From the IMG/VR virus record IMGVR_UViG_2522572164_000007: a stretch of DNA of 42,200 nt. One strand, written 5' to 3'. Source of the stretch: a virus. Its lineage: Duplodnaviria; Heunggongvirae; Uroviricota; Caudoviricetes. Below are positions 1 through 42,200 of this stretch, one piece after another. Below the pieces are notes generated by a model. The model did not search any database. It saw nothing but the letters and a program-made list of their open reading frames with translations, and had not been told where the DNA came from. The number at the start of each line of letters is the position of its first letter. Within the stretch, counting starts at the first letter, position 1. The position numbers were made by a program, and so were the translations under genes.

Positions 1-386
1 ATAGCTCAGTGAACCGCCGCAGTTCGGGCAGCACGGCGCCGCAGGCAACAGTCGCTTTTCGTCACGGGGTAGTGATTCAGGGAACGGCTTACGGGTGCGG
101 GTCTGACGCAACGGACGCTGTACTGCCGGGTCATACACCCTACCAGTCAGCGTATCGCTCTCTTTCTGAAGCCGGTTCAGATCGGCTTCCATTTGTGCGA
201 TACGGCGGGAGACTTTTTCGGAACGACTGCCGAAGTTCATCCGGCGGAGTTTATCCAGCTGCGCCTGCAGATGGTCTATTTCGCGCTCCCGGTTGCTCAG
301 CTTTTCCTGCAGGGCGTGGATCAGCGCTTCCTGTTCGGCCAGGCGCTGTTTCAGCAGGAAGATGTCGTCAGAAGAGATGTCGTTCA
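1..386 (-). CDS. tnpC: IS66-family transposase TnpC, N-terminal part (gene runs off the window start)
   Basis: Reverse complement of 1..386 begins ATG at 386 and translates MNDISSDDIFLLKQRLAEQEALIHALQ...CCPNCGG, which I recognise as the IS66 TnpC N-terminus with its zinc-finger motif; no stop before position 1. Confidence 0.8.
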
Positions 387-436
387 TAAGCCCGTATTTT
401 ACCGGGCTTATTCTGTGACAACCAGGATAAAGAGAT

Positions 437-784
437 TTACAGCATGGTCAGGGAGGTCAGCAGCCGCTTGGGCTGTCGCCAGTCGATACCTTCCAGCAGC
501 ATCGCCAGCTGCGCCTGCGTAAGGAACACTTTGCCATCACGGGCTGACGGCCAGGCGAAGCGCCCACGCTCCAGCCGTTTGGTCAGGAGGCACAGTCCGT
601 CACCGGTGGACCACAGCAGTTTAACCTGACTGCCGCTGCGGCCCCGGAAAATGAAAACATGGCCGGACATGGGATCGTCTTTCAGCGCCGTCTGTACTTT
701 CGCAGCCAGGCCGTTGAAGCCATTTCTCATATCGGTGATACCGGCAACCAGCCAAATTTTGGTCCCGGAAGGTAACGGGATCAT
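437..784 (-). CDS. tnpB: IS66-family accessory protein TnpB (Orf2)
   Basis: 115-aa ORF MIPLPSGTKIWLVAGITDMRNGFNGLAAKV...; recalled IS66 Orf2 signature; 4-nt overlap with tnpA as is typical for IS66. Confidence 0.85.
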   Translation of the reverse strand: MIPLPSGTKIWLVAGITDMRNGFNGLAAKVQTALKDDPMSGHVFIFRGRSGSQVKLLWSTGDGLCLLTKRLERGRFAWPSARDGKVFLTQAQLAMLLEGIDWRQPKRLLTSLTML

Positions 785-1182
785 CGCTTCAGTTCCTGTA
801 TCAGCAGAGTCAGGAGCTTTTCGCTGACATTGCCATTGAAGCGGAGCGTCCCGTGCCGGAACGTTACCTCACAGCTGATACTGAGGGTTTCCGGGTCCTC
901 TGCGAGCGATTCTGGCTGTTCGGCAGCTGCATCGAGAGTCACAGGAAGTAGCTGGGGGCTCTCTGAAGAAGGTAATAGCAGCTTTCCCTCACGCAATTGT
1001 TGTCGCCATTTGAACAACAGATTGGCGTTAATGCCATTTTCAAGAGCAAGTTTTGAGATGGATATCCCGGGTTCACAGGAGGCAGCAACGAGCTGCTGTT
1101 TAAATTCGGGAGGATAATTAGGGCAGCCTTTTCGCCTGCCGGGATTCACATTTTTCTGCATATCTGACACTTTGGTTCCCAC
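781..1182 (-). CDS. tnpA: IS66-family TnpA (Orf1), helix-turn-helix protein
   Basis: 133-aa ORF at the expected position and size upstream of tnpB. Confidence 0.75.
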   Translation of the reverse strand: MGTKVSDMQKNVNPGRRKGCPNYPPEFKQQLVAASCEPGISISKLALENGINANLLFKWRQQLREGKLLLPSSESPQLLPVTLDAAAEQPESLAEDPETLSISCEVTFRHGTLRFNGNVSEKLLTLLIQELKR

Positions 1183-1515
1183 TACTTATTTGGTGGACAC
1201 CACTTTGTCTAATTCGTCAGATTCTGACCAGACGGTTCAGGCTGTACGCTTACCACTATTTTATCCCTGTTGAATTTGGTTAAGCCGGTGCAGACGAGCC
1301 GGGAAACGCACATCTGAACCGGCACAATAAAATACAATACAACCCCCTGTTACTGGAGATACGAATGGAATGACGAGGCAGCCTGTCAGTCACAGGGGGC
1401 TGTTGGCATAAAATCAACGGAAAGGCCACCAACACCGGAATTAAGCTCCACAGTCCCCGCACTGGCAATCCATTCCCGGGAAAGGCATTACCGCAAACTG
1501 CTCCGGAGGCAACCA

Positions 1516-1950
1516 TTACAGCCTCAGTAACGGATTATCAGCCCTGGCATCTTCCGACGGCACCTCCTGCCGCCCCCACGCCCTGCTGTATACCCCGGTA
1601 CCGCAGCGTGGGCAGCACTTTTCCCCCTCATAATCTTCGTCACACATCACACAAAACCACTTTCTCACCTTCACCGTATAATCCGGAACCGTCATGCCCT
1701 GCAGATGCAAACGACGGGCCTCTTTCTCTGCCGGGTCAAGCCAGGTACATCGCAGCAGGATTTTTTCAGCGACAGTCATCTGGTCATGTTCAAACCACGG
1801 TGGTTGTCCGTCATTGCCCCGCTGAAGTGTTAACGGGCATCCACAGGACACACAGCACAAAACGTCCTGTCGGTTGTGCTTCGCAGCTTCTTTCGCCGTA
1901 ACAAAATGGCCTTTGCTGTCATTCGCCATATAACAGTTCAGAATTCGCAT
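1516..1950 (-). CDS. Cys-rich hypothetical protein (putative zinc-ribbon), paralogue of the upstream gene
   Basis: ORF 1516..2037 trimmed to the ATG at 1950, which is preceded by AGGAGG. Shares CxxC...PWFEH...C..C...Y.GE..C..C motifs with 1938..2345. Confidence 0.5.
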   Translation of the reverse strand: MRILNCYMANDSKGHFVTAKEAAKHNRQDVLCCVSCGCPLTLQRGNDGQPPWFEHDQMTVAEKILLRCTWLDPAEKEARRLHLQGMTVPDYTVKVRKWFCVMCDEDYEGEKCCPRCGTGVYSRAWGRQEVPSEDARADNPLLRL

Positions 1951-2345
1951 ATTTCCTCCTGAGTTGTCCGGGGAATACTGAATCCTCCGGTCTGGCAGTG
2001 TGTGCAGTACTGCTCCCCATAATAATCGTGGTGACATTGTCTGCAGTGCCAGCTGGCTTTACGCACCACGGGTAAGGCATCCGGTACGAATTGCTGCAGA
2101 CGTTTAATCAACTGTATTTCTCTGCGCTCCGGCCTGACATAAGGGCACTGTTGACCGTGCTCTGTCAGCCTGTCGTCAGTGTGTTCAAACCAGGGAAGTT
2201 CAGTGTCGTATTGCGGATGGTATCTGAGTGCACTGCCACACAAGTGGCAGGTGTAGTTAGCATAAGGTGCGGCCTGTGCAGTACGGGCGCCCGTCAGACG
2301 TCCGTTGCCATCAAGAGCGATAAAGGATTTTGCGTACATAGTCAT
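1938..2345 (-). CDS. Cys-rich hypothetical protein (putative zinc-ribbon)
   Basis: 135-aa ORF with CHLCG...PWFEH...CRQCHHDYYGEQYCTHC; tandem with its paralogue, 13-nt overlap. Confidence 0.5.
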   Translation of the reverse strand: MTMYAKSFIALDGNGRLTGARTAQAAPYANYTCHLCGSALRYHPQYDTELPWFEHTDDRLTEHGQQCPYVRPERREIQLIKRLQQFVPDALPVVRKASWHCRQCHHDYYGEQYCTHCQTGGFSIPRTTQEEICEF

Positions 2346-2598
2346 ATACCTCAGCCGCCAGACGACACGCAGGCAACAGCCGTCCCGGTACGGGCAGCGT
2401 GGTCAGGGTGTGAATGGCGGTTCAGTTAAAATCTGGACTGGAGTTTGGGTAAAGCAGGCTGGTTGCTGTTACAGCACTGTGGTTGTCACACAATGGAACA
2501 CTGACGTAAAAAACAGTCAGTGGGCGAGTGGATACATCGTTGCCGCCAGACAACAACCCATACTTTTGGTTTGCCGGATATTGGCGCGCCAGTCGTGC

Positions 2599-3168
2599 TC
2601 AACTCCGGCTACAGCCAAAATTGCGCTCACCGGTGCAGTGAGCTTTGGTATGCTCCTTCGCCAGATAGTCAGCACGTTCCAGCACCTGCTGAAAGCCGGT
2701 GTCATCATTACGCGCCAGCCACACCGCCGGCCAGGCCGGAAAATGCACCAGCGTGGCATGGCACCCGACATCCACTCCCAGGGCACTGCACCACGCCTGT
2801 TTAATCATCCCGGCCAGAGACTCCGGAGCGCGGTAATCACCGGCACGACACCAGGTATCCCGGTTGACCAGCAGCATCAGGTGATAGTGTTTTTTACCTT
2901 TGCACTCCCCAAACTCCCGGGCCCAGACGTAATGCAGGGTTGTGGGATGCACGCGTTTACCTTCCCGATGCTTACGTTTCTGGTAAGCGTCGATTCGGGC
3001 TTTCAGGGCATTGATGAAGCGGGATATCACAGCTGCGTCCGTTGCTGCCGGTACATCCGGGAGACGCAGGTCAACCCGCAATGCCGTCAGGCGGGGATGA
3101 ACATTCAGTGCGTGCCGCACCGTCTCACGAATACGTTGCTGCCAGAAGGGGTTGTATTTGTAGGTCAT
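2599..3168 (-). CDS. YagK/YfjJ-like (inovirus Gp2 family) protein
   Basis: ORF 2599..3240 trimmed to the ATG at 3168 with a GGAGA RBS; family assignment is from memory of E. coli cryptic-prophage YfjJ/YagK proteins. Confidence 0.45.
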   Translation of the reverse strand: MTYKYNPFWQQRIRETVRHALNVHPRLTALRVDLRLPDVPAATDAAVISRFINALKARIDAYQKRKHREGKRVHPTTLHYVWAREFGECKGKKHYHLMLLVNRDTWCRAGDYRAPESLAGMIKQAWCSALGVDVGCHATLVHFPAWPAVWLARNDDTGFQQVLERADYLAKEHTKAHCTGERNFGCSRS

Positions 3169-3333
3169 GGTTAAATCTCCGTATGGTTCATACGGAATAG
3201 CCACGTATAGCGCGGCGATTTTTTTGATACCGATTTGCATTTCATTTGATACCGCTGAAAAACGCCGATACGCAACTTATTTGATACTAAATCGGCGCTT
3301 TTCTTTTGAGTTTTAGAATGAGTTTTTAAGCGC

Positions 3334-4071
3334 TCATTCACTCTCTTTCAAACCAGTTTTAACTGTTTGTGGTTTTGGGTAAGGGTGGACTTTGAATAGC
3401 TTTGTGTTGAGGCGTTTTCTGGCCCTCTTGTTCAGAAACCGGATGTAACGAAACTGTCGGAACTTATGCACACTGGCTCTGTCGATATTAGCCCTCAGAT
3501 GTTCACCTCGTTGTCCGCCTCGTTTAATGGCACTCCTGCAAATCTCGTGATACCACTCGCCATCAAGTTCATAGAATGTTGATTCATGGCTGCCTACATA
3601 ATCAAAATTGCTGGCCTGATACACGACACCAAGACAGCCACAACGCTCATCTGCAAACGACTGAACCCACTGTACCTGCGGATAAAGCTGCCTGATTAGC
3701 TTGAGCGCGTAACTGATTGCCCTTGATTCGGAGTTTCTCGGCATACAGTCATGCATCCATAGCCGGTTAAGCTCCATATATTCTCGGTTCTGCGTACCCG
3801 TTACGACGCGTGCACCACTGTTTGGGTTAAGGGCGTAACCCCATTGCATTACGCCAACAAGTTCCCGTTCTGAAAATATACCCAGATGAAGGTAGGAATT
3901 ATTTACGAAACGGTGGCTGTAATGTTTATTGACGATAACCAGTCTGGCCAGCCAGCAACTTATTGTCTCAACCCGCAACTCACGGGAGCCATAACCAACG
4001 ATATTGTCGTTATAGCGAATAAGTTCAGGCGTGCTGATGATACGGGATGTGACTTGCTTTCTGTTCCCCAC
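3334..4071 (-). CDS. mom: Mom-like DNA modification protein
   Basis: 245-aa ORF immediately downstream of, and overlapping, a Com-like zinc-finger gene at the far end of a Mu-like genome; size fits Mu Mom (about 230 aa). Start codon uncertain. Confidence 0.6.
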
Positions 4072-4225
4072 GACAGGATTTCCTTGTGTATGTGGGGTGC
4101 TCTGTGGCGCTCGGAGATGTGATTTGATTGAGGGTTTTACAGCGCGGACATTTTACTTCCAGATAACTGAAACTGGCCCGTGCCAGTAGCTTATTGCAGT
4201 GTCGGCACCGTATGTTTCGATACAT
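4025..4225 (-). CDS. com: Com-like zinc-finger translational activator of mom
   Basis: ORF 4025..4270 trimmed to the ATG at 4225 (GGAGG upstream). [30 protein letters not shown] resembles the Mu Com motif IRCKNCNKLL...CPRCK. Confidence 0.7.
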
Positions 4226-4261
4226 GGCCGCATAACCTCCTGCTTTGTTGTTGATGCCTTT

Positions 4262-4450
4262 CTCATGCAATCGATCGACAAAAACGATCGATTCGATTTG
4301 TTTAATTGATACAACAAATAGATTTAAAAGTCATCAACAATGATTCAGGGCGGTGATTATTTACTTAAAGAAACGAAGAGTTAGGTGGTGAAAACGATCA
4401 TAAAATGATCATTTTATTGACTTTTTATACAGTGAAGGTAGGATCGCGCG
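4262..4450 (-). promoter_or_regulatory. com-mom upstream regulatory region with clustered GATC (Dam) sites
   Basis: GATC at 4273, 4286, 4396, 4407 and 4442 (five in under 190 bp), directly upstream of com. Mu Pmom is known to be controlled by Dam methylation of upstream GATC sites that affects OxyR binding. Confidence 0.45.
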
Positions 4451-4497
4451 TATATGTAGTATGTTTCAAATCAACAGGATACTACATAAAAGTGAAA

Positions 4498-4523
4498 CCC
4501 AGCATAGCTGGAACTATGCTGGG
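4498..4523 (-). terminator. Candidate rho-independent terminator on the minus strand, upstream of the com-mom promoter
   Basis: Perfect 10-bp stem CCCAGCATAG / CTATGCTGGG with a 6-nt loop; on the minus strand it is followed by UUUCACUUUUAU. Confidence 0.4.
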
Positions 4524-4631
4524 TCAATCTGTAAAAACTTGCATCAATGCTTTACTTCGAGCTCGTGGCGTATCCTATGATATTCCCCGGTCTCCTGTAA
4601 AGCAGAGATGCATAAAAAGGAGATCTTTATC

Positions 4632-4802
4632 ATGGATAAAGAGCCTGTTTGCCCTGCCTGTAAGACTCCCTTACAGCTCATCTATCGCCGTTCTCGATCT
4701 CAAAATGGCAAGACATACAAACCAAAAAATGCTTCCTGTTTCAGGATGCTGATATGTCCTGCCTGTTCTCCCCGGAGGGAAAATACACAAAACGTGCATT
4801 AA
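4632..4802 (+). CDS. Small zinc-ribbon protein (CPxC...CPxC)
   Basis: ORF 4608..4802 trimmed to the ATG at 4632 with an AAGGAG RBS; MDKEPVCPACKTPLQLIYRRS...ICPACS; convergent with the 81-aa minus-strand gene. Confidence 0.45.
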   Translation: MDKEPVCPACKTPLQLIYRRSRSQNGKTYKPKNASCFRMLICPACSPRRENTQNVH

Positions 4803-4811
4803 CAAATTCAC

Positions 4812-4831
4812 CCGGCAGGGAAACCTGCCGG
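4812..4831. terminator. Bidirectional hairpin terminator between convergent genes
   Basis: CCGGCAGG-GAAA-CCTGCCGG (8-bp GC-rich stem, tetraloop) between the stop at 4802 (+) and the stop at 4841 (-); T-rich runs on both sides. Confidence 0.5.
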
Positions 4832-4840
4832 TCGGTATTG

Positions 4841-5086
4841 TTACATCATAGTACCGTCAGTTCCGGGCTGAACCGGCTCTGGTTGCTCTACGGGTTGAGG
4901 CTCATTTTCCGTGCTGTTTTCAGCCGGAGAACGACCAACCATTCGGGCCAGCACTTCATCAACATATGCGTCGATTTGTGCCTCAAAATCCTTGCGAACC
5001 TGCGCCTTCAGCACGCGGTTCACTTCTTCAGAATAAAGTGCCTGTTTGACAAGCTCTTCAGTAACCGTGCCTTTAATCTCTGGCAT
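4841..5086 (-). CDS. Hypothetical small acidic protein (81 aa)
   Basis: ATG at 5086 preceded by GGAGA; acidic, Pro/Glu-rich C-terminus; no family recognised. Confidence 0.5.
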   Translation of the reverse strand: MPEIKGTVTEELVKQALYSEEVNRVLKAQVRKDFEAQIDAYVDEVLARMVGRSPAENSTENEPQPVEQPEPVQPGTDGTMM

Positions 5087-5121
5087 GAATATTCTCCTTT
5101 CCTTTTCTGGTTCACAAAAAA

Positions 5122-5301
5122 TTAAATCTGACCGGAGTCTTTCGGCTGCGGCATTACAGCACCGCTTTTTATCTTTTCCTCGGCAGCTGCATCAATTTTA
5201 TTTCGAAAATAATTGCGAATAATTTTATAACCACCGCTGACAAGCAACAGACAACAAACCACCGTGCAGAAATACAGCAGGCAGACGTTTATATATGTCA
5301 T
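5122..5301 (-). CDS. Hypothetical small membrane protein (59 aa; below the ORF-track size cutoff)
   Basis: My own translation of the reverse complement from ATG 5301 to TAA 5122: MTYINVCLLYFCTVVCCLLLVSGGYKIIRNYFRNK...; one hydrophobic helix; GAGG upstream; sits between the esterase and the 81-aa gene. Confidence 0.3.
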   Translation of the reverse strand: MTYINVCLLYFCTVVCCLLLVSGGYKIIRNYFRNKIDAAAEEKIKSGAVMPQPKDSGQI

Positions 5302-5358
5302 ATAAGCCTCACTCTTATTAACTGATGTTACAGCCGGATAAATTCCCGGCCGTCACGA

Positions 5359-7416
5359 TTATGCCGCAGGGGTATTAACCTCAAGGACAACGCTCTCAAA
5401 AGACACGCCATAAGTTGCCCCTTTGGTGACATCTGTCAGTGTCAGCGTATCTTTGGCAGGGGAAAGTGCATCTTTCACCATCTGGAATGCCTGGCCCGGA
5501 GTGCCATCCAGCACAGGCGTTACCTGGGCACTTCCCGCCGTAAACTTCAGGACAAGTGTATGCCACTGGTTATTGTAGGCTCCAAATGATCCCAGTTTCG
5601 TATTCCCCCCTGTTTTATGGTGCATCAGATTTAACTGGCCGCCTGTTGTCTGGAGATAATACGCCATCAGGAACGGTGTGCCTGTACCACTCATGGTTAC
5701 ACCTTCCGGGACCGTATCGGTGTGGAGGTAAATACCCAGAGCAAACTGGCCTTCTTTTACTTCACCTGACAGACGGAATTTACAGGTCAACTGACCACCA
5801 TGCTTCAGAAGTTCACCGGCTGCATCAGTTCCATGGGTAAGCGTCCAGGTTTTTCCGCTTTGTTTGGATACGGTCAACGCTTTACCTTCGTCCGTCAGCT
5901 GGATTGTACCATCTGTAATTTTCCAGCCCTGAGCCGGGGCTTCTCCTGCTGATGCTTTAAGTGAAAGCAGCGTACGGAGTGACGGGGATGTCGGATGGGG
6001 GGACTCACTGCCTCCTGGCTGACTACCTGTCGGCGCTTCCGGTTTCCCACCCGGCGCGGGCTGAGGCAGGGCTTCACCATCAGGGGCCACACCGGCAATA
6101 AATGCAGAGGTCAGACCTGCATATTTAAGAATTGCTGATGCAAAACGATCTGAGACCAGAAAACGGCGCGCCCAGGAGCTAAAATGGGTTGCCCTGGATG
6201 CTGTTGTCCAGTTGCCATCTCCCCGTGATTCCGCACCATAATACCCGGCAGAAGCGATATCCGGGTCGTGCTCCGGCAGGTTGGTCGCGGTTTTATTACC
6301 GAACTCATCGTGCATCAGTGGAACAAAGTGAATGTTCTCGGAAGCCCGGTTTTTATATCCGCTATAAATGGTTTCATATGCCGCCGGGTTCTTCTCTTTC
6401 CAGTCATAGGTTGTGTCACCACATAACCACGGCACACTGTCTGATGAACCACCAATACACTGACCGGAGAAAGCACCAAGATCCGCACGGAATTTTTTCA
6501 CCATCGCAGTAAACTGGGCACCATGCTGGGCCGGGGTCGCTTTAAGGTCTCCTTCCCCCTGAATCCATACGACAGATAACAGCACATTCTTTGGATTCGC
6601 CTCAAGTGCCGCTTTAGTTCGACTGACAAGATCCTGATACAGTGGGGTATCCACTCCCCAGCGTAGTGACGCCTCGGCTGCACCACTTGCCGGATCGAAT
6701 GAGCCAACTGCGCCGGTTGTAAAAGCAGAGCCGCCACGGGCACAGGGAACCAGTAAAATCCCGGCATCAGCAGGAATCACCGGTAATACTTTTTTCGCAA
6801 TATGAAGTCCCTGCCCCACACAACCATACTGCCCTTTTTTCAGGTCTGCTTTTGGATGGTTCAGCAGACTCATATTCTGAACATCATGAAGGCAGTGATC
6901 TGCTGGAATGATTTCATTGTATTTGCAGGGAATACCTCCGGGGGTTTGTGTATTCCTGCGTGCCAGCTGCATAATACGTGGATCAGGACGATCATAAGAA
7001 TCCGGAAGGGGCAACCCTTCACCATAAGATGAAGCATTGGACTGGCCGGCTATAACAATCACGTAATACCAGGAAGGGGAGCTGGAAGCCGTTTCATTTC
7101 CTGCCGGACGGGTATGTGTTTCTGCATTATCCCAGTCTGACGGTTCAGCAGTACCGGCAACATCAGCACTTAACGGAATGACAGCACCAATACCCGCTCC
7201 GGTAATTTCCACGTTCGGATCACCGGATACTGGCCTTACCCACAGGCAATCCTGTGTATTAAAACTGATGAGACAGTCAGCAAATGTCATTCCTCCTTTC
7301 GTTTCAGCAGGAGGAAAGGGAGCCTCAAGAAATGCCGCTGTACCACCGGAAACTTTAACGGTAAAGTTTCCGGGCATTGATGATAGTTGAACCCATTTGG
7401 ACGTCATAATATTCAT
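5359..7416 (-). CDS. Sialate O-acetylesterase, NanS-p-like (SGNH hydrolase) with extra N- and C-terminal domains
   Basis: 685-aa ORF with YVIVIAGQSNASSYGEG (GQSN block of SGNH esterases); overall architecture resembles the prophage NanS-p esterases of enterohaemorrhagic E. coli. Confidence 0.7.
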   Translation of the reverse strand: MNIMTSKWVQLSSMPGNFTVKVSGGTAAFLEAPFPPAETKGGMTFADCLISFNTQDCLWVRPVSGDPNVEITGAGIGAVIPLSADVAGTAEPSDWDNAETHTRPAGNETASSSPSWYYVIVIAGQSNASSYGEGLPLPDSYDRPDPRIMQLARRNTQTPGGIPCKYNEIIPADHCLHDVQNMSLLNHPKADLKKGQYGCVGQGLHIAKKVLPVIPADAGILLVPCARGGSAFTTGAVGSFDPASGAAEASLRWGVDTPLYQDLVSRTKAALEANPKNVLLSVVWIQGEGDLKATPAQHGAQFTAMVKKFRADLGAFSGQCIGGSSDSVPWLCGDTTYDWKEKNPAAYETIYSGYKNRASENIHFVPLMHDEFGNKTATNLPEHDPDIASAGYYGAESRGDGNWTTASRATHFSSWARRFLVSDRFASAILKYAGLTSAFIAGVAPDGEALPQPAPGGKPEAPTGSQPGGSESPHPTSPSLRTLLSLKASAGEAPAQGWKITDGTIQLTDEGKALTVSKQSGKTWTLTHGTDAAGELLKHGGQLTCKFRLSGEVKEGQFALGIYLHTDTVPEGVTMSGTGTPFLMAYYLQTTGGQLNLMHHKTGGNTKLGSFGAYNNQWHTLVLKFTAGSAQVTPVLDGTPGQAFQMVKDALSPAKDTLTLTDVTKGATYGVSFESVVLEVNTPAA

Positions 7417-7506
7417 CCTGTTCCTGAATAAACAGAATTATCATATCCACAGACCGATAAACGCCATTTTGCGTTAATTCAGTAAAGGCCCAACAAAGGG
7501 AGCGTC

Positions 7507-8067
7507 TTATTTTTCCGAAACGCTCGCAGGATAATAACGATAAAGGGTTGAAAGGCCGATATCAAAAATAAGTGCCACCTGTCTTCGACTGACACCCCCG
7601 GCCAGTAAACGCCCGACCTGCTCGTATTGTTCCTGCGTGAGACGACGGGGTCTGCCGCCGGTTCGTCCCCTTTCACGGGCAGCTGCAAGACCAGCCCGTG
7701 TCCGTTCGACAATTAATTCACGCTCCATTTCTGCCAGCGCACCCATTATGTGAAAAAAGAAGCGCCCCATGGGGGTTGACGTATCAATGTTGTCAGTAAG
7801 ACTACGAAAATTTATCCCCTGTTGCTGTAATTCATCTGTCAGCGCAACAAGGTGGCGCATACTGCGCCCCAGCCTGTCCAGTTTCCAGACCATCAGTGTG
7901 TCACCGGGTTTTAGTTTCTTCAGTGCCCGCTTCAGTCCCGGCCGCTGTGTCGTTTTACCACTCATTTTATCTTCAAAAATCTGCTCACATCCTGCACATT
8001 CCAGCGCATTTCTTTGTAAACCTGTGTTCTGGTCATTTGTTGATACGCGTATATAGCCAATCAGCAT
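7507..8067 (-). CDS. gin: Serine recombinase, DNA invertase Gin/Hin/Pin/Cin family
   Basis: 186 aa; MLIGYIRVSTNDQNTGLQRNAL... is the resolvase/invertase catalytic N-terminus, with a C-terminal HTH (GRPRRL...STLYRY). Confidence 0.9.
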   Translation of the reverse strand: MLIGYIRVSTNDQNTGLQRNALECAGCEQIFEDKMSGKTTQRPGLKRALKKLKPGDTLMVWKLDRLGRSMRHLVALTDELQQQGINFRSLTDNIDTSTPMGRFFFHIMGALAEMERELIVERTRAGLAAARERGRTGGRPRRLTQEQYEQVGRLLAGGVSRRQVALIFDIGLSTLYRYYPASVSEK

Positions 8068-8122
8068 GTATTTACCTTCCTTAAAAAGAGGTGAAAATGC
8101 CTTTTAAAACAGATATACGGCA

Positions 8123-8148
8123 TCCCTGAAACCTCGGTTTACGGGATA
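8123..8148. other. gix-like recombination site (gin-proximal boundary of the invertible segment)
   Basis: Core AAACCTCGGTTTAC at 8129..8142 matches the Mu gix core as I recall it (TTATCCAAAACCTCGGTTTACAGGAA). Confidence 0.6.
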
Positions 8149-8492
8149 CTGTAAACAGGGCCGCGAATGCCCTGCCATCGAACGGAGCGGCTGTTGCAGC
8201 GAATAAACTCGCCACTCCAAGAAATATTAATGGTGTCCCATTTGACGGAACGCAGGATATAAATATTACATCGGGGATGACGCAGTCTGTGGCTGACTCA
8301 CGTTATGTTCAAAGCATTCGAAGAGGTTCAAGGTCAACGATTGGAATGCAATATAATATTTTTGAGGTTCCTGACGGATGCGTACTTACAGGGCTTGATG
8401 TCGCTGGTGATGGTAATGCAACGGTAACCGCATATTATCGACCTGTTCAGTTTCTGATAGATGGTTCGTGGAAAACAGCTTCCAGCGCATAA
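8130..8492 (+). CDS. Silent alternative tail-fibre C-terminal cassette (S'v-like; promoterless in this orientation)
   Basis: Open frame from the gix site to the stop at 8492; NLGLRDTVNRAANALPS...[23 protein letters not shown] parallels residues of the expressed fibre, then a divergent C-terminus. Confidence 0.6.
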   Translation, partial: NLGLRDTVNRAANALPSNGAAVAANKLATPRNINGVPFDGTQDINITSGMTQSVADSRYVQSIRRGSRSTIGMQYNIFEVPDGCVLTGLDVAGDGNATVTAYYRPVQFLIDGSWKTASSA

Positions 8493-8571
8493 AAGTGCAG
8501 TAGTTCAAAAAACAGATTATCTGAATAAATATATGATGATTTTGTCTTTTCAACAAAAACAAGGTGAAATA

Positions 8572-9093
8572 ATGGAGCTTATTAACGTAAAACGATATTA
8601 CCCGGAACACAAACCCTATGGTGAGGATGTTCAGTATTTCCAGAGTGAGGACGGAAGGGATTTTTATGAATCTATCCCGCTTTTCACAAAGAAATACAAA
8701 CTCTGTATTTCGCCTGTAACGGGTATTATCTGCTCTGTTGCTGAAGATGTCTCTGCTTTATATCCGGCAGGTTTTACTGTTGTTGAAGTGGACGAACTGC
8801 CGGAAGGTGTGAATATTGACGGTAACTGGCAGTTTTCTGATGGCCTGATATCAAAGGTGCCGGTAAACTGGAAGACGGTTGCTGAAAAGCGTCGCTCATC
8901 GCTGCTCCAGGAAGCCAACGAAACCGTGGATGACTGGAAAACAGAATTAAAACTGGACATGATTAGCGATGAAAATAAATTACAGCTGACGCGCTGGATG
9001 GCGTATATCCGACAGCTTAAAGAAATGCACTTTAATGATATTGCCAGTGAGGGGCATTACCAGGCGATTCCCTGGCCGGAAAAACCGGAATAA
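8572..9093 (+). CDS. Tail fibre assembly protein (U'-like)
   Basis: ORF 8461..9093 trimmed to the ATG at 8572 with an AGGTG RBS; C-terminus ...IPWPEKPE resembles the conserved Tfa C-terminus. Confidence 0.65.
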   Translation: MELINVKRYYPEHKPYGEDVQYFQSEDGRDFYESIPLFTKKYKLCISPVTGIICSVAEDVSALYPAGFTVVEVDELPEGVNIDGNWQFSDGLISKVPVNWKTVAEKRRSSLLQEANETVDDWKTELKLDMISDENKLQLTRWMAYIRQLKEMHFNDIASEGHYQAIPWPEKPE

Positions 9094-9127
9094 TTCAGAG
9101 GGTGCATTCAGCACCCTTTTCTGTGGT

Positions 9128-10039
9128 TTACACTGAACTTACCGTTCTCCAGGCATTATTAATATAAATCTGAACCGGGCGATAATAGACCCCACCGATA
9201 TTGTCCGCAGACCGGGAGCCGGTTTCCTGCACGTTAATACCGGAAAGCATACAACCGGAAGGTGCGCTGTAATTCCATGATATTTCATTGCCTCCGGGTG
9301 AATGATAGCTCTGTGCTCCAAGCTGAACATTCTGTACATACCGGCCATCTGCGGTTGACTGCGTCATTCCTGACGTGATGTTGATATCCTGCGTTCCGTC
9401 AAAAGGAACGCCATTAATATTTTTTGGGGTGGCGAGTCTGTTTGCTGCCACGGCGGTTCCACCCGATGGCAGGGCATCAGCAGCCTTATTTACCGTTTCC
9501 CGTAAACCGACGTTATCGATAAAAGCGCCTTTATCCGGAATGTCTGCGCCATTCTGGTCCCTGCGCAGGTAACGGTTATCACCTTCGCTCTTGCTGTAAA
9601 CATCCAGATTATTACGGGCGGTTCCCTTATTCTCCAGGTCGGCGAGATTCTGATCCTTCGCCAGGGCATTAACGTCACCGGGACCAAGACTGTTTTTTGT
9701 GGCAAGCGTCCCCAGACCAAGATAACCACGGGCCAGACGCTGGGCCTCCGCACCGGCATCAGCAATTTCTTTCAGGTTATTTTTCCGGGAAAAAGCATTC
9801 GCAGCGATAATGGCTTTAATAGACAGCGTAAGCTGGTTTAACTGCGCCTTATCCGGCTGAATACTGGCTTCAGCCAGAATATTCAGCAGTTCGGCCTGGA
9901 GAATATTCAGCCAGTCCTGACCAATCCAGCTGATACCTTTTTGTCCGTCACCTTCGGTAAACCAGGTGGTGGTATTACTCTGCGCCGGTGCCAGCGCAGG
10001 CATATTCGCCACGCCGGAATTATTATCAACATGGAACAT
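9128..10039 (-). CDS. Tail fibre protein (S-like; constant part plus the currently expressed variable C-terminus)
   Basis: ORF 9128..10093 trimmed to the ATG at 10039, which overlaps the upstream stop by 1 nt; contains the second gix site; last gene of the tail operon. Confidence 0.7.
9493..9518. other. gix-like recombination site inside the tail-fibre gene
   Basis: Reverse complement reads AACGTCGGTTTACGGGAAAC, sharing TCGGTTTACGGGA with the site at 8123..8148 in inverted orientation. Confidence 0.55.
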
Positions 10040-10599
10040 TAAATATTCTCCTCTTCGTGACTGTTTGCATATACGTAAATAAACGTCTGCCATGCAGGCT
10101 TATAACGGTTCAGAATACATTCCAGCGCACCGCCTTCATAAATACGCAGCGGCGTGAGAATATCATCCAGCACATTCATATTCCGGTAGCCGGTTTCACT
10201 GTTAATCGTGACAATACTGACCCACTGTGAATCCGGTGATGGCTGAATATCTATTTCATAACCAAACTCTGCCGCAAACCGGATATAAAATTCACGGTTA
10301 AGAGAGGGTTTCATCCGGTATTTATTCCCGGCATAACGCTGACGCTCCTGAATGGTTGCGCCGGTCATATCACATTCCGGTAACCCCAGATAACGCTCCC
10401 AGTCTTCCAGCAGCAGACGGGATGAATCAGGAAAACGTTCTGCCAGCATCTGGTTACCGGTCCAGGAAACACGCTCCGTGGAATGACTGAGGCCCAGGCA
10501 CAAAGCCGCAAGAACGGATGACGGCCGCTTATCCCATGCCAGCCCGTCAGGCAGCAACTGCAACAGGGCGCGCTGATGCGGGGTCAGGGTTACAGCCAT
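10039..10599 (-). CDS. Tail/baseplate protein (Mu gp48-like)
   Basis: 186-aa ORF at the Mu gp48 position between the baseplate J-like gene and the fibre. Confidence 0.55.
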
Positions 10600-11675
10600 G
10601 TGATTTCCCCCACGGTCAGCAACTCTGTATCTCCGGCCATCACGGACTTCAGCGGGCTGCGAACTTCAAAATCCTCCAGTCCTTTCACCCCTGCAACAGC
10701 CCGCCAGAATGATGAAGGCAATACAAGTCCACCCGGCCGCGATTCGTTATAAAGCAGGTCTGTTAATGCCTGTTTTACGGCAGCCTGATTTTCCGGCGTT
10801 TTGGGTACAATCCTGATCTCAAACGCCACCGGCTTATTGGTCAGCTTAAACACGCTGATTGTCGGCCCAAGTGGCTGACCAACGGGCTGGCCCGTCGCCG
10901 GATCATCATGACTGCGGATATAATCCGCCACCCGCTTCACATCACCTTCTCCGGGGAAAATGTCAGGGTTATTATCCTGAACAAAAGTCACACCAACACT
11001 ACCCGCCTCAGGCCATTCAGGCTTACACCATGCCCGCGTCACGCCCGGTACTTCCCGTGCCCAGCGTTCAAAATCATACTGTGTTCCCCCTGATGGCGGG
11101 TTCTGTACCCGGAATACCAGCCTGGACAGCAACTCCGGCACCGTTTCCACATCCGCACCACCGGTGAGTCCCGTGCCGGTGACCGTGGCTGTCTGGTTGA
11201 TGCCCGCCTGTGGCGTGATAAAGGACAGGCGGGTTCCGGTCGGGGTATTTCCAGCGCGCCCCGCACTTTCCGCCTCCACATTAACATTCAGTGTTCCGGC
11301 TTTTCCGGTCGCAGAGCCGGTGATGCGGTACACAACCCCATCGCTTCGCTGAAGGAGTACGCCTTCCGTGATCCCTGCATCCGTGGTCAGCATCAGTTGT
11401 ACCGGTCCGTCAGCGCGGGAAGCCGGTTTACGGATGACACCCCAGAATGCGCAGTGTTTCAGGAGTTCGGCTTCATCAGCTTCTGTCGGAATTATCTGCC
11501 GGGAGATCCAGGCCAGATGTTCATGCTCCTGTGCTGACAGACCCGCCAGTGCATACGCAATGGCATTCAGGGTGGTTTCATTCACGCCCGGCTGCGAACC
11601 GGGCAGGCGCTGGCTGATATCCTGTTGTGTCTGTGTGATCAGTTGCGCCAGTGGTAAGGGCTGATAAGGCATCAT
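10590..11675 (-). CDS. Baseplate J-like protein (Mu gp47-like)
   Basis: 361-aa ORF; position and size. Confidence 0.65.
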   Translation of the reverse strand: MMPYQPLPLAQLITQTQQDISQRLPGSQPGVNETTLNAIAYALAGLSAQEHEHLAWISRQIIPTEADEAELLKHCAFWGVIRKPASRADGPVQLMLTTDAGITEGVLLQRSDGVVYRITGSATGKAGTLNVNVEAESAGRAGNTPTGTRLSFITPQAGINQTATVTGTGLTGGADVETVPELLSRLVFRVQNPPSGGTQYDFERWAREVPGVTRAWCKPEWPEAGSVGVTFVQDNNPDIFPGEGDVKRVADYIRSHDDPATGQPVGQPLGPTISVFKLTNKPVAFEIRIVPKTPENQAAVKQALTDLLYNESRPGGLVLPSSFWRAVAGVKGLEDFEVRSPLKSVMAGDTELLTVGEITWL

Positions 11676-12109
11676 TCCCCCTTCATATCAGCATAAAAAA
11701 TCATCGGATGTCTGCTTCCGTCCGGCAGGGTGATTTTCACGGAAAGCGAAAGGCGAGCATGCCCCACACGCATGGCATGACATACCACGGATGTGGCAGC
11801 ACCGCTTTTATGCAGCCACGCCAGCGCTTCATCAGCATAGGCCTGTGCACGGCTGACCACGGAGGACAGCGTCTTTTCACGGCTTAACAGCCAGAGACGG
11901 GAGCCAACGGGGCGCTCCCGGAAACTGTCTCCCCACCATCCCCGACGGTCACGGGTGCCGTCAGGGATTTCATCGGAATCCAGCGCCCGCCTGTCCGTAA
12001 ACAGTGAAATAATGACCGCAGTCAGCAGGCTGTTATCCGTCAGAAGATCTGCGCCGTTCAGTTGCAGGGAACCGCAACCCTGATCCCAGACGACAGCAAT
12101 ATCAGCCAT
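11672..12109 (-). CDS. Baseplate wedge protein (Mu gp46-like)
   Basis: ORF 11672..12322 trimmed to the ATG at 12109 (MADIAVVWDQ...), which overlaps the upstream stop by 8 nt. Confidence 0.55.
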   Translation of the reverse strand: MADIAVVWDQGCGSLQLNGADLLTDNSLLTAVIISLFTDRRALDSDEIPDGTRDRRGWWGDSFRERPVGSRLWLLSREKTLSSVVSRAQAYADEALAWLHKSGAATSVVCHAMRVGHARLSLSVKITLPDGSRHPMIFYADMKGE

Positions 12110-12716
12110 TCTCTGGTCCTCCCGTTTTGCTGCCTTCACCGTTATCGTGATGCACATGACCTGAATAGGTGATCCCGGCAATAACCGCTTCGGACATCGT
12201 GAACGTCCCCTGTGATCTTCCGGTGCCGTCAATGGACACATTGCCTTTGACATGCAGGTTCTTATCCACTGTGACATTACCGGTAAAGTGAGCCTCCGGT
12301 GTATCCACCTGAACACCTTCATCGGCGTAAATCTCCAGCGTCTTACAGGTCACAATGATCCGGCCGTTCTTTGTCAGACGTATGCGGTGCCCCTCATGGT
12401 GATACACGCCGGTATCTCCGGCGGTAAGTCCGGTCGGGCGACTGCGGCGGTCTTCCACCACAAGCACCACGGCCTGATCCCGTTGTCCGCCAGCACAGGC
12501 CAGAAAAACTTCCGCACCAGGCAGGGGGACGCTGATTTGCCCGTACTGCTGGGGGCGTTCAACGTCATCAAAGGTTTCACCATCCATACCGGTGATTTGC
12601 ACATTCTGGATTTTCAGCGTGTCCGTTGTGCCGGTCAGTACACCACGCCCGAACAGCAGACGAACACCCCGCATCACGGGGGCCAGAAGGCGGCTGATGA
12701 CTTCGTCATTCATCAT
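12102..12716 (-). CDS. Baseplate assembly/spike protein (Mu gp45-like, gpV-like)
   Basis: 204-aa ORF; position in the tail operon. Confidence 0.6.
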   Translation of the reverse strand: MMNDEVISRLLAPVMRGVRLLFGRGVLTGTTDTLKIQNVQITGMDGETFDDVERPQQYGQISVPLPGAEVFLACAGGQRDQAVVLVVEDRRSRPTGLTAGDTGVYHHEGHRIRLTKNGRIIVTCKTLEIYADEGVQVDTPEAHFTGNVTVDKNLHVKGNVSIDGTGRSQGTFTMSEAVIAGITYSGHVHHDNGEGSKTGGPENG

Positions 12717-13830
12717 TGAATTTAATCCCCTGTTTTTTCATCTGTGCCCGCACGAAGGCGTCCACGTCACCCGCATTTCCGCTTCCGCTGTTTCCCGGCT
12801 CTGCCGGAACAATAAAGCCGTCACGGGGTGCCAGAATCAGACGGGTGGTTTCGCCGTGATTTGCATCCAGCGAAAACTCCACCTGACAGACAAGAAGATC
12901 ACGCTCTTCCACTCCGGTACGGGGAGCCGTGACAGCCGTCAGCAGGTTGATATCCCACAACTGGCCGTTCTCCCGAAACCAGTGCCGCACGGTGGCTGTC
13001 AGGCGCACAGAGCGGGCAACCGCCCGGCGCATTTCCCGGACAGCCCTCTGGCGTGCACCGTCTGCATCAACAGCATGATCCGCCAGCACAATTTTCGGTC
13101 TGTAACGGTGGATGGCACTGTCTGTCACCGTACCAACTGGTGCGGCCAGCGTTCCGGCTGTCAGTGCATCCCCGGCATGACCACCACCACGCCCGTGCCC
13201 CCGTACACGGTATTCACTGTGGCGCAGACGGTGATCCACGTTGTGATCCAAATCCAGCAGATTTTCGCCCAGCGTCAGCGTGTCACCACGCTGACTGCCG
13301 GCCTGAGTGAAAACCAGTTCACCGGCGGCATTACTGGTTACCAGGACGCCTCTGTGTCTCGCGGCCCGTGTCAGCGCATCTGCCACGGTTTCTGAATTTT
13401 CCAGTGTGAAGGTGGAAAAGGGCCGGGCTGCCGTTGCATCATTTACCTGCCAGCGCACCGTGACCCCGAACGGAGCACACAAATCTGAAGCAATGTGCTC
13501 CAGCGTGCGGTTCCTCCACTGGCTGCCCGGATGAATGGCTGAACAGTCCACCAGGTCACCGGTTTTATCCCGTCCGCTGAGCGTGATCTGAAAACGCGTG
13601 GCGCTGATGCGCTGCCGGACCTGATCCAGCCAGCCAGTGATCACAGGCTGACCGTCAATGCGCAATTCCAGAGACTGACCGGCACGGACGGATGACGGAA
13701 GGCGTACACCGGGCATCATTACCCCCAGTTCAAAGGAGCCCGCCAGATGTTCAAGAGAGCGACGAACACTCACCGTCAGCCAGCCGGAAAAAATCTCACC
13801 GCCCAGATACAGTTCAACCCTGCTGCTCAC
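12706..13830 (-). CDS. Tail protein P-like (baseplate hub, Mu gp44-like)
   Basis: 374-aa ORF downstream of the N-like gene; overlapping coupling. Confidence 0.6.
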   Translation of the reverse strand: MSSRVELYLGGEIFSGWLTVSVRRSLEHLAGSFELGVMMPGVRLPSSVRAGQSLELRIDGQPVITGWLDQVRQRISATRFQITLSGRDKTGDLVDCSAIHPGSQWRNRTLEHIASDLCAPFGVTVRWQVNDATAARPFSTFTLENSETVADALTRAARHRGVLVTSNAAGELVFTQAGSQRGDTLTLGENLLDLDHNVDHRLRHSEYRVRGHGRGGGHAGDALTAGTLAAPVGTVTDSAIHRYRPKIVLADHAVDADGARQRAVREMRRAVARSVRLTATVRHWFRENGQLWDINLLTAVTAPRTGVEERDLLVCQVEFSLDANHGETTRLILAPRDGFIVPAEPGNSGSGNAGDVDAFVRAQMKKQGIKFNDE

Positions 13831-15184
13831 TAATCACCTCCACTGAATGGCCTCCGGGAATGAACAGCGGATCAATAATACCGTTACGGCGCACAAAACG
13901 TTGCCAGCCGGTACTGTTCCCGGTGGCACGGTACAGGGTCACCAGTGCAGGCTCGGTGGTACGTACAGTCACTACTGTTGCACCGGGTAGCTGAACTCCC
14001 CGTGTATTCAGATCCTCTGTCAGTGCCAGTCTGGCATCACGAAGCGTCAGCGCCGTGGCGGTATACCCCTGCCCGGACAGTGTCATCACCTGCCGTTCGA
14101 GCGCTTCGCTTAAGTCACGGTTAATGCGCTGAAGATCAACTGAACTTTCCAGCCAGACAGGCCAGGTACGGTGGGCTGCGTCACTGTCCGGCAGGGTTTC
14201 CTGACTGAGAACCTGATCCAGCAGTTTTCCCACGGTCTGTGCCTGGGCCACCACGGCAGCACTCTGCATTACCGCCCGTATCAGACGAATATTCTTTTGT
14301 GCTGCCGGTGTCAGACCGATGAGAGTCTGCGGATTATCCTGCTCATCCAGCACGTAACGCAGGGAAGATAATGTCCTGTACAGTTGTGGCATTCCCTGAG
14401 AGACGGCGGATGTCGTCCGGCCGATACTGCCACCGGGCCGGGTATTCAGGCCTCCTGAAGACAGTGACGGCAGCGATGGCAGGGTGATCAGGGCACTGAA
14501 AAGCCCCGCAAAAGATGAGGCCATGCGGGAAGGTGCTGTCAGTAATGCCGTGGCATTCCCTTTCAGCGCCGTGAACGTGGCAGTAAAGGCACTGATATCC
14601 TGTACAATCCCCATGCCGGAAACGGCATTTTCCAGGGCGGACACCTTATCGCTGATGGTTTCGGTCATTGCCTGGACATCGTGCATTCCGTCAGAAATCA
14701 CCGTCCAGCCCGCTTCCAGGGTTTCAAAAACCTTCCCGAGCGCGGTGGTACTCTTCTGCTCCAGAATGGCGGCCGTGTCCTGTGTGACAGCAGGTGCGGT
14801 ATCATCACTTACCGGCGTGACATTAATGGTGAACTCAACCACGCCCTGTTCAGCAGCGTTATAACGACTTTCAAAGCTGTTTATCAGCACATTTAACGTG
14901 CCGTAATCCGGGTGAAGCAGCTCCCCGGCACCGGGAGCACGAAGGGCATCACGCAGACGATTTCGCTGTGTCTGAACATCATCCCCCATCACAAGTACAC
15001 TGAACGTAAATTCAGCCAGTTTAGGTCCCAGATCGTCTGCACCACCGGTTTCCCGTAACGGATATTCCCGACGGACAATGTTTCGCCCGCCACGTTCGCG
15101 CTGCTCACGCCAGACGAGGAACGGCACACCACGGAACGCACCACGACCGTCACCAGAGGCCATAATTCCCTCCGTTCCAGACAT
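13814..15184 (-). CDS. DNA circularisation protein N-like (Mu gp43-like)
   Basis: 456-aa ORF immediately downstream of the tape measure; N-terminal ...FRGVPFLV... motif. Confidence 0.6.
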   Translation of the reverse strand: MSGTEGIMASGDGRGAFRGVPFLVWREQRERGGRNIVRREYPLRETGGADDLGPKLAEFTFSVLVMGDDVQTQRNRLRDALRAPGAGELLHPDYGTLNVLINSFESRYNAAEQGVVEFTINVTPVSDDTAPAVTQDTAAILEQKSTTALGKVFETLEAGWTVISDGMHDVQAMTETISDKVSALENAVSGMGIVQDISAFTATFTALKGNATALLTAPSRMASSFAGLFSALITLPSLPSLSSGGLNTRPGGSIGRTTSAVSQGMPQLYRTLSSLRYVLDEQDNPQTLIGLTPAAQKNIRLIRAVMQSAAVVAQAQTVGKLLDQVLSQETLPDSDAAHRTWPVWLESSVDLQRINRDLSEALERQVMTLSGQGYTATALTLRDARLALTEDLNTRGVQLPGATVVTVRTTEPALVTLYRATGNSTGWQRFVRRNGIIDPLFIPGGHSVEVISEQQG

Positions 15185-17225
15185 TCACATCCAGTCCGTG
15201 ACCGGACGTGTCATCAATATCAATACTGCGAGCCTGCCACCCTTCCGGGGCAACCAGCTCCACACGGGCAGAGGCTTTTTGTACCGCCTGTCCACTGCTT
15301 TCATCATCACTGCCCCGTAATTTCTGCCAGGCTTCAGTCAGCCATCCCCCCAGATAGTTACCGAGATAGCTGCCCACCGTAGAACCAATGGCAATCCCCA
15401 CAGGTCCGGCTGCCGCCCCCAGCGCACCACCGGCAATACTGCCTGCAAGAGAGCCGACCGCTTCTCCCTTGTCTGTGGCACTGGCGCTGCCATCCAGCAG
15501 AACCGGGGCTGCCATCGCGCCAGCCCACAGGGCACCTCCACCCAGCCGGCCGGCCAGTCCACCGGCACTGCGGAAAAAGCCGGAGAAACGCCCCAGCCCC
15601 ATGCGGCTACCGACAGACGAAAGTAACCCACCGGCGCGCCCCATCATGCGCCCCCAGAACCCTGCCCCACCAGAAGAGGGAGACGGTGGCACTGGGGACG
15701 GTGGCAGGGGAGGCGTGACCGGTCTTCCGCGCCCCGGTCCGCGTTTCCTGCGGCCCCGCCCCTGACGTCCGCCTGAGGATGTATCGGTCGCGCCGGTGCC
15801 GGACAGTCCTCCTGTGGGCCAGTTTGTTACAAGTACTGGCTGAACGGCTGCCGGATTTACCCCGGTAAGAAAGTTTATAAAACGTTGCCCTCGTCCCTGA
15901 GATGTGCCTGGTGGTGTTCCGGCCGGAGGAGAGCGCCGGAAAGGTGAGGTCAGGAAGGCCGCCGCTGATAATCCGTATCCCAGCAATGCAGCACCCGGAC
16001 GTATAATCCCCGTTCCGACAGCCCGCGCCATTTTCAGGGCACGGGTGGCGAGATACATGTACAGCAGGTATTTCGCGGCGGTCTGTGCCCCCTGACCAAT
16101 GCGATCCAGCGCATCACCATAGCCCGCATCCCGCAGAGCCTGAAGCGTGTCGCGTACCTTTCTGATCGCCTGATAAAACCCTGTCACTGCATCACGGGCA
16201 TACTCAAAGCCCTGGTTCATGGCTGATGCCGTGCTTTCCGCCAGGGAATGGTAACTGCCATCAGATTTGGCACTGTCAACCCATGAAAGAAATCCCCTGA
16301 GATTACCCTTCAGTTTTTCAAATGGCCCACTGTCCATCACATCCCGGGCAAACTGGTCCCAGACGTCACCCATCATGGCCGTCAGGCCACTCCAGGAATT
16401 CATTGCGTCCTTTTGTGCTCCCCTGGCCTGTTCCGCCAGCGTCTGAAATAACAGGCGAATACTGTCCGGCCCAAGCAGCCCTTTTTCACCAAGTTTTCTG
16501 ACCACTTTCTGGTCCACACCCAGACGATCAGCCAGCACGCGGTAGGCATTAATGCCGTAGGTGGCAAGAATATTTGCATCCGCCGCCTGAATACTGCCTC
16601 TTGCATACATCTGTTTCAGTTGCAGGGATGCCCCCTGTGCATCGGACAGTGACCAGCCGCCCACGGCACCCTGATCCTGAAGCATGGTGACAAAATTTCG
16701 GGCCTCCCTGTCACTCATACCAAAGCCCAGACTGGACGTATATTCCTGCATGACGCCAGCCAGCCCCCAGGTGGTTTCCTTCGCATTCTGTATTGCCCAC
16801 CTGCGGACATCATCAGTTTTCGCCCGATCCCCTTTGTAAAGGGAGTTCAGGCGAATCATATAGGTTTCCATCTCCGCTGCCGGGCGAATAAATCCCCGGT
16901 TAAAGCCATATACAGCAGCACCACCGGCCAGCATTCCGTAAAGATTGCTGATCCGCCCGATGGTGCCGGTAATACTGCCCTGAAGACGGTCAAAATCAGA
17001 AGTGACATGGCGGATACTGCCCCGCACCCCGGCCAGCGTGCGCTGCATCCTGCTTCCGAGTACATCTGTTTCCTGCCCGGCACGGCGGGCAGCATTTCCC
17101 AGGCCACCCAGCCCCGCCTGGCCGGAGCGTGAGAATGCCCCCAGCTCCTGTGACCACTGGCGGGATTTGGCTGAGATATTGCCGAGCAAATCAACTATCA
17201 GAGATGCTCTGAGATTTCGGGCCAT
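15150..17225 (-). CDS. Tail tape measure protein
   Basis: 691-aa ORF between the tube/chaperone genes and the baseplate genes; Gly/Pro-rich low-complexity segments. Confidence 0.75.
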   Translation of the reverse strand: MARNLRASLIVDLLGNISAKSRQWSQELGAFSRSGQAGLGGLGNAARRAGQETDVLGSRMQRTLAGVRGSIRHVTSDFDRLQGSITGTIGRISNLYGMLAGGAAVYGFNRGFIRPAAEMETYMIRLNSLYKGDRAKTDDVRRWAIQNAKETTWGLAGVMQEYTSSLGFGMSDREARNFVTMLQDQGAVGGWSLSDAQGASLQLKQMYARGSIQAADANILATYGINAYRVLADRLGVDQKVVRKLGEKGLLGPDSIRLLFQTLAEQARGAQKDAMNSWSGLTAMMGDVWDQFARDVMDSGPFEKLKGNLRGFLSWVDSAKSDGSYHSLAESTASAMNQGFEYARDAVTGFYQAIRKVRDTLQALRDAGYGDALDRIGQGAQTAAKYLLYMYLATRALKMARAVGTGIIRPGAALLGYGLSAAAFLTSPFRRSPPAGTPPGTSQGRGQRFINFLTGVNPAAVQPVLVTNWPTGGLSGTGATDTSSGGRQGRGRRKRGPGRGRPVTPPLPPSPVPPSPSSGGAGFWGRMMGRAGGLLSSVGSRMGLGRFSGFFRSAGGLAGRLGGGALWAGAMAAPVLLDGSASATDKGEAVGSLAGSIAGGALGAAAGPVGIAIGSTVGSYLGNYLGGWLTEAWQKLRGSDDESSGQAVQKASARVELVAPEGWQARSIDIDDTSGHGLDVNVWNGGNYGLW

Positions 17226-17351
17226 ACTTACTGCTTCGTTCTGATGATTTTTTCTGTCTGTCGGCAGTGCCGGTAAAGTTGCGACAGGGGGAGGTTAAGC
17301 GCCCATTCCGGACCGCTTTTTGTCACCATCCCCAGGATAATTGCCGCTTCT

Positions 17352-17846
17352 TCAATCTGATCCCGACACTGCGCCTGATCGCCCCCGGTCAGCTGCCAGC
17401 TTTCCGGCAAGCGCGGTATCCAGCAGGCTGACCGCTGCCATCAGGCGGGAGAGATCGCGCTCGCTTAACTGTCCAATCTGACGGGGTGACAACGGACCTT
17501 CAATGTCTCCCACTGCGGCAATCTGACGGCGCAGCAGTGCAACACCGCGTAACGACGGAGACGCTATCAGCATCGGGCCATTGTTTGTCTCCACCACGCG
17601 CTCGGCTTCTGCTTCTGCGTCAATACTGTCTTTCGCTGTCAGTTCCCGGAACGTGACACGATATTCACGGGTCTCACCAAACGGCAGACCATCAAGCAGA
17701 TCCACATATCCCTTTGCCAGTTGCTCTGTCAGCCCGGCAGTGCGTGGATCAGCCCCCTCAAGTGCTTCCCGGATTGCCTCCATCACGGCTGCCTCGGAAA
17801 CTGCCGTTTTTTTCTTACGTGTGGTCATTTTATTTTTCCTGATCAC
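17352..17846 (-). CDS. Tail assembly protein (Mu gp41-like)
   Basis: 164-aa acidic ORF between the tube and tape measure genes. Confidence 0.5.
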   Translation of the reverse strand: MIRKNKMTTRKKKTAVSEAAVMEAIREALEGADPRTAGLTEQLAKGYVDLLDGLPFGETREYRVTFRELTAKDSIDAEAEAERVVETNNGPMLIASPSLRGVALLRRQIAAVGDIEGPLSPRQIGQLSERDLSRLMAAVSLLDTALAGKLAADRGRSGAVSGSD

Positions 17847-18208
17847 TGAACACGGGTACTGGAGGCGCTGGCGAACTTCACGGAGATCTCCCCGCCACCG
17901 TCAAGCGAGGCCGGTTCACTGCTCCAGGCCTTCGTCATCATGTGGACTTCGCCGGTATCCGCCACAAACTCGATAGTGACCGCAGTCCAGTTGTTGATTT
18001 CATCGGCGGCTGGTGAACCTTCTCCGCCTGCCGGAAATTTGCAGTCCAGCGTCGCTTCACGTGGTTTCTGGCGGTAACCATAGACTTTCGCGCCTTTCAC
18101 CACTTCACGTTCAAAACCAGACGGAGAAAATGTAGCTCCCTCAAGCGTCTCGTATTCCTGACCGTTCACACGGATAGTGGCCGTACCCTGATACTGTTTT
18201 CCGCTCAT
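17843..18208 (-). CDS. Tail tube protein (Mu M-like)
   Basis: 121-aa ORF immediately downstream of the sheath gene. Confidence 0.7.
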   Translation of the reverse strand: MSGKQYQGTATIRVNGQEYETLEGATFSPSGFEREVVKGAKVYGYRQKPREATLDCKFPAGGEGSPAADEINNWTAVTIEFVADTGEVHMMTKAWSSEPASLDGGGEISVKFASASSTRVQ

Positions 18209-18216
18209 GCCTTACC

Positions 18217-19719
18217 TCACAAAATGAAACGGATCTGTGCTGCCAGGAAGCGGAACTGGTTAACCAGATCCGGCGTGCATAACACGTCAAGACGGTTTCG
18301 ATCTGACGCATTACGCTCCACAAGCAGATTCTTTTTAAAGGTGTCCAGATTTTCGACCAGCCCGAGTTCCACCCACTCTTCACCCAGCGAAATTAACTGA
18401 AGCTTCATGATCTCCGGCGTCACGATATTCTGACCGGCACGAACGGGCGTCCCGTCATCAGCCAGTTTATGGCGCGGAAAACGTTGTGTGATAAAAGTAC
18501 GCAGGGAATAACGCAGCCAGGAGAGGGTGTAGATGGTTTCCACATCCAGATAGCTGGGATCACTTTCGCCGTACACGTTCTGGCGATACATGGTCACCTG
18601 ACGTTCGATCTGAACCACATCACCGGCAGCCACACTGACCGTGGCAATCCCTCCCCACAGCAGACTGTTACGCTCTTCACGCGTCAGACGATCGGCCGGA
18701 GCCGGGGCCATGCGTGACGGAAGCGCCAGCGTCTGAAGCGGACGCGCAGGATCTGCTCCCAGAGAGGGTGCACAGGTGGCACAGACCGCCGCTGCCCAGA
18801 GGTAATCCGGTTCAGGGGCTTTGGGAATGGATGTGCAGGTCGCCAGAAAATCATTGCGTTTTGCCCCGAATGCCTGCACCTCACCAAACGTGCCGGTATG
18901 TGCCAGCCACAGCACGCCGTCAGACATTTTGGCCGGTCCCCAGCGTTTCAGAAGCTCATCACTGATGATTTTCAGGTTTGCATCATCCTTATAGGGCATG
19001 ACGACATAGTTGTACTGGCGATCGCCCATACCCGCCACGCTTCGGGTGATATCCGGGTTAGCCGCTTTTTGTTTCGGATAGGCTATAGCGACCTGTATTC
19101 CTTCCGGGGTTGCTTCCCCGTCGTGATAGTTCAGGCGCACATCATGAACGGAGCATTCACCGGTAAAGCGGGCGGTGATCCCCAGAGACCCTTTCAGACC
19201 TGCGCCATTATCACCACTTCCTGCACCAGAGGAGGCCGTGAAGGGCGCGTCAGGATCGGCATTGATCAGCGCGGCCAGCTCGTCGGTCAGTTCTTTGCCT
19301 TTCTTACCTTTTGGTGCCGGGAGTGTATAACGCCGCCCCCCCACGCAGGCATAAACAATCCCGTCACGGGTGACCGTTCCGGTCAGATTCATGGCCGCAG
19401 CCGTTGCCTGTCCGGTGCCGTTCCCCTGAGCAATGGCATACAGTTCAGCATCAGGATTGATGGCGATAAATTCCGCCACCATCAGGGCAATCATGGAGCC
19501 GCGCCCCCAGAGTTCTGTTGCCTGAGACGCACGGGTGATCCTGACCGGAACATCCAGAACACCGGCACCGTCCACGGCATTCTCTTTCATTCTCGCCTGA
19601 CCAAACAGCAGCACACACTGACGCTGTGCCGGAGTGCCGGTGACAGCCATGGAGTTATTAAACTCAACCTCAATCAGCGGTATACGGCGGTCATTACCGA
19701 TCCCGTCAAAATTAATCAT
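18217..19719 (-). CDS. Contractile tail sheath protein (Mu L-like)
   Basis: 500-aa ORF; size and position. Confidence 0.8.
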   Translation of the reverse strand: MINFDGIGNDRRIPLIEVEFNNSMAVTGTPAQRQCVLLFGQARMKENAVDGAGVLDVPVRITRASQATELWGRGSMIALMVAEFIAINPDAELYAIAQGNGTGQATAAAMNLTGTVTRDGIVYACVGGRRYTLPAPKGKKGKELTDELAALINADPDAPFTASSGAGSGDNGAGLKGSLGITARFTGECSVHDVRLNYHDGEATPEGIQVAIAYPKQKAANPDITRSVAGMGDRQYNYVVMPYKDDANLKIISDELLKRWGPAKMSDGVLWLAHTGTFGEVQAFGAKRNDFLATCTSIPKAPEPDYLWAAAVCATCAPSLGADPARPLQTLALPSRMAPAPADRLTREERNSLLWGGIATVSVAAGDVVQIERQVTMYRQNVYGESDPSYLDVETIYTLSWLRYSLRTFITQRFPRHKLADDGTPVRAGQNIVTPEIMKLQLISLGEEWVELGLVENLDTFKKNLLVERNASDRNRLDVLCTPDLVNQFRFLAAQIRFIL

Positions 19720-19961
19720 TGCGGTTTCTCCTTATCGGATGCCGGTTGGGCGACCGGTTTTTCTGTCGCAGTCGTTGCATCCGCAGATACAGCCGGAGCC
19801 TCTTCAGCGGCTTTTTCAGCCTGAATGACATCGCCGTCATCAAGACGCCGACACCAGAACGGCGTAAAGGGCTTTTCCTCCCCCTCCTGTGCCAGCGGGC
19901 GCATTGTGTCGGGATCACGAATCAGGCGTCCCGGCGCGGGTTTGATAAAGATGGTTTTCAT
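19716..19961 (-). CDS. Hypothetical virion protein (Mu gp38-like)
   Basis: 81-aa ORF, translationally coupled to the sheath gene. Confidence 0.5.
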   Translation of the reverse strand: MKTIFIKPAPGRLIRDPDTMRPLAQEGEEKPFTPFWCRRLDDGDVIQAEKAAEEAPAVSADATTATEKPVAQPASDKEKPQ

Positions 19962-20522
19962 TTACAGTTCCTCCGGCGGTTCGACCGCCGTTGTCGTGTT
20001 CCCCGGCAAATCAATATGTGCCTCAAACGGCGGCGTACCGGGCGGCTCCACAAAGGTTTCGTAATGACGCAGGAAGTCGTCCAGCGAGCTGGTATCGGTC
20101 AGCGGTGCGATCATTTCCTCGCAGGAGAAATAAAGCGCATACATCACCGCACCACTGTCCGCCTGGGTTTCGGTGTAACCGTTGACCGCCTTTTCAAAGT
20201 AAAGCGGTGAGGTTTTTTCTGTTCTGAAGCCGTTAAGCACGGCAATCAGCCGGGCCACAATCTGATACAGTCCGGGACGGCTGGCCTCACGCCCGTTGAG
20301 CATGTCGCCGATGACGTAGAACACCCAGTGACTGACCAGGCGACCACGGGTACGGCCTTCACCGGCACCCAGCCAGGCAACGTAGATCGCCGGGGCGTTA
20401 ATCAGCATGGTGCGCAGTACGCTGTCGCTCCAGTCGCCGGGATGCGTGTCAACAGACACCAGTTCATTCCCGAAATACTCACGGATACGGGCGATGTATG
20501 CCTGTTCGGTTTCCGTAATCAT
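19962..20522 (-). CDS. Head-tail joining/virion protein (Mu gp37-like)
   Basis: 186-aa ORF; position. Confidence 0.5.
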   Translation of the reverse strand: MITETEQAYIARIREYFGNELVSVDTHPGDWSDSVLRTMLINAPAIYVAWLGAGEGRTRGRLVSHWVFYVIGDMLNGREASRPGLYQIVARLIAVLNGFRTEKTSPLYFEKAVNGYTETQADSGAVMYALYFSCEEMIAPLTDTSSLDDFLRHYETFVEPPGTPPFEAHIDLPGNTTTAVEPPEEL

Positions 20523-20938
20523 ATGAAGCCCTTCTGGTTGCGCCCGAATACCGCTGCATCAGACTGAACCTGTGGTAAATCCCCGGATTCAGGGGCCGCA
20601 CCGTTCGTATCCACACCGACCGGCACATTGCCGTTCATGACATCTTTCAGCCAGGCCAGCGCTTCACGGTAACGGTCACGCGCCTGATCGGAGGCTCGCT
20701 GATCGCACAGGTAATAAAAGGCAATCGCGCAACAGTGCTGAACAAGAACGGCCGGAATAACCTCCAGCGGCAACGTGTAACGGGCGGACAGATAGCTGTC
20801 GATAAGGGCTGACGCATCTGTCAGCGCCCGGTTCAGCTTGCGCGTGTCCGGCTCATCCGAACGGGGCACAGCCAGTAACGGCCTGAGCAAATCCTCGCGG
20901 TAACGCGCCCGCATATCGGTTTCAGTGGCGTAATTCAT
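20519..20938 (-). CDS. Head-tail connector protein (Mu gp36-like)
   Basis: 139-aa ORF; position. Confidence 0.5.
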   Translation of the reverse strand: MNYATETDMRARYREDLLRPLLAVPRSDEPDTRKLNRALTDASALIDSYLSARYTLPLEVIPAVLVQHCCAIAFYYLCDQRASDQARDRYREALAWLKDVMNGNVPVGVDTNGAAPESGDLPQVQSDAAVFGRNQKGFI

Positions 20939-21315
20939 GCACGGGCCTGTTCCGCTTTGTTACCGGTCTTTTTCCGGGGAGCATCCTGTCCGGCTTCGGC
21001 TTCGGCTTCGGCTTCGGCTTCGGCTTCGGCTTCGGCTAAATCTGTACCGGCCACTGCATGAACCACACCCGCCACGCTCCCCGCATCATCAGCAGACGTC
21101 TGTAGTATTCGCACAGTGAGGCATGGCTCCTCCTCCAGTCGGGCAAGCTGCTCCGGGGTGACCTCAACCTGCTGACGTCCACGCGTGAACAGGAACCCCG
21201 CACGACGAAACGCCGAACGACTGCAACGCACTTCTGCCAGCACCGTGACAGAATTGTCACCACTGACCTGAAGACCTGAATCATCTGTTGCTGCCACAGT
21301 GTGATGTTCATTCAT
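20935..21315 (-). CDS. Hypothetical head-associated protein containing an (Ala-Glu)n repeat
   Basis: 126-aa ORF immediately downstream of the major capsid gene; contains AEAEAEAEAEAEAEA. Confidence 0.5.
   Translation of the reverse strand: MNEHHTVAATDDSGLQVSGDNSVTVLAEVRCSRSAFRRAGFLFTRGRQQVEVTPEQLARLEEEPCLTVRILQTSADDAGSVAGVVHAVAGTDLAEAEAEAEAEAEAEAGQDAPRKKTGNKAEQARA
20992..21033. repeat. Perfect hexanucleotide tandem repeat (GGCTTC) x7
   Basis: Read directly from the sequence; in-frame within CDS 20935..21315, encoding (Glu-Ala)n on the minus strand. Confidence 0.95.
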
Positions 21316-21358
21316 ATTTGCCCTCCGCAGGGGCCGGGCCGTAAGCCCGGCTCACCGT

Positions 21359-22306
21359 TTACAGATAATCCGCGACAACCAGCTCCAGCTTGCCCTTCAT
21401 CTCGTTAGAGACGGTTGCGTTTCCGTCTGCGAACAGTTCACGCTCCAGCAGCTGCACCGCCTGTTTTTCCAGCGAGGTGGGGACAACAATATGGGTGGGT
21501 TTAATGCCGAGTTTGCGGCCACCGTCAGCGGTAAATTCGCGCATGGCTGACCAGCCGTGCCACAGTGCATCCAGCGTCAGCGGTGACTGCATCATGTAGG
21601 CCATCTGCCAGAAGCCGTAGCCCACATTGCGACGGGCGGATGCACCAAACACAAATTCGTTATCGGTGAATGCGCGACCTTCATCGACTTTGGTCTGGGC
21701 AACCAGTTCAGCCTTACGGCGATCCTGATAAATCAGCGGTTTTACCGCGCGGGAGCAGTCAAGCAGATACCAGGCCGGACCGCTGTAATCAGCCTGTGCG
21801 CCGACAGAGCCGGTTTTTGCCACAAACATATTGCTGACCATCTGCGCATCCCCGGAGCCATCCACTTTGGGGTAAACCGGATGTTCGGTATCAAAGAAGT
21901 TCTGACCGTCATAGCAGGCCGCACTGATCCCGTCACGCAGGGCAGCAAAGACCAGCTCATCCGGTTGTACCGCCGCAGCGCGCCCCATCTCCTGGAACAA
22001 CGGGGAATAAATACCGAGGTTGTCGTCTTCGAAGTCATCGCGGCTAATGGCGACAGTGCCTTCAAAAGTTTTGTTCACGATGGCATAGCCATAGGCTTTC
22101 ATCTTCTCGATGACGCGGGAGCCGATCCACTCACGGAACTGCGGGAACTGCCCCAGCCAGCCGTAGGTGTTGGATTTCGATGTGGAGGGCACGGTCATCG
22201 CAATTTTTTTATACTGCGACGGGGCCATGGACATCCCGGCCTGAAAATCAGAACGGTAGCCCGTCATCAGGGCGGTGATCATCGCCGGTGTAATCGGGGT
22301 AGGCAT
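21359..22306 (-). CDS. Major capsid protein (Mu T-like)
   Basis: 315-aa ORF immediately downstream of the protease/scaffold gene; size matches Mu T. Confidence 0.75.
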   Translation of the reverse strand: MPTPITPAMITALMTGYRSDFQAGMSMAPSQYKKIAMTVPSTSKSNTYGWLGQFPQFREWIGSRVIEKMKAYGYAIVNKTFEGTVAISRDDFEDDNLGIYSPLFQEMGRAAAVQPDELVFAALRDGISAACYDGQNFFDTEHPVYPKVDGSGDAQMVSNMFVAKTGSVGAQADYSGPAWYLLDCSRAVKPLIYQDRRKAELVAQTKVDEGRAFTDNEFVFGASARRNVGYGFWQMAYMMQSPLTLDALWHGWSAMREFTADGGRKLGIKPTHIVVPTSLEKQAVQLLERELFADGNATVSNEMKGKLELVVADYL

Positions 22307-23430
22307 TATTGCATTTCCTCTTTCATTTTCAGGAACTCGGCTTCGGTTTTACCCAGCAGTTTGGCGGCCGCGATATCTTCAGCCGACAGCGCAGCGGTGG
22401 CAGTCTTTTTATCCGGCACGGTCACGGTGTCGGTCTGAAGAGAGGTCAGGGCCGCAACCGGCTGGCGGGCGTCAAGCTGTGCAGAAAGTGCCGCAACGCC
22501 AATCTGCCCGCCCAGTTGTTCCAGATAGCCGCGTTCGCTTTTGAAGATGCGCCCTTCGGATTCAGCCTTGTCCAGCACCTGCTCCAGCGTGGTGCTGCCG
22601 TGCTGCGCCGACAGCGCAACGTATTCGGTACGCAGGGCGTTATACGTTTCAACGGGCACGTATTTCGTCAGATCAATAATGCCGCCAGCCGGTGTGCCTT
22701 TTGCGGTTTCCAGCTCTGCCGACAGACTGGCGACCTGTGTTTTCAGGTTGTCGTGTGCATCCGCACGGGTTTTGATCCCGGTGAGGGCAGACAGCGCCGC
22801 CGTGCCCAGCTCCGGCGTAAATTCGTCACCGTCAGCCACGGTCAGACCGAGCGCCGTCAGCAACTGGCGTAATTGCTCATTCATGGAGGTATCCTTTAAA
22901 GGAGGGTTTAAGGCGTTATAAAGGTCATCCGCCGACAGCGCGGCGACAGGATTCATGCCGGTCAGACCGGGGTCACCGGTAATAGCCAGCATCCGAAGTT
23001 CGACAGGTTCGCCGGTGTTCTCGTCATAGCCAATCACCGGTGAAAACCAGGGGAATTCGTTATTACGCAGATGTTCAAGGGCCGGAGGGTTCCACTTCGG
23101 GCGCACCTCGAAGCCACGCTCTTCACTGAAGCGAAAATTCTCCGGTGAGGCCATCACAAAACCGGCAGCCGGTGCCTGATGCCCCTTAATCAGGGTCTGG
23201 TGGTTGTAGTCAATTTTCACCGGCTGATTGAGCGCCACAACCCGGGATACCATGCGCTCAACGGTCGCACGGTTAATCAGCCAGCCCTCGGCCGGTTTTT
23301 CCGGGCGACCGTCACGGGCCTTTACCCGACCGGCTGGCATGATCTGACACCAGTCACCGTCCCCGTCTGCGGACAGGCTGATGGCATTCAGAATGGCATA
23401 AGCAAGTTTGGGCGTGTTTTTCGTCTTCAT
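22306..23430 (-). CDS. Head protease/scaffold protein (Mu I-like)
   Basis: 374-aa ORF; Ala/Leu-rich coiled-coil C-terminal half; position. Confidence 0.7.
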   Translation of the reverse strand: MKTKNTPKLAYAILNAISLSADGDGDWCQIMPAGRVKARDGRPEKPAEGWLINRATVERMVSRVVALNQPVKIDYNHQTLIKGHQAPAAGFVMASPENFRFSEERGFEVRPKWNPPALEHLRNNEFPWFSPVIGYDENTGEPVELRMLAITGDPGLTGMNPVAALSADDLYNALNPPLKDTSMNEQLRQLLTALGLTVADGDEFTPELGTAALSALTGIKTRADAHDNLKTQVASLSAELETAKGTPAGGIIDLTKYVPVETYNALRTEYVALSAQHGSTTLEQVLDKAESEGRIFKSERGYLEQLGGQIGVAALSAQLDARQPVAALTSLQTDTVTVPDKKTATAALSAEDIAAAKLLGKTEAEFLKMKEEMQ

Positions 23431-23606
23431 TCCGGCAGCATAAGCCGGGAATTTTCAGGGCGGGTTTTGCGGGATTTCAGGAAGTGCTTCCAGGGGAAAA
23501 ATACAAAGGCGCTTCACGCAGATTTTAAAGCCCGTTAAATACAGGTTAGAAAATCACGACACGCGCCTGAAGGGGGTAAGGTAATGCATTTGCATACCTT
23601 AAACAA

Positions 23607-24080
23607 TTAAGGCGTTTCTGTGGCCTTTTTAAAGCGTTTTCTGATTTCGTCCATGATCTCCTGCTCTGCCACCTGATCAAAGCCCATATACGGGCGTGCG
23701 CCAATGGCCGCCGGTCCCGGTGGCATACCAGGCAGGCCACCCCACTGATGAATGGCCGCATAAGGCTCATTTGATCCAATCAGCGCCCAGGTATCGCCAT
23801 AATCCGTGGTCAGGCGTCGGGCCAGATCGCCGTTCAGCGTCAGGATTTTGCCGGGCATGTATCCCTTACGGGTACGCCACTTGCGGTAAGGATCTGACCA
23901 GTCATGCCAGCGTTCGCCGTCCGGCTCTTTTTCCTGTTCAAACGCCATTTCTGACGATGACAGAAGACTCGCCGCCACACTGCGGGCCAGGTCTTTCCCT
24001 CCACCCACAAACTGAAGCCGGGCAAAGACCCGCTGGAGACGCGTAACGTCAACAACGACAGCGGCATCAATGGATGACAT
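23607..24080 (-). CDS. Virion morphogenesis protein (Mu G-like)
   Basis: 157-aa ORF between the F-like and I-like genes. Confidence 0.65.
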   Translation of the reverse strand: MSSIDAAVVVDVTRLQRVFARLQFVGGGKDLARSVAASLLSSSEMAFEQEKEPDGERWHDWSDPYRKWRTRKGYMPGKILTLNGDLARRLTTDYGDTWALIGSNEPYAAIHQWGGLPGMPPGPAAIGARPYMGFDQVAEQEIMDEIRKRFKKATETP

Positions 24081-24201
24081 ATTGCCTCCGCATAAAGGAT
24101 GAATATAAAATAAACAGGCGGTCAGTGTACGCTTAACTGGTAAAGTCGGTGCCTGCCTCCGGGTGGATCATGTATGCGGGTTCAACCCCCGCCACTGACC
24201 G

Positions 24202-25533
24202 TTAATCAATATCTCCTTCCAGTACCTCAAGCATTCCACCCCGGATATCCGATTTCAGCTTATCCATATTGATAACCCGGTAAGCATTCACAATCACATC
24301 CAGTTTATCCGGCTGACGCTTCAGGCTGTACGGCGCATTAACGGCAATCTGCACACTGCTATCCTTACTTTCCACGATATACATCAGATTGTTGTGGCGT
24401 TTGTCCCACAGCACCGCTTTTGGCTTTGCCAGCATTGCCGGTAATCGACCGAAATCCTCCGGCGTCAGGGCGATACCGTCATTCTGATGTTTCATGCTGT
24501 CCGCATGGAGCACATTTTTACCGCTCATCGCCAGCAGGCGGGCCGGTGGCGTTCCCGTCCGGCTTTCCACCGCCTGCGCAATGCTTTCGGTCATAAAGCC
24601 CAGCGTGCGGATATCGTTACCGCCTCGCCGGGTTTTCATGATGTTTTTTGCCCAGATGCGGAACGCCAGCTGCCGCTCCGGGCTGTTGTTCATCTCCTGC
24701 ACTACCATTTCCCGCAGCGCCGGGCTTTTCACCTCGATCAGTTTACGGATCAACGCCTGGTCTGTGCCGAACGCCGCCGAGCCGGGGTTATATGACCAGC
24801 CCACATCCGGTGTCATGGTTCTGGTGCCATCTGAATATGTGGTCACCGGCATTTCTCTGACTTCTCCGGTCTGCTTATCCACGCCAGCCTCAACATTGCG
24901 GGTGGAGAGATGATCCTGACCGGATGAAACAGACAGCCCCATCGCATCCAGACGGGCCTGAGACAATGGCCGGACACGGCAGCGACAGTTCCAGCCATTG
25001 GGCGGGTAGTGTGTATTCCAGAACGGATCGTCATAGCGGAATACCAGCCCGTTAAGGGCGGAATGTGCCGGGCGGGTGCGGCTGTCCATCACCGCCACAT
25101 ACTGCCAGAACGGATGCGTGTCCGTGTTGTTCATCATCTGCGTGTAACGCCCGGCATTGTAAGCCACACGGGTGTTCACGTTGTAAATCAGCGCCAGACG
25201 GCGGGGACTGCCCAGCTGCACTTCTTCCGCGTTACCGGCACTGTCCACCACAATCTGTTTTCCCCACCATCCCAGCTTTTGCAGGCGGGGTGTCAGCGTG
25301 CGAATAAATGCTTTCTGTGAAATCCCCTCATCAACAGCACGCTGCACTTCCGCCTGTAGTGTGGTCAGTACGTCCAGGCGTGCCACTTTTGCCGCCGTGA
25401 ATGAACGGGCATGAACATCCGCGTCTGTTTCGAACCAGTTCCAGCTGATATGCGCCCCTTTGGCGCGGAAGTATGCCACCGCCTCTTTTGAGGCAAGTGT
25501 GGCGGCATAACCTAAATCAATCCCTTGTGCCAT
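24202..25533 (-). CDS. Head morphogenesis protein (Mu F-like)
   Basis: 443-aa ORF overlapping the portal gene end. Confidence 0.7.
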   Translation of the reverse strand: MAQGIDLGYAATLASKEAVAYFRAKGAHISWNWFETDADVHARSFTAAKVARLDVLTTLQAEVQRAVDEGISQKAFIRTLTPRLQKLGWWGKQIVVDSAGNAEEVQLGSPRRLALIYNVNTRVAYNAGRYTQMMNNTDTHPFWQYVAVMDSRTRPAHSALNGLVFRYDDPFWNTHYPPNGWNCRCRVRPLSQARLDAMGLSVSSGQDHLSTRNVEAGVDKQTGEVREMPVTTYSDGTRTMTPDVGWSYNPGSAAFGTDQALIRKLIEVKSPALREMVVQEMNNSPERQLAFRIWAKNIMKTRRGGNDIRTLGFMTESIAQAVESRTGTPPARLLAMSGKNVLHADSMKHQNDGIALTPEDFGRLPAMLAKPKAVLWDKRHNNLMYIVESKDSSVQIAVNAPYSLKRQPDKLDVIVNAYRVINMDKLKSDIRGGMLEVLEGDID

Positions 25534-27115
25534 CCAGCATCCCCTTCATTTCCGCAGCAAACATGGCATCACTGAGCAGCGTCATCAGGCGGGAATCATC
25601 CATTTCACGGTAAAGGGCAGGCAGGTCTGCCAGTGCCTCCGCCAGCCCCCGCGTTCTGATGGCATCAATGACCGGCTCCAGTACCGGGTCGATGGCCTCC
25701 TGTAACCGACGGGCAGGCACCGCATCCCCCATGTCGTCCAGTTCATCTCGGGGGCTGCTCTTCGCTTCCGGCAGTCTGGCAGCCAGCGCCGTCTGCTCTG
25801 TCTTCTCCTGTTTTTCCGGTGGCATCTCTTTGTCTGTCTGAGCAGGTTCATTGCCACTCTGACGGACACGGAAGATGGCTTCGCCGGGCGTGGGCTGCGG
25901 AATACCCGTCTGCTCACGTATCCAGGGATCAGAAATATCCATCCCCGTACTGAGCTGCATCACCGCACTGGTGATTTTGGTGATATCCCCCGGCTCTTTT
26001 GTCTGGAAACAGATACGCGGCAGGCGACGGATATCTATGGCGTGGGCGGTGTTCAGGGCATACAGCGGATACACCAGATCGCGGTTCAGCGTGGCGGCCA
26101 GCTGACGTAAATCAGAATCCCTGATTTCCCGGCGCACCTCGTTATGCACTTCACCCAGCGAGCGCGCGCCCTTGTCTCCGGCTTCCGTGGTCAGCGTGCC
26201 GCCGAGGATAGCTTTGGAGATGGAACGCTCCCCCCACGAAATCATGGTTTCAAACGGATCGGCCTGACCGTTCGCTGCCGCCTGAAACTCCAGCGACATC
26301 CCGGCCGGGATGATCCCGCCTGTACGTCGCCCGATATCCATCACCGCCCGCATCAGGGCGCTTTTCTGCTCCGGCGTTGCCCCGGACGGGTATTTACCGA
26401 CCTTCATCGGCAGGCCGTACACCTCCAGAAATTCAGCCAGATCGCGCACGGAATAGTTTTTGAAAATGAACGGCCAGATAAGCGTCCTGACAAGCCCCGT
26501 TGCGCCGCCGTAACCGGTGCGTGAACGTGACTGATGCACTATCCAGCCAAAGGGCTGAAACGCCACCCCGGCATGGCTGCCGTCACGCAGCCGCAGTTCG
26601 CTCAAATCATCCGGGTTAAGGCAGAAATGCCCGCTGTCACGCCAGCGGATGGCGCGGATGATGTGCATTTTACCGAGCATCCCGTGCTCAATCTCCATGC
26701 AGGAATAGCCTTTCAGGATGGCATCGGTGGCATCAAACAGCATGGCATCAAACCAGTCGGCGGAATGCAGATATTCGTCGAGCATTTCCGCGTCCTTTTT
26801 CTCATTCGCGCTGGCGTTCGGTGGCGGCTCAATACTCCAGGGCACCCCCTGAATGGCAAGGCGTCGCTTGCCCAGCTCAGCAAAAAGGTGGGTATCCTTT
26901 TCTTCAATGTCAGCGGCAAGATCGGACTGGGCAATCAGATCGCCACGTTCAGCCCCGCGAAGGCACTGTGCCGCCCGGTTCGGGGTGATACCCGAGGCCG
27001 GATGTTCAATATAACGGCTGGCAATCTGCGGAATATCCAGCGCGGCACTCTGCATCTCCGGGTCAAAGGAGAAAGGTTTTCCGTCAAGATCAATTATGCG
27101 TCCCACTACCAGCAC
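25517..27115 (-). CDS. Portal protein (Mu gp29-like)
   Basis: 532-aa ORF immediately downstream of the large terminase gene. Confidence 0.75.
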   Translation of the reverse strand: MLVVGRIIDLDGKPFSFDPEMQSAALDIPQIASRYIEHPASGITPNRAAQCLRGAERGDLIAQSDLAADIEEKDTHLFAELGKRRLAIQGVPWSIEPPPNASANEKKDAEMLDEYLHSADWFDAMLFDATDAILKGYSCMEIEHGMLGKMHIIRAIRWRDSGHFCLNPDDLSELRLRDGSHAGVAFQPFGWIVHQSRSRTGYGGATGLVRTLIWPFIFKNYSVRDLAEFLEVYGLPMKVGKYPSGATPEQKSALMRAVMDIGRRTGGIIPAGMSLEFQAAANGQADPFETMISWGERSISKAILGGTLTTEAGDKGARSLGEVHNEVRREIRDSDLRQLAATLNRDLVYPLYALNTAHAIDIRRLPRICFQTKEPGDITKITSAVMQLSTGMDISDPWIREQTGIPQPTPGEAIFRVRQSGNEPAQTDKEMPPEKQEKTEQTALAARLPEAKSSPRDELDDMGDAVPARRLQEAIDPVLEPVIDAIRTRGLAEALADLPALYREMDDSRLMTLLSDAMFAAEMKGMLDGTRD

Positions 27116-28770
27116 CCCCGATCAAATTCATGATATGCCTCATCGTCATCACGATAACCGCCCTCTATTGCCCGCGACCGCTCCGGCAGCGCCTGACAGG
27201 CTGATTCATCCAGGATGAAGCCCTCCATGTATGACGCCCGGTTTGCCATACAGAGCGCCACGGCAAAATCACCATGGCGGCGGGCGTTCACAGCCGTTGC
27301 GTTCTGGTCCTTCGTACGCCCCTTGTCGATTTGCGGGATACCGTTAACCACCTTCACATGGCGCAAATCATCAAGCGTGGTCTGATGGCGGGCGACGAGG
27401 ATATTCTGATCTTCAAACTCGGCCTTCAGTTTTGGCATCCACTCGCCGTACCACTTCGGCGATAACATCACGCTGTCGATGATGTCCGGGCCAAAGGCCA
27501 GCAGCGCGGCTTCGGCCAGATAGCCGCCGTTACCGGTGGCGTCGAACGCTGCACCAACCAGGGCCGGAACGCGGGTCAGGATGTACATCATCACCTGCTC
27601 CTGCTGGGCATATGGCAGGTTACGCAGCTCCACGCGAAACACCTCGCGTTTTGCCAGGGATTCAGTGATTTCCAGCAGCACAAAGCAGGAGAGGTCACCG
27701 GTGCGGGCAAAGTCTTCCCCGAAGCTGAAGCGGGAACGGGGATTTAACGCCTCTAAAAGCGGTTTTAAATGTTCTTCAGACCAGGTTAAAACCTCCGATT
27801 CACGCAGCCATGCGGCACGGCTGATGAAGTCGTCCGGGGCTTCAAACGTCAGAATCGGGATGTCGCGGATCATCGCCATTTCAATAAGCGCGTGAGGAAT
27901 ATAGGCACCGCCGGATTTTTTCGGGATACAGCCGTATTCCTCGTCGGCATCCTCACGGGTCGGGGCGTTTTTGTAGAGATCATCACGCCACTTCTGCTCG
28001 CTTTCCGGCGACCATTCGCGGCCGGTGACATAACAGATACGACGGTACAGCCCGTCCGCAATGGCATCATCCAGGGTAATGCGGTGGACGCTGTAATCCT
28101 TGCGCCCCTCGCGGGCTTCCTGAATGTACTGATTAAACAGATTATCGACGCCGTTATGCGTGGAGATAATACGCACGCGCGCGCCCCACATGGTGAGCGC
28201 CATTGCCGCCTTGAGAAGCTCATCCAGTGACTCGTGGAACGCGGCTTCATCAATCACCACATCCCCCTGAAGGCCGCGCAGGTTTGACGGACGGGAAGAC
28301 AGTGCCTGAATTTTGAATCCACTGTTCGGAAAGCGGATCATGTAGGTCAGAATTTCTTCTTTTTTATCCCGATCCCAGAAGGTCTGCTCATACACATCAG
28401 CATCTGCCAGCTGGTTAAAGGCACGGGAGAACAGTGCGCAGGCAGAAATATATTCCAGCGCCATCTCCTGCTTTGACCCCACATAAAACACATTGCGGCC
28501 ACCGCGCCGCTTCGGTTTTGCAGCGGTAATGACGTTACGCCCGGCTTCCGCCCAGGTAAGCCCGGTACGGCGGGATTTTTCCGCGATGCAGACCTCGCTT
28601 TCATCCTCAAACCAGCGGGCCTGATAATCCAGAAACACCGGCATATCACCGGGCAAATCAAGGCTGTCCGGCACATCCACGCCCAGCAGGGCTTTTTCAC
28701 CGGCCAGATCAATTTTGCGGGTGGAGACGGTATTCGTCAGTAAGGGTGAGAGTTCTTCGGCGTTATTCAT
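27106..28770 (-). CDS. Terminase large subunit (Mu gp28-like)
   Basis: 554-aa ORF; position and size; acidic nuclease-like segments. Confidence 0.75.
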   Translation of the reverse strand: MNNAEELSPLLTNTVSTRKIDLAGEKALLGVDVPDSLDLPGDMPVFLDYQARWFEDESEVCIAEKSRRTGLTWAEAGRNVITAAKPKRRGGRNVFYVGSKQEMALEYISACALFSRAFNQLADADVYEQTFWDRDKKEEILTYMIRFPNSGFKIQALSSRPSNLRGLQGDVVIDEAAFHESLDELLKAAMALTMWGARVRIISTHNGVDNLFNQYIQEAREGRKDYSVHRITLDDAIADGLYRRICYVTGREWSPESEQKWRDDLYKNAPTREDADEEYGCIPKKSGGAYIPHALIEMAMIRDIPILTFEAPDDFISRAAWLRESEVLTWSEEHLKPLLEALNPRSRFSFGEDFARTGDLSCFVLLEITESLAKREVFRVELRNLPYAQQEQVMMYILTRVPALVGAAFDATGNGGYLAEAALLAFGPDIIDSVMLSPKWYGEWMPKLKAEFEDQNILVARHQTTLDDLRHVKVVNGIPQIDKGRTKDQNATAVNARRHGDFAVALCMANRASYMEGFILDESACQALPERSRAIEGGYRDDDEAYHEFDRGCW

Positions 28771-29351
28771 CAGGCTTTACCCAACAGAATCCCCTTAATA
28801 CGGGACTCAAGCTGTTCACTCATCCCGTCCACGCCGCGCAGCTCGTCGGTGACCGCGTTTGCCATCTCTTCAGCAAATGCGGCCCGGATTTCTTTTTCAC
28901 GCTTAATGCTGCGCTCGGCGGCACTTTCCGCACGCTGTGCTGACAGGAGGATGTCTTTGATGAGGCGCATATCCACGTCGCTGTCGCTGTTCAGAGATTC
29001 GGTCGCGGCACGCAGGCGGCGGTACATCAGGGCGCGGGACATTTCCAGAATCAGCGCTGTGGTTTCACCGGTTGGCTTGTCCCCCAGTTCGGCCATCATG
29101 GCTTTTGTCTGCTCGCGTAAATCACGCAGGTTACGGGCAATCAGCTCATTACGGGAGGCTTCCCGGCTGATGGCCGCCGGTGAAAGCTGCTGCTCTTCCG
29201 GCAGGCCCGCCTCACGGATCAGACGGTTGATTTCCTCGCGGATCTGGACCTGCGTCAGACGTTTTTCACGCAGCATTTCCAGCAGCGGCTTACGGATGCT
29301 GTCGGGGAGCAAATCCACCTTGCGTACACGACCACGCGTCGGCTTGTCCAT
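28770..29351 (-). CDS. Terminase small-subunit-like protein (Mu gp27-like)
   Basis: 193-aa ORF immediately upstream of the large terminase gene. Confidence 0.55.
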   Translation of the reverse strand: MDKPTRGRVRKVDLLPDSIRKPLLEMLREKRLTQVQIREEINRLIREAGLPEEQQLSPAAISREASRNELIARNLRDLREQTKAMMAELGDKPTGETTALILEMSRALMYRRLRAATESLNSDSDVDMRLIKDILLSAQRAESAAERSIKREKEIRAAFAEEMANAVTDELRGVDGMSEQLESRIKGILLGKA

Positions 29352-29353
29352 CG

Positions 29354-29644
29354 TTACCCCCTTGCGCGTGGTTTCTTCACACCCGGAACGCAGGCCCGGC
29401 CTTCCGCCACATCCTGCCCCCGGCCGGTCAGCTCTGCGATGAAATAACCGTTAATCAGAACGCGTTTGCGCACCAGTCCCTGCTCGGCAAGCCAGGCAAT
29501 GTGGGTGTGAACGGTGTCGCGGGACACGCGGTGGCCGTAATCATCCAGACAGTCCTGGAGCACGGATTCACCCAGTTCACCGTTGTAATCTGCCAGCGAC
29601 CGCAGAATGACCAGACGCTGATCTTCAGTAATGAAATCACTCAT
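29354..29644 (-). CDS. Hypothetical protein (Mu gp26-like)
   Basis: 96-aa ORF; position. Confidence 0.45.
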   Translation of the reverse strand: MSDFITEDQRLVILRSLADYNGELGESVLQDCLDDYGHRVSRDTVHTHIAWLAEQGLVRKRVLINGYFIAELTGRGQDVAEGRACVPGVKKPRARG

Positions 29645-29949
29645 TGCGTTTTTTTCCTTACAGCCTGCTCCAGCAGCAGTTCGTTCTGATAGGAGACAGA
29701 GCGGAGCGTGGCGTTCGTGGTTTTCAGTTCACCCCGCAGGGTCACGATTTCCACATTCAGACGGTTGACCTCGGCTTCTGTCGGCAGTGACGACAGGCGG
29801 GTTTCCACCTTCTCAACGCGGTCGGAGAGTTTTTCAAAGGCCTCGCGGGGGACAAACGTTTTGCGCATCAGCGCCATGAATATCCCGCCAGCGGTTGCCG
29901 TCGCCGAAAGGATCGGCACAACATAATCTTTAACGATGCTGACCCACAT
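29641..29949 (-). CDS. Membrane protein with N-terminal transmembrane helix (Mu gp25-like; possible lysis accessory)
   Basis: 102 aa; hydrophobic VPILSATATAGGIFMALM followed by a coiled-coil-like region. Confidence 0.45.
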   Translation of the reverse strand: MWVSIVKDYVVPILSATATAGGIFMALMRKTFVPREAFEKLSDRVEKVETRLSSLPTEAEVNRLNVEIVTLRGELKTTNATLRSVSYQNELLLEQAVRKKTQ

Positions 29950-30157
29950 TACGGGCCTCCATGATGTTCTGGCAGTTCACACAACGGATGGCATCAGGCA
30001 CAGCAACAAGACGTGCGGCGGGGATCTCTCCGCCACAGTCCGCGCAGACACGTCTGCCCGGCGTATCCACTGCCTGGCGCTTACGTGTCAGCCGGTTACA
30101 AAGGGCGCGTTCTGATCCCCGCTCCATCACAGCCTGAGCACGATCTGAATCATCCAT
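29930..30157 (-). CDS. TraR/DksA-family C4 zinc-finger protein
   Basis: 75 aa; CADCGGEIPAARL...RCVNCQ four-Cys motif. Confidence 0.6.
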   Translation of the reverse strand: MDDSDRAQAVMERGSERALCNRLTRKRQAVDTPGRRVCADCGGEIPAARLVAVPDAIRCVNCQNIMEARNVGQHR

Positions 30158-30166
30158 ACCTTTTCC

Positions 30167-30538
30167 TTACTTCGTTTTTCCTGCCGGAACAGCAGGCGTT
30201 CCGGCCATATCAGTAAATTCATGTTGTCGCCGCGTCTCCAGACGACGAATACTGGCCTTGTCCACGTTGCAGTTCTTGATCACCGCCAGCAGTTGCAGGT
30301 TGTAAGTGACCGATGCCCCAAACGTGAACGGCTCCGGCGCAGGAGGGACTAGGCAGTCAGCCAGCCATTCAGCGGGGATCGGCACCGGCTTCACAGGCAC
30401 GTATTTCACAGACGGCCCGGCGCACCCGATCAGCCACATCATCAGGAACAGGGGCAGAGGCCGCAGGCACTGCTGCCAGCGACCGGCGGACAACGCTCTG
30501 CTGCCCCTCGCTGTGCTGAATGTTCTGTTGTTTTTCAT
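30167..30538 (-). CDS. Candidate o-spanin (outer-membrane lipoprotein; start uncertain)
   Basis: Lipobox LIGC after a hydrophobic stretch, then a Pro-rich periplasmic region; overlaps the candidate i-spanin in another frame. Confidence 0.45.
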   Translation of the reverse strand: MKNNRTFSTARGSRALSAGRWQQCLRPLPLFLMMWLIGCAGPSVKYVPVKPVPIPAEWLADCLVPPAPEPFTFGASVTYNLQLLAVIKNCNVDKASIRRLETRRQHEFTDMAGTPAVPAGKTK

Positions 30539-30869
30539 TCGTGGCCGCCTCACTGATTTGTGAAATGAGTTGCAGGGTGTGCTGCTGATTTGCCAGCACC
30601 TGACGCGCCTCATCCCGCTCACGCACAAGCACCTGATTATTGTCTTCAAGGCGCTGCGTCTTCTGGTGCATTCCCCATATCGCGGCAACCAGTACAGCGA
30701 TAATCCCCAGCGCCGCCATGCACGCCCCGGCAATCAGGGCCGGTAAGGCATTATTCACCGCAGCCACAGGACACCCCGTAACAGCAGTACCGCACACAGC
30801 AGCGCTATCATGATCGGTCGCCAGAAGCGGTTCAGACTTTCGGCAAATCGTAGCGACATAACCATTCAT
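30369..30869 (-). CDS. Candidate i-spanin (start uncertain)
   Basis: Hydrophobic LPALIAGACMAALGIIAVLVAAIW followed by a charged, Gln-rich coiled-coil-like region; directly downstream of the endolysin gene. Confidence 0.4.
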   Translation of the reverse strand: MNGYVATICRKSEPLLATDHDSAAVCGTAVTGCPVAAVNNALPALIAGACMAALGIIAVLVAAIWGMHQKTQRLEDNNQVLVRERDEARQVLANQQHTLQLISQISEAATNEKQQNIQHSEGQQSVVRRSLAAVPAASAPVPDDVADRVRRAVCEIRACEAGADPR

Positions 30870-31332
30870 CCGCCGAACGGCGGGCCTCAAGGCCGGGGAG
30901 CTTCACCCCCTTTGAATAAATCCAGCGGATATACTGCTTACAGGACGCGGGCATCTGCCCGGCATTGATCAGGCGCAGAAGCGTGGAGTTGCGAAAGTTC
31001 GTTTCACCGGCCCAGAAGATCCACGAAGCCAGCGCCACCGTCTGACCACGGGTAAGCGGCACCTGAACACGCCGATCAATGGCCGCAAAGGCCCATTTCA
31101 TGTCCTTTTCCAGTAGTTCCAGGCATTCTTCATCCGTCAGGGTCATACCCGGTTTCACATCCGGGCCGGTATGGCCGTAACAGATGGTGGGTGTACCGGT
31201 GGGATCGATATACGTGGAGTTTTCTTTCCCTTCCCAGTAACCGGTGTAATGCGTGGCAATCGTGAACGTCCCGGCACCGGCCAGAACAAGGGCAATCAGC
31301 TTTTTACGCAGTGGTGCGGGGAGTTTTGGCAT
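30832..31332 (-). CDS. lys: SAR endolysin (lysozyme, glycoside hydrolase family 24)
   Basis: 166 aa; N-terminal Gly/Ala-rich weakly hydrophobic segment LIALVLAGAGTFTIA; catalytic triad spacing E-x8-D-x5-T. Confidence 0.8.
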   Translation of the reverse strand: MPKLPAPLRKKLIALVLAGAGTFTIATHYTGYWEGKENSTYIDPTGTPTICYGHTGPDVKPGMTLTDEECLELLEKDMKWAFAAIDRRVQVPLTRGQTVALASWIFWAGETNFRNSTLLRLINAGQMPASCKQYIRWIYSKGVKLPGLEARRSADEWLCRYDLPKV

Positions 31333-31403
31333 TGTTACGCTGTCTCATGATGTTCTCTGAGTCAGCGTAACGGTGAAGGAAAGGCGGCAGGCTTTGCGGA
31401 ATA

Positions 31404-31829
31404 TCAGAAAAGTGGCGGTTGTGTTCTTGCCAGATGCAGACGGCGCTGTTCACGTATGACGGTATAAATCTGGGTTTCTGACATCCGGTAATGGCGGCGA
31501 AGGGATTCAATTTTCTCGCCCCGGTCCCAGCGCGAAAATATCTCATTGTTTCGCAGCTCGGCAAAGAGAGATTCCCCGACCGGCAGGTAATAACCCCGTC
31601 CGCCCATATAGGCTGCCTGAGCCGCAGCCACCTTGCGTGCCAGTTTGCCGGCCAGTACCGGCTCAATCCCCTGACGCTGAAGTTCTGCGCCGGTGACTTC
31701 AACCAGTTCTGACAGGGTCCGCGGCCAGTTCTTTTTGAGAACATCATCAGGGATGTCATCAAGGCGGTCGATAAGGGCGTGCAGTTGCTCACTGTCACCA
31801 CCAAACATGCTCATCTGAGTTTCTGCCAT
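31404..31829 (-). CDS. mor: Mor/C-family transcriptional activator
   Basis: 141-aa ORF immediately downstream of the GemA-like gene and upstream of lys, with a C-terminal HTH-like region. Confidence 0.7.
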   Translation of the reverse strand: MAETQMSMFGGDSEQLHALIDRLDDIPDDVLKKNWPRTLSELVEVTGAELQRQGIEPVLAGKLARKVAAAQAAYMGGRGYYLPVGESLFAELRNNEIFSRWDRGEKIESLRRHYRMSETQIYTVIREQRRLHLARTQPPLF

Positions 31830-31898
31830 ATCAGCCTCCGGTTCTCGCGTTCCCGGTAAGTTTAAAATAAAAATCCCGCGTTGTGGCGGGATTTGGGG

Positions 31899-32408
31899 TT
31901 AACGGGGAAGTGATTTTTCATACTGCCTGCAAACGGCGTCATACCCCATCAGCGTGCGTTCGGGCATTCCCATCGCGGCCAGCATTTTGCGGCGGTGCCA
32001 TCGCTTGAGACGCTCCAGCACATCTGAGGCCAGGGCGGGGTGTTGCTCCAGCCACTGCCAGTTTGCCACACCTTCGCCGCCGTTTTGCGCGGCCGTCTGC
32101 GATTTCACCCAGCGGTTAAGGGCGGTTTCCGCACCATCAGAGATAAAGCCCTGCCGGTGCATCACCTTCCAGATGGCGCGAATTTTAGCGGTCACCGTAC
32201 CCGGTTTTAAGGCCCGGTTAACCGGGTTCTGACGCACTTTAAAACCGCGTTTTTTGAAAACATCCAGCACGCGGGATAACTCATCCGGTGACATATCCCG
32301 GCAGCTGGTTTTGCCGGTGACCGCCAGTAGTACGGATGTGTAGGTTTCATCATCCAGGGCAAGCTCGCGTTTTGCCACATGAATGGCAGATATCAGTTTC
32401 CCTCTCAT
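31899..32408 (-). CDS. gemA: GemA-like protein (Mu gp16-like)
   Basis: 169-aa ORF; N-terminal ...IHVAKRELALDDETY... motif; position upstream of mor. Confidence 0.6.
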   Translation of the reverse strand: MRGKLISAIHVAKRELALDDETYTSVLLAVTGKTSCRDMSPDELSRVLDVFKKRGFKVRQNPVNRALKPGTVTAKIRAIWKVMHRQGFISDGAETALNRWVKSQTAAQNGGEGVANWQWLEQHPALASDVLERLKRWHRRKMLAAMGMPERTLMGYDAVCRQYEKSLPR

Positions 32409-32701
32409 GCTGTATCAACACTCCTGCGGATATGATAGGTATTATTTTCCCGATCGAGCTGAACCCGATACTCCGGAGGAATCACAAAAATATTAAAACC
32501 ATCATCAGTTTTTATTCTTGAGTAGCATTCCCCCTTATGATATCTGGCCAGTGTATTAATCAGAGAAGTCGCAGCCTGCCCAATCAGGTATTTTTTATGA
32601 AAAATACTGATAACTTTCCGGCACAGCCATCGTGTAATGACGAATGCACCGAAAAAGGATGTGATATATAAATACCAGAACAACTGCGAACTACTGTCCA
32701 T
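32405..32701 (-). CDS. Hypothetical membrane protein
   Basis: 98-aa ORF with N-terminal hydrophobic helix LFWYLYITSFFGAFVI. Confidence 0.45.
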   Translation of the reverse strand: MDSSSQLFWYLYITSFFGAFVITRWLCRKVISIFHKKYLIGQAATSLINTLARYHKGECYSRIKTDDGFNIFVIPPEYRVQLDRENNTYHIRRSVDTA

Positions 32702-32888
32702 TATCTTTCTCCTTATTCAGTCTTCTGCGGCATTCGGCACAGTCATCAGGGCTTTCAAATGTATCCGGCTCGCGATTATGAGCCAGATATAACCACCGTC
32801 CACATATACTGATATTTTCGCCTGTTTTAAAAAAATGATGCTTCCTGGCCATTAGTGGCCGCGCCCATCCAGCGGGTAGACTATTCAT
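32691..32888 (-). CDS. Hypothetical small Cys-containing protein
   Basis: 65-aa ORF with four Cys in a zinc-ribbon-like arrangement. Confidence 0.4.
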   Translation of the reverse strand: MNSLPAGWARPLMARKHHFFKTGENISICGRWLYLAHNREPDTFESPDDCAECRRRLNKEKDNGQ

Positions 32889-33216
32889 TTGCTTTATCCT
32901 CCATGCTGGACAGAATCATATGTATTAATGTCGGGCGTGGAGATATACGCATTTCATTAAGCGTCTGAAGGGCAGCAACAGCTGCCTGTTTATCGGTGCC
33001 TTTGGCAATTTCAGCAAGAGAATGCACAATCCATAATGGGCTTAACGCTACGGCTGAATGCAGAATCATGTCATCCATAATAATTTCTGGCATATCCCGT
33101 TTGTCACATTCTTTATCCATAAAAGAAACGATTTTTTCTGCATCTTCCGGTTTCATTCCTCCGGCGATGAGAATTTTACGATATTCATAAGACGATCTTA
33201 ATTCAATACTCATCAT
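32881..33216 (-). CDS. Hypothetical early protein
   Basis: 111-aa ORF, tightly packed in the early operon. Confidence 0.45.
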   Translation of the reverse strand: MMSIELRSSYEYRKILIAGGMKPEDAEKIVSFMDKECDKRDMPEIIMDDMILHSAVALSPLWIVHSLAEIAKGTDKQAAVAALQTLNEMRISPRPTLIHMILSSMEDKANE

Positions 33217-33228
33217 TCACCTGCCTGT

Positions 33229-33597
33229 TTAATCAGTTTCCAGTGCTTTGCTACGGGCAACAGCCTCACACTCAAAAAATACCGACTCCGGCACACGCTC
33301 CTTTAATTCACGAACAAGAAAATCATTAACGAGTTCATGACGTCTTATATTTCTTTCCTTTTCCTCCTGGCGCAATACAGCAAGGCGGTATTCAACAGTC
33401 CGGCGTTGTTTCTGAAAGACAGCCAGTGCTTTTCTGGCAGAGTTACGCCATGTATCATCGCCACAGGGTTCGTATTCAAGCTGAAATTTAATCTCTTCAA
33501 TGGTTTCTTTTATTTTTGCCAGCAAGCTAAGACAGTCGCTGATTGTCTTCAGTTTTTCATTATCAATATAACTTCTCACGCATTCACCTCCCGTCAT
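33229..33597 (-). CDS. Hypothetical early protein
   Basis: ORF 33229..33621 trimmed to the ATG at 33597, which overlaps the upstream stop (ATGA). Confidence 0.45.
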   Translation of the reverse strand: MTGGECVRSYIDNEKLKTISDCLSLLAKIKETIEEIKFQLEYEPCGDDTWRNSARKALAVFQKQRRTVEYRLAVLRQEEKERNIRRHELVNDFLVRELKERVPESVFFECEAVARSKALETD

Positions 33598-33905
33598 TCC
33601 GGTAAAGCTGAAATATGGCACCAGTGCGTCACCTGTCCGTCCTCATCTTCAAGGCAGGCTCCGGTTTCTTCATCAATAAAAAAGCCTTCATACCCCATAT
33701 GGCCGATGCGCAGTTCCTGTTGGTCACCATACTGAACAATCAGCACGACAGCCTCCATATCAGGCGGGAAAGCATCATTCAGTGAATGCCAGGGATAACC
33801 GCGCAAATCCCCGAAATAAACACCGGTCAGCGTTCCGCCACAGACCGGCATTCCGACGGCACACACAAGGGGTTCATCTGATTCAACAAATAATGTCGTT
33901 ATCAT
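33594..33905 (-). CDS. Hypothetical early protein
   Basis: 103-aa ORF; overlap-coupled to its neighbours. Confidence 0.45.
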   Translation of the reverse strand: MITTLFVESDEPLVCAVGMPVCGGTLTGVYFGDLRGYPWHSLNDAFPPDMEAVVLIVQYGDQQELRIGHMGYEGFFIDEETGACLEDEDGQVTHWCHISALPE

Positions 33906-34453
33906 GGCATTAATTCCCGTAATACAACATCTTCGGCAGTCCGACGACGGTGATAAATAAAACTCACCGCGCCCTCGGATAATTCAAATTTCTCGCCGAT
34001 TTCCCTAAAGGTAAGACGCCGTGGTGATTCAGCATCCCGTAATTCACGAATAAGACGAACATCATCGTCAGGTATGCGGGTGAAGGGCAGCAACTCTCCG
34101 TATTTTTTCATGCTTACGCCAATATATCGCGCCCGATTATGGACAGAATCCCGGTCTCGCCCCAGATATTCTCCTATTTGCTTACCGGTCATTGTTCTGG
34201 CATTTTTTCGGATAAATTTATCTTCATCAGGTTTAAATCTGAGGCGTTTGCATTTGAGCAACTCCGGGTAAGTACCGCGTAATAAAACAATCCGGTTATG
34301 TACACCCCAGAAACTTCTTTTTATCCTGACAGCAATATCCTTAACCGGGGTGGATGGATAAAGCGCAATCAGCAGCGCATCTTCTTCAGGTGTCCATGCG
34401 CGAACATGAGCGGGTGCACGGCCTTTTCTCCCCATGGGTTGTAATATCATCAT
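33902..34453 (-). CDS. Putative DNA-binding protein with two Myb/SANT-like repeats
   Basis: 183 aa; WTPEEDALLIALY...GVHNRIVLLR and FKPDEDKFIRKNA...VHNRARYIGV repeats, plus a C-terminal HTH-like segment. Confidence 0.45.
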   Translation of the reverse strand: MMILQPMGRKGRAPAHVRAWTPEEDALLIALYPSTPVKDIAVRIKRSFWGVHNRIVLLRGTYPELLKCKRLRFKPDEDKFIRKNARTMTGKQIGEYLGRDRDSVHNRARYIGVSMKKYGELLPFTRIPDDDVRLIRELRDAESPRRLTFREIGEKFELSEGAVSFIYHRRRTAEDVVLRELMP

Positions 34454-34456
34454 GCA

Positions 34457-34972
34457 TCACCCCCTGACTCGCTTTTCAGCAGCATAAAACTCATCAGACA
34501 GAATTTCGGTCATTTTCTGTTTTGCGGGTTTTACGCCGCACTGAAGGTAAATCACATCGTCAACGCAGAACCACTCCACAGGGCCAAACAGGATTGCCGA
34601 GAAATCAATGCCCAGCCAGAACAACAGTGCATCGGTTCTGGCATACGTGACGGGCGAATATTCACGCCACAGACTGTTAAGTTCGTCAGAGGCAACGCGC
34701 AGGGCTTTGGGAATACGTGATGTGCGCGGTGTGCAGCTCCAGCCATTCGACGCAGTTGGTTTTCGCCATAAATCACGATGAAAAGGATATTTGTCCTCCG
34801 TAAAACGCAGTCCCTTAAAACAAAAACCACTGATACTGAATTCAAATACCGACCGGCACGCAACATTCAGCACGGCCTCAAGGCGTTTCGCCTCATCTTT
34901 TACCGTCTGGCAGTCCTGCTGGTATTTTTGCCATGCAGCCAGCGCGGAAGGGTTTGATGTTTTAAAGAACAT
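34457..34972 (-). CDS. Hypothetical early protein
   Basis: 171-aa ORF in the operon. Confidence 0.45.
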   Translation of the reverse strand: MFFKTSNPSALAAWQKYQQDCQTVKDEAKRLEAVLNVACRSVFEFSISGFCFKGLRFTEDKYPFHRDLWRKPTASNGWSCTPRTSRIPKALRVASDELNSLWREYSPVTYARTDALLFWLGIDFSAILFGPVEWFCVDDVIYLQCGVKPAKQKMTEILSDEFYAAEKRVRG

Positions 34973-35505
34973 TACGCCACCTCCGCTGATATCCCGGCAG
35001 GCGCGGCCGTCCGGTCAACAATCAGGTAACGCAGAACGCGCGAGGTGATATTCCAGCCGCTTAAACCGCAGATAATGACGCCCAGGCGGATGTCGATATA
35101 CGCCATCACAAACTGGGGCACGCCTTCTTTCATGGCCTGCTCATCAACTTCAGCCACCACATAAACGGTTTCACAGGTCAGCACGCCCTGAGCAAATTCC
35201 CACGCCATCGACGGAATATCATGCCCTTCAATCCACGGCAGGGATTTTCTGAAGCTGCACCACTGAACATCATCAGCCGCAGACTCCTGGCTGCATTTGC
35301 GACGAACCGGCTGCACCGGGCGGGGACGCGGAATATCATAAAAACCGTTACATTCCGTCAGCACCCCGGCATCGACCGCATCACGCAGAAAATAAACCAT
35401 CGAGGATGGCGGCATATTCATTTTTTCAGCCAGAATGCCGCAGGTCAGACGCCCGTAAATACTCAGCCAGTTTTTAACCCCTTCAAGCACTTTTGCATCA
35501 ATCAT
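34972..35505 (-). CDS. Hypothetical early protein (possible winged-helix N-terminus)
   Basis: 177-aa ORF. Confidence 0.45.
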   Translation of the reverse strand: MIDAKVLEGVKNWLSIYGRLTCGILAEKMNMPPSSMVYFLRDAVDAGVLTECNGFYDIPRPRPVQPVRRKCSQESAADDVQWCSFRKSLPWIEGHDIPSMAWEFAQGVLTCETVYVVAEVDEQAMKEGVPQFVMAYIDIRLGVIICGLSGWNITSRVLRYLIVDRTAAPAGISAEVA

Positions 35506-35508
35506 GAA

Positions 35509-36051
35509 TTATTCCTCCGTCAGCGCCACATATTCAGAATGTTTAATCTCCTGGCATTCTTCAGGAATACCCCCTTTTATTTCCCTGCCATAAGCGCCTA
35601 CTTTAAACACCACGCACAGGACATCACGGGAGAGCGACGGGGTCCACCAGGAGTCCGTGTTAAACATGGAGGGGATTCTCATTACCCCCAGCTTTTCACA
35701 GAGCCAGACAAGGAAATCAGGACGCTTTCTTAACTCACGTTCAGCGGTTTCAATCATTGCGGCAATCGCCGGACCTTCAGGGCATGACTCATCAGGTCTG
35801 GCAATAAAGCACGGTCCGTCCCCGATAAAAGCCACATCATCGCGCTTACGCCAGCCCGCAGGCAGAGAACCAGAAAAATAAAACTCACTGATTACGTCCA
35901 TGGCGAACGGCTTTAAGCGCAATCCGGCAGCGCCTGTATTTTTCAGTAATGCCCGAAGAATACTGTTGCGTAGCGGTAAAACATCCCGCTGATATTCGGT
36001 TAAATATTTATTTGTGTACACTATGTCTAATTTGAAATAAAAATATGCCAT
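35509..36051 (-). CDS. Hypothetical early protein
   Basis: 180-aa ORF; preceded by a 97-bp non-coding gap after the Gam-like gene. Confidence 0.45.
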   Translation of the reverse strand: MAYFYFKLDIVYTNKYLTEYQRDVLPLRNSILRALLKNTGAAGLRLKPFAMDVISEFYFSGSLPAGWRKRDDVAFIGDGPCFIARPDESCPEGPAIAAMIETAERELRKRPDFLVWLCEKLGVMRIPSMFNTDSWWTPSLSRDVLCVVFKVGAYGREIKGGIPEECQEIKHSEYVALTEE

Positions 36052-36148
36052 ATTTCCTGTTCCTTATTTTCAGTTTACAGGCGCAGGCAGTCCCCTGACG
36101 CGAGCGCCATAATTAACACGATGTGATATTTAAAGATTTAATGCGGTG

Positions 36149-36679
36149 TTATTTATTCAGTCCGGCGTCCTGTTCAAAAGGCTCGACATAAAAACTTTCA
36201 GCGCCTTTATTCACCTTTATACCGGCAATGCCCTTCACCGCATCTGGCTCCGCCAGGACAGCTTGCTTATTCACTTCCTCTTTCGTGCGGATGAAGCGCT
36301 CAAGGCCCATACGGCGCAGCATTTCAATCACGCCTTCCACATCACGGCTGACGCTGCATGATGGCGTTCCCAGCCGCCATGACACCGTTCCGGTGGTCAG
36401 ATTGGCTGTTTTGGTTTCGCCGCCGTTCGTCAGCTCATTGCGGTTGGTTTTACACCAGTCATGAATCCCCTTAAAAAGCACTTTGATTTCTTTTTTAAGG
36501 TTTTCAATCTGCGGCGTATAACGGGCGGTGATTTCTGCCACTTCGTCATTCATCGCTGTTTCCAGGCGCAGCGCCTCTCGCTGAATATCGCCCAGGGTGC
36601 GGATATCGCGGCTGACCTCTTCACGGGTCTGCGGTGCTGCCTCGGCTGCGGCCTTTAATTTTGTAACGCGTTTAGCCAT
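36149..36679 (-). CDS. gam: Gam-like host-nuclease inhibitor (DNA end-binding protein)
   Basis: 176-aa ORF; size and early-region position match Mu Gam. Confidence 0.75.
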   Translation of the reverse strand: MAKRVTKLKAAAEAAPQTREEVSRDIRTLGDIQREALRLETAMNDEVAEITARYTPQIENLKKEIKVLFKGIHDWCKTNRNELTNGGETKTANLTTGTVSWRLGTPSCSVSRDVEGVIEMLRRMGLERFIRTKEEVNKQAVLAEPDAVKGIAGIKVNKGAESFYVEPFEQDAGLNK

Positions 36680-36690
36680 TTTGTTTTTCC

Positions 36691-36984
36691 TTATTGCAGT
36701 GTGCCTGATGCTTTATGCACGCGGTGGCGTTTAATGATGGCATCCGCCCCAAAAGCCTGTACAGATGCCTGAAATTCCGCTGAGAGAAACTGAATAATTT
36801 CAGGACTGTGATACTGGAGAATACTTGCATAAACGTCACAGAGTGACGTCGGCCTGTTATCCGTATCACGTTCTGTTTTTACATCCACACCAATCTTTTC
36901 ATGCACTTCAACACTGTCATTGCCTGCCGGTTTTTCGTCATGCGAAACATGCTCAAATTCAAAAATAACGCGTACTTTGCTCAT
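36691..36984 (-). CDS. Hypothetical early protein, paralogue B (MSKVRVIFEF...)
   Basis: ORF 36691..37011 trimmed to the ATG at 36984; N-terminus shared with the upstream gene. Confidence 0.45.
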   Translation of the reverse strand: MSKVRVIFEFEHVSHDEKPAGNDSVEVHEKIGVDVKTERDTDNRPTSLCDVYASILQYHSPEIIQFLSAEFQASVQAFGADAIIKRHRVHKASGTLQ

Positions 36985-36988
36985 GGAA

Positions 36989-37261
36989 TTACCCCTGCTG
37001 ATTAAATTCATTACCGTTAATAACCCCGGAAGCCATGCCCCTGTCTTTCATGAATGCACTGGCTTTCATTGCCACAAGCTCTGCGAAGTTTCTGCTTTCT
37101 GCCAGCATAACCACCCCAAAAATCATGGCGGGGCTATCATTTTTCTGCTTTATTCCGGTTGAACGTATATCCAGACTTACCCCCATGTGCACTGTTCCAT
37201 CAGCGTTTTTACGGATAACGTCCTCCTTGTATTCGAAAATAATGCGCACGACTTTACTCAT
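36989..37261 (-). CDS. Hypothetical early protein, paralogue A (MSKVVRIIFEY...)
   Basis: 90-aa ORF, tandem with paralogue B. Confidence 0.45.
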   Translation of the reverse strand: MSKVVRIIFEYKEDVIRKNADGTVHMGVSLDIRSTGIKQKNDSPAMIFGVVMLAESRNFAELVAMKASAFMKDRGMASGVINGNEFNQQG

Positions 37262-37539
37262 CCTCTGGCCCTCGTTCTGTTTGGATAACTGACCCGGCGT
37301 CTGACCTCACGGCAGAACTGAACCATGGCATTAAAGGCTTCTTCTTCCGTCACCGCTTCCGGTATTCCAGGAACCAGTAGCTGTTCCTGTTCATCGCGTC
37401 CATGACGCGCCACAACATCAATCACATGCCGTACCGTGGCGGGCTTTCCGGCAACTATCGGCAATGCACCTTCCGGCAGGACGTAACCAAACTCAATAAG
37501 ACCACTCGACCACGCCCATGCAATGAGATTTTTTTTCAC
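37258..37539 (-). CDS. Hypothetical early protein
   Basis: 93-aa ORF. Confidence 0.45.
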   Translation of the reverse strand: MKKNLIAWAWSSGLIEFGYVLPEGALPIVAGKPATVRHVIDVVARHGRDEQEQLLVPGIPEAVTEEEAFNAMVQFCREVRRRVSYPNRTRARG

Positions 37540-37540
37540 C

Positions 37541-37807
37541 TCACACCTCCCAGTAAACCGTGCAGCCGCTGATGCGGGTGGCCTTCACACGGCGGCGCAG
37601 GCCGTTGGTCTGTATGGTGATTTCAATTTCACCGGTTCCCTGCACGTTGCCTACCGGCGGCGTGGTTTTCAGTGCAAAACGTTGCGGATAGCGCTTACTG
37701 CGTTCCAGTACCGCACCGGCAAGTTCGGTCAGACGGCGCGCGCTGTTCAGGGAGTCGAATAAATTCATTTTGTTACCGCAGGATTGCATATTCATATAAC
37801 ACCTCAT
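37541..37807 (-). CDS. Hypothetical early protein
   Basis: 88-aa ORF; start uncertain. Confidence 0.4.
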   Translation of the reverse strand: MRCYMNMQSCGNKMNLFDSLNSARRLTELAGAVLERSKRYPQRFALKTTPPVGNVQGTGEIEITIQTNGLRRRVKATRISGCTVYWEV

Positions 37808-38035
37808 TTAGCTGACTTGTTTCGCACCAACAGAACGGCATATTCCGCTGTAAACGTCTGTCGCACCTTCGCGATCAAGTCCGGCAGATATCACCATTCG
37901 TGTGCGGTCATTAAATTCAAAAAGTAAATCGCCACATGCTTTATTTTCGGCCAGTGAAATCACCTTCACGTTATCGAAATTAACCAGGTAAAAGCGTCCG
38001 TAAATATCAGGAATATTAAATACCGCCATAATCAC
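37808..38035 (-). CDS. Hypothetical early protein at the position of Mu kil
   Basis: 75-aa ORF overlapping the end of the MuB-like gene (ATGA); Mu kil occupies this position and size, but identity is not shown by sequence. Confidence 0.4.
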   Translation of the reverse strand: MIMAVFNIPDIYGRFYLVNFDNVKVISLAENKACGDLLFEFNDRTRMVISAGLDREGATDVYSGICRSVGAKQVS

Positions 38036-38964
38036 ACCTGTGAGAGTAATTCAGGGTTGGTATAAACCTCTTTAAAGGCCGCATTAATATGTTTTTCTGT
38101 CAGCGCCGCGCCTTCACCGCTGGCGGTGAGCCACGCCTGGTTAAGCGTATGTGTCAGAACGCGTAATGCTCCCGGCTTTTCAGCGATAGCCTGCATGACG
38201 GCCAGCTCGGCCTCACCACTGATACCCCATGCCCTGGCAATGGCCAGCACATCCGCCTTTTTGGCCTTGCGAAGTTGTTTTGTACGGGCAAGACGGCTGA
38301 ACAGGCGCGATAAATCATCAAAGGCGCGGCGTCCACCTTTAAACAATCCGCGCGGGTTACCAATAAGCACCATCCCGATCCCCGTGGCGTCCTGAATTGC
38401 CCGGAGTTGCTCCAGACCGTCAATACCAAGATGATCCGCCTCATCCACAATCACCAGTCCACGCGTTCCCGTCAGGCGACGGCGGATGGCGCGGGATAAT
38501 GCCCCTTTGTTCGCGCGGGTGTAATCAATCCCCAGCGCATCGGCCAGCTCCAGCAGACACTCCGTGACGCTGGAGTGCGCGGGTGACAGGGTGATCATCC
38601 AGGTGTTTGGTTGCTCCTGGCAGTAATTACGGGCAGTGGCCGTTTTACCCACACCCGGTACGCCCACAATAACGTTAATACAGCCCATCAGGCGAACCGC
38701 CTGAAACAGTGCGCGCAGCTCCTGGACTGTCTGAGTTTCCACAAACTGCGGCGGTTCCGGCAGTGCGCTTTGTTTATTCCAGTTCTCATACCAGGAGCGC
38801 AGGGAAGCAGCCACAGCGGCGTTATCGCCTTTATATTTCCCCTTGCGGAAAGCCGATAATGTGCCGTCGGAAATTCCCGCCTCTCTGGCGATGGCATACT
38901 GCGTCAGCACGCCGCCATCAATAAGTTCATCAATGGTCTTGATTACATCGTTTATATCGGTCAT
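38032..38964 (-). CDS. B: MuB-like AAA+ ATPase (target DNA activator)
   Basis: 310 aa; Walker A GVPGVGKT, Walker B LVIVDEADHL, N-terminal HTH; immediately downstream of the transposase. Confidence 0.85.
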   Translation of the reverse strand: MTDINDVIKTIDELIDGGVLTQYAIAREAGISDGTLSAFRKGKYKGDNAAVAASLRSWYENWNKQSALPEPPQFVETQTVQELRALFQAVRLMGCINVIVGVPGVGKTATARNYCQEQPNTWMITLSPAHSSVTECLLELADALGIDYTRANKGALSRAIRRRLTGTRGLVIVDEADHLGIDGLEQLRAIQDATGIGMVLIGNPRGLFKGGRRAFDDLSRLFSRLARTKQLRKAKKADVLAIARAWGISGEAELAVMQAIAEKPGALRVLTHTLNQAWLTASGEGAALTEKHINAAFKEVYTNPELLSQV

Positions 38965-39039
38965 ATTATTACCTCGCGTTTGTGTAGTTCCTTTGTTTAA
39001 TCAAATAACCTGAGTCGCCGCTCGGGTTATTTTTTTATT

Positions 39040-41130
39040 TCAGGCCAGAGGGTCATTTTCTTTTAATTTCGCTTCGAGCAACTGCAATCCCCGCTGGAAA
39101 TTACGCTCGTATTCTTCATCAGGCTCATCATCAACGGCAGGTTGCTGAACGGTCACCGTATTACCCACAGGGCGGTATATGTTTTCCAGCCAGGGCTCCT
39201 GCGGCTTGTGCTCCAGCACGTTGACAACCTCATCCTCGGCATCACGGATTTTTTCCTCTGCGCGTTTACGCATACCTTTAAGGCGTTGCTGCTGTTTGTA
39301 GTATTCCGCGCTGACCGGGAAGGCTTCGCGTTTATTGCCGTCCCATACCGCCTCGCAAATCACGCTGCCATCCGGGCGACGTACGGTAATTCGTTCGGCA
39401 TCATGAATGTCATAGCTGATAAGCACCTTGCGGCCATGCTCATCACTCAGCTCGGGCGCGTAGTAAATATTATTCAGCCAGCGTATTTCACAGCGTCTTA
39501 CAGGGCGTTCCACCATTGGCCGGAACATATCCCGCAGCTCAACATCGGACAGCCATTCAATTTCCGTGTCCTCTTCTGCCAGGCGTTTTTTTCTGAACTC
39601 CGCCGGGCTGTAATGCTTCCCGTTCGGCTTCATGGGTAATTCATCGTGCGGCCGGTTGTTGTACCACTCAACGCCATCACGAATGGCATCAATCAGTTCA
39701 GACCAGGACGGTAAATCACGCATCGCTGACTGTTGCCGGGCGTTCAGCCGTTTGCCCTGTTGCAGGGCGGTAAATGCCGAGCGTAAATCGCGGTTGGTTT
39801 TGCGTAACGTCTCGCGATCTGCACCTTTCCCGAAATAGGTGCGGTATTTACGGGCTATGCGCATCGGTAATGTGCGGTTAAGCCGTTCGATAATGCCTCG
39901 CCCCTGCGGATTACCGGCAATCCCGGTCGGGTGATTAATCCCCAGTCGCGGCAGTATCCCCACAACCTCCTTATCCAGGACGTCGGCGGTTTCCCCGGAG
40001 CCGTTATCCGAGTAATACAGAAACGGTTTGCCGTGATGGCGAATGCCGTGCTGTATGGCACCGGCTACGGCGAAAACATTTTCAGCCAGGTCAAGGCTCC
40101 AGCCCACCACAAAGCGCGTGCCACCGTCGATAACAAAGGTCACTTCCGGTGCAAATGGCCGACCGTGAACCGGGTGTGCGCATTTCAGCTTCATGCCGTG
40201 ACCGTCACCAATCCAGACATAATTCACCGGCATTCTGGACCAGTCGCGGCGCGTGAATCCCTCAAGCTGGCGGTATTCACTGCCGGTCACCCGGCCTTTT
40301 TGTTTCACCACTTCCGGCAGTTTCTTCATTGCGCGGCGGATGGTGTCGTAAGACGGCATGATATCGAGCATATAAGGCTCATCAGCGTGCCGGTGCTGCC
40401 ATTCAGCGACAAAATCCTCGTAAGCCTCGGTCATTGGTCGGCCGTTTGACTGGCGATACTGCGCCAGAAATTCGGGCAGCCAGTTAATATCTTCGGCTTT
40501 TATTTCCTGGCGCTTACCAGGTGCCAGCAAAAGCAGGCGTTCAGCGGCGTTCTGCGCCTTGTTAAAGGCTGCAATCCAGCGTTTCAGCGTGATTTCACTC
40601 AACGCACGGCTGTTTCCCTTTTTGGCGTTCGCCGTCTCAACCATTGCCACAATGCGCTCGTCCAGTTGCGAACGTGCCAGGTTGTCAACGATAAACCGGA
40701 TAGCCTTCGCACAGCTGAAACCAGGTTGTTGCGCGACTTTCAGAACTTCGCTGACGATCGCGATTCGTGCATCAGCCACCTGGCGCTGGTTTTCAGTCAG
40801 GGCATTGAGGCGTTCAACCATCAGTTGTGGTGATCCGCGATATGCCTCCACCGCATCAACCACGGCAGGCGAGCGTCTGGCCTTTGTCACCACCGGAGCC
40901 GGTGATTCATCAGCTTTTTGCGTCATCAGTTGAAGGGCATAACGTTCACGCAATACTTGTTGCGCGCCAGAAGGCAAACAATCGATATTAAATTCGATTG
41001 CTTTTGTCCCCTTACGTTTGCGTAACATGGCTGCATTTCCCGCAGCTGCTTTTGTGAGTCGATGGCGAATGTTATGTTCCATCATTGGTAAATCAGGAAG
41101 ACCAACACATTCTTTTGCTGTTACCCACAT
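39040..41130 (-). CDS. A: MuA-like DDE transposase
   Basis: 696-aa ORF; size and position between ner and B. Confidence 0.85.
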   Translation of the reverse strand: MWVTAKECVGLPDLPMMEHNIRHRLTKAAAGNAAMLRKRKGTKAIEFNIDCLPSGAQQVLRERYALQLMTQKADESPAPVVTKARRSPAVVDAVEAYRGSPQLMVERLNALTENQRQVADARIAIVSEVLKVAQQPGFSCAKAIRFIVDNLARSQLDERIVAMVETANAKKGNSRALSEITLKRWIAAFNKAQNAAERLLLLAPGKRQEIKAEDINWLPEFLAQYRQSNGRPMTEAYEDFVAEWQHRHADEPYMLDIMPSYDTIRRAMKKLPEVVKQKGRVTGSEYRQLEGFTRRDWSRMPVNYVWIGDGHGMKLKCAHPVHGRPFAPEVTFVIDGGTRFVVGWSLDLAENVFAVAGAIQHGIRHHGKPFLYYSDNGSGETADVLDKEVVGILPRLGINHPTGIAGNPQGRGIIERLNRTLPMRIARKYRTYFGKGADRETLRKTNRDLRSAFTALQQGKRLNARQQSAMRDLPSWSELIDAIRDGVEWYNNRPHDELPMKPNGKHYSPAEFRKKRLAEEDTEIEWLSDVELRDMFRPMVERPVRRCEIRWLNNIYYAPELSDEHGRKVLISYDIHDAERITVRRPDGSVICEAVWDGNKREAFPVSAEYYKQQQRLKGMRKRAEEKIRDAEDEVVNVLEHKPQEPWLENIYRPVGNTVTVQQPAVDDEPDEEYERNFQRGLQLLEAKLKENDPLA

Positions 41131-41140
41131 ACATCCCCCA

Positions 41141-41407
41141 TCAAGCCACTTCTCTGGCGTCCACCTGGTATCTGCTGGGCCAGATTACAGCAGGTTCAAC
41201 CCCTATTTTTTCGGCGATGGCGGCTTCGTATTTACGGCACTGGCGGTAAAACACATTGCGCATTGATCCGCTTTTTAATCCTAACTCCCTTTCCAGTTCA
41301 GGGAGGTCTGTGCCTTTGTTTTCAAGGGCTGCATATACCGCTTTAGCAGACCAGTCACACCCCTCTCGAACAAACAAATTATTCGATGCTTGTCTGGATA
41401 CCCTCAT
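41141..41407 (-). CDS. ner: Ner-like DNA-binding regulator
   Basis: 88 aa; C-terminal ...EPAVIWPSRYQ... matches the Mu Ner motif (...KPEVIWPSRYQ). Confidence 0.75.
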   Translation of the reverse strand: MRVSRQASNNLFVREGCDWSAKAVYAALENKGTDLPELERELGLKSGSMRNVFYRQCRKYEAAIAEKIGVEPAVIWPSRYQVDAREVA

Positions 41408-41423
41408 TGTGTGATCCTCTCAT

Positions 41424-41469
41424 GTTTACCTAAACCGATAATCAAAACCGGTTATCGATTTAGGTAAAC
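41424..41469. promoter_or_regulatory. Operator-like dyad between ner and the repressor gene
   Basis: GTTTACCTAAACCGATAA - 10 bp - TTATCGATTTAGGTAAAC; 17 of 18 bases form an inverted repeat. Confidence 0.5.
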
Positions 41470-41558
41470 GATACTCGAACAATAATCCGAGATCAAGCTT
41501 TTTGTTCGGTTTATTGTTTGGTTTTTCTTTTGTGCGTTTTTGTAGGAAAACCATTTTT

Positions 41559-42200
41559 ATGACAAATAGTTATGAAGAAAAAACCGATGTGAAAAGGGAA
41601 AAGTTAGATCGGATTATTAGCCGGAGCACAATAAACCGCTTTGGTGAAAGGCTCAAAGTGGCCATGAAAGGGATGAGTAATGCCGAATTAGCGAGACGAA
41701 GTGGCATGTCCGAAACAACAATAAGGAAATACCTACAGGGAAAGATTTACCCTGCACTTGATAGCCTGGCTATTGTTGCTGACGCTTGCGGGGTATCTCT
41801 GACTTGGCTCGCGACTGGAGAACAACAAGCAAACCAAACAATAGTTCGAGATGATGCTAAACAAAATTATGACAATGAGTATGAATTACTCATTCACTTA
41901 CTTCATAAGCTCAAAAAAGAAGAATGTGTATTACTGGTTGATTTCATATCGCGTGAGGGCGTAAACACCCTTATAAGATTGGTGGCAATGAATGCCTCTA
42001 CGATCAGCCAGGATGCCGTAGAAAGCATCATTGATACGTTACCGTTACGTCCAGTGCTAAAAAATGCAATAAAAGTAGGAATGGCGGGAAGCGAAGACAC
42101 TGACAAAGAGATTTTGCGCGTTATTGAGAAGTACAACTCGAGCAATAACGCCACCCAGGAATCAAGGGCAGTGACAGTAAAGAAAAATGTTGTTGGTTAA
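41559..42200 (+). CDS. Prophage repressor, XRE-family HTH
   Basis: ORF 41502..42200 trimmed to the ATG at 41559 with an AGGAAA RBS; HTH SNAELARRSGMSETTIRKYLQGK; divergent from ner, as Mu c is. Confidence 0.6.
   Translation: MTNSYEEKTDVKREKLDRIISRSTINRFGERLKVAMKGMSNAELARRSGMSETTIRKYLQGKIYPALDSLAIVADACGVSLTWLATGEQQANQTIVRDDAKQNYDNEYELLIHLLHKLKKEECVLLVDFISREGVNTLIRLVAMNASTISQDAVESIIDTLPLRPVLKNAIKVGMAGSEDTDKEILRVIEKYNSSNNATQESRAVTVKKNVVG

Follow-up and report, generated by a model that had tools for sequence, protein, structure and literature searches.

The three genes that lie between an IS66-family element and the right end of a Mu-like prophage in the window (the whole 42,200-nt stretch IMGVR_UViG_2522572164_000007, whose positions are used throughout) almost certainly belong to the backbone of a genomic island and not to the prophage. 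Two of them encode diverged zinc-ribbon paralogues, here called ZR1 and ZR2, and their YagK/YfjJ-like neighbor is a putative HUH (Rep-like) endonuclease by its conserved motifs and fold. The best explanation as a whole, to which we assign just short of even chances, is that this trio is a trimmed copy of the core module of CP4-57/SRL-PAI-type islands in which the ZR pair would act as a nucleic-acid-binding island factor. The features discussed below are:

1-1253, minus strand: partial IS66-family element, with a tnpC fragment, tnpB (437-784) and tnpA (781-1182)
1342-1360, minus strand: candidate terminator-like hairpin downstream of ZR2, a consensus match only (identical L001 sequence 14161-14143)
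1516-1950, minus strand: ZR2, 144 aa, DUF7828 plus Zn_ribbon_11 (longest ORF 1516-2037)
1938-2339, minus strand: ZR1, 133 aa, DUF7828 plus Zn_ribbon_11 (longest ORF 1938-2345)
2380-2397, minus strand: cis element CTGCCCGTACCGGGACGG (CTGCCC-N4-8-GGGACGG), 40 nt upstream of the ZR1 ATG
2499-2522, minus strand: hairpin CACTGAC-TGTTTTTTAC-GTCAGTG, in the 259-nt spacer from the HUH gene to ZR1
2599-3168, minus strand: putative HUH endonuclease gene of the YagK/YfjJ ("inovirus Gp2") family, 189 aa
3207-3303, minus strand: right end of the Mu-like prophage, outside the trio
3334-4071 and 4025-4270: mom and com (Pfam Mom and Zn_ribbon_Com)

Whether the trio is part of the prophage or of a separate islet had been left unresolved in an earlier note on this DNA, and is now settled in favor of an island. 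Of the 3206 bases at positions 1-3206 of the window, 3205 are the same in the prophage-free genome of E. coli 55989, the sole mismatch falling inside IS66. This identity breaks off at 3206 and the Mu-like end begins at 3207, in agreement with the earlier placement of the trio just outside the prophage; features annotated as "inserted Bacteriophage Mu-like phage" match from window position 3205/3206 onward. The prophage end carries three ...TTTGATAC repeats (3215-3287) and the terminator-like inverted repeat of mom (3257-3303), and the Pfam matches of the prophage include the Mu transposase and MuB. The DNA block of the trio occurs in about one third of complete E. coli genomes (1877/5426), the Mu junction was found in none of the complete E. 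coli genomes of the collection, and in other strains the same Mu-like phage is inserted in other genes. None of 50,697 phage records contained a ZR1 homologue, and the 2.9 million contigs of IMG/VR had such a gene at only 4 loci. The marks of prophage membership, namely a position between the Mu ends together with phage homologues, were thus not found for the trio. These results already refute the reading in which the three genes are morons of the Mu-like prophage or were imported by it, a reading that draws on proximity and retains next to no probability: the ATG of the HUH gene, at 3168, is separated by 38 nt from the prophage end and by 165 nt from the stop codon of mom (3334). The latter distance agrees with the earlier description, in which the gene was said to end near mom; it is the start of this minus-strand gene, however, that faces mom.

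The proximity of the trio to the Mu-like phage is an accident of Mu transposition, and IS66 and Mu are later, mutually unrelated secondary insertions. On the IS66 side, which had been recognized before, tnpB and tnpA were identified through Pfam (TnpB_IS66 and HTH_Tnp_1) and from the identical copy in 55989 as annotated by RefSeq, and the last base of the 22-nt terminal inverted repeat (GTAAGCGTACAGC...) is L001 position 14054, equivalent to window position 1253. The edge of the element is 262 nt downstream of ZR2. Since both insertions are secondary and the trio is island backbone, the earlier picture, in which mobile elements flank accessory cargo, misleads as to placement, although the genes are indeed accessory and mobile-element-borne rather than housekeeping genes.

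The two ZR genes, described earlier as adjacent, overlapping and sharing cysteine motifs, are found exactly so, the ZR1 stop and the ZR2 start overlapping by 13 nt (ATGCGAATTCTGA). ZR2 has its RefSeq-style start at 1950, preceded by a GGAGGA Shine-Dalgarno sequence, whereas the start of ZR1 at 2339 is the family-consensus MYAKSF start, with an N-terminus (MYAKSFIALDGNGRLTGARTAQ) that is nearly invariant in the alignment. Their products in E. coli 55989 are WP_000270971.1 (ZR1) and WP_001221614.1 (ZR2), and RefSeq names the family "putative zinc ribbon protein" or "zinc-ribbon domain-containing protein". Both proteins, which the earlier note could not assign to a family, contain DUF7828 (PF25165; gathering cut-off 25.7 bits) followed in N-to-C order by Zn_ribbon_11 (PF11682; 24 bits), with scores far above threshold (ZR1, E = 2.8e-31, 107.5 bits, and E = 8.6e-9, 35.3 bits; ZR2, E = 1.5e-30, 105.1 bits, and E = 2.3e-18, 66 bits). 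They align with each other at 31% identity over 125 residues (E = 2e-15) and keep the ligands, supporting the earlier view of diverged paralogues with paired zinc-binding modules. In a 61-sequence alignment of ZR1, the paralogue with the stronger conservation, residues C36, P51, F53, H55, C67, W99, C101, C104, G110, C114 and C117 (numbered as in the 135-aa ORF) never vary, and C33 reaches a conservation of at least 90%. The family pattern, a CxxC...PWFEH...C module plus CxxC...CxxC, is interpreted as one site of the C2HC type and one C4 zinc ribbon per protein, and on the strength of these ligands ZR1 and ZR2 are very probably real zinc proteins. A similar pattern, CxxC...HFxH...C, in the zinc-finger-like N-terminal domain of CoiA offers a lead to a possible relationship.

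Because dN/dS is low and homologues occur in at least 6 families of Enterobacterales, all three members of the trio are, judged by their sequences, genuine conserved genes and not chance ORFs. The dN/dS values of ~0.13 for ZR1, ~0.26 for ZR2 and ~0.2 for the HUH gene indicate purifying selection, with dS saturated in most pairs; the E. ruysiae pair, with a dS of 0.45, gives a dN/dS of 0.17. Profile and structure searches, which the earlier note had proposed, yielded the Pfam family but no structural match for ZR1: an AlphaFold2 model (pLDDT 79.5) resembled no known fold in structural comparison. A search by sequence for solved structures of the trio returned none, as did NCBIfam for any of the three proteins. 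Beyond the two domains, Pfam scans of the ZR proteins gave only sub-threshold generic zinc ribbons or DUF7830, and no profile similarity to Ogr_Delta, Com or other regulator families (E up to 0.1; up to 10 for the N-terminal domains). When 1.84 billion representatives were searched with a profile, no more than 245 relatives emerged; the 150 of these that were listed are all short (≤238 aa), and therefore offer no remote link, and those inspected carry no effector domain. That the domains may work together is suggested by a natural single-ORF fusion of ZR1 and ZR2 (P0042, 11 members) and by P0262, a protein in which DUF7828 occurs twice. Another protein, P0125, a Gp2-ZR fusion considered as a Rosetta stone, was dropped as a one-off deletion product.

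The third gene matches Pfam YagK_YfjJ_C (E = 6e-48), as the earlier assignment of a YagK/YfjJ-like gene would have it. Its product has the motifs ALRVDL, K-HYH-LMLLV and YLAKEHTK, and among 46 sequences H94-Y95-H96 is at least 90% conserved and Y168, K171 and K175 are invariant. The His-hydrophobic-His metal-binding motif and the catalytic tyrosine (YxxK) motif are therefore both present, and the protein has the HUH/Rep nuclease fold. In PHROGs it matches only a family of unknown function.

In E. coli 55989 the gene order is fec, IS66, ZR2, ZR1, HUH, Hha and HTH, in agreement with orf35-46 of the Shigella SRL PAI, where orf35-37 are IS66, orf38 has "no similarity", orf39 is YfjJ-like, orf40 is Hha, orf41 is AlpA/Vis and orf46 is YfjP/YeeP (PMC6980539). 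The ZR gene(s) and the HUH gene are probably orf38 and orf39 of that island. Being catalogued in this way, as Pfam DUF families and under RefSeq names, and being present in a third of complete E. coli genomes, the trio is not a discovery as a set of sequence objects; searches of the literature by domain names, product names and accessions found no functional or experimental paper on the ZR family.

A neighborhood survey of homologues, which had also been proposed earlier, places the trio in a recurring arrangement. Across Enterobacterales, the order HUH-(AlpA)-ZR1-ZR2-(degenerate HUH)-(DUF2913) recurs in CP4-57-like islands, at the border of the variable cargo. Counting one genome per species, the HUH gene is upstream of ZR1 on the same strand in 34/35 testable species loci, a second ZR gene follows ZR1 in 27/40 (modal overlap 13 nt) and a degenerate HUH gene follows the ZR genes in 12/40. 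AlpA is present in 24 loci, in many of them between the HUH gene and ZR1 and in some ahead of the HUH gene. A Klebsiella plasmid has the module annotated in full. The backbone genes of such islands (AlpA, YeeP/YfjP GTPase, DUF932, a WYL regulator, antirestriction, RadC and CbeA/CbtA) were found in synteny with the module on the basis of Citrobacter loci, the gene clusters of 51 species loci and the 55989 context (Hha, HTH), the window itself covering the IS66 side only. In Citrobacter (loci L002-L007), the module sits between an arm of YeeP, DUF932, antirestriction, RadC and CbeA and the Dpd defence cargo. The module is thus the conserved backbone, whereas the adjoining cargo varies.

This distribution bears on the proposal that the ZR pair, alone or together with the HUH gene, forms an independent cargo cassette for anti-phage defence, anti-defence or a toxin-antitoxin-like function. 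The module does border cargo that is often defensive, such as Dpd in Citrobacter, type I R-M at other loci and AbpAB/RnlAB after yfjJ in K-12, and the related AlpA/Gp2-like islands of Pseudomonas carry defence systems (bioRxiv 10.1101/2024.08.29.610337). It is the cargo that varies, however, while the trio is conserved; the ZR proteins are paralogues devoid of an enzymatic domain, and their relatives are short, as described above. A defence role, raised as a possibility before, gained nothing from PADLOC-DB v2, in which the sole match was PDC-S64 to ZR2 (E = 0.083), with none for ZR1 or the HUH protein. We consider this proposal improbable, and retain the island core module as the preferred reading.

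The sequence upstream of ZR1 carries the element CTGCCC-N4-8-GGGACGG, which occurs as a single copy per locus in 42/66 loci, always directly upstream of ZR1, and once in the window against 0.02 copies expected. An alignment of 22 distinct sequences gave a hairpin predicted by RNAalifold with no base-pair covariation, Rfam had no match for this leader element, and a scan of the region gave no sigma-70-like promoter. The element at 2380-2397 may serve as an operator or fold into a leader hairpin; its ligand could be AlpA or a host factor, or it could belong to a promoter. It goes with ZR1 and not with the HUH subfamily: ZR1 remains 60-90% identical while the upstream HUH gene changes among three mutually unalignable subfamilies, implying that the conserved partner of ZR1 is something invariant, such as a cis element, rather than the HUH protein. 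No co-variation of ZR1 with HUH was detected (Spearman -0.11), an observation that counts against a specific contact between the ZR and HUH proteins and weakens our initial idea of ZR as a dedicated nickase subunit. Among the loci, only those of Escherichia/Shigella have the hairpin at 2499-2522 3' of the HUH gene; it was dropped as a general feature or nick site and kept as a lineage-specific one. A search of the HUH-ZR1 spacer for an alpA remnant found none. Downstream of ZR2, the hairpin at 1342-1360 is contained in a larger inverted repeat of 17 nt (1339-1355/1387-1403).

Under the preferred reading, the complete module would run from the HUH nickase (YagK/YfjJ) through AlpA, ZR1, ZR2, a degenerate HUH paralogue and DUF2913 to the variable cargo. 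The 13-nt overlap of ZR1 and ZR2 suggests translational coupling and probably a hetero-oligomer, and we regard a ZR1-ZR2 complex as evenly balanced between likely and unlikely. The pair would be a sequence-specific nucleic-acid-binding factor, with the element ahead of ZR1 as its target; binding there is a tentative proposal, somewhat short of an even chance. It would serve as a switch or adaptor in island regulation and DNA processing, that is, excision and rolling-circle replication or mobilization initiated by the HUH enzyme, and would be neither a phage gene nor a defence effector. A functional tie of the pair to HUH-driven DNA processing is more tentative again. With isoelectric points of 6.7 (ZR1; family median 8.0) and 6.9 (ZR2; family median 7.5), both proteins are close to neutral, an observation that counts against this mechanism, as strong DNA binders are usually more basic.

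A near-neutral pI suits a protein- or RNA-binding regulator, and the ZR pair might instead be small zinc-finger island regulators with a role like that of Ogr/Delta of P2/P4 or Com of Mu, autoregulated via the leader element and independent of the HUH enzyme, whose adjacency would reflect a shared "control region" slot beside AlpA. The small size and cysteine richness of the proteins, their position adjoining the regulator AlpA, the invariant element 40 nt upstream of ZR1 and the conservation of ZR1 irrespective of the HUH subfamily are all consistent with this possibility. It leaves the near-obligate upstream HUH gene (34/35) without explanation, however, and the searches described above gave neither profile similarity to a regulator family nor a structural match; we hold it to be rather unlikely.

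For the window strain, a further question is whether the trio is a decaying, non-functional remnant of an island that is passively carried. Two genes of the canonical module, degenerate HUH and DUF2913, are missing from the window and no remnants of these were found, a tblastn search of positions 1-1600 for the degenerate HUH (UCP030791) being negative. IS66 and Mu crowd the trio on its two sides, at the distances given above, the upstream region being displaced by the ~39-kb prophage; the island around the trio in 55989 is rich in IS fragments and pseudogenes, and ZR1 is fragmentary in 8/49 species loci. On the other hand, none of the three reading frames is disrupted, and all are identical to those of 55989 and of the O104:H4 genomes among the matches listed. 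At least the HUH gene may be silent in this strain, because the Mu insertion cuts it off from its upstream region, but ZR1 retains its own upstream element and Shine-Dalgarno sequence, and the insertion therefore need not silence ZR1-ZR2. We view decay of the trio as unlikely, and continue to favor a trimmed module copy.

The HUH-(AlpA)-ZR-ZR module and its invariant element are among the best-conserved portions of the tRNA-associated islands through which virulence, defence and resistance cargo travels among Enterobacterales, a class whose cargo comprises defence systems, T6SS, R-M and RND-efflux resistance. We know of no transfer route for these enterobacterial islands. A bolder and doubtful extension is that the HUH nickase, ZR1-ZR2 and CTGCCC-N4-8-GGGACGG constitute an unrecognized replication/mobilization-control unit of this large island class, with a heterodimer of the zinc-ribbon proteins as the sequence-specific switch that would license processing of island DNA or hitch-hiking on helper plasmids or phages. 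If the module were a replication, mobilization or control unit, it would account for how a very common class of islands has spread, and would offer a handle for tracking or blocking such islands.

Among known systems, Ogr/Delta and Com are likewise small Cys-rich zinc proteins of mobile elements; Delta is a tandem duplication, recalling the tandem ZR1-ZR2, and Com binds an mRNA leader hairpin. The analogy is one of function only: the ZR proteins are twice the size, have two different zinc modules and share no sequence or profile similarity with them, and the window's own com (4025-4270) is unrelated to the ZR genes. The HUH initiators and nickases compared were gpII of Ff phages (by family name), SIRV1 ORF119, the nuclease domains of parvovirus NS1 and AAV Rep, RepB of pMV158 and the Helitron Rep; the putative nickase of the window differs in being a single small domain devoid of a helicase or oligomerization domain, and is 10-17% identical in sequence to the solved structures. 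Islands of Pseudomonas have an intY-alpA-RadC-YqaJ-"inovirus Gp2-like" core, defence cargo and transduction by a jumbo phage (bioRxiv 10.1101/2024.08.29.610337). There, too, AlpA and a Gp2-like HUH gene form a conserved core beside variable, often defensive cargo, although the host clade is another one and ZR-type genes are not reported. In E. coli K-12, yagK and yfjJ are not followed by ZR genes, unlike the copy in the window, implying that the HUH protein does not depend on ZR, and their products are longer (208 aa versus 189 aa). These proteins, YagK of CP4-6 and YfjJ of CP4-57, share the domain YagK_YfjJ_C with the HUH protein of the window and are likewise encoded in P4-integrase/AlpA-type islands, where they likewise edge variable cargo.

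Two Cys-rich tandem paralogues, ZR1 and ZR2, and their YagK/YfjJ-like neighbour, the HUH gene, are arranged head-to-tail on the minus strand, at 1516-3168 of the window:

2599-3168, minus strand: HUH gene, 189 aa, the most upstream of the trio
1938-2339, minus strand: ZR1, 133 aa counted from the family-consensus start MYAKSF
1516-1950, minus strand: ZR2, 144 aa, downstream of ZR1

A 259-nt spacer separates the HUH gene from ZR1, and the ATG of ZR2, served by a GGAGGA Shine-Dalgarno sequence, lies in a 13-nt overlap with the ZR1 stop. ZR1 and ZR2 are 31% identical (E = 2e-15), and both carry Pfam DUF7828 followed by Zn_ribbon_11, far over the curated cut-offs. Across an alignment of 61 sequences, the ligand-like residues C33/C36, H55, C67 and C101/C104/C114/C117 were invariant or nearly so, and P51, F53 and W99 were invariant; the shared Cys-rich motif described in the earlier note is therefore real, and its reading as paired zinc modules is reasonable given this conservation. 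The structure model of ZR1 (pLDDT 79.5) comprises mostly beta-hairpins plus two short helices, and the isoelectric points are near neutral (6.7 for ZR1, 6.9 for ZR2). All three are genuine genes under selection: pairwise dN/dS is about 0.13 (ZR1), 0.26 (ZR2) and about 0.2 (HUH gene), with dS saturated in most pairs, and the E. ruysiae pair, whose dS is 0.45, gives 0.17.

The ZR family is narrow and essentially restricted to Enterobacterales. A profile search returned only 245 relatives among 1.84 billion cluster representatives. All 150 listed of these 245 are at most 238 aa long, and no effector domain was found among the relatives inspected. Rare natural variants include a ZR1-ZR2 fusion in one ORF (P0042, 11 members) and a protein with two DUF7828 domains and one ribbon (P0262); P0036 is a chimera of ZR1 and ZR2. 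A Gp2(HUH)-ZR2 fusion (P0125) was dismissed as a one-off deletion product.

Over positions 1-3206, the window differs from the chromosome of the prophage-free E. coli 55989 at just one base, position 995 within IS66. The match ends at 3206, the Mu-like insertion point being 38 nt upstream of the ATG of the HUH gene, and from 3207 on the window matches regions annotated as 'inserted Bacteriophage Mu-like phage', beginning with the following end repeats:

3215-3287: three ...TTTGATAC copies in the Mu-like end

These repeats look like transposase-binding sites, a terminator-like palindrome precedes mom in the same end, and homologues of Mom, Com, MuA and MuB are encoded in the remaining window. 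The opposite flank of the trio is formed by IS66, whose terminal repeat ends at 1253, 262 nt past the ZR2 stop. The block formed by the IS66 end, ZR2, ZR1 and the HUH gene is present in 1877 of 5426 complete E. coli genomes. The junction between the HUH gene and the Mu-like end (3206/3207) was absent from all 5,426, so that the insertion is strain-specific; the same phage end adjoins other genes in other strains. No ZR1 homologue was found in 50,697 phage records, and only four loci carried one among the 2.9 million IMG/VR contigs; the 33 plasmid records with ZR1 include several of chromosome size. Taken together, the identity to 55989, the distribution of the block and its junction, and the scarcity of ZR1 in phages establish that the trio is resident island DNA, a separate islet in the terms of the earlier note, which had left this choice open. 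The alternative that the ZR genes are prophage cargo is refuted by the colinearity with 55989 and the phage records, and it is by chance Mu transposition that they lie beside mom. Inside the prophage, slightly more than 1 kb beyond com, a 685-aa ORF (5359-7416, minus strand) contains both a SASA-type carbohydrate acetylesterase domain and DUF6645, and may encode a receptor-modifying or tail-associated enzyme.

We surveyed one locus per species, 51 in total, covering Enterobacteriaceae, Erwiniaceae, Yersiniaceae, Hafniaceae, Budviciaceae and Pectobacteriaceae, and scored all ORFs with profiles built for this analysis. A same-strand HUH gene lay upstream of ZR1 at 34/35 testable loci, and a second ZR gene followed ZR1 at 27/40, the commonest overlap being exactly 13 nt, as in the window. 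At 12 of 40 loci, yet another HUH-like gene occurred downstream. This paralogue belongs to UCP030791 (PIRSF/Pfam; 'inovirus-type Gp2'), matches YagK_YfjJ_C weakly, lacks the two histidines (His-x-His) and the C-terminal YxxK, and looks catalytically dead; a DUF2913 gene usually comes after it. An AlpA gene was found at 24 loci, at many between the HUH gene and ZR1 and at some upstream of the HUH gene. Representative loci are:

L018, 8839-9474; L022, 8909-9457; L066, 7900-8466: fourth module gene (UCP030791), absent from the window
L066, Klebsiella pneumoniae IncFIB/IncHI1B plasmid NZ_CP110517.1, 73958-84113: complete HUH-AlpA-ZR-ZR-HUH'-DUF2913 module

PGAP annotates the full module on the Klebsiella plasmid as inovirus Gp2 family, AlpA, ZR, ZR, inovirus-type Gp2 and DUF2913. 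Directly downstream comes an RND efflux operon that bears a resistance-gene flag, indicating that the island module also travels on large resistance plasmids. Upstream of and divergent from the module are genes for a 320-aa protein, a YeeP-type GTPase, a DUF932 protein and a WYL regulator; Citrobacter loci retain the rest of a CP4-57-like arm (antirestriction, RadC, CbeA), with a Dpd system directly after the module. These Citrobacter loci (L002-L007, 8022-8944) also hold a second, more divergent ZR gene of 125 aa, preceded by a 177-aa protein without a Pfam match rather than by an HUH gene, so that these islands bear two tandem ZR-containing sub-modules. The window trio is thus a pared-down form of this backbone module, which sits at the border of the variable cargo; searches of the window detected neither the fourth gene nor alpA, even as a remnant.

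The HUH protein matches YagK_YfjJ_C (E = 6e-48), with REP_ORF2-G2P below threshold. Across 46 homologues, H94-Y95-H96 shows at least 90% conservation and Y168, K171 and K175 are invariant; most likely the protein is catalytically active, as a single-domain ssDNA nickase. ZR1 orthologues 60-90% identical to that of the window follow three mutually unalignable HUH subfamilies (L002-L058); in Shigella flexneri (L034), for example, ZR1 is 89% identical and the HUH type is different. This switching, together with uncorrelated ZR1 and HUH divergence (Spearman -0.11), shows that ZR1 is not co-evolving with the nickase, and indicates either modular shuffling or a nickase evolving much faster than ZR1. 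The spacer sequences include the following elements:

2380-2397, minus strand: CTGCCC-N4-8-GGGACGG, near-invariant, about 40 nt upstream of the ZR1 start
L002, 9948-9964; L015, 7949-7966; L066, 6942-6959; others: further copies of this element
2499-2522, minus strand: hairpin CACTGAC-TGTTTTTTAC-GTCAGTG, loop of 10 nt rich in T, located 76 nt past the HUH stop codon
2354-2367 and 2542-2555, minus strand: 14-nt direct repeat TGT(C/T)GTCTGGCGGC

The CTGCCC-N4-8-GGGACGG element aligned in 22/22 distinct sequences examined and was exact at 42/66 loci, each time as a single copy at that position upstream of ZR1 and nowhere else in the flanks; the window holds one copy against 0.02 expected by chance. 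It could fold into a hairpin with a bulged A; no covariation was seen in this predicted hairpin, and no Rfam family matched. Since the element is near-invariant and ZR1 does not co-evolve with the HUH protein, the element, as DNA or mRNA leader, is the more likely conserved partner of ZR1. The hairpin at 2499-2522 is conserved only in Escherichia/Shigella loci; the direct repeats lie just upstream of the ZR1 Shine-Dalgarno sequence and just past the HUH stop codon.

We propose that the trio would form part of the island's control and DNA-processing core. ZR1 and ZR2 would be produced together through translational coupling, bind zinc and associate into a nucleic-acid-binding pair specific for CTGCCC-N4-8-GGGACGG, and tune or license the AlpA-dependent control of excision and the replication or mobilisation that the HUH protein initiates. 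Of this account, the genomic context, family, selection, fold and cis element rest on observation; zinc binding, pairing, binding specificity and the tie to nicking are inferred. The main competing explanation, which we consider possible and less probable, is that the pair serve gene regulation alone and have nothing to do with HUH chemistry. A role as defence or toxin-antitoxin cargo, for which only the neighbourhood speaks, is improbable. In this strain the module may be partly disabled, since the Mu insertion cuts the HUH gene off from the DNA upstream of it; the leader element of ZR1 is retained.

The three genes are already known objects, identical to RefSeq-annotated proteins and covered by existing Pfam DUFs and a published island type, and the finding as stated would hold no surprise for a specialist; a literature search on the function of these genes found nothing. 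For work on island biology, the conserved module together with its cis element offers a reasonable lead. The 55989 chromosome carries, in order, fecIRABCDE, IS remnants, an esterase-like gene, IS66, ZR2, ZR1 and HUH, followed by a frameshifted ORF, Hha/YmoA, a small HTH regulator, IS1, a fimbrial remnant and gntP-uxuAB. The same gene run is found in the Shigella flexneri SRL pathogenicity island, whose updated ORF table lists orf34 (esterase-like), orf35-37 (IS66), orf38 ('no similarity'), orf39 (YfjJ-like/inovirus Gp2), orf40 (Hha), orf41 (Vis/AlpA) and orf46 (YfjP/YeeP) (PMC6980539). The segment is thus of a known island type, and 'hypothetical' has been the label of its ZR genes ever since the SRL island was described. 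K-12 yagK and yfjJ occupy the same slot as the window HUH gene but without ZR genes; next after yfjJ come the defence genes AbpAB and RnlAB.

Follow-up and report, generated by a model that had tools for sequence, protein, structure and literature searches.

The stretch of viral DNA analyzed here (42,200 nt, referred to as the window) contains an almost complete Mu-like prophage, oriented along the minus strand. Positions 3169 to 3333 exactly fill the space that separates the mom stop codon from the ATG of a gene of the YagK/YfjJ type, both genes being read from the minus strand. A preliminary description had suggested, by analogy with Mu, whose genome ends shortly after mom, that the right end of the prophage lies in this interval and that three TTTGATAC repeats and a GCGCGGCG motif could be end sites for the transposase. 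The locus raises two questions, namely, at which base the prophage ends and what the repeats serve.

The motifs are present as described: three copies of TTTGATAC on the plus strand, starting at 3223, 3245, and 3280, and a GCGCGGCG starting at 3210 (Table 1). The lone further TTTGATAC of the window is found at 21888 on the minus strand, giving a total of 4 against 1.04 expected. By arithmetic from the window rate, 0.004 copies would be expected in 165 bp, and the Poisson probability of three is about 1e-8. With one mismatch allowed, the count (33 versus 28 expected in the window) was at chance level, and these variants showed no enrichment and no clusters elsewhere in the window. In the output of a repeat finder, the repeated unit was 16 nt long (GC-N6-TTTGATAC), with its three copies at spacings of 22 and 35 bp, and the unit shared by the second and third copies reached 23 nt. 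As a word, GCGCGGCG was unremarkable in the window (6 versus 3.6 expected; 15 of 100 shuffles reached that number). Its significance derives from its position at bases 5 to 12 of the prophage terminus, as located below, and from the conservation of AGCGCG at this place in relatives.

Table 1. Positions of the features at the prophage right end and of the related genes in the window
Feature	Position	Strand	Description
YagK/YfjJ-type ("inovirus Gp2 family") host gene	2599-3168	-	YagK_YfjJ_C, E = 4e-48
Host DNA	3169-3205	-	37 bp upstream of the YagK/YfjJ-type gene; perfect 8-bp hairpin at 3178-3196
CACG, predicted right-hand copy of the target duplication	3202-3205		Predicted from the 4-bp rule in 8/8 relatives and the empty-site sequence
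Right terminus and terminal 17-mer TATAGCGCGGCGATTTT	3206-3222	+	Contains GCGCGGCG at 3210-3217; AGCGCG kept in sister clade
R1, TTTGATAC	3223-3230	+	Offset 18-25 from terminus; putative transposase-binding repeat
R2, TTTGATAC	3245-3252	+	Offset 40-47; 22 bp past R1; sister-clade motif also at 40
R3, TTTGATAC	3280-3287	+	Offset 75-82; 35 bp past R2; sister-clade motif also at 75
Hairpin in mom-sense transcript	3257-3303	-	13-bp stem GAAAAGCGCCGAU / AUCGGCGUUUUUC; R3 in the 21-nt loop
mom, last prophage gene	3334-4071	-	Pfam Mom, E = 8e-77; stop codon 128 bp from terminus
com ORF, overlaps the mom start	4025-4270	-	Pfam Zn_ribbon_Com, E = 3e-12
MuB-type AAA+ transposition ATPase	38032-38964	-	Pfam Phage-MuB_C, E = 2.5e-25; AAA_22
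Transposase, 696 aa	39040-41130	-	Distant full-length MuA homolog; proposed repeat binder
Repressor-like HTH gene, prophage left side	41559-42200	+	Pfam HTH_3

The right terminus of the prophage is the T at window position 3206. Independent insertions were gathered by the use of the exact Mom protein (ten) and the exact repressor protein (ten), and the complete prophages of strains 61_150228, CI5, Z1835, NCCP 13963, and Sakai (Sp18), as well as a Stx1a phage, were also used. In 17 independent insertions, the window included, the terminal T was invariant and the base preceding it was g, t, a, or c. All right junctions read a variable host flank followed by TATAGCGCGGCGATTTTTTTGATAC (shorter form, TATAGCGCGGCG…), and all left junctions read ...CCTGGTTACA followed by a variable flank; throughout the survey of 17 right and more than 30 left junctions, the termini were invariant and the flanks variable. 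Since an invariant T follows variable flanks in independent insertions, the terminus was placed at T3206. BLAST searches gave the same boundary. Two phage records split the interval query exactly at 3205/3206, and in E. coli genomes, host-side matches ended at 3204 to 3206 and prophage-side matches began at 3205/3206. The sequences of about 3,700 E. coli genomes follow the window as far as 3204 to 3206 and diverge past there, and the last base of the annotated inserted "Mu-like phage" Mu_JNE122137 (GenBank LC727895.1) aligns to 3206. The host-prophage junction of the window itself was present in none of 5,426 complete E. coli genomes searched. With 3206 as the last prophage base, only 3206 to 3333 is phage DNA, and 3169 to 3205 is host DNA. 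The right end of the prophage does lie inside the interval, at a distance of 128 bp from mom (115 bp in Mu). The terminus had been held to be unfixable without the left end; comparison with other insertions was sufficient to fix it.

On the host side, the unoccupied site in HUSEC2011 reads ...AATAGCCACGTCGTAAAAAATACG. The flank belongs to a genomic island with IS66-family orfs (437-784 and 781-1182) and tandem DUF7828/zinc-ribbon paralogs (1516-2037 and 1938-2345), followed by the YagK/YfjJ-type gene. The insertion lies 37 bp upstream of the ATG of this gene, which was thereby probably cut off from its promoter. One could suppose that the repeats are a promoter or operator of this host gene, or a chance cluster, given that they lie upstream of it on its coding strand and that an extended ORF (2599-3240) starts within them. 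This 213-aa ORF is an artifact whose start is inside the phage end. The repeats, however, move with the prophage to more than 20 unrelated loci and are missing from unoccupied copies of the present host site; a promoter scan of 3000 to 3500 returned no sigma-70-like promoter, and the chance probability is the very small value given above. The empty site and the independent insertions refute this explanation, and we assign it a negligible probability.

Three independent right flanks are alike just outside the terminus: ...AGCCACG in the window (3188-3205), ...AGCCTGCG in L343 (2500-2520), and ...GCCCCACG in L007. This likeness may reflect a target preference or a coincidence; no clear 4-bp consensus was seen among all flanks. 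Locus H4 (SMN013SH2), in which the match ran 18 bp into the flank, was rejected as the same insertion as that of the window, as its site is the TerB gene of a lambdoid prophage; its flank resembles that of the window by chance.

The left end lies outside the window, as had been stated, and was read from prophages that are 99.6 to 99.9% identical over window positions 41100 to 42200. In these near-identical prophages, the left terminus is found 356 bp after the stop codon of the repressor-like gene, corresponding to about 356 bp past the window end. Read inward, the left end begins with TGTAACCAGGTGAATCATTTGATACC... and the right end with TATAGCGCGGCGATTTTTTTGATACC.... Exactly six TTTGATAC copies were found at the two ends with up to one mismatch allowed, all of them perfect and all pointing inward. 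Counted from each terminus, the right-end copies have offsets of 18/40/75 and the left-end copies 18/113/165, with spacings of 22 bp (R1-R2), 35 bp (R2-R3), 95 bp (L1-L2), and 52 bp (L2-L3). The proposed comparison with the left end thus yielded three inverted copies there, the first at the matching offset of 18 to 25. Repeats at both ends in mutual inversion, tightly spaced on the right and with a long L1-L2 spacer on the left, are the arrangement of att-type ends. Of the motifs suggested to be transposase end sites, TTTGATAC shows, as far as sequence can tell, the behavior of an end-recognition site at both ends; GCGCGGCG is not a repeat and lies within the terminal 17 bases, outside the first repeat.

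The L1-L2 spacer contains additional elements. In L004 (3340-3457, about 240 to 356 bp past the window end), AGGTGA(A)AT-like repeats are present there together with an inverted repeat, TCACCTGT...ACAGGTGA. Both elements are specific for the left end and partly kept across clades (AGGT[GA]A, terminus positions 8 to 13); they are candidate sequences for packaging (pac) or for the binding of a host bending protein.

The terminal dinucleotides and the target duplication differ from what had been expected. The preliminary description anticipated 5'-TG...CA-3' ends, and the independent insertions gave 5'-TG...TA-3': the left terminus is TG, and the right end, read inward, begins with TATAGCG, such that the transferred strand ends in ...CTATA-3'. 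The search for a 5-bp target-site duplication returned 4 bp instead in all eight complete prophages (CTTT, CACG, CTCT, GGTG, CTAA, TTTA, TCCT, and TATC), none of which fits 5 bp. When two empty sites were reconstructed with the 4-mer in single copy, they matched E. coli genomes over 176/176 positions without gaps. For the copy in the window, a simple insertion with duplication of CACG is predicted on sequence grounds, and its left junction is predicted to read ...CCTGGTTACA followed by CACGTCGTAAAAAATACG (also given as CACGTCGTAAAAAATACGCAGAG); a search of IMG/VR for the right junction and the predicted left junction of this copy found neither. Some lineages have TA at both ends. TA replaces TG at the left terminus in L163, L175, L177, L179, L180, L188, and L190 (TATAACCAGG... 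and TATAGAGAGG...); these lineages would be TA...TA elements, like the unusual ones of Leptospira. A possible relative in Leminorella has TG at the right end. In Mu, cleavage occurs at terminal CA dinucleotides and joining takes place 5 bp apart (PMC3145075). TG-CA ends and duplications of 5 or 6 bp were given for all described Mu- and B3-like phages in a 2021 paper, in which TA-TA ends were reported as unusual for Leptospira prophages (PMC8705779). None of the papers covered by our literature search reports a 4-bp duplication in a Mu-like phage; the GenBank record LC727895.1 annotates one.

The gene content of the prophage is that of a Mu-like phage. From the MuB-type ATPase onward, the gene order runs through head and tail genes, a Gin-like invertase (7507-8067), and com to mom. 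The invertase, a serine recombinase, adjoins opposed tail-fiber/tail-fiber-assembly ORFs (8461-9093, plus strand; 9128-10093, minus strand), which suggests that 7507 to 10093 is a G-segment-like invertible host-range region. A 685-aa protein encoded between the invertase and com (5359-7416, minus strand) has a sialate O-acetylesterase-type SASA domain and a DUF6645; it is conserved in sister prophages and looks like cargo of an accessory right arm. ARAGORN found no tRNA in the window; in the sister prophage of O157:H7 Z1835 (L028, 24998-25078), RefSeq annotates a "tRNA-OTHER" between the virion morphogenesis and minor head genes.

The transposase aligned with MuA over its whole length (23% identity, E = 2e-13). 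It matched Pfam Mu-transpos_C and, weakly, HTH_Tnp_Mu_1; the match to the rve core was below threshold, and matches to retroviral integrase cores were also obtained. For a motif-independent test of the repeats, relatives were gathered in IMG/VR via the transposase protein alone, which yielded 65 loci with 72 to 99% identity. All 23 loci with a transposase of 77 to 100% identity and enough upstream DNA had three forward copies of TTTGATAC at the left end and no reverse copy, at offsets of 18/113/165 or, in the group with 77 to 78% identity, 18/122/164; L2 reads TTTGATAT in two of them. The clade with a transposase of 72 to 75% identity, in contrast, is devoid of TTTGATAC and carries three copies of TTCAAGATA at 18/89/141 after a terminal TATGACTAGGTAATTTA at its left end. 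The right-end layout of TTCAAGATA in this sister clade was predicted beforehand and then found on the same contigs: a pattern scan detected TAAAGCGCGGAAAATTA followed by TTCAAGATA at 18/40/75, in the orientation opposite to that on the left, on the L204 and L198 contigs and a further one. R1 is backed both by the left end, with the same motif at the same offset, and by the sister clade, with TTCAAGATA at offset 18. Homologs of mom (72 to 74% identical) and com lie just inside these right ends.

Motif and transposase change together. Compared to the protein of the window, the sister-clade transposase is 58% and 40 to 42% identical in the two 50-residue bins of residues 101 to 200, whereas an equally distant clade that keeps TTTGATAC reaches 74% and 70 to 72% there; the remaining 50-residue bins are alike between the two clades. 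Residues 101 to 200 fall within MuA 77-174 in the pairwise alignment, a mapping that is approximate at 23% identity. MuA 77-174 corresponds to subdomain I-beta, which together with a second subdomain recognizes the att sites. A structure of this region has been solved separately as a DNA-binding subdomain (2EZK/2EZL). Because the extra divergence of the sister clade is limited to the stretch that aligns with MuA 77-174, the co-variation supports a transposase that would read the repeats, even though the motif switch amounts to effectively one evolutionary event (two clades versus one) and other phage proteins differ as well.

The same data bear on the possibility that the interval is the right end but that TTTGATAC is bound by another protein acting at both ends, such as a virion protein that protects or circularizes the ends, a factor for packaging, a regulator (repressor or Ner type), or a nucleoid protein of the host. 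This would be compatible with the differences of the sister clade beyond the transposase and with the variation of transposase residues 1 to 50 and, presumably, of the immunity genes between lineages. However, the only part of the transposase that tracks the motif change is the one aligned with the end-binding subdomain of MuA, and the layout fits MuA sites in its fixed cleavage offset, its 22-bp R1-R2 spacing, and its long L1-L2 spacer; a host protein, moreover, would leave the concerted motif change between phage clades unexplained. We consider binding by another protein quite improbable, and the TTTGATAC repeats are very probably binding places of the transposase.

The interval also bears on mom, whose product is 78% identical to Mom of Mu. 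For com, a 66-aa version is called by RefSeq in sister prophages. In E. coli CI5 (L007, NZ_CP011018.1, 4878929-4880135), the prophage is otherwise near-identical, but a DNA cytosine methyltransferase takes the place of mom after com, which represents a module swap at the right end; this prophage shares a variant right-end spacer with Mu_JNE122137. Folding of the minus-strand RNA of 3206 to 3345 gave -40.2 kcal/mol (z = -5.0). The hairpin at 3257 to 3303, which as an inverted repeat is 92% complementary and whose stem takes in flanking runs of A and U, was not called by a consensus terminator scan, and its loop of 21 nt is atypical. It is only partly kept in variant right ends, and the sister clade has a separate canonical terminator ahead of R3. 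We regard it as plausible that this hairpin is a candidate mom terminator that shares DNA with R3 and the att site. The sole terminator-like match in the scan of 3000 to 3500 was a palindrome on the plus strand, GAATGAGTTTTTAAGCGCTCATTC (3316-3339), which spans the mom stop codon and might stop transcription entering the prophage from outside.

It could be argued from the hairpin that the repeats mainly serve mom expression as a terminator or 3'-end structure, as this strong hairpin and R3 overlap and U residues come after the hairpin in the mom-sense RNA. But R1 and R2 lie outside it, the left end, distant from mom, has three copies of the motif, and in the sister clade, where the separate terminator precedes R3, the offsets of 18/40/75 are unchanged. 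A main role of the repeats in mom expression is therefore highly improbable in our estimation, and the hairpin is better taken as an extra feature that overlaps the repeats.

The element belongs to the known Sp18-like family of E. coli Mu-like prophages and represents another copy, inserted at a new site. Sp18 of E. coli O157:H7 Sakai has an identical first 110 nt of the right end, the same left-end architecture, com-mom at the right end, a 4-bp duplication (TTTA in sorM), and a similar length (about 39 kb); its insertion site differs. Most O157 copies differ in the allele of the repressor region (56 to 58% coverage). In Sakai (NC_002695.2; L155/L156), the RefSeq feature "prophage Sp18" (5040971..5079729) starts one base in on the left and ends five bases out on the right compared to the junctions derived here (5040970..5079724). 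Sp18-like "Mu-like phages" of STEC are known to occupy variable sites among related strains (PMC10132054, PMC7430833), and six putative transposase-binding sites were attributed to Sp18 in the KS10 paper (PMC2628397). Membership in the Sp18 group at a new site means that the finding as such is already known. The statement on six sites probably goes back to Morgan et al. (2002).

Like Mu, the element has genes for a transposase of the MuA type and an ATPase of the MuB type, and it has three repeats per end, which are close together at the right end, with L1 far from L2 and L3 at the left end. Mu has three MuA sites per end at unequal spacing, with a long L1-L2 spacer to which HU binds (PMC3145075). 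The elements differ in the right terminus (TA here versus CA), the duplication (4 versus 5 bp), and the degree of transposase divergence noted above. The repeat is also unrelated to the Mu site consensus, a comparison that rests on the literature description, as a 22-bp consensus fitted the ends of Mu itself only loosely. All right-end copies are direct here, whereas R3 of Mu is inverted.

The TTCAAGATA sister clade consists of enterobacterial Mu-like prophages (IMG/VR UViG_2850808358_000012 and UViG_2513237361_000012). Its right ends have the offsets of the window element and the terminal TA-AGCGCGG, with mom and com on the inner side; the duplication is likewise 4 bp, and L2 and L3 are again 52 bp apart. 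It differs in all six repeats, in its left terminus (TA), and in transposase residues 101 to 200 (40 to 58% identity). The B3/D3112-type phages and the Leptospira TA-TA prophages are likewise transposable and 36 to 40 kb long, and the Leptospira group shows that a TA terminus can function in place of TG/CA (PMC8705779). They have B3/Tn552-family transposases and 6-bp duplications (PMC8705779), in contrast to the MuA-aligned transposase and 4 bp found here. Membership of the window element in the B3/Tn552 type was rejected, given its 4-bp duplication and a transposase that aligns with MuA over the whole length.

Species-representative genomes were also scanned for three spaced TTTGATAC copies. 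The matches listed were mostly unrelated cyanobacterial tandem repeats: in Nostoc and other cyanobacteria, TTTGATAC forms the core of 21-nt tandem repeats (e.g., TTTGATACTCGTGAACGAGTC) that are abundant and have no relation to the prophage. Among the matches listed, only two Sodalis loci and one Leminorella locus were right-end-like. These were found by means of the motif and are informative just for the matching terminal bases and the offset of 17 nt. In one Sodalis locus, a homolog of a tail-fiber-assembly gene lies inside the end, and the Leminorella contig covers about 330 bp of the element before it stops. The contig L141 (2.6 kb), assigned to an archaeal bin, was set aside.

With high confidence, we interpret 3206 to 3333 as attR of an Sp18-type Mu-like transposable prophage and the three TTTGATAC copies as R1 to R3, bound by its MuA-like transposase. 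The element is active, with identical ends at many distinct insertion sites and a location that varies among related strains. The sequence comparisons establish the terminus, the arrangement of the repeats at the two ends, the length of the duplication, and the joint change of motif and transposase. As to the physical binding and the chemistry, we infer by analogy with Mu that the transposase would bind R1 to R3 at offsets 18, 40, and 75, probably via the subdomain that matches MuA residues 77-174, and that the three oppositely oriented copies at the left end (18, 113, and 165) would serve likewise. Transposase bound at both ends would then pair them, make a nick behind the ...TA-3' of the right terminus and the ...CA-3' of the left terminus, and join the ends to target positions 4 bp apart. 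The terminal 17 bases with GCGCGGCG, located between the cleavage point and R1, would probably be contacted near the active site. The hairpin at 3257 to 3303 would probably end mom transcription while sharing DNA with R3.

For the annotation of this locus, the boundary of the prophage is now set to the base (3206), and 3169 to 3205 and the positions below are DNA of the host island. The result is mostly confirmatory, as the locus is an att end of the Mu-like type from a prophage family already known in E. coli. Prophage finders keyed to duplications of 5 or 6 bp and TG...CA ends would miss or misplace the ends of this common STEC-associated family. In the literature searched, no paper was found that describes an Sp18-group variant with a 4-bp stagger, a TA end, and modular end recognition. 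On balance, we favor the view that the Sp18 group is a natural variant of the Mu machine, with a 4-bp stagger, TA as the right-end dinucleotide (and, in some lineages, as that of the left end too), and a modular end recognition in which all six repeats and one transposase subdomain of about 100 residues were switched together, with the positions of the sites (18/40/75) and the terminal AGCGCG unchanged. The paired change of repeat and subdomain between the sister clades constitutes a natural specificity-swap system for end reading and target stagger of MuA-type transposases.

Follow-up and report, generated by a model that had tools for sequence, protein, structure and literature searches.

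A com-mom operon of a Mu-like prophage and its control region

The DNA analyzed here is a stretch of 42,200 nucleotides from a virus of the Caudoviricetes (IMG/VR record IMGVR_UViG_2522572164_000007), hereafter called the window, to which all positions refer. It carries genes for transposase A and B, GemA, a Mor/C-family protein, lysozyme and Gin in the order in which they occur in phage Mu. It also carries two overlapping minus-strand genes with their translation signals:

3334 to 4071, minus strand: mom, predicted Mom-family adenine methylcarbamoylase of 245 aa with a GTG start (Pfam, PHROG, PDB and identity to Mu Mom)
4025 to 4225, minus strand: com, predicted Com zinc-finger translational activator of 66 aa (PF10122 and identity to Mu Com)
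4236 to 4241, minus strand: Shine-Dalgarno sequence of com, AGGAGG (read from the sequence and kept in the alignment of com loci)
4066 to 4097, minus strand: translation-initiation hairpin of mom, CCCCAC-N20-GUGGGG, with the GUG start in the 3' arm and an AAGGA Shine-Dalgarno sequence in the loop

On our reading, the window holds a Mu-like transposable prophage in reverse orientation, with the com-mom operon at its right end (about 3206). To this reading, taken together with the five-step explanation developed below and including the upstream cassette, we assign a probability of about 0.8.

The predicted Mom protein covers the whole of Pfam profile PF25680 (positions 1-202 of 202; E-value 8.4e-77, 257.8 bits against a cut-off of 27.1), and also matches PHROG 1384 (2.6e-83) and the structure of Mu Mom, PDB 8BV8 (3e-123). 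Com matches PF10122 (Zn_ribbon_Com) at 2e-12, and its cysteines 7, 10, 26 and 29 correspond to Cys 6, 9, 26 and 29 of Mu Com, forming a four-cysteine zinc finger in the register CxxC-N15/16-CPRC. Alignment to the Mu proteins, which a preceding sequence-only reading had proposed as a check, gave 78% identity for Mom (182 of 231 residues, with all 231 Mu residues aligned) and 47% for Com. The two genes overlap by 47 nt. The Mu-type module proposed by that reading, a zinc-finger Com overlapping Mom, is thus borne out, and the Mu-like translational hairpin was found with it.

In Mu Mom, residues H48, Y49, R101, S114, D139 and Y149 are needed for acetyl-CoA binding, iron binding or activity, as established by mutagenesis (PMC7261163), and all six are identical here (H50, Y51, R103, S116, D141 and Y151). 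The ORF had correctly been described as a little longer than Mu Mom (245 against 231 aa), the surplus consisting of 2 residues near the N-terminus and a 12-residue C-terminal tail. The suggestion that its modification chemistry could therefore differ finds no backing in these data, given the identity over 231 residues, the six functional residues kept and the shortness of the tail. By its likeness to Mu Mom and its intact functional residues, the protein would be a GNAT-fold enzyme that binds acetyl-CoA and iron and converts adenine in phage DNA to N6-methylcarbamoyl-adenine, a modification expected to protect that DNA from restriction.

The Mu-like prophage occurs at a coverage of at least 80% in 207 of 5,426 complete E. 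coli genomes, and the 1.6 kb com-mom stretch in 233 of the 5,426 overall. This stretch is found at 99.7-99.8% identity among many different flanking genes. In RefSeq both ORFs carry their specific names, Com and Mom, and SP18-type phages are described as encoding Mom and its regulators (PMC3299994). The com-mom DNA-modification operon found here is of the ordinary type and already annotated. As a finding it is already known and matters little, because the prophage family has been sequenced hundreds of times, its genes are named and the literature is aware of them.

Translational control of mom and exchange of the gene behind com

Neither arm of the mom hairpin varies among the enterobacterial com loci examined, irrespective of the gene that follows. 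The same holds in all of these loci for the sequence GAGCAyCCCAC, in which the GAGCAC lying directly 5' of the hairpin here is the presumed target of Com. With this anatomy, and by analogy with the activity of Com in Mu, Com would be translated from its strong Shine-Dalgarno sequence, bind the mRNA just 5' of the CCCCAC-N20-GUGGGG hairpin and open it, releasing the sequestered GUG start so that Mom can be made.

The gene controlled in this way varies. In sibling prophages whose com is 96-97% identical, the com leader is followed by a Dcm-like C5 methyltransferase instead of Mom, and in P2-like phages (Chuche type) its cargo is a beta-class N6/N4 methyltransferase. The presumed recombination joint directly follows GUGGGGAAC, behind which Mom, the Dcm-like methyltransferase or the N6/N4 methyltransferase may follow.

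GATC sites and the putative com promoter

The region upstream of com contains the following sites and candidate promoter elements, and a candidate activator gene lies elsewhere in the window:

4269 to 4293, minus strand: proximal GATC pair (4289-4286 and 4276-4273) in the inverted repeat AATCGATCG-N7-CGATCGATT, a predicted Dam-sensitive OxyR half-site
4274 to 4310, minus strand: GATC-containing stretch that scores highest against the 37-bp OxyR consensus, agreeing at 13 of its 20 specified positions
4396 to 4445, no strand assigned: three distal GATCs (4396, 4407 and 4442), lineage-specific and outside the conserved control of com
4251 to 4267, minus strand: two weak sequences, CATGAG (4267-4262) and CATCAA (4256-4251), as candidates for the -10 element of a proximal com promoter
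4306 to 4334, minus strand: candidate alternative, distal com promoter ATGACT-17-TATCAA, from which the GATC pair would lie at about +11 to +27, as in agn43
31404 to 31829, minus strand: Mor/C-family activator ORF, candidate late activator (PF08765, 2.8e-32)

Five GATC sites (4273, 4286, 4396, 4407 and 4442) fall within 173 bp, compared with 0.57 expected from the window-wide rate. For a pre-specified place this corresponds to a Poisson P of 3e-4, and in first-order Markov simulations of 4226-4530 to a P of 0.012. As the outcome of an unguided scan the cluster is weak, since 24% of random placements of the 138 GATC sites give at least five in 174 bp somewhere in the window.

Across com loci, the proximal pair (4289-4273) is the only part of the cluster that is conserved. 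At -64/-51 it is retained in most of 80 com loci, including lineages with diverged surroundings. Judged by its 13-bp spacing and its flanks, which are those of Mu GATC sites 2 and 3, the pair is homologous to these sites; it is also identical to the OxyR/Dam core of agn43 at 22 of 28 positions. It fits one OxyR half-site, ATCGtTtttgtCGAT. Scores of at least 13 against the OxyR consensus occur in the window, on both strands, at eight positions, all of them within 4341-4274; the same count, a crude one, gives 14 for the proven agn43 site and 13 for Mu. Together with the homology, this consensus count predicts OxyR as the protein that reads the pair.

That all five GATCs act together in controlling mom, as a single, enlarged counterpart of the three-site Dam/OxyR region of Mu, is very improbable. 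At that scale the window has no denser cluster, but the three distal sites lie 107-170 bp upstream of the pair and outside the stretch with OxyR-consensus matches, and close relatives with com-mom lack them or differ there: nine sibling loci have one site only and the L159 type has none. They also lie in or beside a promoter of the opposite direction, with the GATC at 4442 overlapping its -10 element and those at 4396 and 4407 falling, as read from the sequence, in the repeat TGATCAT-AAA-ATGATCA. The sequence-only reading was accordingly right that five GATCs precede com and that a site of the Dam/OxyR type is among them; its single control region reduces to the proximal pair, which alone is conserved and homologous to the Mu and agn43 sites. 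Improbable too, if less so, is that something other than OxyR reads this pair, such as SeqA or the phage's own C-like activator, or that methylation affects RNA polymerase directly. Such a reading would suit the perfect 9-bp inverted repeat, which is what a dimeric regulator might recognize, and the failure to find a separate activator site upstream of com. The close match to the proven OxyR site of agn43 and the homology to the OxyR region of Mu stand against it, as does the presence of the GATC-pair element before com in P2-like phages, whose late activator differs. By homology to the Mu and agn43 sites, the preferred reading is that transcription starts at a weak promoter overlapping or adjoining a Dam-sensitive OxyR site (two GATCs, 13 bp apart, at 4289-4273), where OxyR would bind unmethylated or hemimethylated DNA and repress, and full Dam methylation would relieve the repression.

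All -10 candidates of this lineage are poor: CATGAG, CATCAA, and an upstream TATCAA without T at -7. At the position of the first, relatives have TATACT, TATCAT or TATAGT, and at that of the second TATCAT or TATCAA. The hexamers of the distal promoter are kept in the L143 type (ATGACA-17-TATCAA), with a different spacer. A Mu-like -10 element, TAAATC (4326-4321), which aligns with TAAGAT of Mu, was also considered and is ruled out by TTCGTG at this position in siblings of the L143 type.

The Mor/C-family ORF at 31404-31829 is the only such activator found among the ORFs scanned; its product is 39% identical to Mu C and 27% to Mor. A box, TCC(C)GCAAA(A/G)CC, is common to the lys and I promoters of the prophage, where it precedes TA(C/T)GCT by 28 nt. 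Activator boxes were sought upstream of com using k-mers common to the other late intergenic regions and the pattern TCCNGCAAARCC, which matched exactly or with one mismatch only at I and lys, leaving nothing comparable upstream of com; the box derives from two promoters and the true site of the activator may differ from it. A 10-mer, CCGCCCTGAA, is common to the com upstream region and the I promoter, in a different register, and no C site of the TTAT-N6-ATAA or ATAACCCC type was found upstream of com. The single Mor/C-family protein of the prophage might conceivably be needed as late activator for com-mom, a step against which the missing box is weak negative evidence.

A cassette of putative facing promoters and a covarying hairpin

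Between the com control region and the moron genes lies a further set of elements:

4496 to 4525, minus strand: conserved covarying hairpin with a 13-bp stem and a 4-nt loop, called an insulating terminator in the sequence-only reading
4572 to 4601, minus strand: promoter-like TTTACA-18-TAGGAT, reading in the direction of com and preceding the hairpin by about 47 nt
4417 to 4444, plus strand: promoter-like TTGACT-16-TAGGAT, pointing from com towards the small ORF
4608 to 4802, plus strand: small zinc-ribbon ORF (CPAC...CPAC), divergent from com, with homologues in relatives
4812 to 4831, minus strand: hairpin directly after the DUF826 stop codon, between convergent genes, a first barrier to read-through from the moron operon

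The hairpin at 4525-4496 has a folding energy of -21.5 kcal/mol (z = -7.3, with none of 200 shuffles as stable) and is followed by UCACUUUUAU, or by UUUCACUUUU if counted after its 10-bp G+C core. The tail UUUCACUUUU passes the terminator scan; in relatives there is just UUU, 3-6 nt past the stem. Because plain MAFFT alignment of the hairpin units misaligned their 3' arms, leaving RNAalifold with almost no signal, a covariance-model alignment of 24 copies was used. In this alignment, which is fitted to the structure and leans towards it, 7 of 10 pairs changed on both sides and pairing held in 81.8% of cells, compared with 27-44% when slid, and none of 500 shuffles scored as high; its G-U counts are partly bulge misalignment, and no strand was inferred from them. 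The TTTACA and TAGGAT hexamers upstream are invariant in 10 diverged relatives and enclose an 18-nt spacer that varies. This conserved promoter-like sequence always accompanies the hairpin, which it precedes by about 47 nt on that strand, and in some relatives the unit is tandemly duplicated. Equivalents of the plus-strand promoter are TTGACT-16-TAAGAT in L157 and TTGACG-16-TATAAT in L162. Com-mom loci of Mu and of the L143 type are without the cassette. Since Rfam returned nothing relevant, either for the whole window at the gathering threshold or for 3900-5000 at E <= 1, the cassette is not a described RNA family. BLAST against phage and plasmid collections recovered only the same Mu-like elements, and a literature search for an sRNA in Sp18 yielded a different sRNA, Sp18 being named there for excision only.

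The small zinc-ribbon ORF probably starts at the ATG at 4632, behind AAGGAG, giving a product of 56 aa. Homologues with 46-53% amino-acid identity occupy the same position in L157, L158 and L163, and unrelated small ORFs fill this slot in the L130 and L160/L162 types. Scanned with PADLOC, Pfam, PHROG and NCBIfam, none of the small plus-strand ORFs matched a family significantly. The PGAP annotation of a frameshifted hypothetical protein at 4340-4802 on the plus strand, which merges the small ORF with non-coding leader sequence, looks like an artefact.

A strong hairpin upstream of com is thus real, as had been claimed, and it is the insulating role given to it that fares less well. As a dedicated intrinsic terminator, selected to insulate a toxic com-mom from upstream transcription, it would have the expected form, a stable G+C-rich stem followed by UUUCACUUUU on the com strand and upstream of the com control region, and in phage Chuche, too, a terminator precedes the GATC triad by about 60 bp. 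The U-tract is good in this lineage alone, however: in most relatives the hairpin is followed by (U)CNCCCUUUAUG, without a U-run at the base of the stem. Its tandem duplication, the conserved promoter that always precedes it and its absence from the com-mom loci of Mu and the L143 type likewise fit poorly with such a function, and a separate hairpin at 4831-4812 (-17.1 kcal/mol, z = -4.0) already belongs to the moron operon, so that we regard a dedicated terminator as rather doubtful. As the hairpin is part of a cassette that some com-mom loci lack, insulation of mom is at most a side effect, and a block of read-through into com is a plausible by-product. It is also unlikely, slightly more so, that no separate minus-strand RNA is made and that the hairpin and its flanks serve instead as a structured leader in the plus-strand mRNA of the small divergent ORF. 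The conserved promoter at 4417-4444 and the position of the hairpin between that promoter and the ORF start speak for such a leader, but invariant TTTACA and TAGGAT around a varying 18-nt spacer form the pattern of a promoter on the other strand. A minus-strand RNA and a plus-strand leader are not mutually exclusive.

We favor assigning both the three distal GATCs and the strong hairpin to a neighboring cassette, in which two promoters would face each other across the hairpin. The plus-strand promoter would drive the small variable ORF away from com, and the minus-strand promoter most likely makes an RNA of about 80 nt, antisense to the small-ORF leader, which the hairpin at 4525-4496 probably ends. 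More tentatively, and at somewhat less than even odds, the cassette at 4417-4601 (about 190 bp) may be an undescribed cis-antisense unit of Mu-like prophages, composed of promoters, covarying hairpin and small-ORF slot, whose RNA of about 80 nt controls the plugged-in gene in the manner of type I toxin-antitoxin systems, with leakage that may feed com-mom. Independently of this, com and its hairpin may act as an exchangeable gate.

The control region can accordingly be sorted into what is conserved, a single agn43-like GATC pair next to a promoter, and what is incidental, the three distal GATCs. The promoter architecture of Mu is not carried over unchanged, so that the regulation of these prophages of Shiga-toxin-producing E. 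coli (STEC) should not be assumed to be Mu-like. The region contains besides an RNA-like element, conserved and covarying, whose slot for a small gene can be refilled, and behind com a second slot that takes different modification enzymes; both bear on the evasion of restriction by STEC prophages.

Comparison with known systems

The module resembles com-mom of Mu in its position at the right end of a transposable prophage, in the overlap of com with mom (47 nt here, 50 nt in Mu), in the placing of the mom GTG start in a CCCAC/GUGGG hairpin behind GAGCAyCCCAC, in the identity of Mom (78%) and Com (47%), and in GATC sites 2 and 3 with their 13-bp spacing and flanks. Mu has three GATCs (spaced 18 and 13 bp), whereas here site 1 is missing, its position reading TATCAAT or being lost, and neither a recognizable C-binding site nor the T6/TAAGAT promoter of Mu is present. 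[quoted passage not shown] In Mu, gin abuts the control region; here 3.2 kb of moron genes and the promoter/hairpin cassette separate gin from com. Mom differs from its Mu counterpart by the 12-residue C-terminal tail, and the prophage carries a single gene of the Mor/C family, compared with two in Mu.

A likeness exists also to the Dam/OxyR phase-variation switch of E. coli agn43 (flu), with core ATCGATCGTTTATATCGATCGATAAGCT compared with ATCGATCGTTTTTGTCGATCGATTGCAT (22 of 28 identical), the same 13-bp GATC spacing and comparable crude OxyR scores (14 for agn43, 13-14 here); agn43 differs in having a third GATC 19 bp upstream and in the location of its sites just downstream of the transcription start. 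In gtr of P22, GATC pairs spaced by 13 bp each lie inside one OxyR half-site (PMC2909390). If the proximal com promoter is used, with a start near 4243, the pair here would lie at about -46/-33, as do GATC3 and GATC4 of gtr; gtr, however, has two pairs and three half-sites, with alternative activating and repressing positions of OxyR, in contrast to the one pair found here. With the com-methyltransferase modules of B3, FluMu (hin1523) and Pnm1 (PMC3299994), finally, the locus shares com and its target hairpin as a portable translational gate, and differs from them in that the cargo behind this gate is classical Mom.

The com-mom module and its prophage setting

By every criterion that the sequence allows to be tested, the com-mom module falls within the Mu com-mom family. 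It lies at the right end of a Mu-like transposable prophage that is reversed in the window, and the Com-like zinc finger overlapping a Mom-sized ORF, as described in the sequence-only reading, is indeed present, with a 47-nt overlap of the two ORFs on the minus strand. The Mom match spans the full 202-position Pfam profile, and PHROGs names the products 'gpCom control of modification' and 'Mom-like DNA modification protein'. RefSeq already labels both genes ('Com family DNA-binding transcriptional regulator' and 'Mom family adenine methylcarbamoylation protein'); the module is therefore already known and, as a finding, ordinary.

Features of the prophage
4225-4025, minus strand: com, 66-aa ORF (Pfam Zn_ribbon_Com, 2e-12)
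4071-3334, minus strand: mom, 245-aa ORF with GTG start (Pfam Mom family, 8.4e-77)
7507-8067: Gin-type invertase
30832-31332: lysozyme
31404-31829: single Mor/C-family protein
31899-32408: GemA
38032-38964: transposase B
39040-41130: transposase A
41141-41407: Ner-like HTH protein

The 1.6 kb around com-mom occur at 90% identity or more in 233 of 5,426 complete E. coli genomes, in which the adjacent host genes differ widely; because the matches break off at 3206-3201, this is taken as the prophage end. The flank (1-3205) is itself mobile, with IS66-family orfA/orfB-like ORFs at 437-1182, and a gene of the YagK/YfjJ family probably starts at 3168, some 40 bp from the prophage boundary (3206). 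A block of three minus-strand genes (4841-7416) has been inserted between gin and com, a position that is empty in Mu. It encodes an esterase of 685 aa (SASA/DUF6645), a DUF1378 protein and a DUF826 protein. The yjhS/NanS-p 9-O-acetyl-sialate deacetylase in 350 records of Stx-converting and lambdoid phages shares approximately 61% identity with this esterase, and the NanS-p-type block is a by-product worth noting.

Mom enzyme and translational gate

The alignment to Mu Mom that had been proposed as a check gives 78% identity with all 231 Mu residues covered, and the structure 8BV8 ('Methylcarbamoylase mom') is matched at 3e-123. Alanine substitution of H48, Y49, R101, S114, D139 or Y149 in Mu Mom impairs acetyl-CoA binding, iron binding or activity (PMC7261163), and the six counterparts (H50, Y51, R103, S116, D141, Y151) are all kept. 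The 14 additional residues comprise two near the N-terminus and a 12-residue C-terminal tail. The suggestion that the longer ORF could have a different modification chemistry thus finds no evidence in this comparison, and N6-methylcarbamoyl-adenine, as made by Mu Mom, is the reasonable expectation.

In Mu, a hairpin (CCCAC...GUGGG) with GAGCAUCCCAC just before it holds the mom GUG start in its 3' arm. The window carries CCCCAC-N20-GUGGGG (4097-4066), also with the GUG start in the 3' arm, an AAGGA Shine-Dalgarno inside the loop and GAGCAC immediately upstream, and the four zinc-binding cysteines of Com align in register with those of Mu Com. Among 80 com loci collected from viral contigs, the hairpin arms and upstream motif are invariant in every enterobacterial lineage, whichever gene lies downstream. 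Because the arms never vary, covariation gives no evidence for this hairpin; that the invariance persists across lineages with an exchanged downstream gene argues that the Com gate is under maintenance.

Exchange of the downstream gene is itself a by-product worth noting. The same com and target hairpin, with com 96-97% identical in the closest cases, precede in some prophages a 350-aa Dcm-like C5 DNA methyltransferase (TIGR00675, 7e-40) and in P2-like phages a beta-class N6/N4 methyltransferase, the joint lying directly after GUGGGGAAC. The 80 loci hold about 35 Mom genes, 9 C5 methyltransferases, 35 N6/N4 methyltransferases and one without cargo. These add to the com-methyltransferase pairs known in B3, FluMu and Pnm1 (PMC3299994).

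Com loci with exchanged cargo
L001, 4534-5785: LC727881, Mu-like insert in a Stx2c phage
L154-L157, L159, L160, L162: further loci
L007, 2479-3421, and L165-L197: phage Chuche and others

GATC sites upstream of com

The five GATCs that had been reported as a dense control region are present, at 4273, 4286, 4396, 4407 and 4442. Their excess is clear only for a pre-specified place (0.57 expected at the window-wide rate; Poisson P = 3e-4) and is weak as an unguided scan, 24% of random placements yielding such a cluster somewhere in the window, which is unremarkable. Local Markov simulation of the count gave P = 0.012. Also, positions 783-4272, including the whole com-mom coding region, contain no GATC over 3.5 kb (about 3 expected at the window rate), whereas the Mu com gene contains one and Mu mom two.

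On the pattern of their conservation, the five sites are two different things rather than one control region. The distal three (4396, 4407, 4442) are not conserved among com loci: nine sibling loci have a single GATC in this region, the type of locus L159 has none, and other lineages have them at other positions. These sites lie in or beside a promoter-like TTGACT-16-TAGGAT (4417-4444) directed away from com, with GATC 4442 overlapping its -10. The proximal pair (4289-4286/4276-4273), spaced 13 bp within AATCGATCG-N7-CGATCGATT, aligns with Mu GATC sites 2 and 3, whose spacing and flanks are the same. Among the 80 loci, a pair so spaced recurs at -64/-51 relative to the com start: the window type has it, as do three more diverged enterobacterial lineages and P2-like phages of the Chuche type, and the sequence between and around the paired GATCs has diverged among them. 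In viral contigs, the pattern CGATCG-N8-GATCGATT has com downstream in 42 of 137 instances.

In P22 gtr, each GATC pair of 13-bp spacing falls within a single OxyR half-site, ATAGxTxxxAxCTAT (PMC2909390); in E. coli agn43, whose OxyR/Dam switch is proven, the GATCs are spaced 19 and 13 bp apart. The agn43 core is identical to the window sequence at 22 of 28 positions (Mu, 20 of 28). A crude count against a 37-bp OxyR consensus (20 positions scored, both strands of the 42-kb window) reached at least 13/20 at eight positions, all within 4341-4274; counted likewise, the true site of agn43 reaches 14 and that of Mu 13. Given the conservation, the likeness to P22 gtr and agn43 and the consensus scores, the proximal pair is most likely a Dam-sensitive OxyR site.

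Elsewhere in the window, only 41476-41449 (minus strand) is identical to the agn43 core at 18 or more of 28 positions; it is intergenic, flanked by the repressor-side ORF and the ner-like gene, lacks GATC and may be due to chance. In a Chuche-like lineage (L194, about 1930-2000; 3 loci) the GATC-triad homologue has no GATC at all (CAATAG...AAATCAAT) while a TATCAT -10 and com are kept, a natural variant that should be Dam-blind.

A hairpin cassette upstream of com

The upstream hairpin (4525-4496) is real and strong, with a 13-bp stem, -21.5 kcal/mol and z = -7.3, but its neighborhood suggests another role than that of mom insulator assigned to it. A promoter-like TTTACA-18-TAGGAT (4601-4572) lies on the same strand about 47 nt upstream, its hexamers invariant in ten diverged relatives and its spacer variable; a conserved AGUAAAGCAUUGAUGC block separates it from the hairpin. 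Stem sequences vary by lineage with pairing kept (folds of -12 to -25 kcal/mol). A covariance-model search of the loci yielded 24 copies, with changes on both sides in 7 of 10 pairs; paired cells amount to 81.8%, against 27-44% with the partner slid, in an alignment that is structure-fitted and favours the hairpin somewhat. The covariation was reached by none of 500 shuffles.

Stem arms of the hairpin by lineage
CCCAGCAUAG / CUAUGCUGGG
CCCGGCAG / CUGCCGGG
GGUCCAGAUAG / CUAUCUGGACC
CCCCCCAUAG / CUAUGCGGGGG

The unit is duplicated in tandem in four loci (L130, L159, L160, L163), and a good U-run right after the stem occurs only in the window lineage, the tail being (U)CNCCCUUUAUG in the others. 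The facing plus-strand promoter (4417-4444), which relatives conserve as TTGACT-16-TAAGAT and TTGACG-16-TATAAT, would transcribe a zinc-ribbon ORF of 56 aa (4632-4802, CPAC...CPAC), 46-53% identical in three diverged relatives; in others, unrelated 68-aa or 101-aa ORFs fill the slot and the cassette is retained. In sibling genomes, a RefSeq (PGAP) 'frameshifted hypothetical protein' pseudogene over 4340-4802 (plus strand) seems to be a fusion of the genuine small ORF with non-coding leader and promoter sequence. Slot ORFs had no match in Pfam, PHROGs or PADLOC, and no Rfam family matches the cassette, which sequence search of phage and plasmid collections confines to these Mu-like elements (-640 to -100 from com in loci L130 and L157-L163).

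Both Mu and the sibling lineage of locus L143 carry com-mom without the cassette, and the moron operon has its own hairpin (4831-4812, -17.1 kcal/mol) directly after its last stop codon. The best reading is that the cassette hairpin ends an antisense RNA of about 80 nt (about 4565 to 4487) directed against the leader of the small divergent gene; com would benefit from protection against read-through as a side effect. This conserved cassette with a swappable small-gene slot is also a by-product worth noting.

Comparison with Mu and agn43

Of the Mu-type Dam/OxyR control that had been proposed, the predicted Dam/OxyR element is common to both, but the promoter layout of Mu is absent. The pair lies only 51 nt from the com ATG (78 nt in Mu), so there is no space for the order seen in Mu, in which a C-binding site (TTAT-N6-ATAA) and the T6/TAAGAT promoter follow the OxyR site. 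In relatives, a good -10 (TATACT, TATCAT or TATAGT) follows the pair at a distance of 6-8 bp; that position in the window holds only CATGAG and, ten bases further, CATCAA, where close siblings carry TATCAT or TATCAA. An alternative candidate promoter, ATGACT-17-TATCAA (4334-4306), with both hexamers kept in a sibling with a different spacer, would place the GATC pair at about +11 to +27, an agn43-like arrangement.

Mu has two Mor/C genes (mor and C) with four small genes between. Here, scanning ten ORFs (30167-34453 and the ner-like ORF) revealed a single one (31404-31829), directly between gemA and lys, whose product shares 39% identity with Mu C and 27% with Mor. The lys and I promoters share the box TCC(C)GCAAA(A/G)CC exactly 28 nt upstream of TTA(C/T)GCTG, a candidate late-promoter signature for this activator.

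Regions containing the box
31333-31403, minus strand: upstream of lysozyme
23431-23490, minus strand: upstream of protease/scaffold (I-like)

Because no comparable box lies upstream of com, its dependence on the activator stays an assumption carried over from Mu. The com-mom pair very probably works as in Mu at the translational and enzymatic steps; as its layout reads, the com promoter is not a copy of Mu's, and the agn43 switch is the closest sequence relative of the predicted Dam/OxyR element.

What the first reader, a model, noticed from the sequence alone, without database searches (positions are those of the whole stretch)
4632..5301. Cassette of three small genes with dedicated terminators between the esterase and com
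Downstream of the esterase are a 59-aa single-helix membrane ORF (5122..5301) and an 81-aa acidic protein (4841..5086). Convergent to them is a 56-aa CPxC...CPxC zinc-ribbon protein (4632..4802). A GC-rich hairpin (4812..4831) separates the convergent genes. None is assignable to a family by eye. Small membrane plus small acidic protein pairs in phage accessory slots are often toxin/antitoxin-like, superinfection-exclusion or anti-defence functions. The zinc ribbon loosely resembles Com and lies in the mom control region.
Basis: inference. Interest (0 to 1): 0.55.

Follow-up and report, generated by a model that had tools for sequence, protein, structure and literature searches.

The report
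Two unrelated gene modules meeting head-on
The three small genes are real, but they are not one cassette. Two are the usual, still uncharacterised companions of a sialic-acid esterase borrowed from Shiga-toxin-type phages. The third is a small zinc-ribbon gene that databases mis-annotate, and it sits with its own conserved structured leader in a swappable slot opposite the com-mom genes of Mu-like prophages.

Summary
The window is an Sp18-type Mu-like prophage. All three ORFs and the hairpin lie at the stated coordinates.

The 59-aa and 81-aa proteins can be assigned to families: Pfam DUF1378 (E 9e-24) and DUF826 (E 3e-15). With the upstream NanS-p-like esterase they form a three-gene block. 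Lambdoid and Stx phages carry the same block, in the same order, between Q/stx and holin S. Here the block sits between gin and com-mom and has diverged about evenly (53/45/39% identity). Its function is unknown, and I found nothing that points to a toxin-antitoxin pair.

The 56-aa zinc ribbon belongs to a different module:
- A 47%-identical homologue occupies the same place opposite com in Mu-like prophages of another enterobacterium.
- Changes that leave the protein unaltered are enriched only in its reading frame (p = 0.002).
- Related phages carry unrelated small genes at this spot.
- It is not a Com homologue.

RefSeq's 154-aa ORF (ECs_4996), or "frameshifted pseudogene", at this locus is most likely an artefact. 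Its upstream part is a conserved leader of about 180 nt, with covarying stems, promoters flanked by GATC sites, and a hairpin over the start codon.

Overall the finding is ordinary. It yields one modestly new re-annotation and one candidate regulatory RNA.

The parts
5359..7416 (-). NanS-p-like sialate O-acetylesterase (SASA + DUF6645), first gene of the imported three-gene block
   Evidence: Pfam SASA 1.6e-13 and DUF6645 8e-26; phrog_143 2e-273. 53% identical to VT2-Sakai NanS-p.
5122..5301 (-). DUF1378 protein, 59 aa: one N-terminal membrane helix (res 4-22) and a basic C-terminal tail
   Evidence: PF07125 9.2e-24, 83.8 bits against a cut-off of 25; phrog_494 4e-29. Hydropathy. 45% identical to the PhiR12_4 homologue.
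4841..5086 (-). DUF826 protein, 81 aa, acidic: conserved helical N-terminal part of about 50 residues and a disordered acidic Pro-rich tail
   Evidence: PF05696 3.1e-15; phrog_311 5e-30. AlphaFold2 model: helices 10-17 and 20-50 (10-residue blocks 21-50 average pLDDT 91-97), residues 56-81 below 50. Alignment.
4800..4843 (.). Palindrome between the convergent genes. The core is an 8-bp GC stem at 4812-4831; the outer arms TAACAA/TTGTTA are the two stop codons. Probable weak bidirectional terminator.
   Evidence: I1. Not flagged as a terminator because it has no T-run. Identical in all close relatives. A different hairpin sits at the same place in L190.
4632..4802 (+). Zinc-ribbon gene, 56 aa, basic (pI 9.8), C4 (C7, C10, C42, C45). 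Cargo of the variable slot opposite com-mom.
   Evidence: 47%-identical homologue P0097 at the syntenic site. Silent changes in excess only in this frame. Four Cys, GKTYxP and CPxCSP invariant. AlphaFold2 pLDDT 80, four beta strands.
4617..4642 (+). Translation start region: AAGGAG at 4617-4622, 9 nt before the ATG, and an 8-bp hairpin (4624-4631 / 4635-4642) with the ATG as its 3-nt loop
   Evidence: Sequence; inverted repeat I9; predicted in the consensus fold.
4451..4631 (+). Conserved structured leader of about 180 nt: helix 1 at 4453-4488, helix 2 at 4497-4524, and a long-range stem 4540-4555 with 4597-4612 that encloses an inner hairpin
   Evidence: More conserved than the coding sequence across classes A, B and C. 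Consensus fold and pair counts: 94% of cells paired, 8 pairs with compensatory change. Nine different helix-2 stems all fold. No Rfam family.
4417..4444 (+). Sigma-70-like promoter TTGACT-16-TAGGAT for the zinc-ribbon transcript. GATC sites lie at 4396-4399, 4407-4410 and 4442-4445; the last overlaps the -10 hexamer.
   Evidence: found independently at the homologous place in the window, Sakai and class B. Both hexamers are kept while about 9 of 16 spacer bases differ (read from the sequences).
4572..4601 (-). Promoter-like site TTTACA-18-TAGGAT inside the leader, pointing at helix 2. Possible source of an antisense RNA of about 75-80 nt (unproven).
   Evidence: Both hexamers are invariant in 18 alleles while the spacer varies; the -35 is fixed by the search pattern used to find the loci. 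Helix 2 plus a T-rich tail is flagged as a minus-strand terminator in the window and in Sakai only.
4025..4225 (-). com (PGAP start at 4225; the listed ORF runs to 4270). Its upstream region holds the GATC palindrome 4269-4293.
   Evidence: PF10122 3.3e-12; PGAP coordinates; inverted repeat I6.
3334..4071 (-). mom
   Evidence: PF25680 8.4e-77; 71% nucleotide identity to Mu and D108 mom.

Best explanation
Two independent modules of an Sp18-type Mu-like prophage meet tail to tail at 4800-4843.

**Module 1 (minus strand).** This is the end of a three-gene block, esterase - DUF1378 - DUF826. It is the same block that lambdoid and Stx phages carry between Q/stx and holin S. Here it lies between gin and com-mom; phage Mu has only 94 bp at that position.
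- Shown: the block keeps its order in both phage types, its three genes have diverged about evenly, and it ends in a hairpin.
- Inferred: the three genes form one transcript. DUF1378 is a single-pass membrane protein with its C-terminus in the cytoplasm. DUF826 is a cytoplasmic acidic helical partner. The pair works with or alongside the esterase, not with the lambdoid lysis genes, because it has stayed linked to the esterase in a phage whose lysis genes are elsewhere.

**Module 2 (plus strand).** This is a small basic C4 zinc-ribbon gene in a variable cargo slot, divergent from com-mom.
- Inferred: it is transcribed from a sigma-70-like promoter set among Dam (GATC) sites, through a conserved structured leader of about 180 nt. 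A weak hairpin holds the AUG in its loop, and an upstream anti-Shine-Dalgarno stretch could pair with the ribosome-binding site, so translation is probably gated.
- Inferred: the protein most likely binds nucleic acid and acts as an accessory regulator or anti-defence factor. It is not a Com paralogue.

The 154-aa ORF and the 'frameshifted pseudogene' that annotation pipelines call here are artefacts of reading through the leader.
For: **Module 1**
- Family assignments.
- Same gene order in VT2-Sakai and PhiR12_4 and in the literature (PMC10462455).
- Phage records holding the esterase, DUF1378 and DUF826 number 347, 309 and 306, with nearly the same breakdown by phage type.
- Identity to the lambdoid copies is 53%, 45% and 39%.
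- The trio is present in every Mu-like locus of this type that I examined.
- Mu has a 94-bp gin-com spacer.
- A terminator follows DUF826 in PhiR12_4 and a hairpin follows it here.

**Module 2**
- P0097 (E 2.7e-7, 47% identity) lies divergent from com in loci that lack gin and the esterase, and it has its own canonical terminator.
- 11 silent against 10 protein-changing variable sites, where 22% silent is expected: p = 0.002. The other two frames give p = 0.97 and 0.08.
- The slot holds other genes in classes C and D.

**Against the long ORF**
- Its frame relation to the zinc ribbon changes through 1-2 nt indels.
- Class B has an in-frame TAA (read from the sequence).
- Its middle part is replaced by different sequences that keep a hairpin.

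**Leader structure:**
Against: - There are no expression data for any of these genes, so the transcript structure, the promoters and the translational gating are all inferred.
- The link between the esterase and the small pair rests on co-occurrence and linkage alone. About 40 phage records have the esterase without a detectable pair at the thresholds used.
- Some zinc-ribbon alleles are damaged: a 2-nt deletion in L009, a 1-nt deletion in L113, and Cys7 to Tyr in the L020 type. Selection is therefore not strict everywhere.
- The covariation evidence comes from only six leader sequences. One measure, the count of further pair types, is not above the shuffles.
- The anti-Shine-Dalgarno pairing is not the structure the consensus fold prefers, and it is absent in class C.
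Confidence: 0.7

Rival explanations
1. One cassette of three small genes acts as a toxin/antitoxin-like, superinfection-exclusion or anti-defence unit: the 59-aa membrane protein is the toxin or effector, the 81-aa acidic protein neutralises it, and the zinc ribbon is a Com-like regulator.
For: A membrane protein next to an acidic protein, tightly co-occurring (306 and 309 phage records), in an accessory position. The zinc ribbon lies next to the mom control region.
Against: - No toxin, antitoxin or defence domains.
- The pair is always downstream of the esterase and, in lambdoid phages, sits in the late operon before the holin. That position argues against expression in the lysogen.
- No promoter of its own was found.
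- The zinc ribbon occurs without the pair, and the pair occurs with other slot genes.
- The similarity to Com is one zinc knuckle only.
Confidence: 0.1
2. The database view. The plus-strand gene is the 154-aa protein annotated in O157 Sakai (ECs_4996, WP_115801860), and the window carries a frameshifted pseudogene of it. The 56-aa zinc ribbon is then only its C-terminal remnant.
For: PGAP calls a 154-aa CDS in O157 and a 'frameshifted' pseudogene in a near-identical relative of the window. Gene callers report 135-154-aa ORFs in many assemblies.
Against: - Only the O157 lineage has the fused frame. Most alleles (135 aa) end in a different frame from the zinc ribbon.
- The tail of the 135-aa frame changes by protein-altering substitutions, while the zinc-ribbon frame is conserved.
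- Class B has a stop in that frame.
- The central part is replaced by unrelated residues that keep an RNA hairpin.
- The ORF would run through the promoter, and no family matches its N-terminal part.
Confidence: 0.07
3. An antisense-RNA-controlled small gene, like a type I toxin-antitoxin or the lambda OOP / P22 sar RNAs. A minus-strand RNA of about 75-80 nt starts about 7 nt downstream of the TTTACA-18-TAGGAT promoter-like site (4601..4572), ends at helix 2 (4524..4497), and pairs with the zinc-ribbon leader to control its translation or stability.
For: - The promoter-like site lies at the same place in the window, Sakai and class B.
- The hexamers are invariant while the spacer varies.
- Helix 2 followed by TTTCACTTTTAT is flagged as a minus-strand terminator.
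- The L015 and L122_u2 versions of helix 2 fold 5-6 kcal/mol better on the minus strand.
- A long structured leader with an occluded start is typical of such loci (established knowledge of type I systems).
Against: - The T-tract is poor in most alleles, and class B is not flagged.
- The consensus fold is better on the plus strand (-49.5 against -42.4).
- The -35 hexamer is fixed by my search pattern, and both hexamers also lie in plus-strand stems.
- The protein is hydrophilic and basic, unlike most type I toxins.
- The one Hfq-bound RNA candidate on record for Sp18, EcOnc37, maps elsewhere.
Confidence: 0.2
4. The hairpins between DUF826 and com are chiefly transcription insulators. They stop minus-strand read-through from the tail, gin and esterase genes before it reaches the toxic mom operon. 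On this view the zinc-ribbon ORF is incidental.
For: Untimely mom expression is cytotoxic and is guarded by many layers (PMC3378877). Two to three stable hairpins lie in the path of minus-strand transcription. Helix 2 scores as a minus-strand terminator in the window.
Against: This does not explain the conserved plus-strand promoter, the Shine-Dalgarno sequence, the start-codon hairpin, the purifying selection on the zinc-ribbon frame, or the conserved stretch of about 100 nt outside the hairpins. The two roles could coexist.
Confidence: 0.15

Closest known systems
The nanS-p region of Stx and other lambdoid phages (933W L0105 and the small ORFs before holin S; VT2-Sakai orf42/orf43)
   Same: Same three genes in the same order and orientation: SASA/DUF6645 esterase, DUF1378, DUF826. 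The block ends in a hairpin or terminator (PMC10462455).
   Different: The host phage type and the position differ. Here it is a Mu-like myovirus with the block between gin and com-mom, not between Q/stx and holin S. Identity is only 39-53%, so this is an old lineage and not a recent transfer.
Prophage Sp18 of E. coli O157:H7 Sakai (ECs_4992-ECs_4998)
   Same: Same prophage type and the same gene order: gin, esterase, DUF1378, DUF826, plus-strand ORF, com, mom. The stretch 4280-5100 is 98.8% identical in O157:H7 genomes.
   Different: - The window carries another allele of DUF1378 and the esterase; homology to the O157 type breaks at about 5100.
- It lacks two single bases that, in Sakai, fuse the leader and the zinc ribbon into the annotated 154-aa ORF.
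- It has a much shorter spacer between the esterase and DUF1378.
Phage Mu com-mom control region with divergent promoters momP1/momP2, Dam/OxyR sites and Com-dependent translation
   Same: GATC clusters upstream of com; a divergently oriented promoter; a small C4 zinc protein nearby; a start codon held in a hairpin (PMC4287176, PMC3378877).
   Different: - Mu has no gene on the divergent side, because gin ends 94 bp before com.
- The plus-strand promoter here lies about 190 bp from the com ATG, so it does not visibly overlap the mom promoter.
- The non-coding region is not alignable with Mu.
- The zinc ribbon is not a Com homologue.
Phage morons and variable accessory slots (extra genes with their own signals inserted between conserved phage genes)
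   Same: Both modules are add-ons relative to Mu. They are bounded by hairpins or terminators, and the slot opposite com holds alternative unrelated small genes.
   Different: The slot keeps a conserved structured leader while the cargo changes (classes A, B and C). I know of no described Mu-like example of this, and that statement rests on my own knowledge, not on a test.

Membership tests
Pfam DUF1378 (PF07125) | Profile score above the gathering threshold over most of the model | tested here: met
   83.8 bits against a cut-off of 25; residues 1-48 match model positions 1-48 of 59. phrog_494 4e-29.
Pfam DUF826 (PF05696) | Profile score above the gathering threshold | tested here: met
   56.5 bits against a cut-off of 25; residues 1-52. 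phrog_311 5e-30.
Lambdoid nanS-p late-region block | Gene order esterase, DUF1378, DUF826 on one strand | tested here: met
   Window 7416 down to 4841. The same order occurs in VT2-Sakai and PhiR12_4.
Lambdoid nanS-p late-region block | Location between antiterminator Q (or stx) and holin S in the late operon | tested here: not met
   Here it lies between gin and com-mom of a Mu-like prophage.
Com family (PF10122, Zn_ribbon_Com) | Match to the Com profile | tested here: not met
   No PF10122 hit for the 56-aa protein at E <= 0.1, whereas the neighbouring com scores 3.3e-12. hhalign probability 15% over 17 non-collinear columns.
Com family (PF10122, Zn_ribbon_Com) | Gene lies just upstream of, and overlaps, the modification gene on the same strand | tested here: not met
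   The zinc-ribbon gene is on the opposite strand, about 400 bp from com.
Zinc ribbon (generic C4 fold) | Two CxxC knuckles on beta hairpins | tested here: met
   CPAC at 7-10 and CPAC at 42-45, invariant in intact alleles of both classes. The model has four beta strands at pLDDT 80. Metal binding itself cannot be tested here.
Toxin-antitoxin pair (type II-like) for DUF1378/DUF826 | Recognisable toxin or antitoxin domain, or a match to a defence-system model | tested here: not met
   Only the two DUF families match in Pfam. There are no significant NCBIfam matches and no PADLOC matches.
Toxin-antitoxin pair (type II-like) for DUF1378/DUF826 | Growth inhibition by one partner, relieved by the other | not testable with these tools
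   Needs inducible expression.
Type I toxin-antitoxin / antisense-RNA-controlled gene | Antisense RNA gene overlapping the mRNA leader | tested here: inconclusive
   A conserved promoter-like site and a hairpin lie on the minus strand. The T-tract is weak, there are no transcript data, and the plus-strand fold scores better.
Type I toxin-antitoxin / antisense-RNA-controlled gene | Small hydrophobic membrane-active toxin | tested here: not met
   The zinc-ribbon protein is hydrophilic: the highest 19-residue hydropathy is 0.08 and pI is 9.8.
Intrinsic (Rho-independent) terminator, for 4812-4831 | GC-rich stem directly followed by a T-run | tested here: inconclusive
   The stem is stable, but neither strand has 5 T in the 8 bases after it, so the scan does not list it. 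The tails are TCGGTATTGTT and GTGAATTTGTT.
Rfam RNA families, for the leader 4451-4631 | Covariance-model match at the gathering score | tested here: not met
   The best match is E 0.08 at 19.6 bits against a gathering score of 50, to an unrelated S. aureus sRNA.

The most novel reading that the evidence does not exclude
The stretch between com and the zinc-ribbon gene is an undescribed regulatory RNA platform of enterobacterial Mu-like prophages. It consists of a promoter flanked by Dam sites, a conserved three-helix leader of about 180 nt, possibly an internal antisense RNA, and a hairpin over the start codon. This platform is kept while the small cargo gene behind it is swapped (two zinc-ribbon classes or an unrelated 68-aa protein). 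The cargo proteins would then be conditionally expressed accessory factors, for example anti-restriction or anti-defence factors that complement Mom. The platform would tie their expression to the methylation or replication state of the phage DNA, as Dam sites do for mom.
Probability: 0.25. Interest if true: 0.55.

Novelty: new member of a known kind. Interest (0 to 1): 0.33.

Why it matters
For the two minus-strand genes the result tidies up annotation. They are the standard, uncharacterised companions of NanS-p, and they stay linked to the esterase even in a Mu-like phage. That is the first hint that they work with the esterase and not with the lambdoid lysis genes, which gives a concrete experiment for two DUF families found in most Stx phages.

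For the plus-strand gene the result corrects a widespread annotation: a 154-aa ECs_4996-type CDS or 'pseudogene' in about 217 of 5,426 complete E. coli genomes (4%). It also defines a small zinc-ribbon family with a conserved leader next to the mom anti-restriction operon. If the leader proves to be a regulatory platform for swappable cargo, it would be a useful handle for finding small accessory genes in transposable phages.

Tried and rejected
- **Profile searches.** Pfam, PHROGs, NCBIfam and PADLOC give nothing significant for the zinc ribbon. The best matches are Trm112p at E 0.005, below threshold, and phrog_9584 at E 0.008-0.012 for both zinc-ribbon classes (function unknown).\n- **Structure searches.** The DUF826 model has no PDB match. 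The zinc-ribbon model has no match with E < 0.05 in PDB or BFVD. The afdb50 library was unavailable.\n- **PDB sequence searches** for all three proteins: nothing with E below 0.4.\n- **RalR/Lar restriction-alleviation zinc ribbon** as a relative of the zinc ribbon: hhalign probability 1%, rejected.\n- **Zinc-ribbon relatives in one genome per species** (GTDB): none.\n- **An exact 17-mer scan of that collection** returned 87 chance hits in unrelated GC-rich genomes and wasted the scan.\n- **A metagenome scan** gave 62 stretches, of which only 8 were true relatives.\n- **A first silent/protein-changing count** was inflated by the frameshifted L009 allele and was redone.\n- **MAFFT alignment of the helix-2 units** put the two arms out of register, so I folded each unit separately instead of counting pairs on that alignment.\n- **EcOnc37**, the one Hfq-bound RNA candidate reported in Sp18, lies about 0.9 kb away, near the 3' end of the esterase. 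It is not the leader.\n- **A promoter for the esterase block:** none convincing.\n- **Literature.** No paper in the library mentions nanS-p together with Mu-like phages, or ECs4993-4996.
Full report
**Setting.** The window is a Mu-like prophage read on its reverse strand. It contains a Gin-type invertase (7507-8067, -), a SASA/DUF6645 esterase (5359-7416, -), com (4025-4225, -) and mom (3334-4071, -). It belongs to the Sp18 type. In O157:H7 Sakai the same order is annotated as ECs_4992 to ECs_4998 inside 'prophage Sp18, Mu-like phage'. The stretch 4280-5360 has a match in 217 of 5,426 complete E. coli genomes. The prophage sits at many different chromosomal sites, as expected of a transposable phage.

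**The observation.**
- The 59-aa protein has one strongly hydrophobic segment (residues 4-22).
- The 81-aa protein is acidic (pI 4.4).
- The 56-aa protein is basic (pI 9.8) and has two CPAC knuckles.
- The 4812-4831 hairpin folds at about -21 kcal/mol on either strand, better than all 200 shuffles.
- The hairpin is the core of a 20-nt-arm palindrome (4800-4843) whose outer arms are the two stop codons.
- It has no T-run, so the terminator scan does not list it.

**The two minus-strand genes.** They can be assigned: DUF1378 (PF07125, 9e-24) and DUF826 (PF05696, 3e-15), with matching PHROGs. PGAP already names them so.

In lambdoid phages the order is Q or stx, NanS-p esterase, DUF1378, DUF826, holin S, as seen in VT2-Sakai and PhiR12_4. 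A survey of Stx2a phages also notes DUF826 and DUF1378 ORFs between nanS-p and S (PMC10462455).

In the phage collection the esterase, DUF1378 and the lambdoid DUF826 are found in 347, 309 and 306 records, with almost the same breakdown by phage type. The window's three proteins are 53%, 45% and 39% identical to the lambdoid ones. The block was therefore inherited as a unit long ago and was not recently copied.

Mu itself has only 94 bp between gin and com, so the block is an insertion relative to Mu. It ends in a hairpin here and in a strong terminator in PhiR12_4. I found no convincing promoter for the block.

The DUF826 model is a long helix (residues 20-50; 10-residue blocks 21-50 average pLDDT 91-97) with a disordered acidic tail, and it has no match in the PDB. 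No toxin, antitoxin or defence profile matches either protein. Function is unknown.

My inference is that the pair acts with or beside the esterase. It rests only on their staying linked in a phage whose lysis genes lie elsewhere.

**The plus-strand gene: what pipelines call.** Pipelines disagree. PGAP calls a 154-aa CDS in O157 and a 'frameshifted' pseudogene in a near-identical relative of the window. Other gene callers report 135-aa ORFs.

Alignment shows that the frame relation between the upstream part and the zinc ribbon changes through 1-2 nt indels. Only the O157 lineage has them in one frame. There, an extra G after ATGGAT creates a new in-frame ATG 4 nt downstream. The middle of the long ORF is replaced in other alleles by unrelated residues, but the DNA there keeps a hairpin of about 8-13 bp with a different stem sequence. 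In class B the long frame contains a TAA (sequence).

**The plus-strand gene: evidence that the 56-aa ORF is real.** An exhaustive profile search found a 53-aa protein, P0097 (47% identical, E 2.7e-7), with the same four Cys, GKTYxP and CPxCSP. It lies at the same place, divergent from com, in Mu-like prophages of another enterobacterium. The host flank there is about 80% identical to E. coli. Those prophages have no gin and no esterase block at that position, and the gene has its own canonical terminator.

Pooling variable sites within the two classes gives 11 silent against 10 protein-changing sites in the zinc-ribbon frame, where 22% silent is expected (p = 0.002). The other two frames give p = 0.97 and 0.08. 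A few alleles are damaged: a 2-nt deletion, a 1-nt deletion, and Cys7 to Tyr.

The model is a four-stranded zinc ribbon (pLDDT 80) with no informative structural neighbour. It is not a Com relative and not a RalR/Lar relative.

Related phages carry an unrelated 68-aa gene behind the same leader, or an 86-aa gene behind a different one. The place is therefore a variable cargo slot.

**The leader.** Between com and the zinc-ribbon ATG, about 180 nt are more conserved at the DNA level than the coding sequence that follows.
- A TTGACT-16-TAGGAT (or TAAGAT) promoter is found independently in the window, Sakai and class B. Its hexamers are kept while the spacer diverges, and GATC sites lie just upstream and over the -10 hexamer.
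- The predicted transcript folds into helix 1 (4453-4488), helix 2 (4497-4524) and a long-range stem (4540-4555 with 4597-4612) around an inner hairpin.
- On six distinct sequences 94% of cells are paired. Eight pairs show compensatory change (17 of 500 shuffles reach that). Twelve cells show change on both sides (0 of 500).
- The ATG sits in the 3-nt loop of an 8-bp hairpin.
- An upstream GGUCUCCU (4589-4596) could pair with the Shine-Dalgarno region (read from the sequence).
- No Rfam family matches.

A promoter-like site on the minus strand (4601..4572) points at helix 2, which in the window is followed by a T-rich tail. That would give an antisense RNA of about 75-80 nt. The evidence is ambiguous, because the consensus fold favours the plus strand (-49.5 against -42.4 kcal/mol) and the T-tract is weak in most alleles.

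Mu is known to have a divergent promoter, momP2, overlapping momP1 (PMC4287176, PMC3378877). The promoter here is about 190 bp from the com ATG, so I do not claim that the two are equivalent.

**Verdict.** The finding is real but mostly ordinary. It is the junction of a known, annotated esterase block and a small accessory gene. The new elements are three:
- the re-annotation of the plus-strand locus as a 56-aa zinc-ribbon gene;
- its membership in a small family tied to com-mom;
- a candidate structured leader in front of it.

None of the functional statements is supported by expression data.

Noticed in passing
L023:6398-7610 (compare L024:6728-7610): In one class B Mu-like prophage, com is followed and overlapped by a 350-aa C-5 cytosine DNA methyltransferase (PF00145, 5.7e-41) instead of mom. 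The sister locus has com-mom. This looks like a swap of the Com-controlled modification enzyme.
   Followed up: no
window:5302-5358; L194:3979-4124 (Sakai): Tree et al. 2014 (PMC4104026, Table S2) list an Hfq-bound candidate sRNA, EcOnc37, in Sp18 at Sakai 5077340-5077410 (-). That is antisense near the 3' end of the esterase or in the spacer before DUF1378. A minus-strand terminator-like site lies in the Sakai spacer (L194 4056..4043). The window allele has a much shorter spacer and may lack it.
   Followed up: partly
P0092 (relative of window 4153-5086): A natural variant fuses the N-terminal half of DUF826 to sequence upstream of com. This implies a deletion of about 650 bp that removes the zinc-ribbon gene, its leader and part of the mom control region.
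   Followed up: no
window:4269-4293 and 4391-4426: There are two GATC-containing palindromes. AATCGATCG(N7)CGATCGATT lies 45-70 nt upstream of the com ATG and is conserved in class B. An 18-nt-arm imperfect palindrome carries two GATC sites and overlaps the -35 of the plus-strand promoter. Both are possible operator or Dam/OxyR-type sites.
   Followed up: partly
L122, L124, L119, L125 (leader region): Some alleles carry a tandem second copy of the helix-2 unit of about 75 nt (GCATYAATGC, U-rich spacer, hairpin, CCCTTTATGTAG). The unit can therefore duplicate.
   Followed up: partly
window:~5100: Homology to the O157/O111 type of this prophage breaks between DUF826 and DUF1378. The stretch 4280-5100 is about 96-99% identical in roughly 170 genomes, whereas DUF1378 and the esterase are a different allele, and the whole 4806-7500 stretch aligns over only 49% of its length at about 86% identity. 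This is a recombination joint inside the block.
   Followed up: partly
LC727881.1 37102-40411; LC727895.1 40695-44004: Two published Stx-converting phage records carry this type of Mu-like phage inserted within them. It is annotated there as 'region of the inserted Bacteriophage Mu-like phage'.
   Followed up: no
window:437-3240: Outside the phage end lie IS66-type orfA/orfB-like ORFs (437-1182), two overlapping Cys-rich ORFs (1516-2345) and a YagK/YfjJ-domain protein (2599-3240, PF11726 6e-48). The prophage abuts another mobile-element remnant.
   Followed up: no
ON470599.1 32434-33678 (phage vB_EcoM-569R5): A 33.7-kb E. coli myovirus record carries an esterase homologue (55% identity over 65% of NanS-p) at the very end of the record. 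It may be an isolated phage of the same Mu-like type.
   Followed up: no

Follow-up and report, generated by a model that had tools for sequence, protein, structure and literature searches.

A NanS-p-type esterase with a replaced N-terminal domain in a Mu-like phage

The window (the whole stretch of DNA analysed, 42.2 kb) encodes a NanS-p-type esterase of 685 residues, inserted between two genes, gin and com, that are adjacent in phage Mu. The protein retains its catalytic residues and consists of an N-terminal module, a NanS-like catalytic domain and a C-terminal lectin-like domain, with the module replacing the DUF1737 domain of NanS-p. The gene is found in most copies of its phage lineage and keeps its position in diverged relatives. 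The best explanation, to which we give about an even chance, is that the product is a late-expressed, probably virion-tethered sialate O-acetylesterase with three-part architecture. The swapped N-terminal module suggests an enzyme built for a myovirus-type particle, not a stray passenger gene.

Gene block, host element and expression

The original prediction described a 685-aa open reading frame with an SGNH block between gin and com, where Mu has nothing. The reading frame is present exactly as claimed, and in Mu only 94 bp separate the gin stop from the com start; therefore, about 3.2 kb of the window is extra. While the esterase gene was recognised, the DUF1378 (5122-5301) and DUF826 (4841-5086) genes of the same block had been overlooked. 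The region is laid out as follows.

7507..8067, minus: Gin-type serine DNA invertase gene, upstream neighbour (Pfam Resolvase, E 1e-51; phrog 'DNA invertase')
7440..7473, minus: late-promoter-like motif CGCAAAA-N20-ATATGAT in the gin-esterase spacer
5359..7416, minus: esterase gene, 685 aa, ATG start
7407, minus: possible alternative start of the esterase gene at Met4, where the Sp18 and Mu_JNE082796 homologues begin
5122..5301, minus: DUF1378 gene, 59 aa, hydrophobic N-terminus; follows nanS-p in Stx phages too
4841..5086, minus: DUF826 gene, 81 aa, third in the block as in Stx phages
4812..4831, minus: GC-rich hairpin (8-bp stem, 4-nt loop), possible terminator just past the DUF826 stop; read by eye and missed by the terminator scan
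4496..4525, minus: terminator-like hairpin (13 pairs) followed by a T-rich run, in the spacer before com
4273-4289: two GATC sites just upstream of com, as in the mom control region of Mu
3334..4270, minus: com and mom, downstream neighbours
4025-4270 as listed, minus: com (Zn_ribbon_Com)
3334-4071, minus: mom (Pfam Mom, E 8e-77)

Judged by its gene content, the host element is a Mu-like transposable phage, in agreement with the predicted carriage by such a phage. In E. coli strain 48, a copy with 99.8% identity encodes the Mu gpT head protein, a Mu-type baseplate, the Mu transposase, Mor and Gam. The Mu-like hallmarks, taken from the annotation of near-identical copies, comprise the transposase, the B ATPase, Mor/C activators, the gpT head, the gp45-48 baseplate, an invertible fibre segment and com/mom. 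Insertion sites vary, with different flanks in the window and strain 48, and with Sp18 in Sakai. The Mu right-end sequence was not found in the window, and the end of the prophage was placed by reference to a copy inserted elsewhere. Genomes of the Sp18-type lineage measure 38.8-40.0 kb; Sp18 itself is predicted to be intact, and efficient packaging of its DNA has been described (PMC2669165). No tRNA was found in the window by ARAGORN, although RefSeq marks a 'tRNA-OTHER' in a related prophage.

The esterase gene of Sp18-type prophages occurs in 205 of 5426 complete E. coli genomes (about 4%), for the most part STEC, and a single genome can carry as many as four copies. This module-esterase gene is present at 246 or more of the 295 copies of the lineage (at least 83%), where 295 is the number of places with the lineage's mom/com end and 246 the number of places with the module, both in complete E. 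coli genomes. Strain M1 carries another variant of the module, so M1-type relatives have the gene too, and in Mu-like prophages of Shigella and Salmonella its place is taken by diverged forms. Some of the diverged relatives have no invertase gene. In every locus compared, the esterase lies at the end of the tail-fibre region; at locus L019, the start of the gene at the esterase locus overlaps the stop of the tail-fibre assembly gene. The Sakai copy, ECs_4993, is annotated as 'hypothetical protein', and copies elsewhere as 'hypothetical' or 'DUF6645' protein.

The spacer motif resembles CCGCAAArCCyGCC-N15-TTAyGCT, a sequence that precedes both the lysis gene (at 31399-31364) and the head protease gene (at 23472-23437). 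With the esterase spacer included, the composite motif has three occurrences in the 42.2 kb, one in front of each of the three genes, compared to a mean of 0.3 in shuffled sequence. Sp18 has the identical motif. In M1 the match is closer (TTCCGCAAAAC...TTATTCT), and the motif stands behind a terminator-like hairpin and in a different upstream context. This promoter-like motif suggests late expression of the esterase gene, which would be transcribed from a phage-type promoter jointly with DUF1378 and DUF826.

The gene had been called a moron, a label that fits these data poorly. According to that account, the resting prophage would express the esterase, for instance by read-through from the constitutively expressed invertase gene, as a lysogenic conversion trait that brings a metabolic gain in the gut. 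The block does sit between genes adjacent in Mu, no terminator was detected between the invertase and esterase genes, and terminator-like hairpins follow DUF826. At about 0.52, its GC content also matches neither the neighbouring genes (0.44-0.48) nor the morphogenesis genes (0.55-0.60). However, the gene has come close to fixation in the lineage and keeps its synteny in diverged relatives, including some that lack the invertase gene. Sigma-70-like sites are not above chance (6 found, 7.1 expected from shuffles), the late-promoter-like motif is conserved upstream, and lambdoid nanS-p goes up on induction. We regard the moron reading as improbable.

No holin or lysozyme gene lies 3' of the esterase-DUF1378-DUF826 block, unlike in Stx phages. 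A blastn search in 'distant' mode with the DUF1378/DUF826 region matched only other Mu-like copies and no Stx phage. DNA identity therefore gives no support to a lambdoid origin of the two genes, for which the grounds are their family membership and their order. A plausible history is that the module-esterase unit is old within this Mu-like phage group and that, in E. coli, recombination between its esterase part and lambdoid nanS-p genes brought in DUF1378 and DUF826.

Catalytic and lectin-like domains

The 685-aa protein is divided into three domains and two linkers.

7168..7416, minus: N-terminal module, aa 1-83, all-beta, cupin-like small barrel; weak phrog_4772 match, in the place of DUF1737 in NanS-p
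7069..7167, minus: linker 1, aa 84-116, Pro/Ser/Thr-rich, ends ...ASSSPSW; model pLDDT <50 from aa 85
6121..7068, minus: NanS-like SGNH/SASA catalytic domain, aa 117-432 (Pfam, phmmer, motif blocks)
5977..6120, minus: linker 2, aa 433-480, Pro-rich, not conserved (9% identity between alleles)
5371..5976, minus: C-terminal lectin-like jelly-roll domain (DUF6645), aa 481-682 (Pfam, phmmer)

Both Pfam families, SASA and DUF6645, exceed their gathering scores (DUF6645, E 8e-26). The best PDB match of aa 108-432 is NanS/YjhS (3PT5, phmmer E 3.7e-110), and aa 481-682 match the NanS-p C-terminal domain 6YP6 (E 9.7e-42, phmmer against the PDB). The segment at aa 116-134, WYYVIVIAGQSNASSYGEG, contains the GQSN serine at position 126. 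The SGNH blocks GQSNA (124-128, Ser126), RGGSAF (227-232), QGEGD (286-290) and R-x-x-HFS (408-413, His411) all match those given for 3PT5 in PMC10792757 and do not vary among four diverged homologues. On alignment, Ser and His of the catalytic site are therefore intact, as the original prediction implied. Its description of the protein as NanS-p-like holds for the SASA core and the lectin domain but not for the first ~116 residues, where the defining DUF1737 has been replaced. Of the four aromatics proposed for binding in the lectin domain, Y515 and Y540 are kept and Y510 is replaced by Phe, while F611 aligns with a gap. Identity of this domain to the phi24B type is 36-46%. A single-sequence AlphaFold model of the 685-aa protein has a mean pLDDT of 32 and is not usable.

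By homology, the protein is a NanS/NanS-p-type SGNH (SASA) esterase with a NanS-p lectin-like C-terminal domain. Neu5,9Ac2 esterase activity is established for the NanS-p proteins of EDL933 and O104:H4 (PMC8065619), and the characterised homologues indicate that the most likely substrates are O-acetyl groups on sialic acids (Neu5,9Ac2 and related mucin glycans). The central domain would strip these O-acetyl groups while the lectin-like domain directs the enzyme to glycans.

A bacterial substrate has also been considered. In that case, a virion-borne esterase would deacetylate O-antigen, capsule or colanic acid and expose a receptor, in the manner of tailspike deacetylases; it would have the same location as in the best explanation, with the substrate as the sole difference. 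O-acetylated sialic acid occurs in some E. coli O-antigens. The gene adjoins host-range genes (the invertible tail-fibre segment), alleles differ strongly in the lectin domain, a pattern expected of host-range determinants, and a review raises the bacterial-glycan possibility for NanS-p (PMC8065619). All characterised relatives, however, act on Neu5,9Ac2 or mucin glycans, and we regard a bacterial target as improbable.

The N-terminal module and virion tethering

The N-terminal module belongs to no Pfam family. Structure prediction for aa 1-83 gave an all-beta barrel, and DUF1737 (PF08410) finds no match in the 685-aa protein even at E<=1, compared to E 4e-18 for the Stx2a-phage protein. Fold and profile evidence led us to reject the view that the module is a diverged DUF1737. 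The phrog_4772 profile matches the module of the window at E 0.0019 and Salmonella members at 2e-18 and 9e-15, and fused and stand-alone modules align by hhalign at 86.8% (E 4e-6). We therefore propose with moderate confidence that aa 1-83 are homologous to the phrog_4772 family of ~78-aa open reading frames.

A word-indexed search with the module alone as query returned only near-identical fragments, and an exhaustive phmmer search gave five matches. One of the five, P0008 (1445 aa, nine stretches), was judged to be a low-complexity repeat artefact. Two scans of species-representative genomes gave no match.

The module is fused to esterases in Mu-like prophages of E. coli, Shigella sonnei and Salmonella, with module identities of 28-59%. 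At L019, it forms a separate open reading frame directly 5' of the esterase gene, which has its own RBS. A stand-alone module frame precedes an ILEI-domain protein in P2-like (Salmonella) prophages, and in another myovirus a separate module frame lies before a 332-aa protein and a tail-fibre-chaperone-like gene. The module adjoins tail-fibre genes in the Salmonella Mu-like and P2-like prophages, and likewise in Ackermannviridae. Among the Ackermannviridae, LIMEstone1 ORF168 is a module homologue (hhalign 95.2%, E 2.5e-8) and precedes ORF169, an Sf6-type tail-needle knob annotated as 'confirmed structural protein'; the ORF168-ORF169 unit has a late promoter and a terminator. The ILEI protein at locus L022 and LIMEstone1 ORF169 have no homology to each other, so only the first gene of the two-gene cassette is conserved. 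The module is kept with the phage type while its partner varies between an esterase, an ILEI protein and an Sf6-type tail-needle knob.

The closest precedent is gp84 of phi24B, a NanS-p that decorates the capsid and is attached via DUF1737 (bioRxiv 10.64898/2026.04.10.717836). This precedent and the module's genomic company lead us to infer that the enzyme of the window is probably virion-tethered. The ~80-aa beta module, native to contractile-tailed phages, occupies the place of the DUF1737 capsid anchor and may be an adaptor through which the enzyme docks onto the Mu-like particle or onto a partner bound to it. Virions would thereby carry both glycan-trimming and glycan-binding activity. Because of the phi24B precedent and the distribution of the module, virion association, which the original prediction had named as its alternative, appears at least as likely as lysogenic conversion.

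The enzyme could instead be soluble. As a late product released by lysis, it would be a public good that deacetylates mucin sialic acids and feeds surviving kin lysogens, with the module serving for oligomerisation or as an extra glycan-binding domain. This is the role proposed for lambdoid NanS-p, yet the lambdoid prototype itself proved structural. A soluble enzyme also leaves unexplained why the N-terminal domain is specific to the phage type (DUF1737 in lambdoid phages, the module in myoviruses), and why the module lies beside a confirmed-virion tail-needle knob and beside other partners near tail-fibre genes. We consider a soluble public good rather unlikely.

That one enzyme core carries different N-terminal domains in lambdoid phages and myoviruses supports the recent proposal that these esterases form part of the particle, and it identifies phrog_4772 as a concrete candidate adaptor. 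As a tentative generalisation, plausible but short of an even chance, phage NanS-p-type esterases may carry interchangeable, particle-matched docking adaptors as their N-terminal domains, with DUF1737 for lambdoid capsids and phrog_4772 for Mu-like, P2-like and Ackermannviridae myoviruses. In this scheme, phrog_4772 would be a general 'plug-and-display' handle for varied glycan-directed cargo (esterase and lectin, ILEI domain, tail-needle knob, 332-aa protein), and sialate esterases would belong to the equipment of the virion in three phage morphotypes, not to the metabolism genes of the lysogen. If true, the display of mucus-glycan enzymes on virions would extend to transposable phages, and the module would offer a handle for engineering cargo onto myovirus particles.

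Comparison with known systems

In discussions of EHEC, NanS-p figures as a factor associated with fitness and virulence, and its copy number is used to compare strains. As the original prediction stated, the searchable literature describes NanS-p in lambdoid/Stx prophages; it never pairs it with 'Mu-like', so the Mu-like copy may be missing from nanS-p counts. A literature search for ECs4993 found nothing relevant.

The NanS-p proteins of Stx/lambdoid prophages (933W L0105/z1466; phi24B gp84, also vb_24B_21) have in common with the protein of the window a homologous SASA domain, in which the variant SGNH blocks are the same, and a homologous DUF6645 C-terminus, and their genes are followed by DUF1378 and DUF826 in the same order. 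Like the gene of the window, they are phage-borne and probably late-expressed. Overall identity is 51%, however, and does not exceed about 63% to any DUF1737-bearing relative. Lambdoid NanS-p begins with DUF1737, whereas the protein of the window has an unrelated beta module. The position also differs: nanS-p sits downstream of Q/stx and upstream of the holin/lysis gene S, and the gene of the window lies between the invertase gene and com.

phi24B gp84 has the same layout of small N-terminal domain, linker, esterase, linker and lectin, and its linkers are also Ser/Pro-rich, with ...SSSP... right before the catalytic domain. Its anchor, by contrast, is of another fold and family, and its particle is a T=9 podovirus capsid compared to the Mu-type myovirus here. 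Chromosomal NanS (YjhS, 3PT5) is the closest structural homologue of the catalytic domain and has all four blocks in common with it, including the catalytic Ser and His, but it is a single-domain protein (crystallised chain 337 aa) that lacks the module and lectin domain and is not phage-borne.

The small phrog_4772 open reading frames of Salmonella prophages and of the LIMEstone1 ORF168-ORF169 unit encode a homologous ~78-aa module. Like the module of the window, they lie at the end of a tail-fibre cluster or in a late two-gene unit, immediately 5' of a glycan-binding or tip-type partner; in these systems, however, the module is encoded on its own and its partner is something other than an esterase.

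Mu and the window have in common the invertase, com, mom and the GATC-containing control region 5' of com, and the two Mom proteins are 78.6% identical. The Mu genome, at 36.7 kb, has 94 bp between gin and com, whereas the Sp18-type lineage carries a three-gene unit of 3.2 kb at this position.

Identity and setting of the esterase gene

The product of the esterase gene carries the Pfam domains SASA (aa 119–315) and DUF6645 (aa 537–647). Among PDB sequences, the counterpart of aa 108–432 is E. coli NanS/YjhS (3PT5; E = 3.7e-110) and that of aa 481–682 is the crystallised C-terminal part of NanS-p (6YP6; E = 9.7e-42), the sialate O-acetylesterase of Stx and other lambdoid prophages. The blocks GQSNA, RGGSAF, MQGEFD and R-x-SHFS of 3PT5 (PMC10792757) have counterparts in GQSNA (124–128), RGGSAF (227–232), QGEGD (286–290) and RATHFS (408–413), and Ser126 and His411 are unchanged across four diverged homologues. 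The NanS match, all four SGNH blocks and the invariant Ser126/His411 thus argue against a missing SGNH fold or lost catalytic residues, and uphold the original prediction of a NanS-p-like enzyme. As a sequence-based assignment the esterase is sound, and its activity is predicted from characterised relatives; its substrate may be mucin or, alternatively, a bacterial glycan. A 752-aa relative (P0062) has a phage tail Collar domain (PF07484) alongside DUF1737, SASA and DUF6645; the Collar domain is another hint of esterases built into tail-fibre-like proteins.

The gene lies in the following order of features:

7507–8067, minus strand: Gin-type serine invertase gene, upstream of the esterase gene
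5359–7416, minus strand: esterase ORF (685 aa), containing WYYVIVIAGQSNASSYGEG
5122–5301: DUF1378 gene, 3' of the esterase gene
4841–5086: DUF826 gene, second small gene 3' of the esterase gene
3334–4270: com and mom, downstream of the esterase block

A distance of 94 bp separates the gin stop from the com start in phage Mu, whereas the window phage has ~3.2 kb extra there. A GC-rich hairpin directly follows DUF826 on its 3' side, a second terminator-like hairpin lies inside the 570-bp spacer preceding com, and the GATC-containing stretch 5' of com is intact, like the mom control region of Mu. Two overlapping ORFs (4405–4802, plus strand) lie between DUF826 and com on the opposite strand. They correspond to one gene, the RefSeq 'hypothetical protein, frameshifted' of E. 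coli strain 48, which is intact in E. coli Sakai as ECs_4996 (~154 aa); part of the pair shows a CxxC...CxxC zinc-ribbon-like pattern, with a sub-threshold Trm112p-like Pfam match.

The prophage copy in strain 48 is 99.8% identical, and its annotation lists Mu-type genes for head, tail, baseplate, transposase, Mor and Gam. Comparison with this copy, at another insertion site, places the right end of the prophage at ~3205; at the left, the window breaks off within the repressor gene. Genomes of the lineage measure 38.8–40.0 kb (Sp18, the Mu-like prophage of Sakai, 38,759 bp; strain 48, ~39.1 kb; the relative Mu_JNE082796, 39,968 bp) and exceed the 36,717 bp of Mu by close to the length of the esterase block; the window phage spans ~3205 to past 42200. 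Mu packages its DNA by headful, so a larger genome calls for another capsid capacity than in Mu or for a host-DNA tail of another length. Sp18 is nevertheless reported as predicted to be intact, with DNA that is packaged efficiently (PMC2669165).

In strain 48 (NZ_CP166879.1), the prophage ends abut unrelated truncated genes, TerC-family at the left and ferritin-like at the right. These mismatched ends, together with four matching places in this strain, suggest a rearrangement between Mu-like copies. Complete genomes hold up to five copies each, and two places are plasmid-borne. RefSeq annotates a 'tRNA-OTHER' in the near-identical strain 48 prophage (L001 40795–40882, ~window 24094–24181), between virion morphogenesis and head morphogenesis genes; ARAGORN found no tRNA throughout the window. 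Two deposited 'Stx-converting phage' genomes of ~93 kb (LC727881.1 and LC727895.1) are Stx phages into which a Mu-like phage of 40 kb, from this lineage, has transposed, with its target duplication annotated, and therefore hold both lambdoid-type and Mu-type esterase genes.

N-terminal replacement, allele mosaic and distribution

Alignment of the window protein with Stx-phage NanS-p starts only at about residue 110. DUF1737 was found in the Stx-phage protein (E = 4e-18), but neither in the window protein nor in another Mu-borne allele, with a cut-off as loose as E ≤ 1. An ~80-aa module (aa 1–83), predicted to be all-beta, occupies its position. Between the window protein and the Sp18/Mu_JNE082796-type allele, aa 1–120 are 95–100% identical, but the esterase domain only 54–82% and the lectin domain 36–46%; the lectin end of that allele reaches up to 100% identity with the protein of the Stx2a phage. 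The DNA flanks of both Mu-like phages (invertase gene and module at one side, DUF826 through com at the other) are ~97% identical, the middle is not. The esterase-lectin part of the window protein has a 90% cluster to itself (535 member sequences), with at most ~63% identity to any relative outside it; nearly all of these relatives carry DUF1737.

Lambdoid NanS-p has this esterase core too, and the two kinds of phage exchange it; the simplest history would be that the Mu-borne gene has recombined homologously, again and again, with nanS-p paralogues of lambdoid type within the same cells. Because lambdoid genes lack the module, recombination cannot swap it, and the mosaic alone is no proof of selection on the module.

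Of 5426 complete E. coli genomes, 205 contain the module DNA (246 places, at most four per genome), within an annotated DUF6645 or sialate-esterase CDS in 40 of 40 sampled rows. The mom/com end of the lineage occurs in 233 genomes (295 places). Strain M1, for one, counts among the 'missing' cases but carries another module variant, in fusion with an esterase, and lacks the invertase gene. The window allele over the whole region is found in only 38 genomes. Many carriers are STEC (O157:H7, O111, O121, O91, O103) from cattle and humans, in a biased collection. The Sakai homologue, ECs_4993 in Sp18, is annotated 'hypothetical protein'; in a literature search, nanS-p never appeared together with Mu-like, and ECs4993 was unmentioned.

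The module in other phages

An exhaustive phmmer search and a profile search found the module at the start of esterases, as a fusion, in E. coli, Shigella sonnei and Salmonella (28–59% identity), and as a stand-alone ORF of 77–80 aa, matching phrog_4772, in many Salmonella genomes. Fused and stand-alone modules are homologous (hhalign 86.8%, E = 4e-6). Weak matches occur in ~158 large phage genomes, and the two inspected (LIMEstone1 and UPM 2146) are Ackermannviridae. The gene orders are:

Salmonella Mu-like L005: Mu-type baseplate, invertible fibre segment, invertase, two small ORFs, module-esterase
Salmonella Mu-like L018: Mu-type baseplate, fibre, chaperone, 784-aa module-esterase-lectin protein, DUF1353, com, C5 methyltransferase
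L019: module ORF overlapping the chaperone stop codon and ending in TAA, then esterase ORF behind a separate AGGGAG ribosome-binding site
P2-like prophages: fibre, invertase, module ORF, ILEI-domain protein, DUF1353
A further myovirus: fibre, chaperone, module ORF, 332-aa protein, chaperone-like gene, DUF1353
Dickeya phage LIMEstone1: putative late promoter, ORF168, ORF169, terminator

In LIMEstone1, the module homologue is ORF168 (hhalign 95.2%, E = 2.5e-8); ORF169, whose annotation reads 'confirmed structural protein', is a tail-needle knob of the Sf6 type (PF16532). Across these loci the module is constant and its partner variable, with tail-related and glycan-related neighbours; that the module occurs both fused to its partner and as a neighbouring gene speaks for a functional link of the two. 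In the window protein, a myovirus-associated module, most plausibly a docking adaptor, has replaced the N-terminal domain. We give even chances to the esterase being tethered to the virion.

The DUF1353 gene (phrog_1158, labelled 'tail assembly chaperone') ends the module-partner unit in three Salmonella prophage types (L018 12467–12859; L022 9802–10179; L026 11014–11391); E. coli phages have DUF1378 and DUF826 in its place. In L018 (13628–14837), com is retained, and the place of mom is taken by a gene for a C5 cytosine DNA methyltransferase, the start of which overlaps the com end, which suggests that Com-type translational control moved to another DNA-modification enzyme. E. coli SW070917 (hit H186) also pairs com with a cytosine methyltransferase.

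Transcription and comparison with Stx phages

Sigma-70-like sites were not above chance. Two promoter-like elements and a third, relaxed match were located:

31399–31364, minus strand: CCGCAAArCCyGCC-N15-TTAyGCT, upstream of the lysis gene
23472–23437, minus strand: CCGCAAArCCyGCC-N15-TTAyGCT, upstream of the head protease gene
7473–7440: relaxed match, within the 90-bp spacer that precedes the esterase gene

The first two are candidate late-activator-dependent promoters of the window phage. The relaxed motif CGCAAAr-N19-23-TAyG has only these three matches on both strands of the window, against a shuffle mean of 0.3, a generous statistic since the motif was relaxed after the esterase-spacer sequence was seen. 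Independent support comes from conservation: the spacer motif is identical in Sp18, and M1, with another upstream context, has a version nearer the consensus (TTCCGCAAAAC...TTATTCT) directly behind a terminator-like hairpin. A related box is present in L018 and was not found in L005. The com upstream region and the protease-gene element have the second half (CCGCCCTGAA) in common.

On these motifs, late, activator-dependent transcription of the esterase gene would be the likelier mode, and a conversion gene expressed in the lysogen appears quite improbable. Late synthesis also belongs to an alternative in which the esterase is a soluble 'public-good' enzyme; the recurrent module next to tail genes points to the virion instead, and we consider the soluble form unlikely. 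The gene is a standing, probably late-expressed component of Sp18-type Mu-like phages. The original prediction of a moron in a new vehicle holds only in part, for the Mu-like vehicle and the NanS-type enzyme; what it describes is a standing lineage component with a replaced N-terminal domain. In Stx2a phages, the order is stx2AB, nanS-p (DUF1737, SASA and DUF6645), DUF1378, DUF826, holin and lysozyme; the window shares the esterase, DUF1378 and DUF826 genes with these phages, without their lysis genes.

Follow-up and report, generated by a model that had tools for sequence, protein, structure and literature searches.

The window analysed here, the whole 42,200-nucleotide stretch of tailed-phage DNA, appears to hold a complete Mu-like prophage with full late genes, and between its fibre gene and its invertase gene lies a small segment of DNA built to be turned around (Table 1). 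Baseplate genes gp47-gp48 are followed by the fibre gene, the invertible segment, gin and then com-mom, all in one direction, with an esterase gene between gin and com. Across a 2.8-kb region at this locus, O157:H7 genomes are 99.0% identical to the window and other STEC genomes up to 99.6%; by this comparison, which covered O157:H7 and STEC genomes other than that of Sakai, the element is an Sp18-type Mu-like prophage of Escherichia coli O157. Sp18 of E. coli O157:H7 Sakai and its STEC relatives are the same type of element, with no difference in kind. That the Sp18 type has an invertible region was already mentioned in 2009, in a paper that does not discuss its single Tfa (PMC2669165), and in the accessible Sp18 literature we found no description of the single Tfa, of the mapping of the crossover or of selection on the fibre tip that lacks a Tfa.

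Table 1. Features of the invertible tail-fibre locus (positions are those of the window)
Feature	Position	Strand	Basis or detail
gin, Din-family serine DNA invertase, 186 aa	7507..8067	-	Pfam Resolvase 1.4e-51, HTH_7 1.7e-14
gin nt 19-90, counterpart of the P1 cin recombinational enhancer	7978..8049	-	position by P1 annotation
gix site adjoining gin, ATCCCTGAAACC TC GGTTTACGGGAT	8122..8147		crossover dinucleotide 8134-8135
Left arm of inverted coding homology	8130..8311		182 nt, 78% vs partner arm
Silent tip, cassette B, ~119 codons, no start codon of its own, stop 8490-8492	8136..8492	+	in-frame fusion
AT-rich non-coding spacer, 79 nt, cassette B to tfa	8493..8571	+	sequence
tfa, tail-fibre assembly protein, 173 aa, AAGGTGA ribosome-binding site	8572..9093	+	Pfam Caudo_TAP (PF02413) 1.9e-18
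Hairpin between convergent tfa and tip A	9097..9119	+	terminator scan; terminator-like on tfa strand
Expressed fibre, 303 aa	9128..10039	-	ORF
Expressed tip, cassette A, 126 codons, without co-oriented Tfa	9128..9508	-	ORF; homologous to Mu S residues 434-503
Right arm of inverted coding homology	9333..9514		182 nt, 78% vs partner arm
gix site within fibre gene, TTCCCGTAAACC GA CGTTATCGATAA	9497..9522		crossover dinucleotide 9509-9510
Constant N-terminal part of fibre (Sc)	9511..10039	-	residues 1-198 align to Mu S 1-191, domain E=1.3e-43

The invertase shares 75% identity with Mu Gin and about 71–72% with the Cin proteins of P1 and P7. In the P1 record the enhancer is annotated at nt 19–90 of cin; when gin is aligned with both Mu gin and P1 cin, mean column identity over its first 130 nt is 88%, a figure that coding constraint alone could explain. 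The spacer between gin and its gix site is equal in length to that of Mu, a comparison that revealed no extra element. The two 26-bp gix sites stand in inverted orientation with the same central dinucleotide (TC/GA). The core beside gin (8129–8142, AAACCTCGGTTTAC) is an exact 14-nt reverse-complement match to the Mu core, which we take to be GTAAACCGAGGTTT, and the core within the fibre gene (9502–9515, GTAAACCGACGTTA) has two mismatches to it; these are the only two matches in the whole window, where 0.20 would be expected and where 1 of 100 shuffles reached two. Just inside the sites, the inverted arms encode the first half that is common to both cassettes.

Much of this architecture had been outlined in a preliminary description of the locus. 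The two inverted gix-like cores flanking about 1.4 kb next to gin are indeed there and bound a segment of 1,375 bp; the inverted coding homology inside them, put at about 150 bp, is slightly longer than that; and the placement of an expressed fibre C-terminus on the minus strand, with a silent C-terminus and a Tfa gene on the plus strand, is confirmed by the ORFs, by the in-frame fusion and by Pfam. The same description held that the sole Tfa lies with the silent cassette, in an arrangement unlike the Sv-U / U'-S'v of Mu, and considered that a second Tfa might have been missed. An HMM made from 84 Tfa sequences, together with an HMM of the N-domain, was run over all ORFs of at least 40 aa in the window, and it found one Tfa and no second (next best E=1.8). 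The Tfa that is present scores 67.3 bits against Caudo_TAP (curated cutoff 22.1) and matches Mu U (PDB 5yvq_B) at 2.3e-15. Only 34 bp separate the stop codon of tfa from that of tip A, so there is no space for a second Tfa beside tip A. The hairpin in this gap has a fold energy of -16.5 kcal/mol (z=-2.9) and is followed by UUUUCUGUGGUUU on the plus strand; on the minus strand its U-run is weaker.

Inversion at the gix sites and the two fibres

Does the segment still turn, or is the prophage locked in a crippled orientation, as had been suggested? Both orientations are found in nature. Among complete E. coli genomes, 182 carry the segment as in the window and 25 carry it inverted; the IMG/VR loci divide 8 to 3 in the same sense; and the opposite-orientation copies in E. 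coli include prophages that are 99.0–99.6% identical. Some genomes hold several copies, with up to 8–9 matching places, and SMN197SH3 has one copy in each orientation. Although the two arms differ at 40 of their 182 positions, two natural inverted copies equal the product of a gix crossover made in silico, with zero mismatches at either junction, and the natural inverted genomes place the gin-side crossover between 8133 and 8147. By the evidence of these natural junctions, Gin is shown to recombine the two inverted 26-bp gix sites at the central GA/TC and so to flip 1,375 bp. The idea of a locked, crippled prophage does not survive the finding of both orientations in near-identical prophages, a crossover at the gix core and a dN/dS of about 0.1 for tip A.

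Homologous recombination across the 182-nt arms was considered as another cause of inversion. In both of the inverted copies that we examined, the junctions fit a crossover at the gix core, and for these copies it was therefore rejected.

What the inversion changes, as the same genome comparisons show, is the C-terminal end of the 303-aa Mu-S-type fibre, whose final ~125 codons are swapped for an alternative tip. When the segment is inverted in silico, cassette B joins the constant part in frame to give an open 295-aa fibre followed by tfa, and this 295-aa fusion gene is present, intact, in E. coli FORC_044 and SMN197SH3. Both fusions, Sc-A and Sc-B, are full-length fibres on the baseplate-binding N-terminus. 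Every one of 16 relatives has an intact tip A. Its dN/dS is 0.08–0.12 at dS values of 0.26–1.4, and by this codon-level measure the tip is under strong purifying selection with no co-oriented Tfa. Taken as a whole, the comparative data show tips A and B both to be functional receptor-binding ends. These two tips, a further tip found in relatives (tip C) and the tip of Mu S are homologous over their whole length, and comparison of their sequences found no extra intramolecular chaperone domain in any of them.

How does this segment compare with known ones? Besides gene order, Gin and the gix core, it shares with the G segment of Mu a fibre whose N-terminus (1–198) and tip are homologous to S and a Tfa homologous to U. 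The segment of Mu is, however, 3 kb long rather than 1.4 kb; its fibre has 504 aa, the one here being shorter because each variable part is ~125 aa instead of ~335; it has two Tfa genes (Sv-U, S'v-U') instead of one; its pre-tfa spacer is 2 nt rather than 79 nt; and the esterase gene is a feature of the locus described here. The C segment of P1, the Min system of p15B and the P segment of e14 (PMC12529663) likewise combine a Din-family invertase, inverted 26-bp sites and alternative fibre C-termini, but P1 and e14 have two convergent Tfa genes (U/U' and tfaP/tfaE, the latter from PMC12529663), and in P1 cin is on the other side, with cixL at the cin 3' end. In carotovoricin Er of Pectobacterium, which is a tailocin and not a phage, an invertase (Ein) likewise drives the swapping of fibre C-termini and with it a change in the range of targets (PMC13195805).

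Segments with one Tfa across lineages

A single Tfa in an invertible segment had been presented as if it were a rarity. Such segments prove to be frequent among Gin-linked fibre loci and occur in at least five Mu-like and P2-like lineages. The layout is conserved in the lineage of the window and is kept across hosts and phage types, Citrobacter and P2-like phages included; some of the other lineages have it in the form of three cassettes with one Tfa. A genome-contig search with the window fibre gave 11 loci, among which one from Citrobacter (L006) alone was informative.

The P2-like prophages are especially instructive. Eight IMG/VR loci in two lineages (L040-L043, L085, L095, L072 and L083) have, like the window, a Gin-type invertase, one Tfa linked to one cassette, a spacer before tfa (72–95 nt) and representatives sampled in both orientations; one or two further cassettes have no Tfa. 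Their own fibre tips and Tfa N-domains differ from those of the window, and their spacers hold a late-promoter box of the P2 type (TGT-N12-ACA) that is absent from the Mu-like tfa spacers, that of the window included. In both lineages the box reads ATTGTG...ACA, lies 84–88 nt before the ATG and is accompanied by a -10-like hexamer in the same register as in P2 late promoters; the spacer is 89–96% conserved, where third positions in tfa are 63–65% identical.

Spacer length separates the two kinds of segment. A gap of 51–121 nt precedes tfa in each of the five true single-Tfa lineages; in 23 two-Tfa loci almost every Tfa gene has a gap of -4 to +20 nt, with 1–3 nt in Mu, SfMu, P1, P2-like phages and Rac-SA53. 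These gaps were measured with a start caller based on ribosome-binding sites, which reproduced all 14 annotated or homology-supported starts that were checked. The long spacer points to tfa as a separate unit, as far as sequence can tell; the correlation could instead be a scar of recombination.

If tfa is a separate unit, what would start its transcription in the window? On the tfa strand, no sigma-70-like site scoring at least 9/12 lies in 8068–8571, and under relaxed scoring the best sigma-70 candidates in six tfa spacers were no better than shuffles. The Mu late-promoter box, CATAACCCC, is absent from the late promoter regions of the window, as would follow from a C protein that shares only 39% identity with that of Mu. 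A late-promoter class proper to the window, SSAAANCCNGCC-N15-17-TANNNT, was derived from the regions upstream of lys and I; scanning the window for it gave three sites (31896, 31397 and 23470), all on the minus strand, with no copy on the plus strand and none near tfa. Rfam gave nothing relevant in 7400–10200, and the RNA fold of the spacer is no better than that of shuffles (z=+0.6). Between B-type and C-type relatives the window tfa spacer is poorly conserved, and in part it resembles a decayed cassette end.

As a separate observation, the gin-gix spacer and the tfa spacer have in common an AAAACAGAT motif, with three matches against 0.36 expected; the third match is inside a coding gene, for which reason we leave the motif as unexplained and do not count it as evidence.

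The company that tips and Tfa genes keep in other phages gives a different view of the same question. The sole Tfa is physically linked to tip B, and in some relatives to tip C; the same Tfa allele adjoins B in the window and C in a related locus (L004), and C adjoins two Tfa alleles that are 64% identical to each other. The pairing of tip and Tfa looks loose. A-like tips are each followed by a Tfa within 1–2 nt in Rac-SA53, a P2-like phage and SfMu, and directly so in the Citrobacter locus, and Mu S, which is homologous to A at the tip, was crystallised with U. In Rac-SA53 the tip shares 64% identity with A but 37% with B, and its neighbouring Tfa shares 66% with that of the window over the N-terminal domain, the fibre-binding part (PMC9608196). 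These neighbourhoods suggest that tip A probably uses a Tfa and that a Tfa of the window type would suit it.

How one Tfa may serve two tips

We favour a shared chaperone that would be expressed whichever way round the segment lies. The locus is a working miniature of the Mu G segment in an Sp18-type prophage, and its one Tfa would serve both tips in either orientation, a reading that we hold tentatively and rate a little short of an even chance. When tip B is in place, the late tail-gene transcript would supply the Tfa. With the segment as it lies in the window, the A orientation, transcription of tfa would begin within the invertible DNA, probably in the 79 nt that precede tfa and turn round with it; this internal start rests on analogy with the P2-like single-Tfa segments, whose tfa is served by a late promoter of its own.

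The scans recognised no promoter that would express tfa in the A orientation, which makes a Tfa-independent tip A a live rival. On that account, tip A folds and trimerises Tfa-free, the chaperone acts on B (or C) only and is perhaps kept on the fibre for host binding, and inversion switches the tip together with its Tfa cap. The account is supported by the purifying selection on tip A and by the Tfa-less position that A-type tips hold in both the Sp18 type and the L030 group, two lineages of Mu-like phages, and there is a precedent in the T4 gp37 mutants that bypass gp38, an indication that chaperone independence can evolve. Mu Tfa, moreover, reportedly stays on the virion and aids host recognition (PMC9608196). 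On the other side are the homology of the A, B, C and Mu S tips throughout, with no added intramolecular chaperone domain, and the Tfa found directly after such A-like tips as those of Citrobacter and three other phages. The P2-like single-Tfa lineages, too, gave tfa its own late promoter, which argues that the Tfa-less cassettes there still need Tfa. We consider a Tfa-free tip A unlikely, if worth keeping in mind; should tip A fold in this way, it would be the first Mu-S-type tip shown to do so.

Could the Tfa for tip A come from elsewhere in the cell, either from another prophage or from an Sp18-like copy in the opposite orientation? Lambdoid prophages with Tfa genes are numerous in E. coli O157, the multiple copies in some genomes and the two orientations in SMN197SH3 offer a source, the loose pairing would allow it, and complementation between prophages is documented in O157 Sakai (PMC2669165). 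The layout is nevertheless kept in different hosts and types of phage, so selection for reliance on a chance helper is unlikely; other prophages are not co-induced with a Mu-like phage, and mitomycin does not induce Sp18 (PMC2669165). Supply in trans therefore seems to us improbable. Still harder to credit is that A is an "off" or defective state, inversion being phase variation of infectivity and not of host range: nothing downstream of tip A encodes a Tfa, and no infectivity test of Sp18 is reported (PMC2669165), but an unused cassette would decay, whereas tip A is intact in every relative with a low dN/dS out to dS 1.4, and A is the commoner orientation among both the complete genomes and the IMG/VR loci. 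Least credible of all is that the segment mainly serves the host, inversion giving rise to fibre-derived products that keep other phages from adsorbing, as is reported for StfE2 of the e14 P segment in E. coli K-12, where an invertase and fibre cassettes of the same family are at work (PMC12529663), for the prophage is apparently complete, its DNA is packaged in Sakai (PMC2669165) and both fusions keep the N-terminus that binds the baseplate.

Returning to the shared chaperone, we suggest, with somewhat more reserve, that single-Tfa segments may be a distinct design: an autonomous tfa inside flipping DNA, with one promiscuous Tfa for two or three tips and a spacer of 51–121 nt to mark the unit. 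The P2-like phages would run it from an Ogr-type late promoter; here there would be either a new kind of promoter or a tip A that is Tfa-free. We think this quite possible, though on balance doubtful.

The single-Tfa layout is common among related phages and is not a defect. For the genomics of E. coli O157, the locus shows a live host-range switch in the Sp18-type prophage. The pre-tfa gap, which is tight where a segment has two Tfa genes and long where it has one, offers a simple genomic marker of a tfa that is a separate unit. When phages and tailocins are re-targeted, it is tail-fibre tips and their chaperones that are swapped, and the working rule has been to move a tip with its own Tfa. 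One Tfa beside several interchangeable tips suggests that these chaperones are far less specific than has been assumed, or that some Mu-S-type tips need none; either outcome, a loose chaperone or a Tfa-free tip, would make the engineering of host range simpler.

The prophage and its invertible segment

The Mu-like prophage spans 3.3-42 kb of the window, with all its late genes on the minus strand, and can be assigned by sequence to the Sp18 type because E. coli chromosomes share a 2.8-kb region of it with up to 99.6% identity (99.0% in many O157:H7 genomes) and two Stx-phage records label this region 'inserted Bacteriophage Mu-like phage'. Sp18 is predicted to be intact, and its DNA has been found packaged (PMC2669165). 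This prophage type has already been noted in the literature as invertible.

The preliminary description proposed two inverted gix-like cores with coding homology just inside each, and a single gene for the tail-fibre assembly chaperone Tfa; all of this was borne out. The Mu gix core has only two matches in the window (0.2 expected), both at the positions proposed, and the two sites are inverted with an identical central dinucleotide. Just inside each lies 182 nt of inverted homology (78%), which codes for the common first half of cassette A, the expressed fibre end, and cassette B, the silent one. When 8134-9510 is inverted in silico, the constant part of the fibre joins the plus-strand cassette in frame to give a 295-aa fibre, followed by tfa. 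The latter encodes a clear Caudo_TAP protein, a homologue of Mu U, and a sensitive scan of all ORFs of at least 40 aa in the window returned no second Tfa; the stops of tfa and of the expressed tip are 34 bp apart, and there is therefore no room for one there.

The fibre itself is a shortened Mu S: its residues 1-198 correspond to Mu S 1-191 and its residues 228-302 to the Mu S tip (434-503, part of the S chain crystallised with U), and it lacks ~240 residues from the middle of Mu S. RefSeq is inconsistent in how it annotates the segment (window 8081-8266, minus, and 8277-8492, plus; also loci L001 and L106): the silent cassette is entered either as a pseudogene or as a 67-aa 'tail fiber protein', an antisense reading frame of 61 aa crossing the gix site is listed as a 'hypothetical protein', and one inverted genome lacks a single-gene annotation for its intact 295-aa fibre. 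The interval from gin to com-mom, empty in Mu, is occupied here by an esterase whose versions in relatives are 61-67% identical; it could be a surface-sugar-modifying cargo or a virion enzyme.

Features of the window and of related P2-like loci
Feature	Position	Strand	Remark
Mu C, Lys, I, N, P homologues	31.8-12.7 kb	minus	
SSAAANCCNGCC-N15-17-TANNNT sites	31896, 31397, 23470	minus	
gp47, baseplate	10590-11675	minus	
gp48, baseplate	10039-10599	minus	
Tail fibre, 303 aa	9128-10039	minus	between gp48 and segment
gix site, 26 bp	9497-9522		TTCCCGTAAACC-GA-CGTTATCGATAA
Predicted hairpin	9097-9119		after tfa
tfa	8572-9093	plus	
gix site, 26 bp	8122-8147		ATCCCTGAAACC-TC-GGTTTACGGGAT
gin	7507-8067	minus	beyond segment
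Esterase, 685 aa	5359-7416	minus	beyond gin; sialate O-acetylesterase (SASA) domain, DUF6645
com-mom	4270-3334	minus	beyond gin
P2-like pre-tfa regions	L043:5886-5980; L085:6455-6549 (minus); L072:5266-5356; L083:5661-5751		
Sheath-gene promoter comparison sites	L043:7548; L072:7548; L085:7581; L099:5065		

Activity of the switch

That the segment switches and that it carries a single Tfa are established. Among 5,426 complete E. coli genomes searched with the window form and its in-silico inverted form, the window orientation is unbroken in 182 and the inverted one in 25, with some copies in each orientation 99.0-99.6% identical to the window; strain SMN197SH3 holds one copy of each. In a wider protein collection, the exact fibre with tip A is found on 298 contigs and a fibre with tip B on 153. 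The natural inverted copies of SMN197SH3 and FORC_044 differ from the gix-crossover product at 10 and 29 of 2,801 positions, respectively, and at none at the junctions. Exchange in these two copies occurred at the gix core, between 8133 and 8147, because the junctions are clean although the arms, whose first differences come 3 and 17 nt away from it, are mismatched at 40 of 182 positions; the same junctions rule out general recombination across the arms as the inversion route there.

The opposite-orientation Sp18-like copies of SMN197SH3 (NZ_CP024056.1) lie at ~2,024-2,027 kb and ~4,543-4,546 kb, and in some STEC genomes the region matches up to 8-9 places. The Tfa-antisense state predominates (182 complete genomes against 25; 8 IMG/VR loci against 3), which could reflect selection, an equilibrium that is itself biased, or slow inversion combined with clonal inheritance.

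Tip A and its possible chaperone

Our analysis leads us to favour, tentatively and chiefly by analogy, a single shared Tfa that would be made whichever way the segment lies. Tip A probably does need a Tfa: the A, B, Mu S and S' tips, and the third type, C, of relatives, align over their whole length, and A-like tips, with 60-64% identity across the final 73-77 residues, are present in Rac-SA53, a P2-like phage and SfMu, where a Tfa starts 1-2 nt after the tip. The tip of Rac-SA53 shares 64% identity with A and 37% with B, and no Tfa outside the prophage group is closer to the window Tfa than the one that follows this tip (53% overall, 66% in the N-terminal domain, the fibre-binding part according to the Mu structure as summarised in PMC9608196). 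Tip-Tfa pairing within the group looks loose, in that a nearly identical Tfa allele adjoins B in the window and C in the related locus L004, and C adjoins two Tfa alleles mutually only 64% identical.

Beside these likenesses stands the less likely alternative that tip A is Tfa-independent. The hairpin after tfa, predicted to be a good terminator on the tfa strand, is compatible with a shared Tfa and with Tfa independence alike. A third suggestion, that the prophage is locked in a crippled orientation, is refuted because cassette A is intact at 16 of 16 related loci (nine distinct sequences), is constrained (dN/dS 0.08-0.12 against the window at dS 0.26-1.4, comparable to 0.05-0.07 for gp48), and keeps the same layout in diverged relatives, A without a Tfa and the Tfa-linked cassette being B or C.

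Cassette C is nearer to the tip of Mu S. The tfa spacer of C-type relatives, 114-121 nt long, holds a decayed B-like cassette end (L004:3174-3297, L005:3175-3297, minus), which shows that C was inserted ahead of a pre-existing tip.

Expression of a lone tfa

The single-Tfa layout is common. A Gin scan of IMG/VR returned 80 loci, about 50 with enough upstream DNA; ~20 of these carry Mu-style convergent pairs and about 30 carry one Tfa. By inspection, at least five independent lineages are truly single-Tfa: the Sp18 type; another Mu-like group (L029-L037), whose Gin is 81% identical; a Mu-like prophage of Citrobacter braakii ATCC 51113 (L006:5800-8300), in which three gix-like sites and three alternative fibre ends accompany a single 229-aa Tfa linked to an A-like tip; a P2-like group (L040-43, L085, L095); and a further P2-like group (L072, L083) with one Tfa gene among three cassettes. 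The L077-type group is only apparently single-Tfa, as a short conserved ORF after its other cassette resembles a Tfa remnant. Mu, SfMu, P1, P88, pro483 and SEN8 each have two Tfas.

With a start-codon caller that reproduced 14 of 14 annotated or homology-supported Tfa starts, the gap from cassette stop to tfa lies between -4 and +20 nt in almost every one of the 46 Tfa genes of 23 two-Tfa loci and measures 51-121 nt in all five single-Tfa lineages (corresponding gaps in ~50 loci); before the window tfa it is 79 nt (8493-8571). What might drive transcription there? The motif SSAAANCCNGCC-N15-17-TANNNT, of which the window has exactly three copies (ahead of C, lys and protease gene I), is probably this phage's Mor/C-type promoter class, unlike the CATAACCCC box of Mu. 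Upstream of the window tfa we found nothing like this motif, nor a P2-type box, nor any sigma-70 site scoring better than chance; B-type and C-type relatives show only weak conservation of the spacer, part of which resembles a decayed cassette end. The word AAAACAGAT occurs three times in the window (0.36 expected), on the tfa strand between gin and the gix site (8106-8114) and in the tfa spacer (8509-8517), and on the minus strand at 25253-25261; this recurrence may be chance. The tfa spacer of the L030 group carries TTTTAAAACAGAT.

In both P2-like single-Tfa lineages, ATTGTG...ACA (a TGT-N12-ACA dyad) precedes tfa at 8 of 8 loci, 84-88 nt upstream of the ATG; one lineage has it within the spacer, the other across the cassette stop. 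A -10-like hexamer would put the transcription start ~55 nt from the dyad centre. The identical extended sequence recurs in the same register before the tail-sheath gene just after gin in these loci, annotated P2 activator sites fit it, and the box was found at the corresponding position before no tfa of the two-Tfa loci examined. In the L043 group the spacer is 89-96% identical versus 63-65% at tfa third codon positions. Because of the dyad and its register match to the sheath promoter, its absence from that position in two-Tfa loci and the conserved spacer, the lone tfa of these P2-like phages appears to be its own Ogr-type late transcription unit inside flipping DNA. Such a promoter would make their tfa independent of orientation. 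The system is a variant of the well-known invertible fibre switch, and is of interest for the general and testable question it poses about chaperone sharing.
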